Shown piece after piece: positions 1 through 64,000 of a stretch of 64,000 nucleotides of DNA. The stretch's first letter is position 1; every line of letters starts with the position of its first letter. Below the pieces are notes generated by a model. That model searched no databases and was not told the DNA's origin. It worked only from the letters and a program-made list of their open reading frames with translations. Source of the DNA: an uncultured Acidobacteriota bacterium (lineage in GTDB: Bacteria; Acidobacteriota; Terriglobia; UBA7540); the NCBI GenBank assembly GCA_963804995.1, contig CAWDSK010000003.1, forward strand, positions 416,001-480,000, given 5' to 3'. The position numbers were made by a program, and so were the translations under genes.

Positions 1-1
1 C

Positions 2-1042
2 TCCTATGGGGCCAACGTGGTTATCGCACCTGCGTCTTCGGAGGCGGCAGGCGCGGCGGCGGGCGGCGTTCTGGATGAGGTCAGGCTTCAGCCCGTTGCG
101 GAGTTCACACGCGAGACACCCGGCACGACCGCGGTTCCACTTCTTTACGGCGTGGTCCGTGTATCACCCCACTCCACCGACCCGCGTTTGCCCGAGTTTG
201 AGAATGCCGTGGCCGTGGGATCAGAATTTGGCGCTTTGCGCCGTGTGAATTCTGGCTGGCGCCTGGCCGGTAATGAGATTGCGGATGATCTGCCTGCCGG
301 GGAATGCGCCGTTGGGTCACACCTTGCCACTCGGCTCAATGCACACTTGGGAGATTCAATTAAATTGCAGCCCGTGGGGGATCGAAACCCTGCAAACGCG
401 TCTGCACCCGAGCCCTGTCGTATCGCGGCAGTACTCTCGACGGGCGCTGCGGAAGACGACCAGGTGTTTCTTCCGCTCGGCTCGCTGCAATCCCTTTTGA
501 GCGTGAACGGCAAAATCAGTCTCGTCGAAATGGCCATTCCCGGCGAAACGCGCGAAGTCGAACGGGCCGTCGCGAGGCTCTCTGGCCTTTTACCCGGCCT
601 TGCGGTACGCCCCATTCGCCAGATTGTTTACTCCGAAGGGAAGGTCCTGGGAACCGTTCGCTGGCTGATGCTTTCCTTAACGGTTCTGATTCTGGTTATC
701 ATTGCTCTTTGTGTTATGGCCACCATGACGGCGATTGTGCTGGAGCGCCGCAAAGATATCGGCGTGATGAAGGCACTGGGGGCCGCCGACGCGCTGCTGA
801 TGCGCCTCTTCATGATGGAGGGGCTGGGACTAGGTTTGGTGGGAGGCTTGGCGGGATTCTGGGTGGGCGCGCTGCTGGCGCGTGGCATGGCGCAGAGGCT
901 GTTCGGTGTCACGCTCAGTTTAGATTGGTGGACGCTGCCGCTGGTTTGCGGATTGACCGTCGCGCTGGCCGTGCTAGCCGTGCAGTTGCCCGTGCGCATC
1001 GTGCGGTCGATTCAACCCACCGTGGTGTTGAAGGGAGAGTAA
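2..1042 (+). CDS. ABC transporter permease, MacB/FtsX family (5' truncated by window edge)
   Basis: Frame is open from base 2. C-terminal FtsX domain with ERRKDIGVMKALGA motif and 3 TM segments; adjacent to an ABC ATPase. Confidence 0.9.
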   Translation, partial: SYGANVVIAPASSEAAGAAAGGVLDEVRLQPVAEFTRETPGTTAVPLLYGVVRVSPHSTDPRLPEFENAVAVGSEFGALRRVNSGWRLAGNEIADDLPAGECAVGSHLATRLNAHLGDSIKLQPVGDRNPANASAPEPCRIAAVLSTGAAEDDQVFLPLGSLQSLLSVNGKISLVEMAIPGETREVERAVARLSGLLPGLAVRPIRQIVYSEGKVLGTVRWLMLSLTVLILVIIALCVMATMTAIVLERRKDIGVMKALGAADALLMRLFMMEGLGLGLVGGLAGFWVGALLARGMAQRLFGVTLSLDWWTLPLVCGLTVALAVLAVQLPVRIVRSIQPTVVLKGE

Positions 1043-2134
1043 TTGTCATTCATCGAAGTTGAGAGCCTGACCAAGACGTATGGCACGTCGCTCGATGCGT
1101 TGCACGGCGTCACCTTCACGGTTGAAAAAGGTGAGTGGATCGCCGTGATGGGCCCGTCCGGCTCCGGCAAGAGCACTCTGCTGAACATTCTCGGCGGCTT
1201 GGACGCTTCCAGCTCTGGCCGCGTGTGGCTGGAGGGCCAGGATGTTTCCAAGCTCTCCGCCAATGAGCTCGCCCGCTTTCGGGCGGATAAAATCGGCTTC
1301 GTCTTCCAACAGTTCCACCTGGTTCCCTACCTGACCGCGCTCGAAAACGTGATGCTCGCGCAATACTTCCACAGCCTTTCGGATGAACGCGAGGCCGCTG
1401 AGGCGCTCCGCCGCGTGGGGCTCGGCGACCGCTTGGAACATCTGCCGTCCGAGCTTTCCGGGGGCGAGCAGCAGCGCGTGTGCGTGGCGCGGGCGCTCAT
1501 CAATCAGCCCAATCTGATTCTGGCGGATGAGCCCACGGGCAATCTCGATGAGGTGAATGAGGCCCTGGTGATGGGCCTGCTTTCGGAACTGCACCGCGAA
1601 GGTCACACCATCGTCATGGTCACGCACGATCCGGAAATCGGCCGCCTGGCCGAGCGCCGCATCGAATTGCACCACGGACGCCTGACGGAAGTTTCCGTCT
1701 TCCCCTCTTACGAGCAGGAGCTGATCGACAATCTGCTGAAGGCCGTCTGGCACGCACAGGAAGATACGGGCCGGAGCGTTCTGGAACCCGATGCGTTGCC
1801 TGAGTTCGCCCCCAACCGCGCCACCTTCCTGCTGATGGCGCAGGAAGGATTGATCGAGCTCGAAGGCCCGGCGCTAACGTTCAGCCCGCGCGGTGAGGCT
1901 CGGGCCCGGCATGTGCTGCGCCGGCATCGCCTTTCTGAACGACTTTTCTACGAAACCTTTGGCATCGACAAGGATGCGCTCGACGATCACGCCTGCAAAA
2001 TTGAGCACTCGCTCAGCCCGGAAGTGACGGAGAAGATCTGCACCTTCCTCCATCATCCACAGACCTGCCCCCACGGCTCGCCCATCCCCCGCGGCGAATG
2101 CTGCCTGAGAGAGGCAGTAAGCAGTAATCAGTAA
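1043..2134 (+). CDS. LolD/MacB-type ABC ATP-binding protein fused to C-terminal DtxR/MntR-like metal-binding and dimerisation domain
   Basis: Walker A GPSGSGKS, LSGGEQQR signature, ILADEPTGNLD; C-terminal RRHRLSERLF..DDHACKIEH..PQTCPHGSPIP. TTG start directly after the permease stop. Confidence 0.88.
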   Translation: MSFIEVESLTKTYGTSLDALHGVTFTVEKGEWIAVMGPSGSGKSTLLNILGGLDASSSGRVWLEGQDVSKLSANELARFRADKIGFVFQQFHLVPYLTALENVMLAQYFHSLSDEREAAEALRRVGLGDRLEHLPSELSGGEQQRVCVARALINQPNLILADEPTGNLDEVNEALVMGLLSELHREGHTIVMVTHDPEIGRLAERRIELHHGRLTEVSVFPSYEQELIDNLLKAVWHAQEDTGRSVLEPDALPEFAPNRATFLLMAQEGLIELEGPALTFSPRGEARARHVLRRHRLSERLFYETFGIDKDALDDHACKIEHSLSPEVTEKICTFLHHPQTCPHGSPIPRGECCLREAVSSNQ

Positions 2135-2909
2135 GCAGAAGGCAGCGAGCACTTCGTGCGAGTCCCGACGAGTCGGGAAACCGGGTAGCATAGAGTCTCG
2201 CGTTTTCCGAGACTCTGCGGCTCTTCGTTCGTAGGGTGCGACTTCCTATCACCGCTTACGACCTTCTCTGTTCTCTGTTCCCTGTCCCCTACCGCCTCAC
2301 GTGTCAAAGCCATGTGTTAATAAGACAGTGCATGTTTATCATATTAAGAACCGCAGAGTCTGAAAGGCACAGACTCTGATGCGCTACCCGCTGCGACCGG
2401 GGCGCGCGGCAGTGCGGCAGTTTGATTTTGCGGGGTCTTATGCGGGCCGGGCAGGGAAAGCACCGCAAGCCTATGTATGTAGCCTATTCATCGGGAGAGG
2501 GGCGCCGGGGTTCCCGGTTCAGGCCGGGGATCGTGGTCGCCCCAGCGGCATTCTCTGCATAGCGATCGCCAGACCGTCCCTCTGCACCAGGGAATTCTCA
2601 TGGGTCACGAAGCGGTTGTTCTGGGCTTTTCGGCCCTTACCAACTGGACACATTGTCATCCTGTTTTACCATTTTTCATATCGTTACTAACCATATTTGT
2701 TTTCAATAACCTCTCAGCTTTGGCAAACAGAAAACCCGAGTTGACGCGCTTTGTTTTCAACATGTTCTCAGCTTTGGGCGTTTTGGGCATCCTGCGACAC
2801 AATGTCGGCTAAAAATGGATAGCTCGAACGGTCTGTTTTCAGTCTCACTTTTCAGTCCTCCTTGTGCCGCGACTCACGCCGGGCCCTTTGGAGCGTCGAG
2901 GCAGTCTAG

Positions 2910-2939
2910 ATTATACGCGACATTAAAGCACAATGTAAA
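2910..2939 (-). promoter_or_regulatory. Sigma70-like promoter (TTTACA-18nt-TATAAT)
   Basis: Near-consensus hexamers on the minus strand, followed by AAGGAGG and a GTG codon at 2848. Confidence 0.5.
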
Positions 2940-2954
2940 GCCTAATATGTTCTG

Positions 2955-3045
2955 GGTGCTATCCTAATTTCAAATGTCGCGCCGGCTTCCAGCCGGCATT
3001 GAGCCGCGATGCATCGGGGCGCTACGTTCAAATTAGGGCACTAAC
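2955..3045. mobile_element. MITE with IS1-like GGTRRTG ends and palindromic core
   Basis: Terminal inverted repeats GGTGCTATCCTAATTT/AAATTAGGGCACTAAC; near-identical copy at 55193-55283. Confidence 0.7.
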
Positions 3046-3349
3046 TTACTTGACTCATCCACTAGGCAGGTTGGCGCAGAGCGAGCTCAGCTCTGCGATT
3101 CACGTCTCTGACCAAGCCGCCGATTCTCCTATTGTGCCGATCTAGGAAACATGCTTCCGATTCTTTCGTCTGAACGATTCATGCCCCTGACCAGGGACCG
3201 GCTGGCTTGACTATATCGCTGCGCTCGCCCTGCGCCAACCCGCCGTACTAATGTCTCTGCCGGGGCACTCGGTCATCTTACTCCCTTTAAGGGCCGCCTA
3301 CATCCCGACCGAGCGCGCCGGAACGTGTGCGCCACCCGCGGGAAAGCCA

Positions 3350-3655
3350 GGGGCTAGGGACTGGGGGCTTGGGATTAGGGAAAATCGACCGCCCCCGACC
3401 GCCCCGCTGTGACACACTTCCCCGCTACGGTAATCGGATGAATGGGACGCGAACCTGAACCTAACTCGATGGCTCGGAAACCGCCGATCGCTCAATCGCT
3501 AATTCACCCGATCACCCAATGATTCAATGACCCAATGAATCAATGACCCAATGAATCAATGACCCAATCCGCGCTGTGCCGCACTCCCCGGTGCTGACAG
3601 CTCACAGCTGACAGCTCACAGTTTTCCCCAGCCCCGAGCCCCTAGCCCCCAGTCC
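3350..3655. repeat. Short tandem heptamer arrays (e.g. caatgac/caatgaa, ctgacag, ccctagc)
   Basis: Visible 7-bp periodic tracts, with GGGGCTA-type and TAGCCCC-type tracts in inverted orientation. Confidence 0.65.
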
Positions 3656-3656
3656 C

Positions 3657-4739
3657 GTGCCCCGTCACCTGACCTTCCTTACTATTCAAGGCTCGCGCGG
3701 GCAAGACAACCTCGCAACACACCGCCACATCCAAGGCGGGGAACGCTCTCGAAAATTCTCTGTCGGGCCAGATCATAGCGGCCCGCAAGGCGGTGCTATT
3801 GTGTGGCTGCACCCTCGAAGTGTCTCTCCAGGCAAGCAAGCTGACCCTGATTCTAAGGCACCCGCTCCCCGCGCCTTTGAACCGACATCGTTCGACGCGC
3901 CTCCCCTTTCGCTCTCACTCCTTTGGCAGGATTATCCGCAGAACCCTTTTTCGTGGGCGAATTCCCTGCTCGTTCATCTCTTGGTACTCACGGCCCTATT
4001 GCTGCCCTATGGAACTCATTGCCTAATTGCCCCCCCACAAATTACCAGGGAATTTCCCGACCACTGGAGGATTATCCCCCTTACGTTCCCTCAACTCCGC
4101 GGCCCCGATGAGAAGACCGGTGGTGGAGGAGGAGGCGGAACCCAGTCTCCTTTTCCCGCCTCGCGCGGCGCCATCCCCCGTTTCGCAAATGAGCAATACG
4201 CTCCGCCCGCGGTCAAGATTCCGAACCTGGCGCCGGTCCTGGCGGTTGAGCCGACCTTGCTCGGCCCGCCTGAATTGAAACTCCCGGCCATGAATGAGTA
4301 CTCGACCTGGGGCGATCCCCATGGCGTTCTGGGACCAGCTTCGAACGGCTCTGGGCTGGGTGGCGGAATCGGCGATGGCAAGGGCACCGGGGTGGGCCCC
4401 GGCAAGGGTCCGGGTTATGGGCCCGGTTCAGATGGAGGTTGCTGCGGAGACGCCTTTACGGTCGGCGGCCAGGTCATCGGGCCGGTCCCCATTTACAAGC
4501 CGGAACCTGCCTACTCAGAAGAAGCGCGTAAGGCCAAGTACTCCGGCACCGTGACGTTGTGGATTGTCGTCGACCCGCAGGGCAGCGTGCGCGACATCCG
4601 CCTGGTAAAGGGTGTGGGTATGGGCCTGGATGAGAAAGCCGAAGAAGCCGTGCGCACTTGGAAATTCAAGCCTGGCACTCGCCTGGGGGTGCCAGTGGCA
4701 GTGCGGGTGATGGTGGAAATCGCCTTCCGGCTATTCTGA
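3657..4739 (+). CDS. tonB: Energy transducer TonB family protein (start uncertain, probably downstream of 3657)
   Basis: TM segment SLLVHLLVL, Gly/Pro-rich linker, C-terminal TonB_C domain (PEPAYSEEARKAKYSGTV..LDEKAEEAVRTWKFKPG). Confidence 0.85.
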   Translation: MPRHLTFLTIQGSRGQDNLATHRHIQGGERSRKFSVGPDHSGPQGGAIVWLHPRSVSPGKQADPDSKAPAPRAFEPTSFDAPPLSLSLLWQDYPQNPFSWANSLLVHLLVLTALLLPYGTHCLIAPPQITREFPDHWRIIPLTFPQLRGPDEKTGGGGGGGTQSPFPASRGAIPRFANEQYAPPAVKIPNLAPVLAVEPTLLGPPELKLPAMNEYSTWGDPHGVLGPASNGSGLGGGIGDGKGTGVGPGKGPGYGPGSDGGCCGDAFTVGGQVIGPVPIYKPEPAYSEEARKAKYSGTVTLWIVVDPQGSVRDIRLVKGVGMGLDEKAEEAVRTWKFKPGTRLGVPVAVRVMVEIAFRLF

Positions 4740-4784
4740 TTGCTCACACGATGCTGCAGGCCGCCGGAGTTTGCTTGCGCCTCG

Positions 4785-5108
4785 CTAAGGTGGAGCAATG
4801 GCTGTGTACTCGAGCTTCAGTAGAGCCTTGCAGGCTATGCAAACGCAATCCAGGGGGGAAGCTGAGTCGCCTATGGCGAACACTTTGGTTTCGCCGCATC
4901 GCGCGCAGGCTGTCGTGGGCGCGCTGGGGTCAGAATCGGGAGGGATTTCAAAGTCCTCTTTGACTTCGCCCACCCGCGTCGTTTCCAACTCGAACGTCGT
5001 GTAACAATCATTGCACACGTGGTTAAAGCAGCACTCGGGTTTGCAGGAATAGACGACTTCTGTGGACCCGCAATGCGGACAAAGGGTGGCGAGGGGCTTA
5101 AGCGTCAT
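4785..5108 (-). CDS. Small Cys-rich protein with two putative zinc ribbons
   Basis: 107 aa from ATG 5108: CPHC..CKPECC..CNDC and CARC..CIAC. Confidence 0.75.
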   Translation of the reverse strand: MTLKPLATLCPHCGSTEVVYSCKPECCFNHVCNDCYTTFELETTRVGEVKEDFEIPPDSDPSAPTTACARCGETKVFAIGDSASPLDCVCIACKALLKLEYTAIAPP

Positions 5109-5303
5109 CGTAATTTCAGAATGACGCAGTCCCAGATGTGCTGTCAAGCGCTGTCCCACTTGCTGCTCAAAGTGCGCCTTAGCGCGCCATAGCGCGCGAC
5201 GTCCCACCAACTTCCCCTCGACATTACCAAAAGATCACGACAATTTCAGCCCCCGCGCTTTTCCACTTGTCAGCCAGACGAGGAAGAATGACAATACGCG
5301 CGG

Positions 5304-6205
5304 ATGAGTTCACCGCGCACCTATTGGACGTTTGCACGCCCCTTCACCTTGGTTCCTCCCATGACCGGGATTTTTTCCGGAACCCTTCTGGGCTATGGAG
5401 CGACGCACGCCTCTGTTCATCCTGTGCGAATCACGCTGGCCGTACTCGCCGCAGGAGTGCTCAACGCCGCCTCGAACGGGCTGAACCAAATCTGCGACCT
5501 TACCAACGATCGCATCAACAAGCCGCACCGACCGCTGCCCTCCGGCCAACTGAACATGCGCCAGGCCTGGGCTTTTACCATCGCGACATACGCGTTGGCG
5601 CTCGCGATGGTGGCAGTGGTGAATCTCGAGACCTTTGCCATTTACGCGATTGCCGCGCTCGGCACGGTGGCATATTCCGCGCCTCCGGTGCGGCTGAAGC
5701 GCCATCCTGTGGGCTCCAATCTGATCATCGCGCTCATTCGCGGAGGGCTGCTCAAAGTGGCGGGATGGGCCGCGGTCGCAACCGTGCTCCATTCGGTTGA
5801 GCCCTGGTACATCGGGAGCATCTATTTCATTTTCCTCCTGGGAGCAACCACCACGAAGGATTTCGCGGATATCGCGGGCGACCGCGCCGCGGGCTGCATC
5901 ACCCTGCCGGTCAAGTACGGCCCCGTCTGGAGCGCGCGCGCCATCAGCCCGGCTTTTCTTGTCCCTGGTTGTTGTTGCCTCTTGGCCTCGCATTCCATAT
6001 ACTGAGTGGCGATCCCACGGCCATCCTGGTGTTGAGCGTCATCATGCTGACTTGGGGTGCGTACGTCGCCTATTTAATTAACAAGGATCCGCGCCGACTG
6101 GTCACCGAAGGTGAAAACCATCCTTCCTGGCATCACATGTACTGGATGATGATGGTGGGCCATTTAGGCCTGGCTGGGGCATATTTGATTCGATTGGCTC
6201 GTTAA
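5304..6205 (+). CDS. UbiA-family prenyltransferase (DGGGP synthase/ChlG/HPT-like); apparent 1-bp frameshift near 5963-5965
   Basis: NQICDLTNDRINKPHRPLPSG and KDFADIAGDRAAG Asp-rich motifs. ORFs 5304-6005 and 5969-6205 join if one C is added to the CCC run. Confidence 0.85.
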
Positions 6206-6234
6206 GTTGCCTGGTTCGATTACCCAATAACTTC

Positions 6235-7227
6235 ATGATACTCCTGACTGGTGCTACCGGATATCTCGGCTCTCAAATCGCGCGTGAGCTCAGAGCGCGA
6301 CGCACGCCTTTCCGCGTTTTGGTACGCGATGCCGCCCGCCTGGACTTTGACCCGGCACAACACCAATGCGAAGTGGCCGTGGGCGATCTCGGTGACCGCG
6401 AAGCCCTGCGCACCGCGCTGCGCAAGGTGGATGCAGTTATCCACACGGCTGGCCTTGTCAAGATGTGGGTGCGCGACACGCGTGAGTTCCGGCGCATCAA
6501 CCTTGAGTGCTTGCAGACGTTGCTCGAAGAGGCTGTACGGGCGGGCGTGCCTAGGGTCGTCTATACGTCTTCGTTCATTGCCCTGGGGCCATCGGCGGAC
6601 GTGATTGCGGCGGAGGGGCTGCGCAACGCCGGGCCGTTTGCGAATGAGTATGAGGAAAGCAAGGCCGCGGCGCTCGAGTGGCTGCGCAGTGAAGGCCTGC
6701 GCAAGTTCCCGGTCATCGTGCTGCTCCCCGGCGTCATTTACGGCCCCGGACCAAGCACGGAGGGCAACCTGGTGGGCGGCATGATCACCCAGTACATCGA
6801 GGGAATCCTCCCCGGGGTGCTCGGTTCCGGCGAGCAGCGCTGGAGTTTTGCCTTTAACTCCGACGTGGCAAACGCGCACTTGGCCGCTCTCGACAAGGGA
6901 AGGCTGAGTGAAGAGTATGTGCTGGGAGGAGATAACCGCTCGCTCAATGATTTCTTCCGCGTGTTGGCGGGATTCACTCACATCCGGCGGAGGATTCGCC
7001 ATATTCCTTTTGCTCTGGGGAGGCTCCTGGGCGCCGCCGAAGTTGCGCGCGCGCGAGTTTTTGGTCACGCTCCACTGCTTACTCCCGGAGTCGTAGAGAT
7101 CTTCAAGCATGACTGGGTTTATTCGAGCGCCAAGGCGATTCGCGAACTTGATTATTGGGTGGCGCCGCTCGAAGAGGGGTTGCTGAAGACGCTGGACATC
7201 ACGAAGCCTCACGACGCCCCAAAATAA
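6235..7227 (+). CDS. Extended SDR (NAD-dependent epimerase/dehydratase family), farnesol-dehydrogenase-like
   Basis: TGATGYLG Rossmann motif, YTSSFIALG, YEESK catalytic motif, PGVIYGPG, GILPGVLGSG. Confidence 0.85.
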   Translation: MILLTGATGYLGSQIARELRARRTPFRVLVRDAARLDFDPAQHQCEVAVGDLGDREALRTALRKVDAVIHTAGLVKMWVRDTREFRRINLECLQTLLEEAVRAGVPRVVYTSSFIALGPSADVIAAEGLRNAGPFANEYEESKAAALEWLRSEGLRKFPVIVLLPGVIYGPGPSTEGNLVGGMITQYIEGILPGVLGSGEQRWSFAFNSDVANAHLAALDKGRLSEEYVLGGDNRSLNDFFRVLAGFTHIRRRIRHIPFALGRLLGAAEVARARVFGHAPLLTPGVVEIFKHDWVYSSAKAIRELDYWVAPLEEGLLKTLDITKPHDAPK

Positions 7228-7282
7228 AGCCGCTGCTAATTTGGGGTCACGCACCCTGGCGCGAGGAAGTGGTCTGCTACTG

Positions 7283-8656
7283 ATGAACCTATCGGAACTT
7301 CCCCATTCCGGCACGATCGCGCGGTCACCCCTCCTTTCCACGCGCAAGATCGTCCACATGTCAATGTTGAGCTTCGCGTTCTTGCTGCCGTATCTCACCT
7401 GGACACAGGCAGCGGGATGCGCACTCCTGGCGCTGTTATTCAACTTGGTCATACTGCCACGGCTCGCTGTCGACTTGCGTAAGGCTCCGGTGGGCGCCCC
7501 GGACGCCAACCTGTGGACCGGCATCGTCATCTACCCCATTTCCGTCCTCGCCCTGATTCTGCTTTACCGCCATGACCTGCAGATTGTAGGGGCCGTGTGG
7601 GCCATCCTGGCGTTGGGCGATGGCATGGCAGGTGTGGCAGGCAGCACCCTGGGTGGACCGGCGCTTCCCTGGAATCGGGAAAAAACCTGGTCGGGATTTG
7701 TGGGATTCCTCGTAGCCGGCACGGCGGGGGCGTACGTCCTGACGCGTTGGATAGCGCCCTCGGTTGCACCTGACTTCGCGCTGAGGATTTGCGCGGCCAC
7801 GGCGCTGGTGGGCGCGCTTGTAGAGTCCGCGCCCATTCGCCTGGACGACAACGCCTCGGTTCCCTTGGTGGCGGGCGCCTTCATGTTCTGCGCGTATTTC
7901 ATCGAGCGGAGCGCGCTGGACAGTAACCTGCCATACCTCGGGCGCCGCATCCTCCTGGCCGCGGCAATCAATCTCAGTTTGGCGATCCTGGCCTTAGCGC
8001 TCAAGATGGTCAATCGCTCGGGCGCGATCTGCGGATTCCTGCTGGGCATAGCGGTCTATCTTGGCTACGGCTACAAAAGCTTCTTGCTGATGTTTGCTTT
8101 CTTCCTGGTGGGTTCCCTCGCCACCCGGCTCGGATATGCGCGCAAGGCGGCTCGGGGAGTAGCGGAGAAGCGCGGAGGAGCCAGAAGTTGGCGGGAGGCG
8201 ATGGCCAACTCGCTGGCGGGCGCCTTCTTCGCCATACTCGTCATCACCACCCACCACGAGGGCGCCTTCCTGATAGCCTTGATTGCCGCGTTCGCAGAAG
8301 CTACGGGCGACACCACCTCAAGCGAGATTGGGCAGTGGCTTTCCAGTCGCGCCTACTTGATCACGACTTTCAAATCGGTTCCTGCCGGTGAAGATGGCGG
8401 CGTCTCCGTGGGAGGCAGTGTGGCGGGCGCACTCGCCTCCGCCCTCATCGTGGGACTGGGCTTCGGCTTGGGCCTATGTGGGAAAGGCGGAGCGGCCATG
8501 GCGCTGGCGGGGGCTGTGGCCGGAAACCTGCTCGATAGCATTCTGGGCGCCACGCTGGAGCGGCGCGGACTGGTTACCAACGGCATCGTAAACTTCGCGG
8601 GCACCAGCTTTGCCGGCGCACTGGCCTTGTGCATCGCGCTGCACTTGGGTTTCTAA
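7283..8656 (+). CDS. Fusion of phytol/dolichol-kinase-like (CTP_transf_1) domain and DUF92 domain
   Basis: N-terminal RKIVH, GDGMAG, KTWSG, DDNASVP; C-terminal GGARSWREAMANS, ATGDTTSSEIG, VPAGEDGGVS..GS, DSILGATLE. Confidence 0.85.
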   Translation: MNLSELPHSGTIARSPLLSTRKIVHMSMLSFAFLLPYLTWTQAAGCALLALLFNLVILPRLAVDLRKAPVGAPDANLWTGIVIYPISVLALILLYRHDLQIVGAVWAILALGDGMAGVAGSTLGGPALPWNREKTWSGFVGFLVAGTAGAYVLTRWIAPSVAPDFALRICAATALVGALVESAPIRLDDNASVPLVAGAFMFCAYFIERSALDSNLPYLGRRILLAAAINLSLAILALALKMVNRSGAICGFLLGIAVYLGYGYKSFLLMFAFFLVGSLATRLGYARKAARGVAEKRGGARSWREAMANSLAGAFFAILVITTHHEGAFLIALIAAFAEATGDTTSSEIGQWLSSRAYLITTFKSVPAGEDGGVSVGGSVAGALASALIVGLGFGLGLCGKGGAAMALAGAVAGNLLDSILGATLERRGLVTNGIVNFAGTSFAGALALCIALHLGF

Positions 8657-8687
8657 CCCGGATATCTCCCTACACCGTAGGCAGTGA

Positions 8688-8829
8688 ACGTAGCGCGGAC
8701 CTCCGCTGTTGAGGTCCGCGGCCCTTCATGCGAAAAACTCCAGATCTCAAAGAAGCGAGCTGCCTTCAGATTCAGTAGCGTGATTCTAATGAAGAACCGC
8801 AGACCTCAACCCCGGAGGTCTGCGCTACA
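8688..8829. repeat. GTAG-ended REP/REPIN-like palindrome
   Basis: GTAGCGCGGACCTCC..GGAGGTCTGCGCTAC; related copy near 40591-40661. Confidence 0.65.
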
Positions 8830-8880
8830 CTCACGGGTCGCCGCGGCGACGCGGTGGCAACCGCTGCGCCTAGAATCTCG

Positions 8881-8910
8881 TTTACAACTTTCTTGCTCAG
8901 ACGCTAGAAT
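8881..8910 (+). promoter_or_regulatory. Putative sigma70 promoter of coaD (TTTACA-18-TAGAAT)
   Basis: Hexamer match about 50 nt upstream of the coaD start. Confidence 0.45.
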
Positions 8911-8958
8911 GAAAGGGAAGTTAAGCACAAGTTCGGGCACCGTCTTTTTTTACAACTC

Positions 8959-9453
8959 ATGGCTGAGATCCTTGCAATCTATCCCGGATCTTTCGATCCG
9001 ATGACGAATGGCCACCTCGATTTGATTGAGCGGGGCAGCCATCTCTTCGATCGGCTGATCGTTTCGGTCCTGACCAACCTCGACAAGGACCCGCTTTTCA
9101 CGGTGGCCGAACGCGTCGAAATGCTCCAGGAAGCAGCGTGCCACATTCCGAACGTCTCGGTGGATACCTTCAGCGGCCTGCTGGTCGATTACGCGCGGCA
9201 GAAGCAGGCGCAAGTGATTTTGCGGGGGATTCGCGCTTTCACGGACTATGAATATGAGCTACAGATGGCGCTGATGAATCGCAAATTGGAGCCCGAACTG
9301 GAAACCGTTTTCTTGATGCCCGCTCTCTCCTACACCTACGTCAGCTCGCGCCTGGTGCGGGAGATCTTTCAACTCGGGGGTTCCGTCAAAGACCTGGTTC
9401 CCGCCCTGGTCGAAGAGCGGCTTCGTCAGAAAGTCTTTCAAGGCAAGACGTAG
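8959..9453 (+). CDS. coaD: Pantetheine-phosphate adenylyltransferase
   Basis: YPGSFDPMTNGHLD, RGIRAFTDYEYE, VSSRLVREI. Confidence 0.97.
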   Translation: MAEILAIYPGSFDPMTNGHLDLIERGSHLFDRLIVSVLTNLDKDPLFTVAERVEMLQEAACHIPNVSVDTFSGLLVDYARQKQAQVILRGIRAFTDYEYELQMALMNRKLEPELETVFLMPALSYTYVSSRLVREIFQLGGSVKDLVPALVEERLRQKVFQGKT

Positions 9454-9472
9454 GAAGCGGATGAAGAAGGAC

Positions 9473-9545
9473 GTAGCGGCGGGTTTACCCCGCCATCAGG
9501 CCCGCGATCACGTGGCATAAAATGGCGGGGTAAACCCGCCGCTAC
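9473..9545. repeat. GTAG-ended REP doublet palindrome
   Basis: GTAGCGGCGGGTTTACCCCGCCAT..ATGGCGGGGTAAACCCGCCGCTAC. Confidence 0.75.
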
Positions 9546-9579
9546 TTCCCGCCGGCCTAACTTCCCAGATTGGATTAGG

Positions 9580-10749
9580 ATGCAATTCTCCGAGCGGATT
9601 TCACGGATTACTGTCTCTTCCACGGCTGCGGTTTTGCAGAAGGCCGATAAGCTGCGCGCCATGGGCGTGAAGTTGGTCGACTTTGGCGCCGGCGAGCCCG
9701 ACTTCCCTACCCCCGACCACATTAAGCAAGCCGCAGTCCAAGCGCTCGAGGAGAACTTCACCAAATACACTCCCACGGGCGGCATCCGCGACTTGAAAGC
9801 TGCTCTCGTCGACCGCCACGCCAAAGATTTTGGTTCGAACTACTCGGTGGAGGAATGTCTGGTCACCGTGGGCGGCAAACACGCCATTTTTGAAGCGATG
9901 GTGGCCACCCTTAATGACGGCGACGAGGTTATTCTCCCTGTCCCTTATTGGGTTTCCTTCCTGGACATCATCCAATACGCCGGCGGCAAGGCGGTCATGC
10001 TCGAAACCCAGGAGGCGGAGAACTTCGCCGTGCGCGCCGAGGCAGTAGAAAAGCTGATCACGCCGCGAACCAAGGCGATCATTATAAATTCTCCCAACAA
10101 TCCCACCGGCGCGGTGGTGCCTCCTCAGGAGATGCAGAAACTGCTGGACGTAGCCGTCCGGCACAATCTCCTATTGTTATCCGACGAATGCTATTGCCAA
10201 TTCTTATATGATGACCAGCCGTTTTCGTTGGGGAGTTTGAAGGATCGCGAAAACCTCTTAATAGTGGGCTCGCTTTCGAAAACCTACGCCATGACTGGCT
10301 GGCGCGTCGGGTTTGCTCTGGGGGCTACCAAGCTGCTTGCCAACATGCTGAAGCTGCAAAGCCACTCCACTTCCAATCCCACGTCGATCGCGCAAAAGGC
10401 AGCCGTGGAGGCATTACGCGCCTCCCAGGATTCCGTGCGCGCCATGCTGGCGGAGTATCGCCGGCGCCGCGACCATGTAGTGGAAGGCCTGAGGGCCATC
10501 CCCGGAATCAAGTGCACGCTTCCCGAAGGCGCGTTTTATGCTTACCCCAATATCTCGGCTTATCTGAATCGGGACGGCCTGGCAGACACTACCGTACTTG
10601 CGGAAAAGCTCCTGGATGAAGCCCATGTCGCCGTGGTGCCCGGGCAGGCATTTGGAACGCACCAACACGTGCGAATTTCCTACGCGACTTCCCTGGGGCA
10701 AATCGAGGAAGGGTTAAGGCGGATGGCAGCTTTCTTCGCCCGGTTCTAA
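9580..10749 (+). CDS. PLP-dependent class I/II aminotransferase (aspartate aminotransferase-like)
   Basis: GEPDFPTP, NSPNNPTG, SDECY, SKTYAMTGWRVG. Confidence 0.93.
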   Translation: MQFSERISRITVSSTAAVLQKADKLRAMGVKLVDFGAGEPDFPTPDHIKQAAVQALEENFTKYTPTGGIRDLKAALVDRHAKDFGSNYSVEECLVTVGGKHAIFEAMVATLNDGDEVILPVPYWVSFLDIIQYAGGKAVMLETQEAENFAVRAEAVEKLITPRTKAIIINSPNNPTGAVVPPQEMQKLLDVAVRHNLLLLSDECYCQFLYDDQPFSLGSLKDRENLLIVGSLSKTYAMTGWRVGFALGATKLLANMLKLQSHSTSNPTSIAQKAAVEALRASQDSVRAMLAEYRRRRDHVVEGLRAIPGIKCTLPEGAFYAYPNISAYLNRDGLADTTVLAEKLLDEAHVAVVPGQAFGTHQHVRISYATSLGQIEEGLRRMAAFFARF

Positions 10750-10756
10750 CCAGGTC

Positions 10757-11830
10757 ATGCCTACTTTTAACGGTCCACTCCAACTCTCCAACGTCTTTAA
10801 GCCAAAAATCTGGGGGAAGCGGGATTTGACGCCGCTCTTCACGGCGCCCCAGCACCAAGGCCCGGCGAGTGACACCGACTCTGACCAACTCATCGGCGAG
10901 GTTTGGATCACCGACGACCTCTCGCGTTTTCAGAATGGTCCCGCCGCGGGAATGACCCTCGCCGAAGCGTCCGAAAAATATGGTCCGGAGCTGTACGGAA
11001 AATCCTGGGAGGGCCGCCGCTTTCCCCTTCTGGCAAAGTACATCTTCACCAGTGATTGGCTTTCCGTACAGGTTCACCCCGACGACGCCTACGCCGCGGT
11101 GCACGATCCGGGAAACCTGGGCAAGTGTGAGGCTTGGTATTTTCTGAGTTCGGAGCCGGAGGCGGCCATTTTACTGGGGTTGAAACCCAAGAGGACCCTG
11201 GAGCAATTAGAGCAGTCATTCGCCAGGGGAACGTCTCGCGATCATCTGCAGTCTTTCCGGCCACAACCCGACGAGGCGATGTTTCTGCCCTCGGGAATTG
11301 TGCATGCGTTAGGACCGGGGCTGGTGCTCTTCGAGGTGGAGGAAAACTCCGACCTCACCTATCGGCTCGATGATTTCGGCCGGATGGGCCTGGACGGCAA
11401 GCCGCGTCCGCTACATCTTGAAAAGGGGTTCGCTGTCATTCGCCCGGAACTGCGGCCCCTTCGGGACCTCCCTCGTTTCGAATTCAAAGAAAAATACGGC
11501 TCACGCCGGTTCGTCCTGGCCAGCCGGTTCTTCGCCCTGGAAGTACTGACCGTCCGCGCCACCGCCTCCCTCCGTAGCGCTCCCGAGCGCGTCGAGGTAC
11601 TATCCATTATCGAAGGCGAGGGGCGCATCGAAAATGAAGCCGGTTGGTTGTCTTATCGAACTGGCGACACATGGCTGATTCCGCCCGCCGCGAACCTGTA
11701 TCGCCTTGTACCGTTGCTGGACACCCGAGTTTTGAAAGTTTATGTCCCGGACCTGCAAAAGGATTTTCGGGAGCCCTTGAAGCGGCATGGAATCACGCCC
11801 GCGCAGATGCAGCAGATCATATTCGATTGA
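10757..11830 (+). CDS. manA: Type I mannose-6-phosphate isomerase
   Basis: KIWG, LSVQVHPDD, GKCEAWY, VHALG, EVEENSDLTYR. Confidence 0.9.
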   Translation: MPTFNGPLQLSNVFKPKIWGKRDLTPLFTAPQHQGPASDTDSDQLIGEVWITDDLSRFQNGPAAGMTLAEASEKYGPELYGKSWEGRRFPLLAKYIFTSDWLSVQVHPDDAYAAVHDPGNLGKCEAWYFLSSEPEAAILLGLKPKRTLEQLEQSFARGTSRDHLQSFRPQPDEAMFLPSGIVHALGPGLVLFEVEENSDLTYRLDDFGRMGLDGKPRPLHLEKGFAVIRPELRPLRDLPRFEFKEKYGSRRFVLASRFFALEVLTVRATASLRSAPERVEVLSIIEGEGRIENEAGWLSYRTGDTWLIPPAANLYRLVPLLDTRVLKVYVPDLQKDFREPLKRHGITPAQMQQIIFD

Positions 11831-11837
11831 GACGCTC

Positions 11838-12932
11838 ATGGCCCGCACATCGGTTTTCGCTCACGCCTACGCAGTAGTGATGGCCGGGGGCAGTGGCACA
11901 CGCTTCTGGCCACTCAGCCGCCGCCAGCATCCCAAACAACTGTTGGATCTCTTTGGCGGCGGCACGCTTCTTGCCCAAACCGTAGCTCGGCTCCTTCCCC
12001 TCGTCCCCCCAGAGCGGATTTACATTTTCACCAACGAGCTCATCTGGCGCGAGGTTTGCCGTAGCCTGCCGCAGATTCCGCGAGCCCAGATTGTGGCGGA
12101 GCCAGCCTCGCGCAATACTGCGCCAACCCTGGGTGTGGCGGCGCATGAGATCCTTCGCCGCGACCCGGACGGCCTGATGGTCGTTCTACCGGCAGACCAC
12201 GTCATCACTAAACTAACCGAGTACCACCGCGTCTTGCGTGCCGGGTGTGAGATGGCGTCCACCGAGGGGCGTTCCGTTGTCATTGGCCTGAAGCCCACCC
12301 GGCCTGAGACGGGGTACGGTTACGTTCGCCTCGGGGCACGCGAAACACGGATTGCCGGACAAGAGATTTTTGCTGTCGGAAAATTCACGGAGAAGCCCCC
12401 CCTGGCCGTGGCTCGCCGCTATGTGGCTTCCCACCGTTACCTATGGAACGGAGGGATGTTCATCTGGAAGGCCTCCACCCTGCTCAGAAACTTTGAGCGA
12501 GTCCAACCCCAAATGGCGAAGCAATTTGCCGAGATTGCTCTGGTGGGGGGCGTTCGGTCGTCAAAACCCTTTCGCCGACTCTTTCCAAAACTGGAGAAGA
12601 TTTCCATCGATTATGCCATCATGGAAAAGATCACGGACATCCACGCCGTGGCGGCGGATATTGGGTGGAATGACGTGGGGAGTTGGGCGGTGGCCTACGA
12701 CCTTTCTCCGAAAGATGGCGAGATGAACGTCCGGCCCGCACGCAGCCTTTGCCTGGATTCACGCGGCAACATGATTGTTGCCCAACGAGCTTTCGTGGTG
12801 ACCGTCGGGGTCCAAGACCTGGTCATTGTGGAAACGGAAGACGCCCTGCTGGTCTGTGCGCGCCAGCAGTCCCAGGAAGTAGGCAAAGCAGTTCAGGCGC
12901 TGGAAGAAGCGGGACTGCAAAAGCTGCTGTAA
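11838..12932 (+). CDS. manC: Mannose-1-phosphate guanylyltransferase
   Basis: MAGGSGTRFWPLSR..PKQ, EPASRNTAP, PETGYGY, ISIDYAIME, GWNDVGSW. Confidence 0.93.
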   Translation: MARTSVFAHAYAVVMAGGSGTRFWPLSRRQHPKQLLDLFGGGTLLAQTVARLLPLVPPERIYIFTNELIWREVCRSLPQIPRAQIVAEPASRNTAPTLGVAAHEILRRDPDGLMVVLPADHVITKLTEYHRVLRAGCEMASTEGRSVVIGLKPTRPETGYGYVRLGARETRIAGQEIFAVGKFTEKPPLAVARRYVASHRYLWNGGMFIWKASTLLRNFERVQPQMAKQFAEIALVGGVRSSKPFRRLFPKLEKISIDYAIMEKITDIHAVAADIGWNDVGSWAVAYDLSPKDGEMNVRPARSLCLDSRGNMIVAQRAFVVTVGVQDLVIVETEDALLVCARQQSQEVGKAVQALEEAGLQKLL

Positions 12933-13123
12933 GTTTGAGGTATCAGGTGTCAGGTGCCAGGAAAGGACGGAACTGTGTTCGGAAAGGACGAAACTCGAAA
13001 ATCGAAATTCGAAACTCGCGACCAAATGTTGCGTTGGGAAAATGCGTTTCCCAGTAGCGCTGACTGCCCGAATTGCAGCTTGTTTCTCCACATAGGCCGA
13101 TGCGGCACCACACATTGAATGAC

Positions 13124-13195
13124 CGCCCTCTCCGAGGGGAGAGGGTGGACCGCAACCGGCGTTTTCATCAGCCGGGGCGGGACGGGTGAGGGGTC
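13124..13195. repeat. CCCTCACCC/CCCTCTCCC REP family copy, flanked by inverted tcgaaaa/ttttcga heptamer tracts
   Basis: Reverse-complement match to 45158-45227 and 46473-46525. Confidence 0.7.
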
Positions 13196-13274
13196 ACGTG
13201 CGAGTTTGTGGCGTTTGAGCGAGGTAGCGAGTTTCGATTTTCGTTTTTCGATTTTCGAGTTTCGACTCTAAGGC

Positions 13275-14687
13275 ATGGATAAAATCAAGTTCGGTACAGA
13301 CGGCTGGCGCGGGGTAATTGCCGACAACTTCACTTTCGCCAATGTGCGTCGGGTCGCTCAAGCCATCGCCCAGTATGTTCGCGAGGAAAGCGATCCGGAG
13401 CGCGACCTGATTGTCGGCTACGATACCAGATTCCTTTCGGCGGAATTTGCTATGGCTACTGCAGAGGTGTTGGCCGCGGCAGGAATCCAAGTCTGGCTGG
13501 CCGGCACTGCTACTCCCACGCCCGCCGTAAGTTACGCCGTCGTGGCAGGTAAGACGGCTGGCGCCGTGATGATCACCGCCAGCCACAATCCCTACCGCTG
13601 GAATGGTGTGAAGTTTAAGGCTCCCTATGGTGGGTCGGCCGCCCCGGCCATTATTCATCGCATCGAGGTCCATCTGCGTCGACTCGATCGAAGCCGCCCA
13701 CCCCGGCGCAGGTCCAAGCCCGCTCCCATTCAAACGGTTGATCTGATTACGCCCTATCTCGAGCGGCTTAAGTGCCTGGTGCACCTGGATCATATCCGCT
13801 CGGCCGGTCAGAAATTTGTGATCGATCCTATGTATGGCGCGGGGCGCGGCTGCATCGCCCGCTTGTTTGACGAATGTGCTATTCCCTACCAGGAGATTCA
13901 CTCTGAGCTCAATCCCCTGTTTCCTGAGTTGAATCCCGAGCCCATCGAACCTCACGTGGCCGACCTGCGGCTGGCAGTAATCAAGGGCAATTACGATGCG
14001 GGTTTTGCTACTGATGGCGATGCGGACCGCATTGGCGCCATCGATCGCACCGGCGGGTTCGTCGATTCGCACAAGATCTTCTCCATCCTCCTCCAACACC
14101 TGGCCGGGGACCTGGGACTGCGCGGCGAAGTGGTGAAGACGTTCTCCACCACGCAGATGATCGACAAACTCGCGCGCAAGTACAACTTACCCCTGCACAT
14201 CACGCCCATCGGGTTCAAGTACATCTGCGAACTGATGCTTACTCACGACATTCTTATTGGCGGTGAGGAGAGCGGCGGCATCGGCATCAAGGGACACCTT
14301 CCCGAGCGCGACGGAATCCTGAACACGCTGCTGCTGGCGGAAGTGATGGCGGAGAAGGGGAAGACGCTGGGCGAACTCGTGCAGGAGTTGAACCGCGAGT
14401 TTGGCCCCCACTTCTATGGCCGCGTCGACCTGGAAGTGGAACTCTCCGCCGCCCAGCGACTGGTGAAGCAAGTGGCGAAGGGGAAATTCAGAAAGGTCGC
14501 AGGGCTCAAAGTGACGGCGGTCGAAGATTTGGACGGCGCCAAGCTGTATTTTGGGGATTCCGCATGGCTCCTGGTGCGCGCTTCCGGCACGGAGAATCTG
14601 CTGCGCCTTTATGCGGAAGCCCCCTCGCCCGAACAGGTGAAAGCGCTGCTCAGTGAGATGACAGCAGTCGCCAACGACCTGACATGA
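13275..14687 (+). CDS. manB: Phosphoglucomutase/phosphomannomutase
   Basis: FGTDGWRG, ITASHNP, DGDADR, GGEESGG, RASGTE. Confidence 0.93.
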   Translation: MDKIKFGTDGWRGVIADNFTFANVRRVAQAIAQYVREESDPERDLIVGYDTRFLSAEFAMATAEVLAAAGIQVWLAGTATPTPAVSYAVVAGKTAGAVMITASHNPYRWNGVKFKAPYGGSAAPAIIHRIEVHLRRLDRSRPPRRRSKPAPIQTVDLITPYLERLKCLVHLDHIRSAGQKFVIDPMYGAGRGCIARLFDECAIPYQEIHSELNPLFPELNPEPIEPHVADLRLAVIKGNYDAGFATDGDADRIGAIDRTGGFVDSHKIFSILLQHLAGDLGLRGEVVKTFSTTQMIDKLARKYNLPLHITPIGFKYICELMLTHDILIGGEESGGIGIKGHLPERDGILNTLLLAEVMAEKGKTLGELVQELNREFGPHFYGRVDLEVELSAAQRLVKQVAKGKFRKVAGLKVTAVEDLDGAKLYFGDSAWLLVRASGTENLLRLYAEAPSPEQVKALLSEMTAVANDLT

Positions 14688-14841
14688 GTCTGTGGTGGGA
14701 TCGAGCAGGACTGCAATCGACATTATGTCGGCGAACGGGCACTGGGAAGACCCCACGAGCGCCACCCATTGCAACCAAACAGGGCAAACCCTGAGAATGT
14801 CGGACTTAGTTAACGAATCTGCCGAACCTTGAACACTTAGC

Positions 14842-14871
14842 TTGACATGGTTATTCTACCCCGGCTAACAT
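14842..14871 (+). promoter_or_regulatory. Putative sigma70 promoter of ugd (TTGACA-18-TAACAT)
   Basis: Perfect -35 hexamer just upstream of the ugd start. Confidence 0.45.
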
Positions 14872-14884
14872 CTAGTTAAGGACT

Positions 14885-16345
14885 ATGACTGATAATAAGG
14901 CTTTGTCAAGGGTAAGTTCCCGCGATATCCCCATCACTGTCTTGGGTTTAGGTCACATTGGACTTCCCACTGCCCTGGGCTTAGCAGAGTTAGGCCGCAC
15001 CGTTATCGGGGCCGACGACGATACCGGAAAGGTCGGCCTCATTAAGTCGGGGCAACCGCCATTTTACGAACCGGGGCTCCATGACCTGCTAGCCAAGCAC
15101 CTGAAAAGCGGAAAGTTCCAGCCCGTTGAGGATGTGGAAGCGGCTATCCGGGCCGGGACCATCATCTTCATTTGCGTTGGTACGCCCCAGCGAGAAAGCG
15201 GCCAGGCTGACCTGAGCCAGGTGGAAGCCGTAGCCCGGGCGGTGGCGCGCAACTTGAACGGATACAAACTCCTCGTCGAAAAGAGCACGGTTCCGGCTAT
15301 TACCGCCCAGTGGCTGAAGCGAACCATCTTACGCTACGGCAACACAAAACCGGAGGCGGGTAAATCGACCCCGACCGCAGCTTCCTGGGCACAACCAGAT
15401 GCCGCCGCGGCCCCGGCGGATTTTGACGTAGCCTCCAATCCCGAATTCCTTCGAGAGGGCAAAGCCCTCGAGGACTTCTTCCGTCCTGACCGCATTGTCT
15501 GTGGCGTAGATTCAGACCGGGCACGGGAGTTGCTGACTGATCTTTACAGCTCGTTTCCCTCCCCCCTCGTGGTTACAAACATAGCCACCGCCGAACTGAT
15601 CAAACATGCTGCCAACGCATTTCTCTCCAACAAGATTTCCTTCATCAATATGGTGGCAGATCTCTGTGAAAAGGTAGGGGCGGACGTCACTGCCGTGGCT
15701 CGCGGCATCGGGCTGGATTCCCGCATCGGACGTCAGTTCCTGGATGCCGGGATAGGATATGGGGGGTACTGCTTCCCCAAGGACGTCCGCGCCTTTATCC
15801 ACCTCGCCGAGGAGCATGGAGTGGACTTCTCACTCCTGAAGGAGGTGGAGCGGGTTAACCAGCGCCGCATGGAGAGTTTTGTTCGCAAGGTCCGGCAAGC
15901 CCTCTGGAACCTGGAGGGGAAGACGCTCGGCATTTTGGGACTGGCATTCAAGGCCGGCACGGATGACATCCGGGAAGCGGTCAGTCTGAAGATCATCAAG
16001 GCGTTGCTTGATGAGGAAAGCATTCTTCGCCTGTATGATCCCCAAGCCATGCCGAATACGCAGCAGGTATTTCCCGCCACGCCAGGGCAAATCACCTACT
16101 GTGATTCCGCCTACGATGTGGCACGCGGTGCGCAGGCGTTGCTACTCCTCACGGAGTGGGAGGAATTCCGCCAGTTGGACCTGACCCGGTTGCGGGACCT
16201 GATGGAAGTTCCTGTCCTGGTAGATGGCAGAAACATCTATGACCCCGCCGCCGCTCACCAAGCGGGCTTTGAATACATCTCCGTCGGCCGCGGCGGAGCG
16301 GGCCCGGGCACGCGGCACCCTTTCCCAAAGGCAGTGTCCAAATAA
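14885..16345 (+). CDS. ugd: UDP-glucose 6-dehydrogenase
   Basis: [45 protein letters not shown]. Confidence 0.93.
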
Positions 16346-16383
16346 GTCGGCCATTGCACGGAATCGAAGCGAGGCAACCTCTC

Positions 16384-17400
16384 ATGTCAAACTCCCCTGC
16401 AAGCGAGAATCGACCCTTGACCTTGGTCACAGGCGGCGCGGGGTTTCTGGGTTCCCACCTTTGCGATCGGCTCTTGGCGGAAGGCCACGATGTAATTTGT
16501 TTGGACAATCTGATTACCGGCCGCAAGGAGAACATCGCGCACCTTCAGACCGACCCGCATTTCCATTTTGTACTTCATGATGTCACGCACCCTATTCATC
16601 TACCTGCCCTGCTCGGTCAACCGCCTGCAAAACCCTTGGGCTTTAACCTGCGCCCATTGAGTTACCTCCTGCACTTTGCTTCCCCCGCCAGTCCGAAAGA
16701 CTACGCGCGCCATCCGATTCACACCCTGAAGGTGGGGGCGCTCGGGACTTACCATGCCTTGGGGCTGGCCAAGGCCCAGGGAAGTGTTTTCCTGCTGGCC
16801 TCGACATCGGAGGTCTACGGGGACCCAGAAATCAACCCCCAAACCGAGAAATATTGGGGACATGTCAACCCCATCGGCCCCCGCAGCGTTTACGACGAAG
16901 CCAAGAGGTTCGCGGAGGCCATCAGCATGGCTTACCACCGTGAGCACGGCGTGCAGGTGCGCATTGTTCGCATTTTCAACACCTATGGCGAGCGCATGCG
17001 GATGGACGACGGGCGAGCCTTGCCGAATTTCATGGTCCAGGCTCTCAAGGGCAAACCGCTGACCGTGTACGGAAAGGGAGACCAAACCCGCAGCTTGTGT
17101 TATGTGAGTGATCTGGTGGAGGGAATCTATCGAGTTCTGATTTCAAATGAAACCGGGCCCACCAATCTGGGAAACCCCGAGGAGGTTTCTATCCTGCAAC
17201 TCGCCGAAGCGGTGATACGGGTCACACAGAGCAAGAGCCCGATTGCCTTTGAACCACTTCCGACCGATGACCCGCGGCGCCGCCAGCCGGACATCACGGT
17301 GGCTCGGGAAAGACTCGGATGGGAGCCGCGAGTCAGTTTGGGAAATGGCTTAGTCAAGACGTTTCCCTACTTCCAGTCCTCGTTGCAAAATGAAACCTGA
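16384..17400 (+). CDS. uxs: UDP-glucuronate decarboxylase (UDP-xylose synthase)
   Basis: [44 protein letters not shown]. Confidence 0.9.
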
Positions 17401-17538
17401 GCAAGCGATTCACCACCCTCCAGTCCGGTAGGTCAAGCCCAGCCCGCAATTCTCGCCCGTCAGGCGCCGCACGCTTGTGGCGTATTGACTCTTCCACTTG
17501 GGAGCGAAGTCGCGCCCGGAATGCGCAGCCGCCCCGGA

Positions 17539-18090
17539 TCAGGAGTTCTTCCCGGCAGACTGGGTGGCCAAGCGCTTGATGATCATTTCGAAGCGAGCCG
17601 ATGCCAGGGCAATATTCTCCAGGACATCCGCGGGCAGTTCGTCGAGGTCTTCCTCGATTTCCCCTCCCCCGCCTTTCTGGCCGGCGCTCAAGCGGGCAGT
17701 AGCCACGCGAAGACGGTCCGCCAGGAAAGTCGCGAGTGACAGGTAGAACCGCGAAGCAAATCCCAGATCCTTCTGAAGCTTGGCACGGAGCGCAGCCTTG
17801 GGGACGGCCAGGACCTGAGAATCGACCGCGGCTTTGACGCTAGCCGAAGGAGGCCGCGAGTCGACAAACGAAATCTCGCCTACGATTTCGCCCGCCAACA
17901 ATTTGGCAATCTCCACGCCTCCGGAGTAGACCTGGAGTTGCCCATCAATCAGGATAAACACTGAATCGATGGGAACGCCTTGCTGGATGATCACTGCGCC
18001 CGCGCGGATCGCCCGGGCTTTACCCGCATTGGCCAGCCAACTGGCGTCACTATCGTCGAGAATGCCTAAAAAATAGAGCGCTTTTCGCAT
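17539..18090 (-). CDS. Cyclic nucleotide-binding domain protein associated with bacteriocin-type transport
   Basis: GEIVGEISF..RPPSASV cNMP-binding motif; last gene of the NHLM cassette. Confidence 0.85.
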   Translation of the reverse strand: MRKALYFLGILDDSDASWLANAGKARAIRAGAVIIQQGVPIDSVFILIDGQLQVYSGGVEIAKLLAGEIVGEISFVDSRPPSASVKAAVDSQVLAVPKAALRAKLQKDLGFASRFYLSLATFLADRLRVATARLSAGQKGGGGEIEEDLDELPADVLENIALASARFEMIIKRLATQSAGKNS

Positions 18091-18213
18091 GATTCCTCCT
18101 CAAGAACAGTGGCTAGCGGCTAGTGGTTAGTGGCCAGTAAAACAGTCGCCAAGCCGAAAACTGACAACCGGTTTTCTAACCACTAACCACTGACCACTAT
18201 CCACTGCTCTTCT

Positions 18214-21126
18214 TCAACTGAGCTGCCGTTTCGCTAATTGCGTAAAGAGCCCTCCCTGCGCCATCAGCTCGTCGTAGGAACCCGTCTCCACAAGGGAACC
18301 CCTGTCGAGGACACAGATCCGGTCAGCGCGTATGACCGTGGAAAGGCGATGGGCGATCACGACGCGTGTAGCATTAAGAGTTTTCAGGCTCCGGCTGACG
18401 ACCGCCTGCATGAGATTATCCAGAGCGCTGGTCGCCTCGTCGAACAGGATGATCCGTGGCTTGCGGGCGATGGCGCGGGCAATCAGCAAGCGCTGGCGCT
18501 GCCCACCGGAAAGTCCACTTCCGCCCTCGCTCACCACCGTATGCATTCCCATGGGCATGGCCTTGAGGTCGTCCTCCAGCCCCGCCAGGCGCGCGGCCTC
18601 CCAAGCATCATCGATGGTCAGGGTTCCGTCGCCCACGATATTCCGGAAGATGCTGCCCGTCATGAGCCGCGCATTCTGGAGGACCACCCCAATTTGCCTT
18701 CGTACCGCATGAACATCCAGATCAGCCAGATCCTGTCCGTCGTAATAAATGGCGCCGGAGCCGGGCGTCTCAAAACCCAGGAGCAAACGGAAAAAGGTTG
18801 ATTTCCCACTCCCCGAGGGCCCGACCAGAGCCACAAACTGACCCGAGGAGATACCCAGGGAAAAGTCACGCAAGACCCATGGCCCATCGTTTCGATAACG
18901 AAAATTCACGTGGTGAATATCCAGGGTCCCGGTTAACTCGGGGGGGGCGGTCTGGGTGGTCACGACTTCGGGCAGTGAGGTTAGAATTGGCTTGGCGCGC
19001 TCATAGAGCGGGATGACGTTGAGCACAGAAATCAGGGCGGAACTCAAGTCCATCGCCCCGGTACTGAATTGCACGAAGGCGGCCATGAAGGCCAGGAATT
19101 CGCCAGTCGTCAGCATCGGGGTGTTGGGGTTTTTCATCAGCGCGGTGGCGTAATAAAAGATGACGGCCCAGGCCAGCACGGGGAACGCCGAGTTGAAAAT
19201 CGAAACGAGGTTCGAGATTTTTCGGGCGCGCAAGGCGAGGACTCGCTGTTTCGCGAACTCGCGCGCCCAAACCGCAAAGGCGCGGGCTTCGGTTCCCGCC
19301 ACCCGGAATTTCGCGATACCGTTGATGAATTGCAGCGTGGTGCCGGCAATGCGCCCGCCCAACGCCGACACCTCGCGCAAGATTCTTACTTGCAGCCAGC
19401 CGCAGAAGGTAAAGACCAGGAAGGAACCAAACACCAAGGCGACGGCGATCAAGGCCAGGCTCCAACTGTAGTAGAACATCAGCGCACAGGACGCAATTGA
19501 GAAGATGCCGGTCAGGATGGAAGAGAGCGCGGACCCCGTAAGCGCCTCGCGAATCTGGCTGATTCCCAAACTCCGCCGGGCCAGGTCGCCGGAAGTGAAA
19601 TTGCGGAAGAAGGGTACGGGCAAGGCCAGCAGGCGGTCCCACACGGCCGCCTGAATCGCGGCCTCCATTTTGCTCTGCAGGCGCAGGGTCGCCAGGCTAC
19701 GGGTGAGCGTAAACAATGCCGTTGCCACCGCGCTGATCACCAGGAAAATGCTGAACTCCGCCAGCGCGGAGTGCTGGGCGCCTGGAATAATCGTGTCAAA
19801 AATAATGCCCGTAAAGACCGGCGTGGCAATAGCCAACAGGCCGGCGGCAATCCCCATGAAAAGGACCGTGGCAGCGTCACCTCCACAATCCCTAAGCCCG
19901 AAAGCCAGAACGTCTCGCAGAGTCAGCGCCTTGGGGGGGAAAGGGCGATAGAAGACATAAGCGAAGCCGTTGAGCTTGTCGGCTAGTTCTCCGTCCACGA
20001 GGGTTTTCACGCGGGTGATGGGATCATAGACTTGATAATTTCCCCGGCCCGGCAACAGCGCCACCGGCCGCTTGTCTTGCTCAAGAAAACCAACCATGGG
20101 CGCGCTTTCCTGGTTCCACCACTTGCCCTTCAGCATCACCTGACGCGTTCTCACCCGGGCCGCCTGGGCGATGGCGCTCACCGGATCTCGCTGTTTGATG
20201 AGCTCCAAGGCGCGAGGCACGAGGGGGATTTGAATGCCGCTGGCGCTGCCCACCAGACGGCAGACTTGAAGCAGAGGATCCAATCCTCCGGTCTCCACCT
20301 CCCAAGGGCTCTTCTCCCCGCCCCGCAACGGCTCGGCGAGTTTGTACAGAGCGGCCTCGAACACATTCGCGTCGGCTTCCGCCACTGCCCGCAAACGCGC
20401 CCGGGATTTCAGCTCATCTCTGCGCAACTGGATCACGAGATAGGCGAAGACCTGTTCCTGGAAATTTCGCAAGCCCGACCACCGCGGGTCAGCCTCCAGC
20501 CACTCTCGCGTATCGAGGCATCCCACTTGTGACTGTGGGGCGCACTTGAGCCAAGCCGTACGGCTTACCGGGAAAAACCTTCCCGCCTCGATCGGCGGCA
20601 TCTGGTCATCACCCAACAGGCTGGAACTTCCTTCCAGGTGACGAATCCATACCACGCCCAGGAGTGGGAGGACAGCCGTGGGCTTACTCTCCACCACGAT
20701 CTCCGCGCCCGGAGCCAATTCCTGGAATTCCTTGGGGGCAGGCTTGTCTGCCACCGCCGAGCCCAGATTCTCCACCCACTTGTCGATGAAGGGCAGGACA
20801 GATTCCGGCGAACCAGCGGCGGCCTGCTGGAGTTGTTTAAGTTGCAGGCAGAGCACCTTCGATCTCACCGCCGCGTTGGCGATCACTCCGAAAGCGCCAT
20901 CGGGCCGCTCGACAAATCCCATCACCGGATTGCCGGCTTCCACACGGATGAAATGATGCCGGGCGCCGGACGGCTCCCCCTCACGCATCTCCACCAAAAA
21001 GAGGTTGAGTTTCCCCTCCAACACCAGCCACATCTTCTCCGGGTCCTGGAGGGAGAGCGGGACCCCGGGGTGCAAATCCAGAACGACCCCTTGCTCCTCC
21101 AGCCGGGTTATTTGCGTGATGTCCAT
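18214..21126 (-). CDS. NHLM-type bacteriocin export ABC transporter, permease/ATPase (no peptidase; cNMP-fold-like N-terminus)
   Basis: QAAVWDRLLALP TM domain, GPSGSGKS, LSGGQRQ, ILFDEATSALD; long N-terminal extension. Confidence 0.9.
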   Translation of the reverse strand: MDITQITRLEEQGVVLDLHPGVPLSLQDPEKMWLVLEGKLNLFLVEMREGEPSGARHHFIRVEAGNPVMGFVERPDGAFGVIANAAVRSKVLCLQLKQLQQAAAGSPESVLPFIDKWVENLGSAVADKPAPKEFQELAPGAEIVVESKPTAVLPLLGVVWIRHLEGSSSLLGDDQMPPIEAGRFFPVSRTAWLKCAPQSQVGCLDTREWLEADPRWSGLRNFQEQVFAYLVIQLRRDELKSRARLRAVAEADANVFEAALYKLAEPLRGGEKSPWEVETGGLDPLLQVCRLVGSASGIQIPLVPRALELIKQRDPVSAIAQAARVRTRQVMLKGKWWNQESAPMVGFLEQDKRPVALLPGRGNYQVYDPITRVKTLVDGELADKLNGFAYVFYRPFPPKALTLRDVLAFGLRDCGGDAATVLFMGIAAGLLAIATPVFTGIIFDTIIPGAQHSALAEFSIFLVISAVATALFTLTRSLATLRLQSKMEAAIQAAVWDRLLALPVPFFRNFTSGDLARRSLGISQIREALTGSALSSILTGIFSIASCALMFYYSWSLALIAVALVFGSFLVFTFCGWLQVRILREVSALGGRIAGTTLQFINGIAKFRVAGTEARAFAVWAREFAKQRVLALRARKISNLVSIFNSAFPVLAWAVIFYYATALMKNPNTPMLTTGEFLAFMAAFVQFSTGAMDLSSALISVLNVIPLYERAKPILTSLPEVVTTQTAPPELTGTLDIHHVNFRYRNDGPWVLRDFSLGISSGQFVALVGPSGSGKSTFFRLLLGFETPGSGAIYYDGQDLADLDVHAVRRQIGVVLQNARLMTGSIFRNIVGDGTLTIDDAWEAARLAGLEDDLKAMPMGMHTVVSEGGSGLSGGQRQRLLIARAIARKPRIILFDEATSALDNLMQAVVSRSLKTLNATRVVIAHRLSTVIRADRICVLDRGSLVETGSYDELMAQGGLFTQLAKRQLS

Positions 21127-21132
21127 GCGTGC

Positions 21133-23349
21133 CTACACCGCTTCAATCAGCCTCCGGTAGGGGCCGTCCATCCGGATCATTTCCTCATGGGTGCCGCGCT
21201 GCACCACTTCCCCGCGTTCCAGAACGATAATCTCATCGGCGTCGCGAATGGTGCTGAGACGATGGGCCACAATCAGGCACGTGGCCCCCCGCCGGCGCAG
21301 ACTGTCATCCACGTATTTTTCGCTGTAGGCGTCAAGCGAACTGGTGGCCTCGTTGAGAATAAGAATGCGCGGATCGTTGACGAGCGCGCGGGTGATCTCC
21401 AGGCGTTGCCTCTGCCCACCGCTCAGGTTGCGCCCACCCTCTTCCACCCAGAATTCGTAGCCATTGGGAAGGCTGGTAATCTCATCGTGAATCCCCGCAT
21501 CCTGGGCGGCCTGGACCAGGGACGCATGTTCGACGGTGGCGTCCCACATGGTCAGGTTGTCGCGCAGGGTTCCATCGAACAGAAATATCTCCTGGTCCAC
21601 CATGGCAATGGAATTATTCAGCACGCCACGAGGAATGGTGCGGCGCGGCCGGCCGTCGAATAACACTTCACCCGACCACGGCTGATAAAGCCCGGAAACA
21701 ATTTTCGACACGGTCGACTTGCCGCTTCCCGAGGCGCCCACCAGGGCCACGCGCTGCCCCGGCTTCAGGGTCAAACTGAAATTGGTAATCAGGGGCGGTT
21801 CCAAGCGGCTATAGCCAAACGTCACGTCCCGCAGTTCCAGGTGCCCGGCGAGGCGCTCCTCGACGGCAGGGCTTTGTCCCGCGAGAGTGGCAGGCCCAAC
21901 TTGAGGGTCGGGTTGGTATTGGAGCGTATCGTCCAAGCGGCTGAGGTCGCCCTCAATCTCCTGAGTCTTGCTGCCCAGATTCACCAATTTGTTGACGGGA
22001 TCGATGAAGCTGGTCATCAAACTCTGGAAGGCGATGAGCATGCCCATGGTCAGGAAGCCGTTCATCACGCGCAACCCGCCCAAACCGAGCACGGCGGCGG
22101 TATTGAGACCCGTCAGAAAGGAGGGAATGGCCGAGAGGAACACCGAGGACATTCCAAAGCTTTGTCCGGCATTGACGACTTTGGCCTGGTAACCCCCCCA
22201 GCGGGCAAAGAATTCGGACTCTGACGCAGAGGACTTGAGGGTCTCGATGGTCTGCAAGCCATTCACTGACACGCCCAGCAGGCACCCCTGCTCTTGCAGC
22301 AGGTGGCGGTTCTGGTCCACGCGCCGGCGCTGAACAAATCGCAAGGCCGCGATATTAAGCACCGCTATGAGAATGCCGATGACCGTCAGCAGAGCGTCAT
22401 ACTGAAACAGCAAGGCCCCATAAATCCCGATAAGAAGAATGTTGGCCAGATTCGTGGCCACATCCCCGGAGAGCAGGGTTGCTACCTGGTCGTTGAGTTG
22501 CAGCCGCGAGGCGACTTCGCCGGCGTAACGTTGGGCGAAAAACTCAGTGGGCAATCGCAGCACGTGCCAGAAAAACTTGGCGGAGGATGTCAGTGCCAGC
22601 TTCATCTCCACGTGCATCAAAGAGTCCTGCTGGAGAAGCGTCAGCAGGGCCTTCACGATCGCCGTGACCGTCATGGCCACCAACAACGGGGTCAGCCAAC
22701 TGGTCAGGCCTCCTACCAGAAGGTTATCGACATAGATTTTGAAAAATACGGGAATCACCAGGTTAGGAATGGCCAGGCCCAACGTGGCGAGCACGAGATA
22801 CAGGAGGGCCAAACGGCTTCCCGGAAGGCGCGAGGCCAGCATCTGGAAGACGCTGGGCTTTTCCCCACCCTTCTTAAAAGTGGGTTCCTTCTCGAAAACC
22901 AGGACGACGCCGGTGAAGGACTCATCAAACTCCTCATCGTCCACCCACCGGCGGCCCTCGGCCGGATCGTTGAGATAAACCTTTTTGTCTCCGAAGCCCT
23001 CCACCACCAGAAAGTGGTTGAAGTTCCAGAAGACGATCAGGGGCAGCGGCAACTCGCGCAGTTGCGCGGGTTCCTTCTTGTAGCCTTTGGCTTTCAGGCC
23101 GTAGGTGCGCGCGGCCTTCAGCATGTTGCTGGCTTTGCTGCCGTCGCGCGAGACGCCGCAAGCCACCCGCAATTCCTCCAGGGGAACGATTCGCCCGTGG
23201 TAGGCAAGGATGATCCCCAGCGCGGCGGCCCCGCACTCCACCCCTTCCATCTGCAATACCGTGGGAGTCGTTACCCTGCCACGGCGCAGCAAATGAGCGA
23301 GCGACTTGTGAGCCGGGACCGGTTTGGGATCGATGGCAGTTGTACCCAT
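21133..23349 (-). CDS. NHLM-type bacteriocin export ABC transporter with C39 peptidase domain
   Basis: [17 protein letters not shown] (Gln, Cys), FWNFNHFLV (His), LNDPAEG (Asp), GVSRDGS; ABC domain. Confidence 0.93.
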
Positions 23350-23402
23350 GGGTTACTCTGGATTTCTTACTGGGCTTTCGCGTTTTTACACGGTTGCTCA
23401 AC

Positions 23403-23540
23403 ACCACCCCGGCGCCCGGCGCGCCACCCCTCCTCATCTGAGGAGGGGAGTCCCGTAAGAACTCCCCTCCTGATTCAGGAGGGGTGGCGATCAGAGCGCC
23501 GGGGTGGTTATTCTCTTTACCACCTCCGCCAGGGTGGTTA
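23403..23540. repeat. Palindromic REP-like element (ACCACCCC..GGGGTGGT)
   Basis: Nested inverted repeats CCCCTCCT/AGGAGGGG in the spacer between the HlyD and ABC genes. Confidence 0.65.
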
Positions 23541-23627
23541 CACGCGGCGGAGTATTCTTCCGCAGCCTCTGAAGCTCAGCAATATGCAGCCAACAACTGC
23601 TTTCCGCCTACTGCCTTCTGCCCTAAG

Positions 23628-24881
23628 TTAACTCAGCCCAAGTTTGCCTTTGAAGAAGGGGAGCAGCAGGCTCACCGGCGGTTGCCGGCGTGTGATCACC
23701 TGCACGGTTGAGAGCGTGCCGCTGCTGATGGTAATCGCCGGGCCCCGGGACGACGACCACTTGAATCCGCTCAAGCTACTGGCATCGCGCTCCAATGTGA
23801 CTCTTACTTCCGTCACGGGGCCGCCCGCCATAATCGAGCGCACTAACGTTTCGTTTTGAAAATTGCGCATCAAGGCGTCGGAGCTGGCGGGAAACTCACC
23901 GACGTAAACCACTTTGCCGCGGATAAAACCAAACTCCTCGCGCTTAACCGTGGAAGGAGATATTTCCGCCTCCATCCCCGGCTGCACGGCCTTGGCTTGA
24001 AGGGAGGGCAGATAAACCAGCACCTCCAGGGTATTCCCCTGAGGCTGGATGCTAAGGATGGGACTGCCCGCAGTAACCAGAGTGCCCGGCACAGCCTTCA
24101 TCTCGATAACCTGGCCCTCGTAGGGACTTACGACGCTGGATTGTATGGCCATCAGGTTTTCCAGGCTCGCCAGGTTCCGCCCCAACTCCGAGATGTGCTC
24201 TTCCGCGTCCTCTTTGAAGTGTTCCGGATCGGTCCGCGCTGCGAATTGATCCGCGTCAATGCGTTTGAGTTTTGCCCGGTCAGTTTCGATTTGACCCTTG
24301 AGCTCAACCAGGTGCTGCTCATCCTGAAGCACCTGCTGCTTCGTAACCAGCCCTTTGGCAAGAAGTTGATTGTCGACCGTGATTTGCTCAGTCGCGATCT
24401 TTACCTGATCTCCGACCTCCTGGATTTCCCGCTCCGTGTTCACCCTGTCACGCGCCAGCGCGTCCACTTGGAGTTGGGCGCCTTTCTGGCGCGACCCGAT
24501 ATTGCGCTGTAGGTCTTCTTTCGCGTCGTCGAGGGCGGCGCGCGCCGTGCGGATTCTTTCCAACATCTGGGGATCCGAAACCCTGGCGACCAACTGATCG
24601 GCTTTTATCCGGTCCCCCAGATTAGCCTTGATGTCTGTCACCAGCCCCGGACCCGAGGTGACGACGTTCAAGACGGTTCCGGCCCGCACGATGACTCCGG
24701 AGCCGCTCACCTTCGTAGCGATGGTCCCCGCATAGCCCCAAACCATGGCGACACCCAGAATGAGAAACATTCCGGCCAGCGCCAGCCATCGCTTCGCCCC
24801 GGTTACCCGCATGATGGTGTCAAGCTGTTCCGGGGAAGACAGCCGCTCAAGGGAAGCTTTTCGGAAGATACTGGTGTCCAT
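23628..24881 (-). CDS. NHLM-type HlyD family secretion (membrane fusion) protein
   Basis: IFRKASLERLSSPEQLD N-terminus, PSTVKREEFGFI, FKWSSSRGP. Confidence 0.93.
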   Translation of the reverse strand: MDTSIFRKASLERLSSPEQLDTIMRVTGAKRWLALAGMFLILGVAMVWGYAGTIATKVSGSGVIVRAGTVLNVVTSGPGLVTDIKANLGDRIKADQLVARVSDPQMLERIRTARAALDDAKEDLQRNIGSRQKGAQLQVDALARDRVNTEREIQEVGDQVKIATEQITVDNQLLAKGLVTKQQVLQDEQHLVELKGQIETDRAKLKRIDADQFAARTDPEHFKEDAEEHISELGRNLASLENLMAIQSSVVSPYEGQVIEMKAVPGTLVTAGSPILSIQPQGNTLEVLVYLPSLQAKAVQPGMEAEISPSTVKREEFGFIRGKVVYVGEFPASSDALMRNFQNETLVRSIMAGGPVTEVRVTLERDASSLSGFKWSSSRGPAITISSGTLSTVQVITRRQPPVSLLLPFFKGKLGLS

Positions 24882-24887
24882 GTTATT

Positions 24888-26498
24888 TCATTCCTTCCCG
24901 GCCGGCGGTTTGGGAGCAGCCGGAACGGGAACGGTGTAGAAAACCTCGCAATCGACCGATTGCACGGTCTTATCCGGTTCGACGATCGAGCCGGTGGCGA
25001 AGCGCAACTGGGTCAGTGCCAGCGCATAGCCGAGTTCAGCGTTCACCTGGTCTTGCTCCGCTTCCGTCAGCCGGTCCTCCAGCGTCAACACATCCACAAG
25101 CTTCCCCTGACCCAATCGATACCTATCGCGCTCGCCTTCCAGCGCCTTCTGGGAAGCGACCGCAGCCTCCCGCACTCTCTGCAACTGGAGCGCGGCGTTC
25201 CGTACGCCCCCCACGGCTGTCACCACGGAAGCCATGATGGATTCGGACGTTTGGAGGGTGTGAAGTTCCGCCTGGCGAAGGCCGGATTGTGCCAGCATCA
25301 ACGCTCCGGAAGCGGCATTGTTGCGGGGCGGAAAGCGGTAGGTGACGCCTACACCGGCGTCCGGTCCATGCATGGAGCGTCCGGGAGCGCTGAGATAGTC
25401 ACCGAAGCTGCTGCCCAAGTCGATGCTCGAGTACCCCGTGTTCAGGTTCAGATTGAGCTGGGGCAAGAGGCCATTCCTGGCCGGCACGAGCAGGGCTTTT
25501 TGTTCTGTTTCGCGCTTCTTGGCTGCCAGGTAATCCGCGCGGCCCTGGAGCGCCAAGCTGAAGAACTGTTGCAGCGAATGGGCATTCAGAACGGCCAGGG
25601 CATGGCCATCATCGATCGGGAATTCCTCCATTGGCATTCCCACGTCTGCCATCTGGTCGACGGTTAAACCCATGGCCAGGGCAAGTTGCTGGAGTGCCGC
25701 GAGGAGGTTCTGCTCCGCCGCGATGCGCGCCGCTGACCGGGTGGCCAGATTGGCGTTGACCTGATGGATTTCAGCCTGCGCCACACGCCCCGCGTCAATC
25801 AGCGTCTGGACGTTTTCCACGTAAACCTCGCCGCGCGCTTCGGATTCCTGAGCCACCTTCAGGCTTTTCGCTGCGCCCACGGCATTCCAATAGCTGGAAG
25901 CAGTAGTCGACAAGAGGCTGCTGATGTTCTGGTTGAGGTCCAGCAAACTGGCCTCAACCTCGATTCCCGCCGCGGTCTCCGAAGCCGCCACTACGCTGCG
26001 CCCGCGCCCCCGGAGCAGCGGTACGGTCACTTGAAATGCCAGTGTGGAGAGATTGGTGCCCCCCAGGTTGTAGAAGTTGTCCGTGGTCCGGGTGGTCAGG
26101 AGGCTCGGGCTGATCGTCACACCATTGCGGTATTCCTTGCTGGCACCGATGTCCAGAGTCGTCAAGTTGCTGACATCGTTGCTGATCATGAGCCCCACGA
26201 TGCTAGCCTGCCCCCGGTCGTAGAAATTAAGAGGAGTGTTGATGCGATTCTGAGAAAGGGTGGTTTCAAAGACCGTGTCGAATAACCCGGTCGCCTGCCG
26301 GACCGCTGCCCGGCTGGCAACAACTTGCTGTTCCTGAATATGCAGGGCGGGCTGGTTCGCGAGGGTCGATTGCAAAGCCTCCACCAGGCCCAGCGGCTGG
26401 GAAGGAGGTCCGCTGGACTGGCCGAAGGAGCGCAGGCAACAAACTAGTAGAAGGGATCCGACAGCGAGTGCCGACCGCCGGCACTGCAAGCTGTTCAT
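24888..26498 (-). CDS. TolC family outer membrane efflux protein
   Basis: Signal peptide from MNSLQ (AGGAG upstream), PLLRGRG, two OEP repeats, ERDRYRLGQG..DVL. Confidence 0.88.
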   Translation of the reverse strand: MNSLQCRRSALAVGSLLLVCCLRSFGQSSGPPSQPLGLVEALQSTLANQPALHIQEQQVVASRAAVRQATGLFDTVFETTLSQNRINTPLNFYDRGQASIVGLMISNDVSNLTTLDIGASKEYRNGVTISPSLLTTRTTDNFYNLGGTNLSTLAFQVTVPLLRGRGRSVVAASETAAGIEVEASLLDLNQNISSLLSTTASSYWNAVGAAKSLKVAQESEARGEVYVENVQTLIDAGRVAQAEIHQVNANLATRSAARIAAEQNLLAALQQLALAMGLTVDQMADVGMPMEEFPIDDGHALAVLNAHSLQQFFSLALQGRADYLAAKKRETEQKALLVPARNGLLPQLNLNLNTGYSSIDLGSSFGDYLSAPGRSMHGPDAGVGVTYRFPPRNNAASGALMLAQSGLRQAELHTLQTSESIMASVVTAVGGVRNAALQLQRVREAAVASQKALEGERDRYRLGQGKLVDVLTLEDRLTEAEQDQVNAELGYALALTQLRFATGSIVEPDKTVQSVDCEVFYTVPVPAAPKPPAGKE

Positions 26499-26828
26499 CG
26501 GGGTAATTTTCTCCTGCTGATCTTGGTGGTTATACAGCGACCGCTTATAAGTCCGCTCGGTTTCCTGGGGTGGGGCCGGCTCGCAGCCAACCTCTTTCAG
26601 GCCCACTCATGACGTGGGCTATCATTCCTGCTTCTGTTTTCCTGAGGCCTGAACTACTTTCTACGTTACGCCGCCACAGGCCCAGCTAACGCAAGGTTGT
26701 AGGGGTACGACTTGCCGTACCCTTTAAAATTTAATGGCGCGACAGGACCATTAGGGGACAACCAGCCTGTGGCCCTACCATAAGGCAGCACCTCGTGACA
26801 ATTGTCAAAAATTGGGTGCTACAGCGAG

Positions 26829-26946
26829 CTAGGAGCCTGTCGGAGATAGATTTCGTTGTACGTAGAATTAATAACTTAGCGAGATTCGAGTGTCTGTAAG
26901 TTGTTGATTCTTCGTTGACGAATTATTATTTCCGACACACTCCTAG
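26829..26946. mobile_element. MITE with CTAG at both ends and GAGYSTGTCGGA inverted repeats
   Basis: CTAGGAGCCTGTCGGA..TCCGACACACTCCTAG with an AT-rich interior. Confidence 0.7.
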
Positions 26947-26955
26947 CCTCTGTCC

Positions 26956-27084
26956 CTAAAAGAACTTGATCCCGCCGGACGCCTTCTCCAAGTCCTTGTC
27001 CGTGAGCTCGTCCTGCTTGTCCCAGACAGGCTTTGTGGCTTCCTGGTTCGTCTGGATCATCTTTTTTTCTTTCTCTTCTGCCAT
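26956..27084 (-). CDS. Double-glycine leader precursor peptide, 42 aa: MAEEKEKKMIQTNQEATKPVWDKQDELTDKDLEKASGG-IKFF
   Basis: Translated by hand (below the ORF-track cutoff). GAGGAG RBS 5 nt before ATG; ELTDKDLEKASGG leader motif; same strand as and upstream of the C39 exporter cassette. Confidence 0.85.
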   Translation of the reverse strand: MAEEKEKKMIQTNQEATKPVWDKQDELTDKDLEKASGGIKFF

Positions 27085-27784
27085 CGGGGCTCCTCTTTTT
27101 AGATAGGCTGAAACGATGATGCCACTCAAACTGTAAATGCAAGTATTGTCAGTCTACTTAGCTAACCACCGCTGGAAATACGAACAGCCCCCCCACAATA
27201 TGTCCGAAGTTTAGCACCAGTGGGAGAGGAGTCAAGTCCAAAATTCACATGGAACCGGCAAGTAGTCACGATCCTGCCGATGGCTCGGAATACCCATTCG
27301 TATGGCGAGGCGGCGCAAAGCCTTCGATCTCAAGAATGCCTCTGGAAATCAGTCCCGCGATCATGCAGGCAAACTCGGCGGGGCCCTGAGCAAAAGGTCC
27401 AGAAATTTGTCACAGGGACTTTGCGGTAGAAGGTCAAGAAATTCGTGGGTGAGAGGGTGTATCGCCGGAAAGACATAGTCTTTCGATTTTGGTGAGCCGT
27501 CGGGACTCTTCCACCGAGCAGACAAATCGTCCGTACTCCCAATCTGACCCGATGATGGGAAACTAGCCCCCTGTGTTAGTCATTCCTGTGTTAGTCATTA
27601 GGGTATTGTCAAGGACTGGTTACCTTAAGCTGCTGCTTCGGACGTCAATGTGCCATTGTCCAAAATTAGAACACCTTTCGCTGCGACTTATTTTGCAGGA
27701 TCAATCCAATTTTGCGACAATTATTGGGTTCGCACCCTTTTGCGTGCGGACAAACCGGCTGTACACTAGACACCACGGAGCTTT

Positions 27785-29272
27785 ATGAGCAGGAGGCCAA
27801 CTGTGCGCAACTTATTGAGAACTGTGGTATGGCATGGATTCTGCCCTCGCCTCACCCTCGGCCTTATTTTTGCCGCGTGTCTCGCGCTACCTGAAATGGT
27901 CGTGGCTCAAGCCCCCCCAGCCGCCACCACTCCTGACTTCATAGGTCAGTTAAGCCGCTCGTCGGAGGCGCTGGTCAAGAAGGTGGCGCCGAGCGTCGTC
28001 CAGATCATGGCCATTGGATACGGACCTCTGCAGGAGAGCAGCCAGACTGAGACCGGCCTGGTCATCGGCCGCCAGCGCGCCATCGGTTCGGGAGTAATCG
28101 TTGACCCGGACGGATACATCATGACCAATGCCCACGTGGTTAGTGGCGCCCGGCGCATCCAGGTAGTCATCAACGCGGCTGACGCCGGAGGATCTCCCGC
28201 CCGCGCCTTAGCTTCGCACGGGACCACCCTGGAGGGCCAAATCGTGGGAATCGCCCGCCAGATTGACCTCGCTTTGATCAAGGTCGAGGCGCATGGGCTT
28301 ACGGCGCTGCCCATTGGCGATTATCGGAAGCTCCTGCAAGGCCAAATCGTTTTTGCTTTCGGAAGCCCGGAAGGCTTGCGCAACTCCGTGACCATGGGTT
28401 TGGTGAGCGCCGTGGCTCGCCAGCCCGATCCCGACAACCCGATGATCTACATCCAAACCGATGCGGCGATTAATCCTGGAAACAGCGGCGGACCGTTGGT
28501 GAGTGTTGAAGGTGAATTGGTCGGAATCAATACGTTCATTCTGACGCAGTCCGGCGGCAACCAAGGATTGGGATTCGCGATTCCCAGCGGCCTCGTGGCC
28601 CTTGCCTACCCTCAACTCCGCAAATACGGCCACACCCATCGCAGTCAAATTGGAGTGTCGGTGCAGACCATCACTCCGGCTATGGCCGCTGGCCTGGGTC
28701 TTTCCCGAGACCAAGGTGTCATCGTTTCGGATGTCCTCCCGGGGGGACCCGCGGACGGCGCTGGACTGAAGATCCAGGACATCATCGTGAGCGTGGACGG
28801 TCGCCCCATCGACAGTCTGCCGATGTTTGGCTATTGCTTCTATTTGCATCATCTGAGTGAACCGATGAAGCTTGATGTGCTGCGCGGCTCCACTCCCATG
28901 CATTTTGAAGTGCCGGTCATCGAGCAACCCCACAAGGTCGACCGGCTGATTGATCTGGCCAACCCCGAAAAGAACCTCATCGCGAAGCTGGGCATCCTGG
29001 GCATTGAGGTCAACAAGAGCCTTGCCGATTTGTTGCCGGACCTCCGGCAGTCTTCCGGAGTCATCGTCATCGCGAGGGCCGCGGAGTCAGGCTTTTCCGC
29101 GACTTCCCTCGCTACCGGGGATGTCATCCACGCCATCAATGGCCTGCCCGTGATCAGCCTGGCGTTCTTGCGATCCCAATTGGAAAGCATCAAACCCGAC
29201 GAGCCGGTGGTCCTTCAGATCGAACGCGAGGGCGCCTTCACGTACCTCAGTTTCCAGATGGAAGCACCGTAG
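27785..29272 (+). CDS. HtrA/DegP-like serine protease with two PDZ domains
   Basis: GSGVIV, TNAHVV, DLALIK, QTDAAINPGNSGGPL; signal peptide. Confidence 0.92.
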   Translation: MSRRPTVRNLLRTVVWHGFCPRLTLGLIFAACLALPEMVVAQAPPAATTPDFIGQLSRSSEALVKKVAPSVVQIMAIGYGPLQESSQTETGLVIGRQRAIGSGVIVDPDGYIMTNAHVVSGARRIQVVINAADAGGSPARALASHGTTLEGQIVGIARQIDLALIKVEAHGLTALPIGDYRKLLQGQIVFAFGSPEGLRNSVTMGLVSAVARQPDPDNPMIYIQTDAAINPGNSGGPLVSVEGELVGINTFILTQSGGNQGLGFAIPSGLVALAYPQLRKYGHTHRSQIGVSVQTITPAMAAGLGLSRDQGVIVSDVLPGGPADGAGLKIQDIIVSVDGRPIDSLPMFGYCFYLHHLSEPMKLDVLRGSTPMHFEVPVIEQPHKVDRLIDLANPEKNLIAKLGILGIEVNKSLADLLPDLRQSSGVIVIARAAESGFSATSLATGDVIHAINGLPVISLAFLRSQLESIKPDEPVVLQIEREGAFTYLSFQMEAP

Positions 29273-29351
29273 TATGGGGTGGCTTGCGCCGCTGAAACCA
29301 AATCGGGTAAAGATTCATCTCCATTGCAGGGCGCAAAGTAATGCTGCACAA

Positions 29352-29545
29352 GGTGGTGTCATTTGCTGTGCCACGGGCGTCCGAAGCTGTGAACAAATCC
29401 CATCAAACCTTTCACCGCGGAGACGCGGAGGCGCAGAGGTTTGAAAACAAAGGGTCATTTCTCTGCGTCTCAGCGACTCAGCGGTGAAAATGGTATTTTT
29501 TCACACCTTCTCCCGCCCGTGGCACTTCCTAATGACCCACTACCC
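29352..29545. mobile_element. Host palindromic element interrupted by a 128-bp MITE (29383-29510, TSD TCC)
   Basis: Compared with the uninterrupted relative at 31228-31318; insert ends GAAGCTGTGAA/TTCACACCTTC. Confidence 0.75.
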
Positions 29546-29728
29546 AGCTTTCCATTGACTTCCTTCGTTGGGCAGTACAGAATCTTCCTGGCAACCCAAA
29601 GTTCATCCTAACCGTATCACCTCCCCACTCGGCCCGTATGGCGCTGGGTGGGCCATGCAGAATCTGTATTGCGCCCGCATCCTTCCGGCGGAGGTCGGGC
29701 AACTTACCTTGAAAAGGAGATTCGAAAT

Positions 29729-30166
29729 ATGGCGACTAAAATCACCGGAACATTTACTGGAAAAATCAGGACCCAGACCGTATCGGCGCTCTTCCACGAG
29801 AACAACCACGCCCTTACCCTGGTCGAAGTGGTAGGGACGCACGCATCCACCGACCCGCTGTGGAACGGGGCGCGGATTACTTACTGGGGCACGGGCGATC
29901 TGGTGAATGGAAGCGGTTCGCAGCACGGCTATTGGTGCAACGAGCATGCCGAGGGCGACCGGGACTGGGGTACCTTCGAGGGCACCCTCAACCTTTCCGG
30001 ACAGCAGGCGAGTATGGAAGGCACGTATAAGATTACGGGCGGAATCGGGAAATTTAAGGGCATTTCCGGCGGAGGCACCTACAAGGGCCACTTCCCCTCC
30101 CCCGCCGACGTTGTCAACAACTGGGATGGTGATTACACCTTCGCTTCAGCCCAGGCCGCACATTAG
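29729..30166 (+). CDS. Hypothetical beta-rich protein (possibly dirigent/AOC-like barrel)
   Basis: AAGGAG RBS; ITGGIGKFKGISGGGTY motif. Confidence 0.7.
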   Translation: MATKITGTFTGKIRTQTVSALFHENNHALTLVEVVGTHASTDPLWNGARITYWGTGDLVNGSGSQHGYWCNEHAEGDRDWGTFEGTLNLSGQQASMEGTYKITGGIGKFKGISGGGTYKGHFPSPADVVNNWDGDYTFASAQAAH

Positions 30167-30259
30167 ACCAACTCTCGCCTTGCCGGGGCGCCCTTGGGGG
30201 TGCCCTGGGCAGGGCAAGCAAGCCCAGCCCCAACAAAACGTGATTGTCTTCTGCCCAAG

Positions 30260-31219
30260 CTATTCCAGCGGCGAGTCGTGGGCGTTCGCGCTCCGGTCTT
30301 CTTTTATCGAGCGGATCACCTCGGATTGGTCCGTAAAAAAGTTCCGGCAGCCGGACCGCCCAAATTCGACCGGACGCGCCGTCAGAGCGTAGGTGCTGAT
30401 CGTCCCGCCGGCGTCCGGTGGACCTGGATGGTAGCTAAATTCGTATCCTAACTTATGCCCGCGCGCCAACCATTCATCGATTAGATCCGCTGCATTCTCG
30501 GTCGGCGCAGTATTTGCGTGTGGCGGGCCGAGCGCCTCAAGGCTGGCGCTGAATCCCTTGGTGTAAGTGGAAGCGTAAGTGATCTCGGCCGTATTGATCG
30601 AGCGCAAGGATCCGACGGGGGACGCCTCAGCGGCATTCCTTCGCGGATTGGTCAAATTGGGTAAGAAAAACGTGGCGAGAATGACTGCGGTGCCTGCATA
30701 AGCACCGAATCGCAAGATACCCATGAGCAGAGTGCGGGGGTCACCCGCTTCATGAGGTAACGCGTAATACGTCCTGATGGCCAGTGTCACCATCGCGACC
30801 TGAACCAAAACGAAAACCACCGACCAGACGAGAAAAGGTCGGGAAAGGTCCGGCATCGCAATAAAGATTGCCAGCAGCGTCAGCATAAACGCAGCGCACC
30901 CCACGGCCAGAGCAATCGCCAGTCCCTTCTTGATTCTCGCCACTCGCAACTCCCCAAGAATTGCCAAAAACGGTAACGCCAACGGGAGGAATGGCCAGTA
31001 ATCATCCGGCGGACGAATCGAACTTTCTTCACAAAGGTTTCGGGGACCAAAGGCTAAAGACACCAGGAGGGGTGCGGCAATCGCCAGCACGGACAGTATC
31101 GCGGCCGCTCGCACGCCCCATACGCGTGATTGATTCGGATCGACAGGCACTGGGTTAACCTCTTGCGGAGTGATCGAACCGGAATTCTCATCAACGGCGT
31201 CGACCCTGTCAAGAGACAC
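30260..31219 (-). CDS. Multi-pass membrane protein with C-terminal type IV pilin-like globular domain (start uncertain)
   Basis: About 5 TM segments, then EASPVGSLRSINTAEITYASTY..GHKLGYEFSY..FFTDQSEVIR. Confidence 0.7.
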   Translation of the reverse strand: MSLDRVDAVDENSGSITPQEVNPVPVDPNQSRVWGVRAAAILSVLAIAAPLLVSLAFGPRNLCEESSIRPPDDYWPFLPLALPFLAILGELRVARIKKGLAIALAVGCAAFMLTLLAIFIAMPDLSRPFLVWSVVFVLVQVAMVTLAIRTYYALPHEAGDPRTLLMGILRFGAYAGTAVILATFFLPNLTNPRRNAAEASPVGSLRSINTAEITYASTYTKGFSASLEALGPPHANTAPTENAADLIDEWLARGHKLGYEFSYHPGPPDAGGTISTYALTARPVEFGRSGCRNFFTDQSEVIRSIKEDRSANAHDSPLE

Positions 31220-31227
31220 CGAGTCCG

Positions 31228-31416
31228 AGTAGTGGTGTCATTTGGAAGTGCCACGGGCGTCCCGCCCGTGAAGGGTCACGGCCAAGATGGCCGTGCCACA
31301 CCAAATGACACCACTACCCGAGTCCGGGTGCTGTCCTAATTTCAGTTGGTGCGCCGGTTTCCAGCCCGCCTTCAGCCACCAAGAGGGCGGCTTTATGTTC
31401 AAATCAGGACACCACC
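31228..31416. mobile_element. Two adjacent MITEs (31228-31318 with 8-bp TSD CGAGTCCG; 31327-31416)
   Basis: TIRs GTAGTGGTGTCATTTGG/CCAAATGACACCACTAC and GGTGCTGTCCTAATTT/AAATCAGGACACCACC. Confidence 0.75.
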
Positions 31417-31606
31417 CGTCTATCGCTAAGGTGGGCATTTGAGATGAAGTGTGCGGCGATCAGAGTGTGGAACCCTCCCGTTGCACACACCTTCCAGATT
31501 GTGACCGCATCAGTAGGCCTCTCGCAATTCCCTGCCCCATATGCTATGTTTACCGCTTCGCACTCGCGGTTCAGGACCCTATACACACCAACAATGGAGA
31601 GGCCGG

Positions 31607-32401
31607 ATGAAGCAGATACGTTTGCTCTCAATAATCCTTCTAATCGCCCCGGGTGTCTTTGCACAGGACTGGGCGCGGGAGCGCGTGGACAAGTCTCCAC
31701 GCCATGGCGAATGGGCTACAGTGAAGCACGGTGATCGGGCGGTTGAAACTTTCGTGGTCTACCCGGAGTCGAAAACGAAGACTCCGGTAGTATTGGTTAT
31801 CCACGAGATTTTCGGCTTGACCGATTGGGTCCAGGACCTGGCCGACCAAGTCGCCGAAGCCGGCTACATCGCCGTGGCCCCGGACCTGCTCTCCGGCATG
31901 GGCCCGAACGGAGGCCGCACCTCGGATTTCCCCCCGGGCAAGGCCACCGAAGGAGTGAGTCATCTCAATCCCGATCAGGTCACGGCTGATCTGAATGCTG
32001 TAGCCGATTACGCGCTCAAACTTCCTGCCTCGAACGGCAAGCTGTTTGTCGTGGGCTTCTGCTGGGGAGGTGGGCAGAGCTTTCGTTTTGCCACGAATCG
32101 CAACGACCTGGCGGCCGCCTTCGTTTTCTACGGTCCTCCACCGGCGAAGGATGCCATGTCGCGTATTACGGCTCCGGTATATGGATTCTATGCGGGCAAC
32201 GACGCGCGGATTGATGCCACCATCCCTGACACGGTCGACGCCATGAAGGCCGCCGGCAAGGCTTACGATCCCGTCACCTATGAGGGCGCCGGGCACGGCT
32301 TCATGCGGGCGGGCGAAGCTCCTGATGCGAGCGAGGCAAACCGCAAGGCCCGCGATGCCGCCTGGGCACGCTGGAAGAAATTGCTGGCGGAAAGCAAATA
32401 G
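31607..32401 (+). CDS. Dienelactone hydrolase family protein, secreted
   Basis: IHEIFGL, APDLLSG, GFCWGG, GAGHGF; signal peptide. Confidence 0.9.
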   Translation: MKQIRLLSIILLIAPGVFAQDWARERVDKSPRHGEWATVKHGDRAVETFVVYPESKTKTPVVLVIHEIFGLTDWVQDLADQVAEAGYIAVAPDLLSGMGPNGGRTSDFPPGKATEGVSHLNPDQVTADLNAVADYALKLPASNGKLFVVGFCWGGGQSFRFATNRNDLAAAFVFYGPPPAKDAMSRITAPVYGFYAGNDARIDATIPDTVDAMKAAGKAYDPVTYEGAGHGFMRAGEAPDASEANRKARDAAWARWKKLLAESK

Positions 32402-32486
32402 GAGCTGATTCTCGGGAAACGGTGCGCATCGCAAATGGCGAGCGCTGTCATTCCGGAACCTCCGCTCCTTGCCAACACCTTGAGGC

Positions 32487-33773
32487 GTGGCTCGGCACTC
32501 GCACACCAGCAAGGGGACGCCTATCGGCTGGATAGCCCAACTTCATCGCAGCGAAAAGCTTGCCCTGGCGGCGACCGTTGGCGGCTTCGGTGTCGATGCC
32601 TTCGATTACACGGTTTACACCTTTATTATTCCAACCCTCATGACTACCTGGCACCTCAGCAAAAGTCAGGCTGGCTTGGTCGCCACGGCTTCCCTGCTCT
32701 CCTCAGCCGTGGGCGGATGGTTGGCAGGGGTCCTGGCCGACCGCTACGGCCGGGTTCGCATGCTTCAGGTCACGATCGTGTGGTTTTCCATCTTCACCGT
32801 TCTCAATGGATTCGCCACTTCCTACTGGCCGCTGCTGGTCACGCGTACGATGCAGGGCCTCGGCTTCGGCGGGGAATGGTCGGTTGGCTCCGTGCTGATG
32901 GCGGAAGTGATCCGCCCGGAACACCGCGGCAAAGCAGTCGGCATCATGCAAAGTTCCTGGGCGGTGGGCTGGGGAGTTGCCGCAATCACCTATGCCGCAG
33001 TCTATTCTTACCTGCCGGAGGCTCTCGCTTGGAGAGTCCTGTTCTGGATGGGAGTCCTGCCAGGGCTCCTGATCTGGCGGCTTTGCCGAAACCTGGATGA
33101 ACCTCCCCTCTACGTCGAAAATCGGCGCAAAGTCGAAAGCGGAAAGTCGCAGCCGACTTTTCTGAGGATATTTGCCCATCCCGTCCTGCGTATTACACTT
33201 CTTGCCAGTTTATTGTGTATGGGTATGCAAGGCGGGTATTACAGTGTTACCACATGGTTGCCAACCTACCTGCGAACCGTTCGGAACTTCAGCGTAACGA
33301 ATGCCGGCGCCTATCTGGTGGTTACTATCACTGGATCGTTTCTCGGATATGTGACGGCGGCCCTCATCATCGATCGCCTGGGGCGCCGCCGGACGTTCAT
33401 CCTCTTTGCCGTGGCGGCAGCCGCTTCCGTCGCCTTCTATATGCTACTTCCCGTCTCAGACCTGCTCCTGCTGCTGTTGGGGCTTCCTTTGGGATTCGCA
33501 GTGTCCGGAGTCTTCAGCGGCGCGGGCTCCTTCCTTTCTGAACTGTATCCCAACGAGATCCGTGGTTTCGGCCAGGGATTCAGTTACAACTTCGGACGGG
33601 CGGCAGGCTCGCTCTTCCCCACCCTCATCGGTTTCCTGAGCGTAAGAATGGGATTGGGGAAAGCGATTGGGATCTTCGCCGTCCTGGCCTATGGCTTGTT
33701 GGTGCTTTCCGTCTTATGCCTGCCGGAGACGAAAGGCAAGGACCTGAGTGAGGGAAGCTTCGTGGCGGGGTAG
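32487..33773 (+). CDS. MFS transporter (organic acid/sialate:H+ symporter-like)
   Basis: ADRYGR and IDRLGRR motif A, GLGFGGEW, LPETKG. Confidence 0.9.
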   Translation: MARHSHTSKGTPIGWIAQLHRSEKLALAATVGGFGVDAFDYTVYTFIIPTLMTTWHLSKSQAGLVATASLLSSAVGGWLAGVLADRYGRVRMLQVTIVWFSIFTVLNGFATSYWPLLVTRTMQGLGFGGEWSVGSVLMAEVIRPEHRGKAVGIMQSSWAVGWGVAAITYAAVYSYLPEALAWRVLFWMGVLPGLLIWRLCRNLDEPPLYVENRRKVESGKSQPTFLRIFAHPVLRITLLASLLCMGMQGGYYSVTTWLPTYLRTVRNFSVTNAGAYLVVTITGSFLGYVTAALIIDRLGRRRTFILFAVAAAASVAFYMLLPVSDLLLLLLGLPLGFAVSGVFSGAGSFLSELYPNEIRGFGQGFSYNFGRAAGSLFPTLIGFLSVRMGLGKAIGIFAVLAYGLLVLSVLCLPETKGKDLSEGSFVAG

Positions 33774-33794
33774 TACAACCCTGCGTCGTGGGCT

Positions 33795-36194
33795 TTAGCC
33801 GACGGTCACCGACGGGATCGTCAAATCAAACGAAACTTGCACTGGCTGGCCGGCGTGGCGGAATTGGACGGTCACGGTCTTCTCGTCTGAAGCTTCTTTC
33901 ACATCGGTCACCTCTGGGTTCTGTCCGGCCCTGGCGATTCCGAGCACGGCGACGATATGAGCCGCAGCGCCTTTCTGCATCGTTTGAGCGGTCAGGTGCC
34001 ATTCCGGCGGGGGGGTACCGAGTTCGGGAGGAAACGGATACTTATCCGTCTGCGCGAGTTCGAGGCCGCCAGGCGCAAGCAAGAATCCCGCGAGCGATGC
34101 CTGCTCAAACGTCAGCTCGATGTGACCCGTCGATTGATCGATCGTGAATGGGGCACGTCCGTGCATCCACGACTTCATTAAGACGGCCTCCTTGCCCTGC
34201 ACCTCGTCAAGAATCACCAGGACTCCGGGTTTTAAGAACAGCAAGTGGCGGCGGTAGCGTTTCACGTCCTTACCGTAAGCGGGGGAAGCGTCACCGACTA
34301 CATAGTCATAGGAATCACCGGGCTCGAACACGATCACTTTGCCGGTGGCGGTTTCGTTCCTTGACTGCCCCTGGCCATTAATCTCAAGGGCGTTGTGAGC
34401 TTTCGTGGCAACATACCACTGCAAGAAAAAGGGGCTATCCCACCACGGCCGGATGCCGGTATTCACCAAGAGGGGGGAACCATACGCGCCCAGGACGATG
34501 CCGTTCTGGTCCGCATGGCTGTGGCTGATGTTTCCCAACTGGGAGGACCGCATCATTACCTGCACGTCTTCCCGCCCATCCACAAGATTGGTGTGAAGCG
34601 AGACCCAACCCACACCGCGGAACCACTTGGCTTTGGGCCAATCGAGGGGAGGTCGTGCCTTGGGAACCGGCGGGTCGGAGCGGAGCGCTCGCAGCAAGCC
34701 TAGGGCGGTGGGAGGGAAAGCGTCGCGCCCATATGCCTCGGCGTACCACTGCCATTCGGGCTTGGCACGCAGGCGAGCAAAGTAGGCATCGACAGATCCC
34801 AAGCCGCGGATACCCGGCTCAAAGTAACCGATGCGAGGCGCTTGGTCGGGGTATTCTTCACCGTAGTCGGCGAACCCCACCAGCGCTCCACCGGGAGGCG
34901 CCACGTAGATGGAAAAGTCCCCCACGTGCTGGTAGAAGGGCTTCTCCGTTCCGTCGATCTTCATCGCCGCTTGCAGCGTGTCCAGCCACCATGTCGAGCG
35001 CAGCATATAAACCCGCCAATAATTCAAGCCCTGCGCCCATCCACCGTCGGCATCGCCGAAGGCAGGATACCAACCCCAGAACATCATGAAGGCGTAGTCG
35101 AGCCATTTCTTAGACTCCGGCACTTCACCGTAGTAAGCGATGGCAGCCTCGGCTAGAAAATGCCATAGACGTCCCTGGTGACTGTCGTAGGCCTTCTGCT
35201 CGTGGGGCGCGCCGTGCAGTTTCTTGTAAGCCTCCTCGCCGCGCGCGCGGATCATGGCCCGCAGTTTCTCGCGATCGGACTCGCTGAGCGCGTCGTAGGC
35301 CCAGTCATAGGCGCGCGAGGTGACGAAGAGGATGGGCATGCCGCATTCATCATTTGTTTCGAGGCTCGTCGTGCCGGCTGGATCCCAGGAAGCAATGTGC
35401 AGGAGCCACTTTCGCGCCCCTTCCCCGTAACGCGGCTCGCCAGACAATCGGTAGGAGAGAGCGAGGGTTTCAGCGACTGCACACGCCTTGATGGTTGCGG
35501 TGTAATTGCGCCGCCATTCGCTGGCGTCCTCCTTGCCGTTGGTGTAAGGGGGTGGTTCAGGAGTCAAAGGTTGGATCAGTTGCTCTTCCGCAGCCTCACG
35601 GAATTGATTCCACCGTTCCCTTTGCGGTCCAAGACACGCCTTGCGGAGTGCCTCAACTTCTTCCGGCCTCATCATCAGGCGCGGGTGGGTCCGGGGAAGG
35701 CGCTCCAGGATCAAGCCTTCACTCGGACGTGGAAACGGCCGGGCGTCAGGGGCGATGGTAAAGTTGCGAACCTTACTCCAGTTAGACCTCGCTCCGTTTT
35801 CACCCTCGCAGGCATAGCGCCACCACCACTTGCCCGGCGCGAGTGTGGCCGTGTGGGTGTAGAGGACGTAAGGGGTTTTCGAGACCGTGATCACGTCGCG
35901 CGTAAACTTCGTGTCGCGGGCCAACTGGACTGCGTAAGTTTCGGCGCTATGCTCCGGCAGCCACGCGAGCGCCGGCGGATTGGTTCCAACCGTAGCCTCC
36001 TCCGCGGGCAAGTAACCGATCTCGTCGATGCGCGGCGCACGGTTCGAGACTTGGGGCGGCATCGAGGCAGGGCGCGTTGGCACAGGGCTTTGCTTGGCCG
36101 CGGCGTACCCGAATCCCTCAACCTGTGGCCTTGGCGCGGCAGTCACTACCAAGGCTCGTTTCGAAAACTCTTTAAGGAATTTGCGGCGCTTCAT
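33795..36194 (-). CDS. DUF4962/heparinase II/III-like polysaccharide lyase (oligo-uronate lyase type)
   Basis: Tat-like MKRRKFLK, HPRL, YDSH, DGGWAQGLNYW, SHSHADQN, AHNAL. Confidence 0.82.
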   Translation of the reverse strand: MKRRKFLKEFSKRALVVTAAPRPQVEGFGYAAAKQSPVPTRPASMPPQVSNRAPRIDEIGYLPAEEATVGTNPPALAWLPEHSAETYAVQLARDTKFTRDVITVSKTPYVLYTHTATLAPGKWWWRYACEGENGARSNWSKVRNFTIAPDARPFPRPSEGLILERLPRTHPRLMMRPEEVEALRKACLGPQRERWNQFREAAEEQLIQPLTPEPPPYTNGKEDASEWRRNYTATIKACAVAETLALSYRLSGEPRYGEGARKWLLHIASWDPAGTTSLETNDECGMPILFVTSRAYDWAYDALSESDREKLRAMIRARGEEAYKKLHGAPHEQKAYDSHQGRLWHFLAEAAIAYYGEVPESKKWLDYAFMMFWGWYPAFGDADGGWAQGLNYWRVYMLRSTWWLDTLQAAMKIDGTEKPFYQHVGDFSIYVAPPGGALVGFADYGEEYPDQAPRIGYFEPGIRGLGSVDAYFARLRAKPEWQWYAEAYGRDAFPPTALGLLRALRSDPPVPKARPPLDWPKAKWFRGVGWVSLHTNLVDGREDVQVMMRSSQLGNISHSHADQNGIVLGAYGSPLLVNTGIRPWWDSPFFLQWYVATKAHNALEINGQGQSRNETATGKVIVFEPGDSYDYVVGDASPAYGKDVKRYRRHLLFLKPGVLVILDEVQGKEAVLMKSWMHGRAPFTIDQSTGHIELTFEQASLAGFLLAPGGLELAQTDKYPFPPELGTPPPEWHLTAQTMQKGAAAHIVAVLGIARAGQNPEVTDVKEASDEKTVTVQFRHAGQPVQVSFDLTIPSVTVG

Positions 36195-36311
36195 GACTTT
36201 TCCCCGGTCAGAACAGATTTGATGCTTGACAAGGGGTTACTACCCTTAAGTAAAGCATCGAAGTCTTCATAATGGTTCACACCAGAGGGCAAGGGGCGAG
36301 AGGGTCGCGCG

Positions 36312-37595
36312 CTATGGCCGGGTTTCAACTTGTTTTGGCACATATTCCTGGCGCACCATGAACACGTAGGCGGCGACGCCCATGATCAGGAAGAGTACGA
36401 TGGCCTGCATCGGCGCCTCATAACTGCCTGTGGCTTGCTTGAGCAATCCTGTCAAATAGGGGGCAGCGATTCCAGAGAGGCTGGCGGCGCAATTCTGGAC
36501 GCCCACGATGCGCCCCACGGCCGCGCCTGGAAATAACGTTTGGGTCAAGGCCCAATAGTTGGCCGTCGCGAGGCCCAGGCCACTCAGCGAAAAGACCGCG
36601 AAGAATAATGCCACCGAAGAGGAATGCGAGAAGGCCCCAATAATTTCCGTTGACGCCAGCAGCAGGCCTGCGATCGTGAACGCCTTGCGAATCCGGACCG
36701 GCTCTCCACCGCGAGCGATAATCCGGTCGGCCACCCAGCCTGCCAGGGTCGCCACGGCCGCCATTCCCAGGAAACTGAACATGGTGTAATACCCCATGGA
36801 ATCGAGAGAAAGGTGGCGGCGTTCCACAAAGTAAGCCGGCATCCAGGTCATGCAGAAATAAACAAAATACTGATAGCTGAAGGTGCCGATTACCGTGCCC
36901 CAGATTACGGGGCTCGCCATCACTTGGCCGAAGCGAATCGTCGCCTGCGTGGTTTTCTGAATCGCGGGGTTCGGTCCCCTCGGGCGATCGTCTTTTACCA
37001 CGCCCAGCCAGGGAAGGAGCCAGACCAATGAGCCGAGGCCCAGGATGACAAACATACTACGCCAGCCGGAAGCGAGTACCAGCCAGGCCGCGATGGGAGC
37101 GCCCAGCGCCGGGCCAACCTTGGCAGCGGCCATATAGAGACCCACCGCAAATCCACGCTTTTCCTCGGGAAAATTAAATCGGATCCAGCTCATGCCGGCG
37201 GGAGTCACCACCGATTCCGATGCGCCCAGCACGACGCGAACCAGGAAGAGTTGCCGTACCGAGTGGGTCACCGCCGTGGCCGCTGACAACATGCTCCACA
37301 AGAAGTAGCCGGCAGCCAGGGGATATTTCGCACCATAACGGTCAACCCACCATCCGGCGGGAATCTGCAGGAATGCATAAGAGAGAAAGAAGGCGGAGTT
37401 CAGGACGCCGCGGTCCTGGTCGGTTAAGTGATAGAGCTCCTTGAATTCCTTCAGCACTAACACGACAGAAAGATTCACTCGGTCGAAATAAGCAATAATC
37501 ATCGCCAGGCAAAGCAGGCCCAGAATGAACCATCGCTGGAACGCGGGACTGGATTCGCGGGGTGAGGCCTGCCCTGCTGAACGGTCGGTATCCAT
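36312..37595 (-). CDS. MFS transporter, ACS family (hexuronate/sugar-acid type)
   Basis: YFDRVNLSV, QIPAGWWVDRYG, TWMPAY. Confidence 0.88.
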   Translation of the reverse strand: MDTDRSAGQASPRESSPAFQRWFILGLLCLAMIIAYFDRVNLSVVLVLKEFKELYHLTDQDRGVLNSAFFLSYAFLQIPAGWWVDRYGAKYPLAAGYFLWSMLSAATAVTHSVRQLFLVRVVLGASESVVTPAGMSWIRFNFPEEKRGFAVGLYMAAAKVGPALGAPIAAWLVLASGWRSMFVILGLGSLVWLLPWLGVVKDDRPRGPNPAIQKTTQATIRFGQVMASPVIWGTVIGTFSYQYFVYFCMTWMPAYFVERRHLSLDSMGYYTMFSFLGMAAVATLAGWVADRIIARGGEPVRIRKAFTIAGLLLASTEIIGAFSHSSSVALFFAVFSLSGLGLATANYWALTQTLFPGAAVGRIVGVQNCAASLSGIAAPYLTGLLKQATGSYEAPMQAIVLFLIMGVAAYVFMVRQEYVPKQVETRP

Positions 37596-37954
37596 GGGAT
37601 GGGTGCCGGCTCCTTAATCTACCCTGAGATCTGGAAAAACACTCTATATGCCAAGAGGCTGGACTGCAAGCCCCTTTCCGGTATATGTGGGCGTGCAGCA
37701 GCAATGCTGGCCCTTGGCGATTGCGACGTTGCCCGGTGCGGTTTCTTGCGTGTATGTTACCCTCTTGCGCTAGGGCGGTAAGTTCGCAATGGGGTTTTGG
37801 ATCAGGTGATCGTTGAGTAGGAGTACACGCACTGTGAATTAGACGGGATTTATCACCGCGCCGAGGGGTTTTCTTCGAGTGGTCGGAAGCACGGGGGTAG
37901 GGGGGGTGAATTCCTAACTCGCGGAACCTTTAAACGCCCCAAACCTACGAGTGA

Positions 37955-38088
37955 CCCCTCACCCGCCTGCGGGCAAAAGCCGAAGTCGTTTACGGTTCCC
38001 AGGTGCCCCTTCGGTGGGCGTAGGCCCGTCCCGCCTCCCGATAGAATGCATCGGGACGGCGGTCCACCCTCTCCCCTCGGAGAGGGCT
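37955..38088. repeat. CCCTCACCC REP family copy with a 59-bp internal insertion
   Basis: Matches 45158-45227 apart from insert 37966-38024, which is flanked by CCCG on both sides. Confidence 0.6.
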
Positions 38089-38204
38089 ATTACTTAAGCT
38101 GTGAGGTGGGCGGCATATTTGAGCGACATGCGTTCCGGCCGCGAGCGATGCGCCGACAGATCAAAATTGGAAAACCTGGTTCACAGGCAAGAGGGAGAAA
38201 GCTG

Positions 38205-39443
38205 ATGACGGTCTGGCAACAATGCCTGGCGGTGGCTCTGACGGTTTGGCCAACCATCATTTCTGCGGGAGGGGGGAAGCACTCCGCCGCCGTGATTTCC
38301 AATCAGGGAGCCACACTCGGGGCTGGCGCGCCAGAGGCGCTGGCGGCGCCACCCAAGAGGGCTTCCGGTGACGAGCTTCCAGGAAAACAGGAAGTCTTTT
38401 CCATTTTGAAGAACGTGAACTCCTACCAGGTAGCGCATCCGGTGGTGGACGCATGGGAAGCAGCGAATCCGACGGTAGGTCCGGCGAGACGGCCCTGGCC
38501 GCGCGCCACGTGGTACACCGGTGTGATGGCCGTGTGGAAGGCAACCAAGGACCCCGCGTTCCTGGAACAGGCCATCGAGTATGGCCGCCTGCTCCATTGG
38601 GGAGTAGGCGAGGAGCAACTGGGGGCCAATCGGCTTTTCCCCGTCGAAATCTGGACCGAAATTTACTTCGTCAAAAAGGACCGCACCATGATCGAACCCG
38701 GGATCAGATGGCTCGCCACGCCTGATCCCCTCACGCCCACCAGCCAGAAGCGCTGGTATCTGGATGCGAGAGATTCTTTCGCAGAGCATCCTGTCCCCTA
38801 CATCGATTCCACCTATGGGGCGGCCGGCCTCGCCATGCTCACCAAGGCCACGGGGGATAAGAAGTATCTCGATATCATGAGGGCTTTTCTCGACAACGTC
38901 ACCGGAGAGCTTTTGGATCAAGAGACCGGACTGTTCTACAGGGACACTCGCTTCATTGGGCAGCGGGATGCGAATGGAAAGAAGGTCCTGTGGTCGCGCG
39001 GCAATGGTTGGGTTTTCGCGGGGATCGCGCGCGTGCTGGACTACCTTCCGAAAAACGACCCCAGCCGTGCGCACTATCTCGCCCTCTTCCGGCGGCAGGC
39101 GGCAGCGTTGGTCAAGCGGCAAGGCGCGGATGGCTTGTGGCGCGCGAACTTGGATGACCCTGACCAGTTTCCCAGTCCTGAGACGAGCGGAACGGGATTC
39201 TTCTGTTTCGGCTTGGCCTGGGGCATCAATCACGGCGTCTTGAATCGCACCGAGTACCTTCCGGCCGTCGAGAAAGCCTGGAAGGGCTTGAACCAAAGTC
39301 TTAGCCCGGAGGGTAAAGTCTTGTGGGGTCAGATCGTGGATGATCAGCCGCACAACGTGGCGCAGGACAATACTCACGAGTACGTTACCGGAACGTTTCT
39401 ATTGGCCGGAAGCGAAGTCTACAAACTAACTCGAAAACCATAG
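38205..39443 (+). CDS. Glycoside hydrolase GH88/GH105 family (unsaturated uronyl hydrolase)
   Basis: WSRGNGWV, Q..DGLW..NL, ETSGT..F; signal peptide. Confidence 0.85.
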   Translation: MTVWQQCLAVALTVWPTIISAGGGKHSAAVISNQGATLGAGAPEALAAPPKRASGDELPGKQEVFSILKNVNSYQVAHPVVDAWEAANPTVGPARRPWPRATWYTGVMAVWKATKDPAFLEQAIEYGRLLHWGVGEEQLGANRLFPVEIWTEIYFVKKDRTMIEPGIRWLATPDPLTPTSQKRWYLDARDSFAEHPVPYIDSTYGAAGLAMLTKATGDKKYLDIMRAFLDNVTGELLDQETGLFYRDTRFIGQRDANGKKVLWSRGNGWVFAGIARVLDYLPKNDPSRAHYLALFRRQAAALVKRQGADGLWRANLDDPDQFPSPETSGTGFFCFGLAWGINHGVLNRTEYLPAVEKAWKGLNQSLSPEGKVLWGQIVDDQPHNVAQDNTHEYVTGTFLLAGSEVYKLTRKP

Positions 39444-39494
39444 CACGTCGGGAATCTCCGAGTAGCCGGTGCTCGCATAAGTGCGTACCGCAGT

Positions 39495-39606
39495 GCGGCG
39501 GAGCACTCACCAAAAGTCATAGGAAAAAAACGCGTCAAGATGCGAAATTAAGTGGGACCTCGCTCGCTACGCCCCTCGGAGAGCAACAACTGGGACATGT
39601 CCCACT
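39495..39606. repeat. Conserved non-coding element of about 110 bp, second copy at 63237-63348
   Basis: Shared AAAAGYCATAGGAA..GTGGGACCTCGCTCGCTAYGCCCCKCGGAGAGCAACA..TGGGACA(T)GTCCCACT. Confidence 0.75.
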
Positions 39607-39726
39607 ACGACAACATGTCGCACCGCCACTTCAGCCCCCCAGCAACAGACCCTTGACCACAACTGTTAGCGAACTGCGAGCCCCAAGCCAGCCGCTTTGG
39701 CGCAGATCAGGATACGACGCTGTGTC

Positions 39727-39815
39727 GGTGATGCCGCAGTTTCAGGACGTAGCGGCGAGTTCACCTCGCCATATGGCGGCGTAAAGCCGCCTCTACGTCA
39801 AACTGAGACACTACC
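39727..39815. mobile_element. MITE with IS1-like ends and GTAG-REP core
   Basis: GGTGATGCCGCAGTTT..AAACTGAGACACTACC; related to 44918-45027. Confidence 0.65.
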
Positions 39816-39896
39816 AGGGCATATCCATACTTCCCAACCACTGAGACTTCATGGTAAACTTTGATTCAATCAGACTTTACGTATTGAGGTGGATGA

Positions 39897-40172
39897 TTGA
39901 AGACGATTACGGCAACCCACTTGGCACGCAATCTGCGCCGCATATTAGATCGTTTGGTCATCGAGGGCGAGGGCATCGTCATCGAAAGGAATCGCCAAGA
40001 GGTGGCTCGTCTCCTCCCCGGTCCGGCGCAACAAACCGCGCTGGAAGCCATGGCCGACCTCTACCAAACCCTCCCGCACGACGCTGCCGCCACCTGGGAG
40101 GCGGATAGCCGCAAGGGGCGGTGGAAGGGCAGCCGGCTCGATAAGGGCCTTCGTGATCCATGGGTTTCTTGA
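39897..40172 (+). CDS. Phd/YefM-type antitoxin
   Basis: KTITATHLARNLRRILDRL..IVIERNRQEVARL; overlaps the PIN toxin gene. Confidence 0.85.
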   Translation: MKTITATHLARNLRRILDRLVIEGEGIVIERNRQEVARLLPGPAQQTALEAMADLYQTLPHDAAATWEADSRKGRWKGSRLDKGLRDPWVS

Positions 40173-40585
40173 TGGACACTTGCGTGTGGATTGATGTGGA
40201 GCGGGGCGCGCTCGCCCCCGCCGACGTGGAGGCACTGACTCACAGCGAACCCATTGTTATGTCTCCCGTGACTCTCGCCGAACTGCGCTTCGGCGCGGAA
40301 ATCGTCCTCGACCCAGGAATCCGCCAGCAGCGCTTGGCCGCCCTCCGGCGGCTCGAACGCAAGCCCCTTCTGTATATCGATGGCACCACAGGAATTATTT
40401 TCGGCTCCCTGGCAGCGCAGATTAAGGCCGCCGGACGCCAGCATCGTTACCGCGTTCAAGACCTCTGGCTCGCCAGCCAGGCCTTGCAACATGCCTGCCG
40501 CCTATTAACCCGAAATAAGCACGATTTCGAAGATATCCCCGGCCTCAACCTCGTGGTTTACCAATTGGCGCGACACAAACCTTGA
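40160..40585 (+). CDS. vapC: VapC/PIN-domain toxin
   Basis: MDTCVWI, LAELRFG, DLWLASQA, TRNKHDF. Confidence 0.88.
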   Translation: MGFLMDTCVWIDVERGALAPADVEALTHSEPIVMSPVTLAELRFGAEIVLDPGIRQQRLAALRRLERKPLLYIDGTTGIIFGSLAAQIKAAGRQHRYRVQDLWLASQALQHACRLLTRNKHDFEDIPGLNLVVYQLARHKP

Positions 40586-40792
40586 GCAACCGTAGCGCAG
40601 GCCTCCGCGGTTGAGTTCGAGCGAAAGCCGCAGAGTTTGAACTACACAAACTCTGCGCTACGCGCTTTTCATGTGCACCTCCAACTCTCACACTTAATTT
40701 AGCTGCGCTCAGCGTAACCTGCGACCTCCGCAAGTGGAGGCCGCTTCACCACCTCTCAAAGAAGGAAGGTGCCGTCCGGCTGCCGAAGGCGC

Positions 40793-41092
40793 TCAGAGCT
40801 TCTTCGGCCACTTGCGGGCGCCATGGAAGACGCGGAGGATTTCGACAGCGTGGCCGCGCACGCGGTAAGGGACCAGGTAGGGAGTATCGGTTACCACCAA
40901 CTCGCGGGTGCCCTCGACGCGCCCGGGGCGGCCCAGCGCGGGATGCTCGGCGAGCAGTTCCACCGTACTGGCAATGGCTTTCACCACGCGGGCAGCGGCG
41001 GCGGGATGATCGCGGGCGATGAAGGCGGCCTCGGCGTTGAGGTTGGCCAGCGCCCGTTTCAGCCAGCGGATCTCCAGCCGGCTATCGGGCAC
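40793..41092 (-). CDS. RelE/ParE family toxin
   Basis: IRWLKRALANL, GRPGRVEGTRELV, ILRVFHGAR. Confidence 0.88.
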   Translation of the reverse strand: MPDSRLEIRWLKRALANLNAEAAFIARDHPAAAARVVKAIASTVELLAEHPALGRPGRVEGTRELVVTDTPYLVPYRVRGHAVEILRVFHGARKWPKKL

Positions 41093-41339
41093 GTGCGCTC
41101 CGCTCGGTCCACTTCTTCACCACGCGGCGAACCTCGGACGGAGAGGCAAACTCTCCCCGGTCAGCTTCCGCCAGCGCCTTGCGGGTTTCCTCGATCTGCC
41201 ACTCATTGATCTTCACGTATTCGCGGATCGCTTCCGTCGCCACAAACGAGCGGCTGCGGCGCTGCGCCTTCGCCAAACGGTCCAGGCGTTCCCGCAGCTC
41301 GGGTTCCATGCGTACGGTCACTACCGGGGTGGTCGCCAT
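41082..41339 (-). CDS. CopG/ribbon-helix-helix antitoxin
   Basis: VTVRMEPELRERLDRLA..RSRSFVATEAIREY..EADRGEFAS. Confidence 0.88.
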   Translation of the reverse strand: MATTPVVTVRMEPELRERLDRLAKAQRRSRSFVATEAIREYVKINEWQIEETRKALAEADRGEFASPSEVRRVVKKWTERSARAR

Positions 41340-41511
41340 GATGCACTCCTAACACAACTGAATACAGGTGATTCTACCATGTCCAAAGGGCGCGGGAAAA
41401 GAATTTGCGCACCTGCCCGCTCGTACGCTGCCAGCGCCCCTAACCAGGGACTCCCGTTGGATTCCCCGGCATTGTTAATAAGGAAAAGTGGGGACAAGGA
41501 ATTGGTGACTG

Positions 41512-41640
41512 GAACGTGTGAAAAAATCGTCCAGAACCTTCTTACCGCAGAGACGCCGAGGCGCAGAGGATAGAAAATAAAGGTCTTTTTCTCTGCGCCT
41601 CTGCGCCTCTGCGATAAAATTGCTATTTCTTCACAGCTTC
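41512..41640. mobile_element. 129-bp MITE with 3-bp TSD CTG
   Basis: GAACGTGTGAA..TTCACAGCTTC; same family as 29383-29510. Confidence 0.75.
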
Positions 41641-41674
41641 CTGACACCGTTTCCTGCGCGAACGTTGGGTGGCA

Positions 41675-42271
41675 TTACCGATCATTTAATCCCTTGCCAT
41701 GGAGAATTTTCGGCATACATTTTTCAACCCTTGACTCCCGAGTTTTGGATTGTTTGGGTGCAGAGAAATAAAGAATGTATCCTCTTTGCCGTCCTGGCGT
41801 CAGTGCCTCAAAAGCAGTTTTCAAGCCAGGGATTGCATTTAATTTATTTTTGACTTCTTTTGGAATGATGAATTCTGTAGTCTTTTTAAGCTTCACTTTC
41901 AAACCGGCTTTTTCCACTTCAATGGCCTCATCAATATAGGCTTTCAAGATGGTTTCCATCTCAGCTATTTCCCGAACCTGGGTGAAGCGAATCAGGCGCC
42001 CCGCCTGCGTATTCTCCCCAGGTTTGACTAGAAGACCATGGGCATCCTTTAACAAGGCGCCTTTGAAAAACAAAAGCGCACAATAATTTTTAAATCCACC
42101 TATTAAAACGATGTTCTTCCCCTGAAACGTATAACAAGGCTGACGCCACTTCAATTCTTCGGTCAGCGGACAGTCAAGAACGATCATTCTCAATTTCTTA
42201 AATTCTTCCCGCCACTTTTTGACTTTGCTGAAATATACGTCAAGCTTAGGGTTCATTTTGCTCGTTGTCAT
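41675..42271 (-). CDS. YdeI/OmpD-associated family protein (DUF1801)
   Basis: EELKWRQPCY, FFKGALLKD, LTPGRQRGY..AKQSKTR-like motif; AT-rich. Confidence 0.9.
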   Translation of the reverse strand: MTTSKMNPKLDVYFSKVKKWREEFKKLRMIVLDCPLTEELKWRQPCYTFQGKNIVLIGGFKNYCALLFFKGALLKDAHGLLVKPGENTQAGRLIRFTQVREIAEMETILKAYIDEAIEVEKAGLKVKLKKTTEFIIPKEVKNKLNAIPGLKTAFEALTPGRQRGYILYFSAPKQSKTRESRVEKCMPKILHGKGLNDR

Positions 42272-42420
42272 AACATGTTAATTTAACTTGTTTACGATGT
42301 CTTGTAAAAGGTGAACGCGGTGTTTCAAGACGATTCGGGAAACTGGTTTTCGCTGAGTGAGGCGAAGAAAGATTAGTGATCATGGGTCAGTACCACGTGC
42401 GCACCCATGTGGTTATATCA

Positions 42421-44828
42421 TTAATGAGCGGCATCACCTGCCCGGGCGGCGATCCAATCGAAAGCGTGCTCCTGGGTGGCATGGGGAAAGCGGTTGATGT
42501 CCTCCGGCGTCTCAAATTGCAGTGCGTCGGTATGGCCGAGCAGCTCATAAACCTTTCTGGAAGTATCAACCTCACGCCGTACATCCGGGATTCGCGCGTA
42601 ACGGTTGAGCGTGGGCGCCACAAGAAGCACGGGCGTAGGAGCGACCAACGCCAGGACCTCGTCAAAATCAAATGGCACGCGATCCTCATGGCCAACGAAG
42701 AAACCGAGGCGGGGCAACAACCCGTGGAGGTGCGAATAGTGCCGGATGCCCTCCACTCCCTTTTCTTGAGTGTCCAAACGCAGCGGATCGAAGCCACAGA
42801 CTGAAACCAGGCCCTTGACGCGATCGTCGAAAGCCGCGGTCAGCAAGCCGACTTTGCCGCCCAGCGCGTAGCCGACCAAGTAGATTTGGGAGGAGTCGAT
42901 CTCTTCCAAAGCGGAGAGGGCATCAATAGCGGCCCGTGTGTCGCCTATCATGTTCCCCATGATCGACCACTTGGGGTAACGCGCGTAGAAATCCTTGGCC
43001 TCGTGGACCCGGGTTCCGAACCCGAGTTGGTCAAAGGCGAACACGGCGAAACCCCTTTTCGCGAGCGATGGAAACGACGGCCTCGCGTCCTGGGTATAAT
43101 CCCAACCCCCAGAATGCCACGGGCTTTCCGCCGACCACCCGTCCTGGTAGCTGTAGGGGTGCAGCCAGATCACCACTGGCCACTTGCCGGGTTTGGGTTT
43201 GCCATCGGGTCCCAGCGGGTAAAACAAATCGCCCTTCAAGCCATCGCCAAACGGCAGCCCCGCCACACCCATGCCTTCGCTCTTCAAGCGCGCCCGCCCC
43301 TCCCTGCCGTCCACAGGCCTGTTGAACAACGTTGCCAGCCAACCGTCGGTCGACCAGTTAGTCTCCGAAAGCTTGTGATGCACTGCAAAAGGAACTCGGG
43401 GCGGCGCCTCGCCCAGGACTTGCGAAATCTTCTGACGGATGGCTTGCTTCTTTTCTTCCCACTGCGGCGCTCGGTTGATGGGATGTCCATCGGCCTGGTT
43501 CAGGAAATCGCCGACCGATCTTTTCGGGTAGGTGAGTGGATCGATCTTTTCCTGGGTGATTTTCTGCCACCCTTCAAACGTATAGCCCAGAATCCAGGTC
43601 TCCGACTTCGGGTGGGGCTTGCGGCCAAAAACCGCATCAAAGAAGTCCATGAAGTTCTCGAGGTCTTCGGTAGTTGTTTCATGCTCGCCATCGCGGAGGT
43701 TGAGCCAGACGTTCTCCTCATGCCCCAGGAAGCGGTATACGCTCCGCACGGAGCGGTAGGCCTGCTCAAATCCCAGAGGGTTGCCCGCCGATTCCGCGTA
43801 TCCGGAGTACATCATGAGGCCCCGCGGGGCGATGGCGGCCATCAGCATGTTCTGGTCCACGGGCAGCTTATCTTCCCGGCCGGCGAAGAAGCGCAGCCGC
43901 GGGTGAAACCAGTGAGGCTGGCCCCCCGTCAGCAACTCGATGCTTTCGTTGACATACATGTCGGTGGTGTAACGCCAGGGGTCGCACTCTCCCGTATTGC
44001 CACTGGAGAGGATGACCGCTCCAATGCGCTCGTCAAATGCCGCCGCCACCAACGACTGTTTCCCGTTGCGCGAGTGCCCCGTCAGGCCAATCTTCTTCTT
44101 GTCGACCTCGGGAAGTGTGTAGAGATAATCCACTGCCCGCGAAGCCGACCACCCCCAGCGCGCCAGGCAGGAGAAATCGTATTCCGGGTAGATATCAATG
44201 AACGCATCGGAATCGTCGACGTCTCCGTACCGCGGGTCAGTAGCATTGTAGTAACAGCCAATATAGCCCCGCCGTACAGCCGTGTAGAGCCAGGGCCGGT
44301 TGAGTCCGTGATTGGTCAGAAAAACAGGGAAGGGACCTTTGCCATCCGGAATGATCAACTGCAGGCGTAAGGTGGCGCGATGATCGGGGCCAAACTCCAG
44401 GCGCACGTCGCGCACGGTCGTCGTTCCCTCACGTCGCGTACCGGTAACCACGGCGCGCAGATTGTTCGGTGGCGGAGGCATGGTGCCGAAGACCCAGTGC
44501 TCAGTTTGCGAGCGGATCCACTGCTTCTGGCGATTCCACAAGGCCAGATTGGTGACGGGGATACTGCGGCCGTTCTCCCGCAGCACGAGGGGATCAGGGA
44601 GTCGGGAATCGAAGGCAGGGCGTCAAAGTCCGGCGGGAGTTCGCCAGTGCGCTTGACCCATTCCTCCCACGTATTCTCATGAGCGCTGAGCCTTCCCGTC
44701 GCGGGCGCTTGACTGGGTGGGAGAACTCGCAGTATGAGATCCAAATCCTGCCGCCGCTGGTTGGCACCTTCCTGGGCAAGGATGCAAAACGGAATCAAAA
44801 AGGCGATGAGGAATGTTAGTCTTCGCAT
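42421..44828 (-). CDS. Secreted two-domain alpha/beta-hydrolase (CE15-like plus second hydrolase domain); apparent frameshift near 44602
   Basis: Signal peptide MRRLTFL (ORF 44355-44888) joins ORF 42421-44586 at LPDPL; GHSRNGK..AAAFDERI. Confidence 0.8.
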
Positions 44829-44917
44829 GGTCGGTTTCGCTCCGCTGGAAAATGGACAATGCATTATATGCCTTTTCGCGGAGCGCACCGAGATTCAGGG
44901 CGCGGACGTGAATAGAG

Positions 44918-45027
44918 GGTAGTGTCTCAGTTTGATGTAGAGGCGGCGGCATTCATCCCGATTTGATCGGGACGCCGCCATATGGCGAGGTAAACTCGCC
45001 GCTACATCATCAAACTGAGACACTACC
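44918..45027. mobile_element. MITE with IS1-like ends and GTAG-REP core
   Basis: GGTAGTGTCTCAGTTTGATG/CATCAAACTGAGACACTACC; GAATAG in both flanks. Confidence 0.75.
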
Positions 45028-45117
45028 GAATAGGTGAGACTCGAAGGTCACACTCCGACGCCGCAGTTTCAATTCGCCTTTATCAAGAGTAAACTTCACC
45101 GCGCCGGGAGAGTATCC

Positions 45118-45300
45118 CTAGTGTCATGTAACAGAAGTTCGCTGATTATTAGAGAACCCCCTCACCCGTCCCGCCCCGGCTGATGAAAACGCCGGCGGCG
45201 GTCCACCCTCTCCCCTCGGAGAGGGCTAGGCACCGTAATTCCCAGCCTTCTCCCAGGGGAGAAGGTGGCCGACGTAGGAGGTCGGATGAGGGGTTACTTC
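45118..45300. repeat. CTAG-type element end plus CCCTCACCC REP core (right end degenerate)
   Basis: CTAGTGTCATGTAACAGAAGTTCGCTGA resembles the left end at 46419. Confidence 0.6.
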
Positions 45301-45403
45301 CAGGCGCGCACGCCAAATCGACAGAGGCTTTATCAGTGAGGTCATCGCGACAGGTTTAAAGAAATAGAACGAGCATCACTTAGTGATTCAGGAGGCAAAG
45401 GTT

Positions 45404-46288
45404 ATGTTGTTCACCAGGAGGTCGGTCAACTTGATTTTGTTACTCGCGGGTTTGGTCTATTCCTGCTCCGCATTTGGGCAGGGTTCGAAGCCGGTGAAGG
45501 TGTTTATGGTTACCGACATGGAAGGTGTGAGCGGAATCTTCGACAGCGATTTGCAGTGCCTTCCGGGCCAAAGCAAGCGCTTCGAGGAATCACGGAAGCT
45601 GGAGACGGGTGAGGTCAATGCCGCCGTGGATGGGCTTTTGGCCGGGGGCGCGACCGAGGTGATCGTGTGGGACGGCCACGACTCCGGCGAAACACTCTCC
45701 GTACTCGATATTCATCCCCGGTGCCGTCTGCTGCAGGGCCGGCCGATCCCGCCGACGATGGGCCTCGACTCCTCGTACAGCGCCGTGGTGCTCATCGGCC
45801 AGCACGCTATGGCCGGTAATGAGAAGGGGATTCTAAGCCACAGCTACAGCTCCCTGGGCATTCAAAACATCTGGGTGAACGGGAAACGGCAGGGTGAATT
45901 CGGCACCATTGCCATGCTGGCGGGCGAGTTCGGCATCCCCATCGCGATGCTCTCTGGCGACGCGGCCGCCTGCCAGGAGGTGCGTGACCTTACGCCGCAA
46001 GCGGAGTGCGCAGAAGTAAAACAGGGCATCAATCGGACCGCGGGCTACATGCTCCCACATGTCACTGCCTGCGCTTTGATTAGCGAAAAGGCCAAGCGCG
46101 CCATGGAACGGCTCCCAGAAATGAAACCGCTGAAACTCACAGGGCCCGTGGAAGTCAAGGTGGAGGTAACCACGCGCGGCACGGGACACTGGAGCCCGGG
46201 AAATGGAATCGAACAGGTGGACGGTCGCACCTGGGCCTTTCATGGTAAGACCTTCCTGGACGCCTGGCTGAAGTATCGGCCGGAATGA
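45404..46288 (+). CDS. M55 family D-aminopeptidase (DppA-like) with signal peptide
   Basis: DMEGVSG, DGHDSG, GQHAMAG, LSHSYS, GEFG, LSGD. Confidence 0.88.
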   Translation: MLFTRRSVNLILLLAGLVYSCSAFGQGSKPVKVFMVTDMEGVSGIFDSDLQCLPGQSKRFEESRKLETGEVNAAVDGLLAGGATEVIVWDGHDSGETLSVLDIHPRCRLLQGRPIPPTMGLDSSYSAVVLIGQHAMAGNEKGILSHSYSSLGIQNIWVNGKRQGEFGTIAMLAGEFGIPIAMLSGDAAACQEVRDLTPQAECAEVKQGINRTAGYMLPHVTACALISEKAKRAMERLPEMKPLKLTGPVEVKVEVTTRGTGHWSPGNGIEQVDGRTWAFHGKTFLDAWLKYRPE

Positions 46289-46418
46289 ACGCAGGGAGGG
46301 CTGGGCGCTGCCGTCAGATCCAGTCGCCGCGCGCGAGGGTCCAGAAATTGCCGTGATTGTCAATGAGTGCACCTAGTGGGCTTTCGGGTGCCTGTAATGC
46401 TCAGATGCGTGCCCACAC

Positions 46419-46645
46419 CTAGTGTCGTGAGTCAGAAGTTCGCTGACAAAGTCTCACTGGGTTTCAGGGCGACCCCCTCACCCGTCCCGCCCCGGCTGAT
46501 GAAAACGCCGGCGGCGGGCCACCCTCTCCCCCAAGGGGGCGAGGGCAGTAAACTCAAACCAACTCCCCCCTCGCCCCTTTGGGGGAGAGGGGCCGGGGGG
46601 AGGGGGTTCTCGAATCATCAGCGAACTTCTGACTCAGGACACTAG
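46419..46645. mobile_element. MITE with CTAG ends, 28-bp TIR and REP core
   Basis: CTAGTGTCGTGAGTCAGAAGTTCGCTGA vs CTAGTGTCCTGAGTCAGAAGTTCGCTGA (one mismatch). Confidence 0.8.
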
Positions 46646-46656
46646 GGAGTAAACTC

Positions 46657-47025
46657 ATGAGTCACACCAACCGCCGCAAATTCCTCGAAACCATGGCGAC
46701 TCCTTCGTTCCTTTCGCTCCAGACCGGCCGTTATATCGGTGCGGAAGCAGCAGGCAGCAACTGCGCCGACCGCCGGCAAGAGATGCTGGCCAAACTGGAA
46801 CTCGTCATGGGCCCCTTCCCCAAGCAAAAGAGGAAACCGCCCCTGGATATCAAAACTCTGGACAACCTCGATTTGCCCACGCATTCCCGCCTGAGCATCA
46901 CCTATGTGAGCGAGGAGGGTGACCGGGTGCCGGCATACATTTTAAAGCCCAAGAAATTGGAAGGCCGCGCGCCGGCGATGCTTTGCCTCCACCAAAAATG
47001 GCTTGAGCACAAACCGGCAACTTAA
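46657..47025 (+). pseudogene. Truncated Tat-exported alpha/beta-hydrolase
   Basis: NRRKFL signal, DRVPAYILKP..PAMLCLHQ, then a stop before any nucleophile motif. Confidence 0.65.
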
Positions 47026-47169
47026 CCTTGTCAAGTGCTGACCAGAAATCCGGAGAAACTCCATCGCGAAGAATAAGCGAAAGGACCCCAAAACACGACA
47101 AGGACAATATTACCGTTGCGTGAGAAGGCTTGTTGACAGGGCAATTTGAATTCGAGAAGATAGAGTCAT

Positions 47170-47748
47170 ATGAATGTAGTCATAGCGCCCCACGCTGCCC
47201 CCCAGGCTCAGGGAGAAGCGTGCCGGTTAGTGATCCGGAAAGACAAGGGCCTCTCCGAAATCATACAATTCGTAGTTGCTGGTTTGGAGATTGGTCAACA
47301 AGCGGTCATCCTGGGGGGGCCCACGTGCCTCAAGGATATCGCACACGGGCTTAGCGAGAGCGGCCTAAAGACTGACGCCATGCTGCATAGCGGCCGCCTG
47401 GTGTTCCTAACAGCGCCCAACTGCCTGACCGAACTGCTGCGGCCGAGCGAACCTTTCCAGCGCGGGCCGTTGCATCGCCATGCCACGGTCATGCGTTGGG
47501 TGACGGACTGGTCATGGGCCTACGGGAATGGCAGTGACCCGGGCACCCTCCGCGATTATCAGCGCCGAATTCACGAGTTCATTCGCCCCTTCGATGCCAT
47601 CTCCATGTGCACCGTCGACTGCGAAAAAGTGGATCGGAGTGACTTGCTCGCCATGCTGGTGGACCACCGACGGGTTGCGAAGACTGTGGAAGTAGCCCGG
47701 CGCGATGCAAAGATCGTAGAAGTGGCCCGCCGCGCAGCACACGCCTAG
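47170..47748 (+). CDS. Stand-alone MEDS-like sensory domain protein
   Basis: QFVVAGLEIGQQAVIL, SGRLVFL, RWVTDWSW, YQRRIHEF..SMC pattern. Confidence 0.6.
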   Translation: MNVVIAPHAAPQAQGEACRLVIRKDKGLSEIIQFVVAGLEIGQQAVILGGPTCLKDIAHGLSESGLKTDAMLHSGRLVFLTAPNCLTELLRPSEPFQRGPLHRHATVMRWVTDWSWAYGNGSDPGTLRDYQRRIHEFIRPFDAISMCTVDCEKVDRSDLLAMLVDHRRVAKTVEVARRDAKIVEVARRAAHA

Positions 47749-47937
47749 CCCTATCGATCGCCTCCTGCCGCGTTGACCAAGCATCATCCACCCAGGTGGA
47801 TAGGTGCCTATATTCGAACCCGTAATGAACCGGCGGGCCAATTCCCTGCCCCCGCCTCCAACCGTAAACTGCAAGCGTCGGTCAACTGCTCCGGAATTTG
47901 AGCTTCGTTATTCACAAATTAAATGATTTGAGCCTGG

Positions 47938-48969
47938 TTAATTGGAGGGTGGTGCGGAGCCAAAGGGTGCGCTCATCGGATTCATGCCGCCCTGGGGAGG
48001 GCCAAAACCGGGTTGCATGGGTTGCTGCCCTGGTTGCAGGGTTTGCCCAGGTCCCATCGGCCCTGACATGCCGCCCCCGGAGGTTCCCACCTGAATCCCA
48101 AAGACGCCCAGATCGATACCGGTGAATTCCCACTCATCGTAGTGTTGATGCTTATTCCAAATGATGATGGATCCGTGATGACTAGTGGGAGCAACCCCCA
48201 CGATGAAGGCTCCCTGGATGTCGCTGCCGCCTCCAAACATAGATGAAGAAGTTTGAGGGCCCGTCTGGCCGACTTGGGGCGATACCGTGCTCTGCCCCGA
48301 CCCCCCAAAGGAACCTGGCTGAGAGAACATGCCACCTTGTGGGGAGATCATGCTCTGCCCTGGTCCCCCAAAGGAGCCCGGCTGAGAGAACATGCCACCT
48401 TGTGGGGAGATCATGCTCTGCCCTGGTCCCCCAAAGGAGCCCGGCTGAGAGAACATGCCACCTTGTGGGGAGAGTTGATTCTGTCCAGGCCCCCCGAAGG
48501 AGCCCGGCTGATTCATCTGGCTCAATCCACCCATGGACAAACCGCCAGCCCCCAATCCCGCGGGGTTGGGTTGGTTGGCGTTCAAGGGCTGGTTTTTCGA
48601 GTCGATCAGCACGCCCGCCGCATTGGCGTGAATGAAACGCCACTTCCCCTTCCGGTCCAAGGGATCGGAATATTCCTTGCGGAGAAATCGCATGCCGTTG
48701 GTCCCCATCAACTCTTTCACACTGACGGGGTAGCGGTTGAATTTACGGTGGAAGAGCGCCACGGCAATGGCGTACTGCTTGCCACGAAAAATCGTCTCCT
48801 TTTCGCGCTCCCGTTGACCCTCCTGATAAACGCTGGGAAGGGTGGCCGTCAAGGCCACGAGCAGCAACGTGGCGATCATCATAACAATGATCAGCACCAT
48901 GCCTTCCGCCTCGCGCCCTCGGGCTCTACTGCGGGATAGGCAGTTCCGTGGTTTCGTGTGAAGCCGCAT
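47938..48969 (-). CDS. Pseudopilin/GspK-like T2SS-T4P protein with internal 21-aa repeats
   Basis: EG/MVLIIVMM hydrophobic helix, REREKETIFRGKQY, RFLRKEYSDPL, YDEWEF. Confidence 0.75.
   Translation of the reverse strand: MRLHTKPRNCLSRSRARGREAEGMVLIIVMMIATLLLVALTATLPSVYQEGQREREKETIFRGKQYAIAVALFHRKFNRYPVSVKELMGTNGMRFLRKEYSDPLDRKGKWRFIHANAAGVLIDSKNQPLNANQPNPAGLGAGGLSMGGLSQMNQPGSFGGPGQNQLSPQGGMFSQPGSFGGPGQSMISPQGGMFSQPGSFGGPGQSMISPQGGMFSQPGSFGGSGQSTVSPQVGQTGPQTSSSMFGGGSDIQGAFIVGVAPTSHHGSIIIWNKHQHYDEWEFTGIDLGVFGIQVGTSGGGMSGPMGPGQTLQPGQQPMQPGFGPPQGGMNPMSAPFGSAPPSN
48275..48510 (-). repeat. 63-bp coding tandem repeat, about 3.7 units (QPGSFGGPGQSMISPQGGMFS)
   Basis: GAGAGAACAT recurs at 48321, 48384 and 48447. 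Confidence 0.9.
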
Positions 48970-49490
48970 CTTCGACTGAAATCGTTGTAGGAGTTATTTT
49001 TATGACCTTGTATTTTTGAGCCGACGACGTCGCCTACGTGAACAACCATGGCCTGGTCCTGGTAGGAAACAAAAGCTTCACCCCCACCTCCCGGCACTTC
49101 ATTGTAGCCCATGGGTTTGATCGGGGGCGGAGGGGGTGGAGGCGGGGCGGCCGGCGCCGCTCCAGCCGCCACTTGTACAGAACCGGGACCCGCTGCCGGC
49201 ACAACCCCACCATATTCGAACGGATTTCTCTCGCCGTCCGGTAGCGGACGAGCGTCAAGTTCCTTCAAAGTTTCCGTGTGCAAACTGGGATCATATCCCG
49301 CCAGATCGTCGGCAGCCCGGACGACGCCCCTTCCCGCATGCGTTCGAACCTTGCTGGCGGCGCCCGGGAAGCGCCAGGCGCCTGCCGCCGGAACGCTCTT
49401 GTAGCTCGTCACGAGGTGCGCGACAAGGAGCACGCACAATAACCCGAGAATCCCAGTCCCCCACTTTTCGATGCCAGGTGATAGTTTCAT
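48926..49490 (-). CDS. PilP/GspC-like assembly protein; apparent frameshift in the T run at 49013-49017
   Basis: TM, RNPFEY, poly-Pro, then PMGYNEV..VVHVGDVVGSKYKVIKITPTTISVED after correction. Confidence 0.65.
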
Positions 49491-50035
49491 GGTATTAAAT
49501 AAAGGTCCGCGACCAGACGCAAACCGAGCGTTCCATTTTCACCCGCCGCCAAGCTGAATTCACGAATCAGGATGAACTCTTTCGCAGTCTCCAAGCCATG
49601 GGAAAATTTCACGATCTTCGAATAAGGCCCATCCACGGTGATGTCGAGCCCCAGCCGTTCCAGCGGATCCTGGTGTTTAGAGTCGAGCCGATAAACCACG
49701 TTGGTAACCTGCACGCCTGACGCATCGGAGACCTGCCGGAGAAGATGCGCGGCTTGGGAGAAACCTCGCTTGCGGGGAGGGATGCCGGCGGCCGTGAAAT
49801 CCTTCAGTTGCTCGCCCGCCTGAGGCAGAGCCGCTTGAAACTTTTCGAGCCTTTCGATCCGGACTTCCTGGTCACGCACGCTCTGGCGCGTTTCCGAATA
49901 TTGTTGCTGCTCAGAAGCGATCCTATACCCCAACGGCCGGTAAGCGGCGAAGTAGAGGACAACGTCCAAAACCACCAGCCCCAGGCCGGTAATTTCCACG
50001 ATCCGCTTCACAATTTGACGTTGGGTTCTGCGCAT
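49487..50035 (-). CDS. pilO: PilO/GspM-like protein
   Basis: TM, coiled coil, ITVDGPYSKIVKFSHGLE. Confidence 0.75.
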   Translation of the reverse strand: MRRTQRQIVKRIVEITGLGLVVLDVVLYFAAYRPLGYRIASEQQQYSETRQSVRDQEVRIERLEKFQAALPQAGEQLKDFTAAGIPPRKRGFSQAAHLLRQVSDASGVQVTNVVYRLDSKHQDPLERLGLDITVDGPYSKIVKFSHGLETAKEFILIREFSLAAGENGTLGLRLVADLYLIP

Positions 50036-50107
50036 AGGATCGACACTCGCAAATCGAAATTCGAAACTCGCAACCGCCCCTTTGTTCACGCTCCGAAAGG
50101 AGGGTCA

Positions 50108-50758
50108 TCACTTGGTTCGGTTTTCGAGTTTCGGTTTTGGCTTTTCGGCCCCTTCTGGCTCCTGACTTTTGACTTCTGACTCCGCCCCGGCAGCTCCCGG
50201 CAGGTAATGCGCGGCGCAAGCTATATTCACCTGTCCGGACTGCACGCCTTCTTCCTGAAATCCCTGATTAATAATCGTCACATCTTTGAAGTCCGGAGCG
50301 TCTTCGAGGTCGCTGAGGAACGTCTCAACGGCCTCCTCACTCTTTCCGCTGATGGACATGCGCACTACGATCTCGCCTTCCCGGGAGGTCAACGCCAAGC
50401 CGGTCAGCCGCGCTTCGTCGGGCAAGAGATCAGCAATCCGCGCGGATAGTTCCGTCAGGGATAGTTGCTTCTGGTCGATCAGCGTATTGACAAACTTTGC
50501 CTCGCCGAGCAAGGCGCGATACTCCGGTTTCTCAAGGTCTTTGCGAATGCCCGCTTCCTTCTTGCGCAGATCGTCCTCATGTTGCTGGACTTCCGCCACC
50601 TGGCTTTGGACTCCGTGAAATTCGCGGTACTCCCGGTTCCCTGAAACCCCCAGCAGCACAAGTCCGAGTACACCGACCAGCGTGGCGGGAATGCCCCACA
50701 CCAGGGCGTAACGGTTGCGCGTGCTATCAGCGGCGGAGAGGTTAAGAGTGATTCTCAT
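50108..50758 (-). CDS. pilN: PilN-like protein
   Basis: MRITLNLS, TM, LPDEARLTGL, FLSDLEDAPDF. Confidence 0.8.
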   Translation of the reverse strand: MRITLNLSAADSTRNRYALVWGIPATLVGVLGLVLLGVSGNREYREFHGVQSQVAEVQQHEDDLRKKEAGIRKDLEKPEYRALLGEAKFVNTLIDQKQLSLTELSARIADLLPDEARLTGLALTSREGEIVVRMSISGKSEEAVETFLSDLEDAPDFKDVTIINQGFQEEGVQSGQVNIACAAHYLPGAAGAESEVKSQEPEGAEKPKPKLENRTK

Positions 50759-51729
50759 CGTGGTTCGTTCCGATTCGCAATCAGGCCGGCAAAGGGCATT
50801 CCAAAATGTTGAAAGGTCTCACGCTCATCGCCGTGGAGCACAGTTCCCTGGGCAAAATCCCCCGCCAGCGGACGGAGTTCGCGACCCAGCGTCTTCGCCA
50901 GGATCTCTCGCATCTCATTTCCGGCAGGAGGACGCGCACAGAACCAAACATTCTGGATCTGGACGCCAAGTTGGTCCTGGCACGTCGCCAGGATACGTGT
51001 CGCTTCGCGCGTGACCTCCTCGAGGTTATCGGCCTCCGCCGCGCCCTCCAGCACCCTCGTCCTCCACAAGCGCACGCGATCGAACTCAACCACCACCGCG
51101 GTCAAAACGCCGGGACACAGATGCAGCAGAAGCTGTCCCTCCCTATCCACGGGGAGCAGCGGCAGCAAGGCCACGCTCACCGGCAGGATCAGCGCCGGCC
51201 CACCGTTAAGGGATTCGAGGACCGCTTCGTACTCCGCGAGCACGGAGCTGCGGACGGCTATTCCCAATATCTCCACCTGACGCGGCTGTTTCGCCAAAAC
51301 CTGAAAACTCACGCGCGCCTCTTCCGGCGGAAAAGGAAGGAACTCTCGCATCCGCCAGCGGATCAACGATTCCGCTTCGCGTTGGGCGTCAGGGAGGGCT
51401 TCGAACTGTAGCACCGCCACACGCGCCGCTAAGTCGGGGATCAACAGGCCGAACCTTCCGCCGCCCATGCCCACCAAACCGGCTACTTCGGCGACGGCTT
51501 TGTGGACCACCGCCTCACTCGTGATGTTGGTCTTGTTCAGGGAAGGCGCCAGCGCCCCGGCATGGAGTTCGCGAATCCCCACCCGCTGGATATGTCGCGC
51601 GCCACCCTCCAGACGGGCCCCCACCACAAAACCGGGCTCCAACTCCAGAACCACGGAAGGCATGACGAAGTGCGCCGTGCTCACCTGCCCGTCCAGCCCC
51701 AGCCGTTTTTTTAGGGTCACCCAATTCAT
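50755..51729 (-). CDS. pilM: PilM/GspL-like protein
   Basis: LLIPD..RVAVL, LIRWRMREFLPF, VLAEYE; operon position. Confidence 0.72.
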   Translation of the reverse strand: MNWVTLKKRLGLDGQVSTAHFVMPSVVLELEPGFVVGARLEGGARHIQRVGIRELHAGALAPSLNKTNITSEAVVHKAVAEVAGLVGMGGGRFGLLIPDLAARVAVLQFEALPDAQREAESLIRWRMREFLPFPPEEARVSFQVLAKQPRQVEILGIAVRSSVLAEYEAVLESLNGGPALILPVSVALLPLLPVDREGQLLLHLCPGVLTAVVVEFDRVRLWRTRVLEGAAEADNLEEVTREATRILATCQDQLGVQIQNVWFCARPPAGNEMREILAKTLGRELRPLAGDFAQGTVLHGDERETFQHFGMPFAGLIANRNEPR

Positions 51730-51950
51730 ACTTGCTTACCTCGGGATACGGGATACGGGACACGGGGTACGGGAGACGGAGCACAGGAGACAGGGTTTGT
51801 GGTAGGGGCTGAAAGTCGGTCCCAGCGGGTTCTCAATACCCTGATTGGAGCACTCTTCCTCCACACATTCAACTCTTTGTAAATCTGGATCACAAATCTA
51901 CCTTCCCCCCGTCACTCGTATCCCGTGCCCCGTGTCCCGTATCCCGGCTC

Positions 51951-53555
51951 TTACTCAACAAAAGTAACCTTGTTAACTTCCCGCAAAGTCGTCAGCCCCT
52001 GCTGAACCTTCTCCAGCGCCGAGTCTCGCAACGAGAACATTCCTTCCTGGCGGGCAGCCTTGCGAATTTCTGAGGACGGCCGTTTCGCGAGGATCATTTC
52101 CCGGATACTGTCGGAGAGTGCCAGCAGCTCACCAATCGCGGTGCGCCCGCGAAATCCCGTCTGGTTGCACTCCTGACATCCCTGCCCTTCATAGAACGTC
52201 ACCTCCCGCCACGCCGCGGGGTCGAGCCCAGACTCCTCCAACAGCTCGATGGGCACGGTGACGGGGCGCTTGCACGCTTCACAGATGGTGCGGACCAGCC
52301 GCTGCGCCAAAATACAATTGAGCGCGGAGACAAAATTGTAAGGTTCCACCCCCATGTTAAGGAACCTGCCCAGAACATCCACCACATTGTTGGCGTGTAC
52401 GGTGGTGAAGACCAGGTGTCCGGTGAGCGCCGACTGGATGGCGATCTGCGCCGTCTCGTTGTCACGAATTTCGCCCACCATAATCTTGTCGGGATCGTGG
52501 CGCAAAATGGAGCGAAGTCCCCGTGCGAAGGTCAGCCCCCGCTTCTCGTTTACCGGAATTTGCGTGATCCCGCGAAGCTGGTACTCAACCGGATCTTCAA
52601 TGGTGATGATCTTGTCCTCATCGCTCTTGATTTCAGAGAGCGCGGCATACAGTGTAGTGGTCTTGCCGCTGCCCGTGGGACCGGTGACCAGCACCATGCC
52701 GTAAGGCTCACGGATGAAGCGGCGCAGCCGGCGGATTTCCCGGTCCGCCAGCCCCAGCACCTCCAGGCGCAGGGAGTGGAATTTTTCGTGCAGCGATTCC
52801 TTATCGAGGATACGCAGTACCGCATCTTCGCCATGAATCGAGGGCATGATGGACACACGGAAATCGATGGGGCGCCCGCGATATCGCACCCGGAAGCGCC
52901 CGTCCTGGGGAACACGGCGCTCCGCAATATCCAATTCCGCCATGACCTTGATGCGCGTAATGAGGTTGGACTGAAACTCCCGTGCCAGGGGCGCCATGGC
53001 CTGCTGCAACACACCATCAATTCGATACTTCACCACGACGGAGTTGTCACGGCTCTCGATATGAATGTCGCTGGCGCGCTGCTCCAGCCCCGCAAAGATG
53101 ATCGAGTCAACCAACCGGATCATGGGGCTGACGTCCCGCTCCTCCACCAGGTGTTCGAGCGAAAGCCCCTCACCGGCCGCTTCTTCGTCACGGATCACGT
53201 CCAGACGAAATTCTTCTGTGGCATCGTCAAGAACGCGCTGCGAGGGCTCCGTCTGTTTCAGGAAATCCCGTACCTGGCTGGGCGCGGCCACGCGTACGAG
53301 CAATTTCCGGTCCAGCTTGACTTCCAGCTCATCCAGCCGCGCCAGGTTGGTGGGATCTGCCACCACGATTACCAGTTGATGGTCGCGCCCCTCCAACGGC
53401 AGGAACTCATAGTGGAGCATCAGTTCGAGAGGGATGGTGCGGAGCAGATCCCCGTCCGGGTGTGAATCCCGCAGGTCCACGAAATCGAACTGATAGCGGG
53501 CCGCAAGCTGGCGCGCCGCCTCCAGTTCCTTCAGATCGACTTCCTTTTCCGCCAA
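51951..53555 (-). CDS. pilB: GspE/PilB assembly ATPase
   Basis: ASDIHIE, LDIAERRVPQDGR, GPTGSGKTTT, EDPVE, LRHDPD, TGHLVFTTVH; TTG start with GGAGGT RBS. Confidence 0.93.
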   Translation of the reverse strand: MAEKEVDLKELEAARQLAARYQFDFVDLRDSHPDGDLLRTIPLELMLHYEFLPLEGRDHQLVIVVADPTNLARLDELEVKLDRKLLVRVAAPSQVRDFLKQTEPSQRVLDDATEEFRLDVIRDEEAAGEGLSLEHLVEERDVSPMIRLVDSIIFAGLEQRASDIHIESRDNSVVVKYRIDGVLQQAMAPLAREFQSNLITRIKVMAELDIAERRVPQDGRFRVRYRGRPIDFRVSIMPSIHGEDAVLRILDKESLHEKFHSLRLEVLGLADREIRRLRRFIREPYGMVLVTGPTGSGKTTTLYAALSEIKSDEDKIITIEDPVEYQLRGITQIPVNEKRGLTFARGLRSILRHDPDKIMVGEIRDNETAQIAIQSALTGHLVFTTVHANNVVDVLGRFLNMGVEPYNFVSALNCILAQRLVRTICEACKRPVTVPIELLEESGLDPAAWREVTFYEGQGCQECNQTGFRGRTAIGELLALSDSIREMILAKRPSSEIRKAARQEGMFSLRDSALEKVQQGLTTLREVNKVTFVE

Positions 53556-53590
53556 GCAACACCTCCGAAACGGGACTCGGGGCACGGGAT

Positions 53591-53741
53591 TATGAAAATA
53601 GCTGTGCCGAAGGCACCTTGGAGTGCGGTAGCAGCAGCTACCGCCTTCCGCCTTCGGTTCATACGGCAAATGTACTAGGGGCGGAGGAAGAAAGGCGGTA
53701 GCTGCTGCTACCGCACTCCAAGGCGCTTCGCGCATTTTCAT
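53591..53741. repeat. Long palindromic REP-like element
   Basis: ATGAAAAT..TTGGAGTGCGGTAGCAGCAGCTACCGCCTT..AAGGCGGTAGCTGCTGCTACCGCACTCCAA..ATTTTCAT. Confidence 0.75.
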
Positions 53742-53926
53742 CGTCGGTGGTGCGCCCCAGCCGCATGGGCGTCTGTGCGGAAAGCCTCCGGCTTTCCGGC
53801 CCGGTCCGCTTCATTTCTCTCCCTCCGCGCCATGTTCCGAGTTCGGCGTTCCGAATCCGAACCCCGAACTCCTAACCCCGATTTCCGAAGCCCGTGTCCC
53901 GTTTCCCGAATCCCGTGCCCCGGTCC

Positions 53927-55132
53927 TTATTGCACCTTCGTCGCCATCGAGAATAGCGGAAGGTAGAACGCCACCAGGACAAACGCCACCGCCACGGCGA
54001 TCGCGGCAATCATGATCGGATCAACCAACGCCACCAGAGTCGTGAGGTCGATGTTCACGTCCTCTTCAAAGAATTCCGCCAGCGCTTCCAGCATGGTTGC
54101 CATAGCGCCGGTGGTCTCCCCCACTTCCATCATATCCAGCGCCATGACCGGGAAGAAACCGCTCATGCGCAGGCTTGAGCTGAGCGCGCGCCCGCCGGCC
54201 ACTTCCGTCCGGGCCTGGGCAATGGCCCGAGCCAGCAGGGGGCTCGAAACTGAATCCTTAGCTGTCTCCAGCGCCGCCACGATGGGAATGCCGCCCTGGA
54301 GCAGCGTGGACAGGGTCCGCGCAAACTCCGCTACCGAAAATTTCAGCAAGAGCTTGCCCACCAAGGGCAGGCGGAACTTCACCCGTTCCCAGGCCATGCG
54401 GGTTTGCGAAGACCGGAGCGCTGCCCTCAAAAACAAGAAAACGCCAAAGAGCGCAAGCAGGATCAAGCCGGAAAAATGCTTCATGCTCATGGCCACTGAA
54501 ATCGTGAAAGTGGTCAACGCCGGCAGTTCCACGCCCAGGTCGGAATAAAGTTCTGCAAAGCGCGGAACGATGAAATTGATCACGAAGATAATCAGCGTTC
54601 CCAAGAAAACCAGCAGGAAGGCCGGGTAGACTAGTGCCGAAAGGAATTTTTTCCGAAAGGTCCGCGTCTGCTTCTGGTAGGCAAGAAATTGTCCCAGGAC
54701 CCGATCGAGGCTCCCGCTGCGTTCACCCGCGCGGACCGTGGCGCAGTAGATTTTGGGAAAACTGCCGGTGGATTCAAACGCTTCTGAAAGCAACGCGCCA
54801 GAGCGCACCTTGTCGCGAACTTCCTCGATAGCACGCCGCAACGTTTCACTTTGGGTTTGGTGGGCCAGCAGATCAAGTGATTTCTGGAGAGGCAATCCGG
54901 ATTTGGAGAGCGTCAGGAACTGTTGGTTGAAAATCAGGAAGTCGTCGGGCCGTATCTTCTTCGGACGCGGTGGTCTGATTTGGATACTTAAAATGTTCTT
55001 GGGGTGCACGGAAAAAACAAAATACCCCTGCGCGCGCAGCCGTTGGCGCAACTCCTCCTCAGTGCGGGCCTGTTCGGTTTGCGTCAAAACCCGTCCTGCG
55101 TCGGTCCCCAATTTACAGACAAACTCGGCCAT
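53927..55132 (-). CDS. pilC: GspF/PilC inner membrane platform protein
   Basis: SGLPL, AGERSGSL, ALVYP, VGETTG, AFYLPLF. Confidence 0.92.
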   Translation of the reverse strand: MAEFVCKLGTDAGRVLTQTEQARTEEELRQRLRAQGYFVFSVHPKNILSIQIRPPRPKKIRPDDFLIFNQQFLTLSKSGLPLQKSLDLLAHQTQSETLRRAIEEVRDKVRSGALLSEAFESTGSFPKIYCATVRAGERSGSLDRVLGQFLAYQKQTRTFRKKFLSALVYPAFLLVFLGTLIIFVINFIVPRFAELYSDLGVELPALTTFTISVAMSMKHFSGLILLALFGVFLFLRAALRSSQTRMAWERVKFRLPLVGKLLLKFSVAEFARTLSTLLQGGIPIVAALETAKDSVSSPLLARAIAQARTEVAGGRALSSSLRMSGFFPVMALDMMEVGETTGAMATMLEALAEFFEEDVNIDLTTLVALVDPIMIAAIAVAVAFVLVAFYLPLFSMATKVQ

Positions 55133-55192
55133 GGGTGGCAAACCAGTCGACAGCCGACAGCTAAAAGTCGACAGTCAAAGAACTAAATCCTC

Positions 55193-55283
55193 GGTAGTGC
55201 CCTAATTTCAGACGTAGCGCCGGCTTCCAGCCGGCATTGAGCCCCGATGCATCGGGGCGCTACGTTCAAATTAGGACACTACC
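55193..55283. mobile_element. 91-bp MITE with IS1-like ends and 8-bp TSD AAATCCTC
   Basis: TSD at 55185-55192 and 55284-55291; TIR GGTAGTGCCCTAATTT/AAATTAGGACACTACC. Confidence 0.82.
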
Positions 55284-55436
55284 AAATCCTCACTTAATTT
55301 GACTTTCGATCTCGACCTTTCCCTTCTTCGACTATGGGAAAGAGGTCAAAGCCGAAAGTCGCGAGCCGAAGCTGACGGGCCTCGACCTATGCTCCTGCTT
55401 CTGTCAGCCGTTAGCTGTAGGCTGTCAGCTTCTCTC

Positions 55437-55992
55437 TCACCAACTGCTATAGGGCGTGCCGTTCGAGCGAAGTATCATCGGCCCCGCTGTGCACATCCAC
55501 AATCCCCGCCGCGGCCTGATCCGGACTGATCGGCACATCCTCGACGTCCGTCTTCCAAGTCTCGTTCGAGCCCGTGAAGGGGTCAGCCGGAATCCCGCCC
55601 CGCAGATAACCGGCACTTACCAATTCATCGAGAGACGCCGGGGGATGCTGCTTATCGATCGTGTATTCGTCAATCATCTTACGCATGGTGAAAAGGTCAG
55701 AACGCAAGACGGCCTCACGGGCATGAATGATGGCCACTTGGTAGGTGGGCATGGCGAATGAGGCCAGGATCAGAATCAGGGTAATCACAATCATCAACTC
55801 CAGGAGTGTGAAGCCCGGAAAACCAGTCCGAAGTCGGAGGTTCGAAACTCGAAAATCGAAACTCGAAACTCGGGCCGCTCCCGGGCGAATTTCGATTTTC
55901 GATTTTCGATTTTCGATTTTCGAACTCCGAGTTTCGGTCCCTGAACATCGGACTTCGGACCTCAAGCTCCGGATTTTCCTACCAATCCGCAT
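55437..55992 (-). CDS. GspG-like pseudopilin; apparent frameshift near 55462
   Basis: G/FTLLELM, AREAVLRSDL, PADPFTG; removing one base restores the DGTPYSSW stop. Confidence 0.8.
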
Positions 55993-56451
55993 ACTGCGTC
56001 CCATCCAGACCTGCTCCTTGGGCCTTTGAGTAGACGTTAAAAACGTTTTGCCCACCCCAACTCCGCGAGTCCGCATCATCCTGCATGGACCTGAGTCCCC
56101 AGTCCGCACGCCCCGTCATGGGGTTGAGGGGAATTTTGCGGAGGTATTTCTTCTTGGCGGTGGCATTTCCCTTCACCACTACCCCCTCGACCAGGGTCTT
56201 CAGGTCGGGCGGATAACCGAAGGTGTCTACTTTCACTGGAATCATGCCTGAGTCAGATTCGAGTTTGTAATGATCGATTGCGTCGCGCATTTCCCGCAAA
56301 TCCCGCCGCAGTTCAACCTCCCGCGCCCGTTGAATCTGCACCCGCGCCAGGGGCATAGCAATACTGGCCAGCAGCAAAAGAATCGTAATGGCCGCCATCA
56401 GTTCCACCAACGTAAAACCCTGATCTGATGGCTGGGGCGTCCCAACTTCAT
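55979..56451 (-). CDS. GspG-like pseudopilin; apparent frameshift in the leader near 56435
   Basis: QG/FTLVELM, REVELRRDL, YLRKIP, DGTQYADW; the ATG with RBS at 56451 is out of frame by one base. Confidence 0.8.
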
Positions 56452-56461
56452 ATTCGATTCC

Positions 56462-58279
56462 TCATTGAGGCTGCGCAGGAGGCTCTGGGCGGATCTCCGG
56501 AGTTTGAAAGATTTCCGGCGAGGTCGGCCCGGCAGAGCCTACTGCTCCTACGGGAAGGTTAGTGCCAGTCACGATGGCAGGTTCGGGAAGGCGGATGACC
56601 CGCGGGGTCAGCATGACCAGCACCTCTACGTCATTCACCTCTTTATTTTCCTGAGAGAAAAGGTAGCGCAGCCCTGGAATGTCGCCCAACCCCGGAATCC
56701 CTTGAACTGCATTAGTCAAGGTTCGTTGAATCAAACCACCCAAGAGATTCACTTCTCCTTCCTGCAAGCGGAAGTTGTCCTCAATAACGCGCTGACCGAA
56801 TGTAGGCTCACTGACCCCACCGACGGTAAGGGACGCCCCCAGGGAGGAAATCTCAATCTTGGCGTGGACGGCAACCTCTCCGTTTGCGAGTAAGTGCGGG
56901 GTCAGTTCCAGATTCACACCCACATCCTGAAACTGAAACTGCGTACTGGCTAGCAAACCAACACTTCCTGTCGAACCGGTGGTCCCCCCCAGCGAGGGTA
57001 GAAAACTGCCGGTAGCATAAGGGACCCGGCTGCCGATTTTCAACTTGGCGACTTGGCCGTCTGTAACCCGGATTTGAGGGCTCTGCAGAATGTGAGTTTT
57101 GTTATCGTTCAGGACAGCCGCGGCAGTTGCGCCAGGAAGAACCACGGCAATGTTCTTATAGGTCAAGGCATTGAGAAAAGTACCCCCGGCGCTGGCTACT
57201 GCAGTGGAGGAGGTAGAAGTAGAGCTTGAGACAGGCGGGATCAAAGCCGCCTCCGCCGCGAGTCCCGGCGTAATCGACCCACTGGAGCTTACGGTGCCCA
57301 GCGAAAGGCCCAGATTGCGAATTCGGTCGCGGTCGGCTTCTACGATATCGACATCAAGCAAGATTTCCGCTTTGGATCGATCCAACTCCCGCACGAGCTG
57401 CTCGGCTGCCGCCACTTTGGCGGGAGTATCGCGGATAATGATCGCGTTGGAGTCAGGGTTATCGATAATCCGCTGCATATTCAGCACTTGCTTGAGGGCC
57501 GTGGTGATGGCTGTGCGGTCGGCGGGGGTGAGGGGATTCGAGAGATAGATCGTCCTGACCACCTCCTCATCGTAATCCCGTCGATCATTGGGGGTGTCGG
57601 GAATTACCAAGATTGTATTGGAGGTGACCGGCCTCCAAAAGGTCTTGGTCTGGAGGGCGACTATCTTCAGCGCATCCTCGATCTTGATGTTTACAAGGTC
57701 AAGGTTGAGCGGACCTGGTCGAAAGTCAGATGTGAAAGCGACATTCAAGCCCGCCAGCTTGCCCAGAGTCTGGTAAATCATGCGGCTGTCAGCATTGAGA
57801 CGAATATGGGAATTTATTTCAGTGGGAAAGGGTTGAAGCTTGACGGCGGCTGGTTGCCCCGACTCGTCGCGAGCCTTAAGAGCGTTTCGAATAGCGGTTT
57901 CGCGCGCCCCTTTTTCCTCGGCCTGCTTGGTCAGAATCCGGGAAAGCTCCTGAGCGGCCGCCTCATTACTCGGATCTATGCTCGTGGCCTTCTTGAACTC
58001 TCCGGCAGCGTCCTCCATCCGGCCATCTTTAAGTAATCGCTGACCATTTTTGACGTGGAACATGGCTGCCTGGGTGCGAGCTTGTTTCTCGTGAAGAAGA
58101 AACATGGAATTGGCAGGGTCGGTCTGCACGGCTTTCTCGTAATTAACGAGGGCTGTGTCCCAATCCTTCCGGGCTTCCGCCTTGCGGCCTTCGTTAAAGG
58201 GAGAACTTCCGCCACCGCAGCCTAAGCACCCAATGAGCGCCGCCACCACGCCTGCTAATCGGAGTCTTTTCCCGAGCAT
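56462..58279 (-). CDS. Secretin (GspD/PilQ family) with N-terminal TPR region and lipobox-like signal
   Basis: TPR helices, N-domain SNAIIIRDT, KIGSRVP, DVGVNLELTP, GIPGLGDIPGLRYLFS. Confidence 0.92.
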   Translation of the reverse strand: MLGKRLRLAGVVAALIGCLGCGGGSSPFNEGRKAEARKDWDTALVNYEKAVQTDPANSMFLLHEKQARTQAAMFHVKNGQRLLKDGRMEDAAGEFKKATSIDPSNEAAAQELSRILTKQAEEKGARETAIRNALKARDESGQPAAVKLQPFPTEINSHIRLNADSRMIYQTLGKLAGLNVAFTSDFRPGPLNLDLVNIKIEDALKIVALQTKTFWRPVTSNTILVIPDTPNDRRDYDEEVVRTIYLSNPLTPADRTAITTALKQVLNMQRIIDNPDSNAIIIRDTPAKVAAAEQLVRELDRSKAEILLDVDIVEADRDRIRNLGLSLGTVSSSGSITPGLAAEAALIPPVSSSTSTSSTAVASAGGTFLNALTYKNIAVVLPGATAAAVLNDNKTHILQSPQIRVTDGQVAKLKIGSRVPYATGSFLPSLGGTTGSTGSVGLLASTQFQFQDVGVNLELTPHLLANGEVAVHAKIEISSLGASLTVGGVSEPTFGQRVIEDNFRLQEGEVNLLGGLIQRTLTNAVQGIPGLGDIPGLRYLFSQENKEVNDVEVLVMLTPRVIRLPEPAIVTGTNLPVGAVGSAGPTSPEIFQTPEIRPEPPAQPQ

Positions 58280-58300
58280 GCCTGTCTCCTGCGGCCGGTA

Positions 58301-60685
58301 TTAGAATGGATCGTGGGGATTATCGGCCATTGCCAGATGTAATTGTAAGTCATACCCGGCGAACCCCGACAACTCGAAAAGGGTTACACCCAGGTCTGTG
58401 AGCCCTGCCCCCCGGGGCGTGCCCATTGCTTGGAAAGCCTGTGGGTCTGACACGCTGGTGTGGTGTCCCGTGTTAGAGTTGACAATGGGTAGAACCCCCT
58501 CACCCCCACGACAAGCAGAACGTGGGGCCCCCTTCTGGCATCGGCTGATGAGAACGCCTCGGCCAGCCACCCTCTCCCCCAAAGGGGCGAGGGCAAGAGA
58601 ATTAACTCTCCCCTCGCCCCTTTGGGGGAGAGGGGCTGGGGGGTGAGGGGGTCGGACAGCCTTGTCAAATACTAACCGGGACACCACACTAGGTTGCTGA
58701 TTTCTCATAGCCAATTTCTTGGATGCGGGCTTTTCCCTGGAGTCTGTCTGCCCGGAAAGTAAGCCTTCATTTCCTGGAGGCGCCCGAACGGCTAATACCA
58801 GTCCAGCCTCAACACTTACGGCCATGTATCGGTCTGCGAATCTTTCACCCTGCTTCACCAAGTATACCTCGGAACCGCCAGCCACGATGGCTTCGATTTC
58901 TCCGTTTGAGGTCTCAATTGAGCCAAGCGTTTGGAAAATAAGGGTGGCCGCCTCCGGCGAGGGCTTTTCCGCCGCCCTAGATTTCATTTGAAGGTGGCCA
59001 GTTCCAACTCCATGCCCTGGCGGCGAACCACGACTCTTGGCTGGAGCAGCGAGGGGATTTGCCTCAAGAGCTAACCGCGTGACGGGAACCTCGGCGTTGC
59101 CGGCGTTCTCCCGTTCGGTTCCAAGGCCAAGCGCGTCCATATCGGGCGGAGAGGGACCGGTACTAAAGTCGAAAGAAAGTAGATCCGGCATCGGAAGTAT
59201 GAGCGGAATTGAGGTAACAAGCCCTTGGGGAGAAGACACTTCGGCCACTTCTACGGCCTCATGCGAAACCCGCACCGCCCGAAATCTTTCCCCGAACGTT
59301 TCCCCTTGTCGTACCACGAACACATCATCGTCTTTTGAAACCACTGCATCGAGCTCGCCGTCCGCCCTTTCAATGAAGCCAAGCGGTTTCAACGTGGTAG
59401 TGGTGGGCGCCGGTGAAAAGCTGGGCGTCTCAGGGGACTCCACCTCAGAGATCCGAACAGGATTGGTCCCCGTTCGGACTTGATTCATCCACAGATTTGG
59501 AGAAGGCGCAGCCAGGACTTGCTCGGAGGGGTCTAACAAACTCCGCGCCGTCGGTCCCGAAACCGTGGCAGGCTGCTCTCTTACCCCCGGTTGAGCCGGT
59601 ATCTCGGAAACCTGTGTCGGCGTCTCCGCCGGAGGCCCGCTTGCGACTTCATTTTCTGCGACCCGTTCCTCCGGGATTGGCGGAGGGGTAACCGAACCCT
59701 TGGCCATCAAACGAACCATCGGGACAGAAGCCGGGGCAGGGTTGTGAACGGTAACTGCTTCCTGCGCTTGAGGTACCAACCGTACGGTACCCCCATCTGC
59801 CACCACAGTATCCACATGACCGTTGGCTTTCTCGACATAGCCGAGCGGTTGCTCAGCCAGGGCGCTCGATGGCGCCGCAGCTTTTGCCTTCGACCCTTCT
59901 CGGGGAGTGCCCGAAGCGACTACCTGCCGCCGAGAAATCGCCCCAGGGGCGGGGGTGGCGGAGGGGCCTTTCACCGAAGCCGGTGACTTCAGGGCTACCG
60001 GTCCGTCCGGGATTGACGAGGGCCTCACTAAGTCTGCGCGTAACACTATGGAATCACTGCCCCTATTTTCGAGTGGAGCGGGTGGCGCCGGCATGTCTTC
60101 CACGGCCTCGACCGAGTCGGGAGATATCTTGAGGACCCGGTACTTGTCGGCGAATCGCTCCCCTATGTGAACGACGTAGACCTGGCTATCTTGCAAAATA
60201 ATTGCTTCGACTTGTCCCCCGGGCTTTTCAACGTAGCCGATTGGTGTGAACGTGCTCGGAACAGGTGGGGCCGGGGGAACATCTACCGACGCAACCGCTT
60301 TCGGTACAAGAGGTTCGTTGACCCTACTCGTCTCCAACTCAGGGGGCGGTAGCTGTCGCTCCCGCGCCACATGTGTCGCCAAGGCGCGGGGAGAGAGGTC
60401 GGAATTGGCCCGCACGCTTCCCAAAGTGGGGACATGCCGTGGCGGCCGAGTAAGCCCGGAAGTCATCGGACCGTGTGGTGTGGGCGTGTTCTGAGCAGTC
60501 GCCGTTACACCGCGAGGATGCAACAACTCGGAGGTCCGTGATCTTTCCGCTGGGTTGGCGTGGACTCTCTCCGGATGATGTGTTGTAGATTCTCGGAATT
60601 GCTGCCAAAGCTTGGGGAGAGGAAGCAGGCAAACTCCCACGGCGACACCGCACGCGAAACTGACGAGTTGCCCCCTGATTCTCAC
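58301..60685 (-). CDS. Large Pro-rich membrane-anchored protein with four PilP/GspC-like repeated domains
   Basis: Repeated P(I/L)GYVE..G.VEA.V....VYVV..GE.F..RY motif; first gene of the T2SS/T4P cluster. Confidence 0.7.
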   Translation of the reverse strand: MRIRGQLVSFACGVAVGVCLLPLPKLWQQFRESTTHHPERVHANPAERSRTSELLHPRGVTATAQNTPTPHGPMTSGLTRPPRHVPTLGSVRANSDLSPRALATHVARERQLPPPELETSRVNEPLVPKAVASVDVPPAPPVPSTFTPIGYVEKPGGQVEAIILQDSQVYVVHIGERFADKYRVLKISPDSVEAVEDMPAPPAPLENRGSDSIVLRADLVRPSSIPDGPVALKSPASVKGPSATPAPGAISRRQVVASGTPREGSKAKAAAPSSALAEQPLGYVEKANGHVDTVVADGGTVRLVPQAQEAVTVHNPAPASVPMVRLMAKGSVTPPPIPEERVAENEVASGPPAETPTQVSEIPAQPGVREQPATVSGPTARSLLDPSEQVLAAPSPNLWMNQVRTGTNPVRISEVESPETPSFSPAPTTTTLKPLGFIERADGELDAVVSKDDDVFVVRQGETFGERFRAVRVSHEAVEVAEVSSPQGLVTSIPLILPMPDLLSFDFSTGPSPPDMDALGLGTERENAGNAEVPVTRLALEANPLAAPAKSRGSPPGHGVGTGHLQMKSRAAEKPSPEAATLIFQTLGSIETSNGEIEAIVAGGSEVYLVKQGERFADRYMAVSVEAGLVLAVRAPPGNEGLLSGQTDSREKPASKKLAMRNQQPSVVSRLVFDKAVRPPHPPAPLPQRGEGRVNSLALAPLGERVAGRGVLISRCQKGAPRSACRGGEGVLPIVNSNTGHHTSVSDPQAFQAMGTPRGAGLTDLGVTLFELSGFAGYDLQLHLAMADNPHDPF
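58455..58692. mobile_element. CTAG-type MITE inserted in frame inside a CDS
   Basis: CTGGTGTGGTGTCCCG..CGGGACACCACACTAG, REP core shared with 46419-46645. Confidence 0.75.
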
Positions 60686-61048
60686 TGGCGACCTGTCGCT
60701 TTAGTGGAGTTGCCTGGGTCCGGCTGCCTGGTCCCCTTCACTGCAGGTCGGCGTATCCGCCGCAACCTCGGCCGCTCGGTTCAGAGTCTCTGCCATCATT
60801 ATCTTAAGTCGATATCTGCTCCCTTATCATACCAAGGGCTGAGGAAAAATCAATCGGCTAAAGCGGTTGTGTTCAGTTTGCTCTAGCGGCGCTCGCTACT
60901 TGCCGGAACTCATTGAAGGACCAGCATTCATAGACGGCTGCAAAAGAATCAAACTGAGATACTACCCCCCAAACATCCTTTTCCGGATGCGTCGCTCGCC
61001 GCTGCTGGTAGAATAGGCAGCACGACTACCTATAGAGAGGAGTTAGTC

Positions 61049-61231
61049 ATGGCCAAAGTGCTGCGTTGCGGTGACCTCGGAACGAATTGCCCCAAGGAGA
61101 TTCGCGCTGAAACTGAAGAGGAACTTTTGAAGCTTGCCGCCGAGCACGCGGAGAAAGATCACGGCATCTCGGCCGCCAATATTCCGCCTTCCATCCTGGC
61201 GATGGTCAAAGCTGCTATCAAAGATGAATGA
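61049..61231 (+). CDS. DUF1059 family small metal-binding protein
   Basis: LRCGDLG.NC..EIRAETEEELL..AAEHA..DHG; GAGGAG RBS. Confidence 0.85.
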   Translation: MAKVLRCGDLGTNCPKEIRAETEEELLKLAAEHAEKDHGISAANIPPSILAMVKAAIKDE

Positions 61232-61499
61232 TGACTTGCCTATGGTGGCCGCCCAAGACCTGACGATTCTTGACCTCTGCTGCTAAGCCATTTGCCAAAT
61301 CTTGAAGCCACCATCCCAGGCGATCGCGCGGCTTGAGTTCCCTTCTGACATCCACACGCGGGGTTCATGCTTCATCGCAGGCCTGGGTTGAGTTGGTTCG
61401 GTCCGGGCAAACCGGTCCGTCGCATGGATGAAATCCCTTGGCGCCCTGCTCGACTCAAGATAGAATCTCAAACTAATTACAGACTTGGAATCGATCCGC

Positions 61500-63110
61500 A
61501 TGAGCACCTGGGTTCTCACAGCACTCTGGCTGGAAACCAGCACGCTGGCCGACATCGTGCATAATTTCCAGCTTACGGCCAAACAAGACGACCTGCTTCC
61601 GCTCTCCATCATTTTCCTGGGAACCGCAGCCGTGCTGGCCATGTTGGTGCGCCGCCAGAGAGCCCATATCCGGGTTGCGGTGCTGATGTTCGGCCTCGCG
61701 CTTTTCCTGGCATGCTTTTCGGTTGTCCCGGCGGCCTTCGGGTGGTCATCGGCCGCGCGCGCGCTTCATGCCGCGGGACTTTTGTTGGCTGGCTTTGCAG
61801 GGGTGAAACTCGCCAGCATTATCGTGTTCGATGTGCTTTTGTACTTCACTCCCTTCTCCCCGCCCCAAGTGCTGCGCGACCTCCTTGTAGCGGCAGGATA
61901 CGGGGGATTAGCCCTTTGGTTGCTTTCGCGTTGGGGATTCTCAGTCACTAGCCTGGTGGCCACCTCTGCGGTCGTGACCGGTGTGGTTGTCTTTTCCTTG
62001 CAAGACAGCCTCTCCAACATTCTGGGTGGACTGGTCCTGCAGATTGATGAAAGCTTCTCAGTTGGCGATTGGGTCAAGATCGATCAGACCTCCGGCCTAG
62101 TAAGAGAAATTACCTGGCGCCACGTTGCCATCGAGACGCGCAACTGGGATACGGTGATTATTCCCAACAGCGTCCTGATCAAGTCGCAGGTATTGATACA
62201 GGGGCGGCGCTCCGGAGAGCCAACCCAGGAGCGCCGCTGGATTTATTTCAACGTGGATTTCCGCGTTCCACCCACCGAGGTCATTCGCGTCGTGACCGAC
62301 GCGCTGGTAGCCGAGCCCGTGGAAGGGTCCGCGCTGGAACCCCCGCCCAATTGCATCCTGATGGACTTCAAAGAAAGCTACTGCCAATACGCGGCTCGCT
62401 ATTGGCTGACCAACTTGGCGAAAGACGACCCAACGGATTCGCTGGTGCGCAGCCGGATTTACTTCGCCCTGGAGCGCGCAGGTATCTCGCTCTCTGTTCC
62501 CGCTTACACAACCTTTGTCGAACAGCGGGACGTTGAGCGCGAGAGGCTGCACCACGAGCATGAGATCTCACAGCGAATAAGCGCTCTCGACCTGGCTCGC
62601 GTGGAGCTCTTCCGCGAAATGAACGATGAGGAGCGGCGCAAGCTGGCGGAGCGTCTGCGCTATGCCCCCTTTATGAAGGGGGAATTGATGACACGGCAAG
62701 GCGCGGAAGCTCATTGGCTGTACCTCCTGACCCGAGGGTCGGCGGAAGTGATCGTCTCGACCGACAGCGGCGTGCACAAGCGGGTCAACATCCTGAAGGC
62801 TGGCGACTTCTTTGGCGAGATGTCGCTGCTCACCGGCGAACCTCGCAGCGCATCATTGAAGGCGCTCGAAGATTCCGAGTGCTATCGCTTGGATCGGCAG
62901 GCGTTTGAGGATATCTTGCACGGCCGCCCTGAAATCGCCAATTACCTTTCGGAACTTCTGGCACGCCGGAAAGTGGAAATCGAAACCGTCCGCCAGGATT
63001 TGGATGCTGAAGCGCGAGCCAACATGATGCAGCATCAGCAGAAGAGTATCTTTAATAGCATTCACAAACTTTTCGGACTCGGCAGCACGACTCCGAAACC
63101 AGCGGAGTGA
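61500..63110 (+). CDS. MscS-family mechanosensitive channel with C-terminal cNMP-binding domain
   Basis: LQDSLSNILGG, GDWV, IPNS; GDFFGEMSLLTGEPRSA. Confidence 0.9.
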   Translation: MSTWVLTALWLETSTLADIVHNFQLTAKQDDLLPLSIIFLGTAAVLAMLVRRQRAHIRVAVLMFGLALFLACFSVVPAAFGWSSAARALHAAGLLLAGFAGVKLASIIVFDVLLYFTPFSPPQVLRDLLVAAGYGGLALWLLSRWGFSVTSLVATSAVVTGVVVFSLQDSLSNILGGLVLQIDESFSVGDWVKIDQTSGLVREITWRHVAIETRNWDTVIIPNSVLIKSQVLIQGRRSGEPTQERRWIYFNVDFRVPPTEVIRVVTDALVAEPVEGSALEPPPNCILMDFKESYCQYAARYWLTNLAKDDPTDSLVRSRIYFALERAGISLSVPAYTTFVEQRDVERERLHHEHEISQRISALDLARVELFREMNDEERRKLAERLRYAPFMKGELMTRQGAEAHWLYLLTRGSAEVIVSTDSGVHKRVNILKAGDFFGEMSLLTGEPRSASLKALEDSECYRLDRQAFEDILHGRPEIANYLSELLARRKVEIETVRQDLDAEARANMMQHQQKSIFNSIHKLFGLGSTTPKPAE

Positions 63111-63236
63111 ACACCGCTCACATTCCAAGCGACAAGTCTCGGACCTGCCTGCCGACACCTAACAGTGAACCCTGTCTCTTTCTCAATGGAGCGGAGGGGG
63201 AGAATTGGATTTACAACCCTCGCCCTCGTGCTTAAC

Positions 63237-63348
63237 GCAGCGGAACCGCACGTAAAAAGCCATAGGAAGAAAACGCATGAGGTTGGGAAATTTGGTGGGA
63301 CCTCGCTCGCTATGCCCCGCGGAGAGCAACATGTGGGACAGTCCCACT
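63237..63348. repeat. Second copy of the conserved non-coding element (see 39495-39606)
   Basis: Direct sequence comparison. Confidence 0.75.
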
Positions 63349-63486
63349 TCTTTACAAACAGTCGCGGGCCTGCATAAGTAGAGTGGGACAACCGGCGATG
63401 CTCGGCCCAACCCTCGCCCCCAAAGAGGGTCGCTCTGAAACAAATGAGAAGCTTTTTGGTCCGGCTGGTGGGGGGAGCTTCGAGGA

Positions 63487-63930
63487 CTATTCCTGGCAGC
63501 GGTCGCAGAGGCCGCCCGCTTCCACTCGCACCACTTTGATGCGGAACTGCTGCTCGCGCTCAATCTGGCCCTTCAGTTTTTCAAACAGCGAGCTTTCAAA
63601 CTCCAGAATGCGTCCGCATTTCAGACAGGCCAGGTGAATGTGGTCGCGGGTGGTTTTGGCTTCGTAGTAATGCTTGCCGCCCTCCAGGTGCATCAGGTCC
63701 AGCTCATCCACCAGGCCGTGTTTCTTCAGCATCGCCAGGGTTCGATAGACCGTGACTTTGTTGAGCGTGGAATCTTGTTGCTTGGCGCGTTGCCACAGCC
63801 CCACCGCATCCAGATGACCGTCCGCGCTCTGGATGATCTCGACCAGCAGGCGGCGCTGACGCGTCATTCGTACGCCGCGTGAAACCAATTCCTGTTCGAG
63901 CGGGCGACGCGAAACACGTGTTTCTTCCAT
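63487..63930 (-). CDS. Fur family transcriptional regulator
   Basis: RMTRQR, HLDA, TVYRTL, HIHLACLKCG, CDRC. Confidence 0.92.
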   Translation of the reverse strand: MEETRVSRRPLEQELVSRGVRMTRQRRLLVEIIQSADGHLDAVGLWQRAKQQDSTLNKVTVYRTLAMLKKHGLVDELDLMHLEGGKHYYEAKTTRDHIHLACLKCGRILEFESSLFEKLKGQIEREQQFRIKVVRVEAGGLCDRCQE

Positions 63931-64000
63931 ACTTTCCTCGCTGCCCTGAAGTCCTGGCTTTCTCCTTCTAGTTTGGCTTTCGGATTCGAGCCTGTCAACG

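Follow-up and report, generated by a model that had tools for sequence, protein, structure and literature searches.

A double-glycine leader peptide gene with a predicted four-residue core upstream of an NHLM-type export operon in a genome of the Acidobacteriota

The window, which is the whole stretch of 64,000 nucleotides analysed here, carries a small peptide gene on its minus strand. Reading of both strands placed its 42 codons between an ATG at 27084-27082 and a TAG at 26958-26956. Translation of the reverse complement of 26956-27084 gave a 38-residue leader ending in Gly-Gly, followed by Ile-Lys-Phe-Phe (IKFF) and the stop codon (Table 1). The first-pass annotation had described a 42-aa ORF with a GAGGAG ribosome site; the translation that it quoted matched exactly on re-reading, and what it had omitted was the minus strand. 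It had also noted that the generic ORF list lacks this frame, where it indeed appears only in the form of a 57-aa frame with a TTG start (26956..27129). In the frame of the peptide gene, a public gene call (P0042) begins at Met9 and gives 34 aa. Met1 is favoured over Met9 as the start because of the conserved N-terminus of the family and the ribosome site. GGAG-type sites were found at a matching distance from the ATG in the peptide genes of relatives.

Table 1. Positions of the peptide gene, the neighbouring genes and repeats, and the type VI secretion cluster of the source genome.
Feature	Position	Strand	Basis or remark
Shine-Dalgarno-like GAGGAG	27090..27095	-	Read directly; 5 nt 5' of the ATG
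Leader, residues 1-38, ending Gly37-Gly38	26971..27084	-	Translation; profile match E 2e-20
Core, residues 39-42 (IKFF)	26959..26970	-	Translation; ties for shortest among 194 unique family cores
TAG stop, right behind a T4 run	26956..26958	-	Read directly
HemK/PrmC-like (MTS, DUF7059) methyltransferase remnant	27269..27522	-	tblastn and blastn against the intact G042 and G009 genes
MITE-like repeat, 118/119 bp	26828..26946		Terminal inverted repeats of ~20 bp starting CTAGGAG; CTAG-bounded; 9 nt past the stop
Short GC-rich hairpin-forming repeat in the spacer	26695..26756		2-3 other copies in the source genome
TolC-type outer-membrane channel	24888..26606	-	Pfam OEP 113.8 bits; likely true start Met37 at 26498
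NHLM-type HlyD adaptor	23628..24881	-	TIGR03794 315.8 bits, cut-off 156.2
ABC1: C39 peptidase, permease and ATPase	21133..23349	-	TIGR03796 1083.7 bits, cut-off 853.3
ABC2: permease/ATPase without peptidase	18214..21126	-	TIGR03797 944.1 bits, cut-off 709.4, residues 283-969
Cyclic-nucleotide-binding protein, bacteriocin-transport-associated type	17539..18090	-	cNMP_binding 63.4 bits; TIGR03896 126.4 bits, below cut-off 161.05
T6SS cluster (L100)	G000 C6:343000-362900		TssB, TssC, Hcp, ImpE, TssA, TssE, TssF, TssG

A whole-genome search with the leader profile matched the peptide at E 2.0e-20 over profile positions 1-37, and a search of the 171,634 six-frame ORFs of the source genome gave E 1.1e-14; the ORF is therefore not due to chance. 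It was the sole full match to the leader profile in that genome. Comparison of the leader with eight relatives gave a dN/dS of approximately 0.2 (0.10-0.30 where dS was defined) on a short, saturated alignment, which indicates, within the limits of such an alignment, that the leader has been under long-term purifying selection. The peptide gene is confirmed as a real gene of a double-glycine leader family. No family was found for the peptide in Pfam or NCBIfam at E 0.01, and Rfam returned none at E 1 within 26300-27900. Chance expectation for a promoter and terminator scan was 0.9 and 1.8 sites, respectively, and the observed counts of 1 and 2 therefore carry no evidential weight.

Downstream of the peptide gene, on the minus strand, lie a spacer of 457 nt and then genes for TolC, HlyD, the C39-ABC transporter ABC1, the second transporter ABC2, and a cyclic-nucleotide-binding (cNMP) protein. 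All five export genes are full length and uninterrupted, and three of them (TIGR03794, TIGR03796, and TIGR03797) score above the NCBIfam equivalog cut-offs. The TolC start at Met37 is backed by orthologue alignments that begin at residues 36-37 in five of eight loci. HlyD orthologues with 74-80% identity were full length in eight genomes of the same genus and fragmented in a ninth. The peptidase domain of ABC1 is encoded at approximately 22882-23265, with the Pfam Peptidase_C39 match at residues 29-156. ABC2 carries an N-terminal extension of 280 residues and is followed by the separate gene for the cNMP-binding protein; because of this extension and this gene, export may be under cyclic-nucleotide control. 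The earlier statement that the precursor sits directly upstream of a C39 exporter is loose: the spacer, TolC, and HlyD intervene, and the C39-ABC gene, with its active-site Cys and His, is approximately 3.6 kb downstream. Elsewhere in the window, a cNMP-binding MscS-type channel is encoded at 61485-63107. A minus-strand cluster at 47941-60685, which resembles a type II secretion or type IV pilus system, combines genes for a secretin, a T2SSE-type ATPase, and a T2SSF-type platform protein with several for small proteins that lack annotation.

The C39 domain of ABC1 matched LahT150 (6mpz), its closest solved homologue, at E 8.9e-49. Gln33, Cys39, His112, and Asp128 of ABC1 aligned to LahT Gln21 and to the catalytic triad Cys27, His101, and Asp117, respectively. 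The recognition residues of the leader are Leu27 (-12), Asp31 (-8), Leu32 (-7), Ala35 (-4), and Gly37-Gly38, in agreement with the double-glycine consensus as given by Bobeica et al. (2019, PMC6363468), namely hydrophobic residues at -4, -7, and -12, an acidic residue at -8, and a Gly-Gly/Ala/Ser end. Together with the NHLM/PCAT export operon and its retained catalytic residues, these positions bear out the initial assignment as a double-glycine precursor. In vitro, LahT150 is described as cleaving a synthetic peptide in which a four-residue tail follows the final 13 residues of a leader; Leu at -12 and -7 was important, an uncharged residue was needed at -4 (Thr was accepted), and positions -3, -5, and -8 were tolerant (PMC6363468). 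With Leu, Leu, and Ala at -12, -7, and -4, cleavage of the peptide by the C39 domain of ABC1 appears feasible.

Of 29 genomes in the genus, 12 gave matches to the leader profile, 34 in all, and some of these lie in tandem arrays of three to four genes. Nearly all of the 34 matches had an ATG and a GGAG-type site. The peptide matched the 38-residue leader profile over its full length and was 31-63% identical to 24 genus members. A large protein collection yielded 83 members at E 0.001, nearly all unnamed or "hypothetical" and one named "bacteriocin-like protein", and an exhaustive profile search of cluster representatives yielded 685 at E 0.001, of which 42 also reached E 1e-10. Across the phylum, 8 of 400 other genomes matched, partially and only over the generic end of the leader, so that the full leader looks confined, among those searched, to the genus and its metagenomic kin. 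Longer or fused forms (131-2000 aa) were absent among 8000 candidates, which is weak evidence, and a degenerate DNA pattern for the last ten peptide residues had no match in a metagenome contig collection. By these profile matches, the family is a large, unannotated group of double-glycine leader peptides of Terriglobia and related soil and peat metagenomes. Distant relatives (P0085, P0086, P0090, P0124, P0143, P0188, and P0206) are polyproteins of 3-10 tandem units, each unit with a double-glycine leader motif at its end and then a short core.

We collected 198 proteins of up to 100 aa, of which 196 had the leader motif, and obtained 194 unique cores. The cores are hypervariable, with lengths of 4-54 residues and a median of 14. 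Four residues were found in three of them, namely IKFF of the source genome, WKFE (P0046), and VLIY (P0057), and six or fewer in seven, including two related six-residue cores in different clusters (P0146 and P0151). Cys was present in 73 cores, and 29 had no Cys, Ser, or Thr. Given this length range, a short core is a trait of the family and IKFF is its extreme. The first-pass annotation had held that long cores in orthologues would mark IKFF as the result of a recent nonsense mutation; the spread of lengths and the two further four-residue cores gave no such picture. In a survey of the region upstream of TolC at eight loci (seven relatives and the source locus; stretches were fetched for eight of the nine relatives with an HlyD orthologue, and one of these was too short and was left out), a leader gene preceded TolC in four and none did so in the other four. 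Among the three relatives of this survey, the two tandem genes of G012 had cores of 6 and 9 residues, G024 one of 12, and G023 one of 15, and relatives' cores directly upstream of TolC had 6, 9, 12, 9, and 15. The G023 peptide gene upstream of TolC had no start codon.

Several of the long cores resemble the N-terminus of Hcp, the tube protein of the type VI secretion system (T6SS). Sub-threshold matches to Pfam T6SS_HCP, all in the core region, were obtained for 8 of 150 members (E 0.0015-0.22). We then compared 191 unique cores of at least six residues, each with 20 shuffles, with an HMM built from 27 Hcp proteins of Acidobacteriota genomes. Approximately one core in seven (26 of 191; 0.19 expected) exceeded the 0.1% shuffle level, and 36 of 191 (1.9 expected) exceeded the 1% level. 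The matches tile profile positions 2-30, 22-59, 56-68, and 115-147. Hcp-like members include P0005, P0028, P0036, P0077, P0080, P0093, P0106, P0109, P0114, and P0156, as well as P0157, P0158, P0169, P0176, and others. By eye, the three tandem peptides of the G042 array resemble three different Hcp segments. Five peptides with differing leaders, each with Phe as the final residue, terminate at a shared position in the first Hcp strand. IKFF shares I-K-F with residues 7-9 of the Hcp encoded at L079, a lead only, as four residues are too few to test. The source genome has a T6SS cluster with one Hcp (Table 1). A Ser/Thr kinase fused to an FGE-sulfatase domain is also encoded in this cluster.

Annotation of 12 loci around family members, covering 126 proteins, revealed the genes that accompany the peptides in relatives. 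A TPR/GT41 gene was located 3' of the peptide genes in 5 of the 12 loci. In G009 (L071, C665), the order is a HemK/PrmC-like methyltransferase (MTS, DUF7059), the peptide, TPR/GT41, gamma-glutamyltranspeptidase, TolC, HlyD, and C39-ABC. In G042 (L062, C63), a methyltransferase is followed by three peptides, TPR/GT41, a fourth peptide, TolC, HlyD, ABC1, ABC2, and cNMP. The cassette is conserved in the genus at L071, L062, L070, L064, and L060, with gamma-glutamyltranspeptidase in some genomes. In the literature searched, we found no description of a HemK-like methyltransferase, TPR/GT41, and gamma-glutamyltranspeptidase set for ribosomal peptides, and none of the papers listed combines the terms RiPP and GT41. 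Cys-rich family members adjoin LanM genes (DUF4135, LANC_like) in arrays at 2 of the 12 loci (L063, G020:C4; L067, G044:C320), so that several tailoring systems are served by a single leader family. A second leader type of approximately 50 residues, with cores of 8-10 residues, was observed at L061:8330-8587 and 9360-9536, L066:6231-6404, and L064:10930-11109. At two of the 12 loci (G005 and G023), the gene next to this second type encodes a RiPP radical SAM C-methyltransferase, and at two (G005 and G011) a SET-domain gene adjoins it. The radical SAM copy of G005 scored 541 bits on TIGR03975, and that of G023 is a Pfam radical SAM match of the same length.

The cassette of methyltransferase, peptide, and TPR/GT41, with or without gamma-glutamyltranspeptidase, is incomplete at the source locus. 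The methyltransferase survives as two pieces (27522-27394 and 27376-27269): its final 36 residues are fused to approximately 45 residues from the N-terminal third, and approximately 920 bp of the middle are deleted. DNA homology to the G042 peptide gene extends over 27087-26972, ends at the Gly-Gly codons, and resumes at 26552 in the TolC 5' region; between 26972 and 26552, where G042 has GT41 and another peptide gene, nothing homologous to the G042 cassette is present. No homologues of GT41, LanM, or radical SAM were detected in the source genome at E 1e-10, and gamma-glutamyltranspeptidase is absent from the locus, with homologues only elsewhere in the genome. The spacer contained no remnant of a family core, GT41, or gamma-glutamyltranspeptidase. 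Decay upstream of TolC was also seen in relatives, as GT41 fragments in G017 and as the start-less peptide gene of G023. On these alignments, the source locus is a reduced remnant of the tailoring cassette of relatives. The earlier remark that the composition of the core fits the lack of modification enzymes was misleading, as the peptides of relatives sit in an enzyme cassette that has been lost here save for the methyltransferase pseudogene. The source genome has a paralogue of the cassette methyltransferase at a distance of 8 kb from its Hcp gene; a link between the two was considered and rejected, as the paralogue is only 28-32% identical and lies outside the T6SS genes.

The MITE-like repeat has 10 other full copies in the source genome at 92-100% identity, nine of them at 98-100%, and a longer element with one end in common with it has three copies. 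The ends of the element, defined from the 10 other full copies, lie 9 nt beyond the stop codon, and truncation of the ORF by the MITE was thus ruled out. The MITE was also observed in many contigs of a peat metagenome with differing flanks, and the hairpin repeat reached a very high summed depth in one metagenome run. A search of 26500-27500 against public peat metagenome contigs found only the MITE and 26690-26737, and the four public runs that were mapped covered the MITE and the hairpin repeat and never the peptide ORF. A search of public runs yielded just two that contain the sequence, both at a low share. A second family member in the source genome (G000 C5:564992-566143), with a six-residue core, has its leader split by an IS5-like insertion, which suggests that the family is decaying in this genome. 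A small ORF with a ribosome site at G000 C2:232866-232991 has a distantly related double-glycine leader and a Pro-rich core of 11 residues, and its product is a possible further cargo candidate for the exporter.

The reading that we favour, at nearly even odds but on the lower side, is that IKFF is a cleaved and exported tetrapeptide, with expression, cleavage, and export predicted from the sequence. The C39 peptidase domain of ABC1 would likely cut the peptide after Gly38, and the tetrapeptide would likely leave through HlyD and TolC. Because the cassette of methyltransferase, TPR/GT41, and gamma-glutamyltranspeptidase is reduced at the locus, IKFF would be an untailored minimal cargo, and the peptide is the only intact cargo with the family leader in the source genome. 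Export of IKFF is weakened by the state of the surroundings: the methyltransferase is a pseudogene, GT41 and gamma-glutamyltranspeptidase are gone from the locus, a recently active MITE separates the peptide gene from TolC, the second family member is split by an IS, and the promoter scan is at chance level. We found no demonstration in the literature consulted of a four-residue cargo exported by a full PCAT. Orthologous exporters persist without such a peptide upstream in four of eight loci, so that the exporter appears independent of IKFF-type cargo. A vestigial gene, that is, a chance survivor in a dismantled locus with no useful product, with a core that was cut short or exchanged in the deletion of the GT41 region and an exporter kept for other cargo, would account for the 920-bp internal deletion in the methyltransferase, the stretch without G042-cassette homology, and the MITE in the spacer. 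The IS-split second copy, the GT41 fragments (G017) and start-less peptide gene (G023) in the genus, a four-residue core at the extreme of the family, and the other cargo candidate in the source genome agree with this. Such a relic, which the first-pass annotation did not consider, is a serious rival because the cassette is lost and a methyltransferase pseudogene lies beside the ORF, and we regard it as a real possibility, though clearly short of even. It is opposed by the intact leader, with its start codon, ribosome site, and all recognition residues, and by the two other independent four-residue cores and the two conserved six-residue cores. The remnants beside the peptide gene are 75-80% identical to G042, as diverged as intact genes, and the decay is accordingly undated. 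The core is hypervariable in every comparison, so that loss of homology past Gly-Gly is expected even in a functional gene.

The remaining explanations are each improbable to differing degrees. The stop sits right behind the T4 run, and the first-pass annotation had warned that one base fewer would give IKFFRDRG; our script reproduced this product for T3, with a stop at the TAG within the CTAG end of the MITE, and gave a 31-residue read-through into the MITE for T5. A homopolymer miscount of a true T3 run would yield a core of eight residues, which is among the modal lengths of the family. Nevertheless, we judge it quite unlikely: an A7 run earlier in the ORF keeps the frame of the N-terminus conserved in the family, and none of the five large operon genes is interrupted, which together give no local sign of indel errors, and several family cores end in Phe straight before the stop. 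The suggestion that IKFF is a quorum-sensing pheromone, secreted and sensed by a dedicated receptor as in ComC/CSP, is in keeping with the double-glycine leader and PCAT exporter, the pherotype-like hypervariability of the cores, and the sub-threshold ComC-family matches of family leaders. It gained no backing from the neighbourhood and seems unlikely, as neither a scan of 44 window proteins nor the annotation of the 126 neighbours in relatives turned up a HisKA, HATPase, or response-regulator domain, and known PCAT-exported pheromones are much longer than IKFF. We find it very improbable that the exporter is the target of the 38-residue leader or the uncleaved precursor, which might fill or prime the C39 site, with the core irrelevant, and to our knowledge such a leader-only function has no precedent. 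The purifying selection on the leader and the free variation of the cores would fit it, as would a structural model in which the bound leader locks the peptidase and nucleotide-binding domains together, as described for LahT (PMC6363468). Relatives, on the other hand, carry several such genes alongside tailoring enzymes, which argues that the cores matter. Finally, there is a slim chance that IKFF is the smallest of a class of exported peptides with Hcp-segment cores, a stump of the first Hcp strand, whose longer versions in five relatives share one end point, and that the family targets type VI secretion in its own cell or in a rival, either by mimicry in assembly or as a surrogate of Hcp that is sensed. 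A literature search combining Hcp, leader peptide, and double-glycine returned nothing related. If the Hcp-like peptides are functional, type I peptide export would be linked to type VI secretion, a link that we did not find in the literature searched.

Peptidase-containing ABC exporters are viewed as a means of secreting bacteriocins and pheromones that are some tens of residues long. ComC/ComAB and BlpC/BlpAB of streptococci resemble the present system in having a small unmodified peptide with a double-glycine leader that is exported and cut by a C39-ABC transporter; the present system differs in its diderm host, its far shorter core, and the lack of a sensor kinase or regulator gene next to the peptide. 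A class II bacteriocin has a core of approximately 20-60 residues and an adjacent immunity gene; here the core has four residues, and the interval from the ORF to TolC contains no gene for a small membrane protein. Curated leader models (ComC, Bacteriocin_IIc, L_biotic_typeA, TIGR01847, and similar) left the peptide unmatched and gave only sub-threshold matches for relatives. The cyanobacterial double-glycine bacteriocin clusters described by Wang et al. (2011, PMC3140520) likewise contain numerous precursors of small size (28-164 aa), often lacking annotation, whose cores are unconserved and which adjoin C39 exporters in Gram-negative hosts, whereas the present family, compared with those clusters as described, belongs to another phylum, has another leader family, and is accompanied by another enzyme set in relatives.

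The NHLM cassette (Haft et al. 2010, PMC2887384) is matched at the source locus by TIGR03794, TIGR03796, and TIGR03797, all present and above cut-off. In the account of that cassette, a given leader type occurs in varying combinations with tailoring enzymes such as LanM and radical SAM, a trait that our family shares, and the Gly-Gly of NHLP and Nif11 leaders lies on average at positions 83 and 70 (PMC2887384). In contrast, the peptide is neither NHLP (TIGR03793) nor Nif11 (TIGR03798), has a leader of 38 residues, and has no NCBIfam match, and TolC and cNMP-binding genes are also present at the source locus. The LahT150 system with ProcA/Nif11-type leaders, as described by Bobeica et al. (2019, PMC6363468), corresponds in the C39 match, the Gln, Cys, His, and Asp residues, Leu at -12 and -7, the small hydrophobic residue at -4, and Gly-Gly. 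The present leader differs from it in its 38 residues, with a conserved Lys/Glu-rich N-terminal half of its own, and the system differs in its diderm host, its TolC partner, and a natural cargo that would consist of four residues. Such a natural cargo, if true, would set the lower size limit of peptidase-containing ABC export, and if the IKFF gene is only a relic, it records the decay of a cassette with the pump retained.
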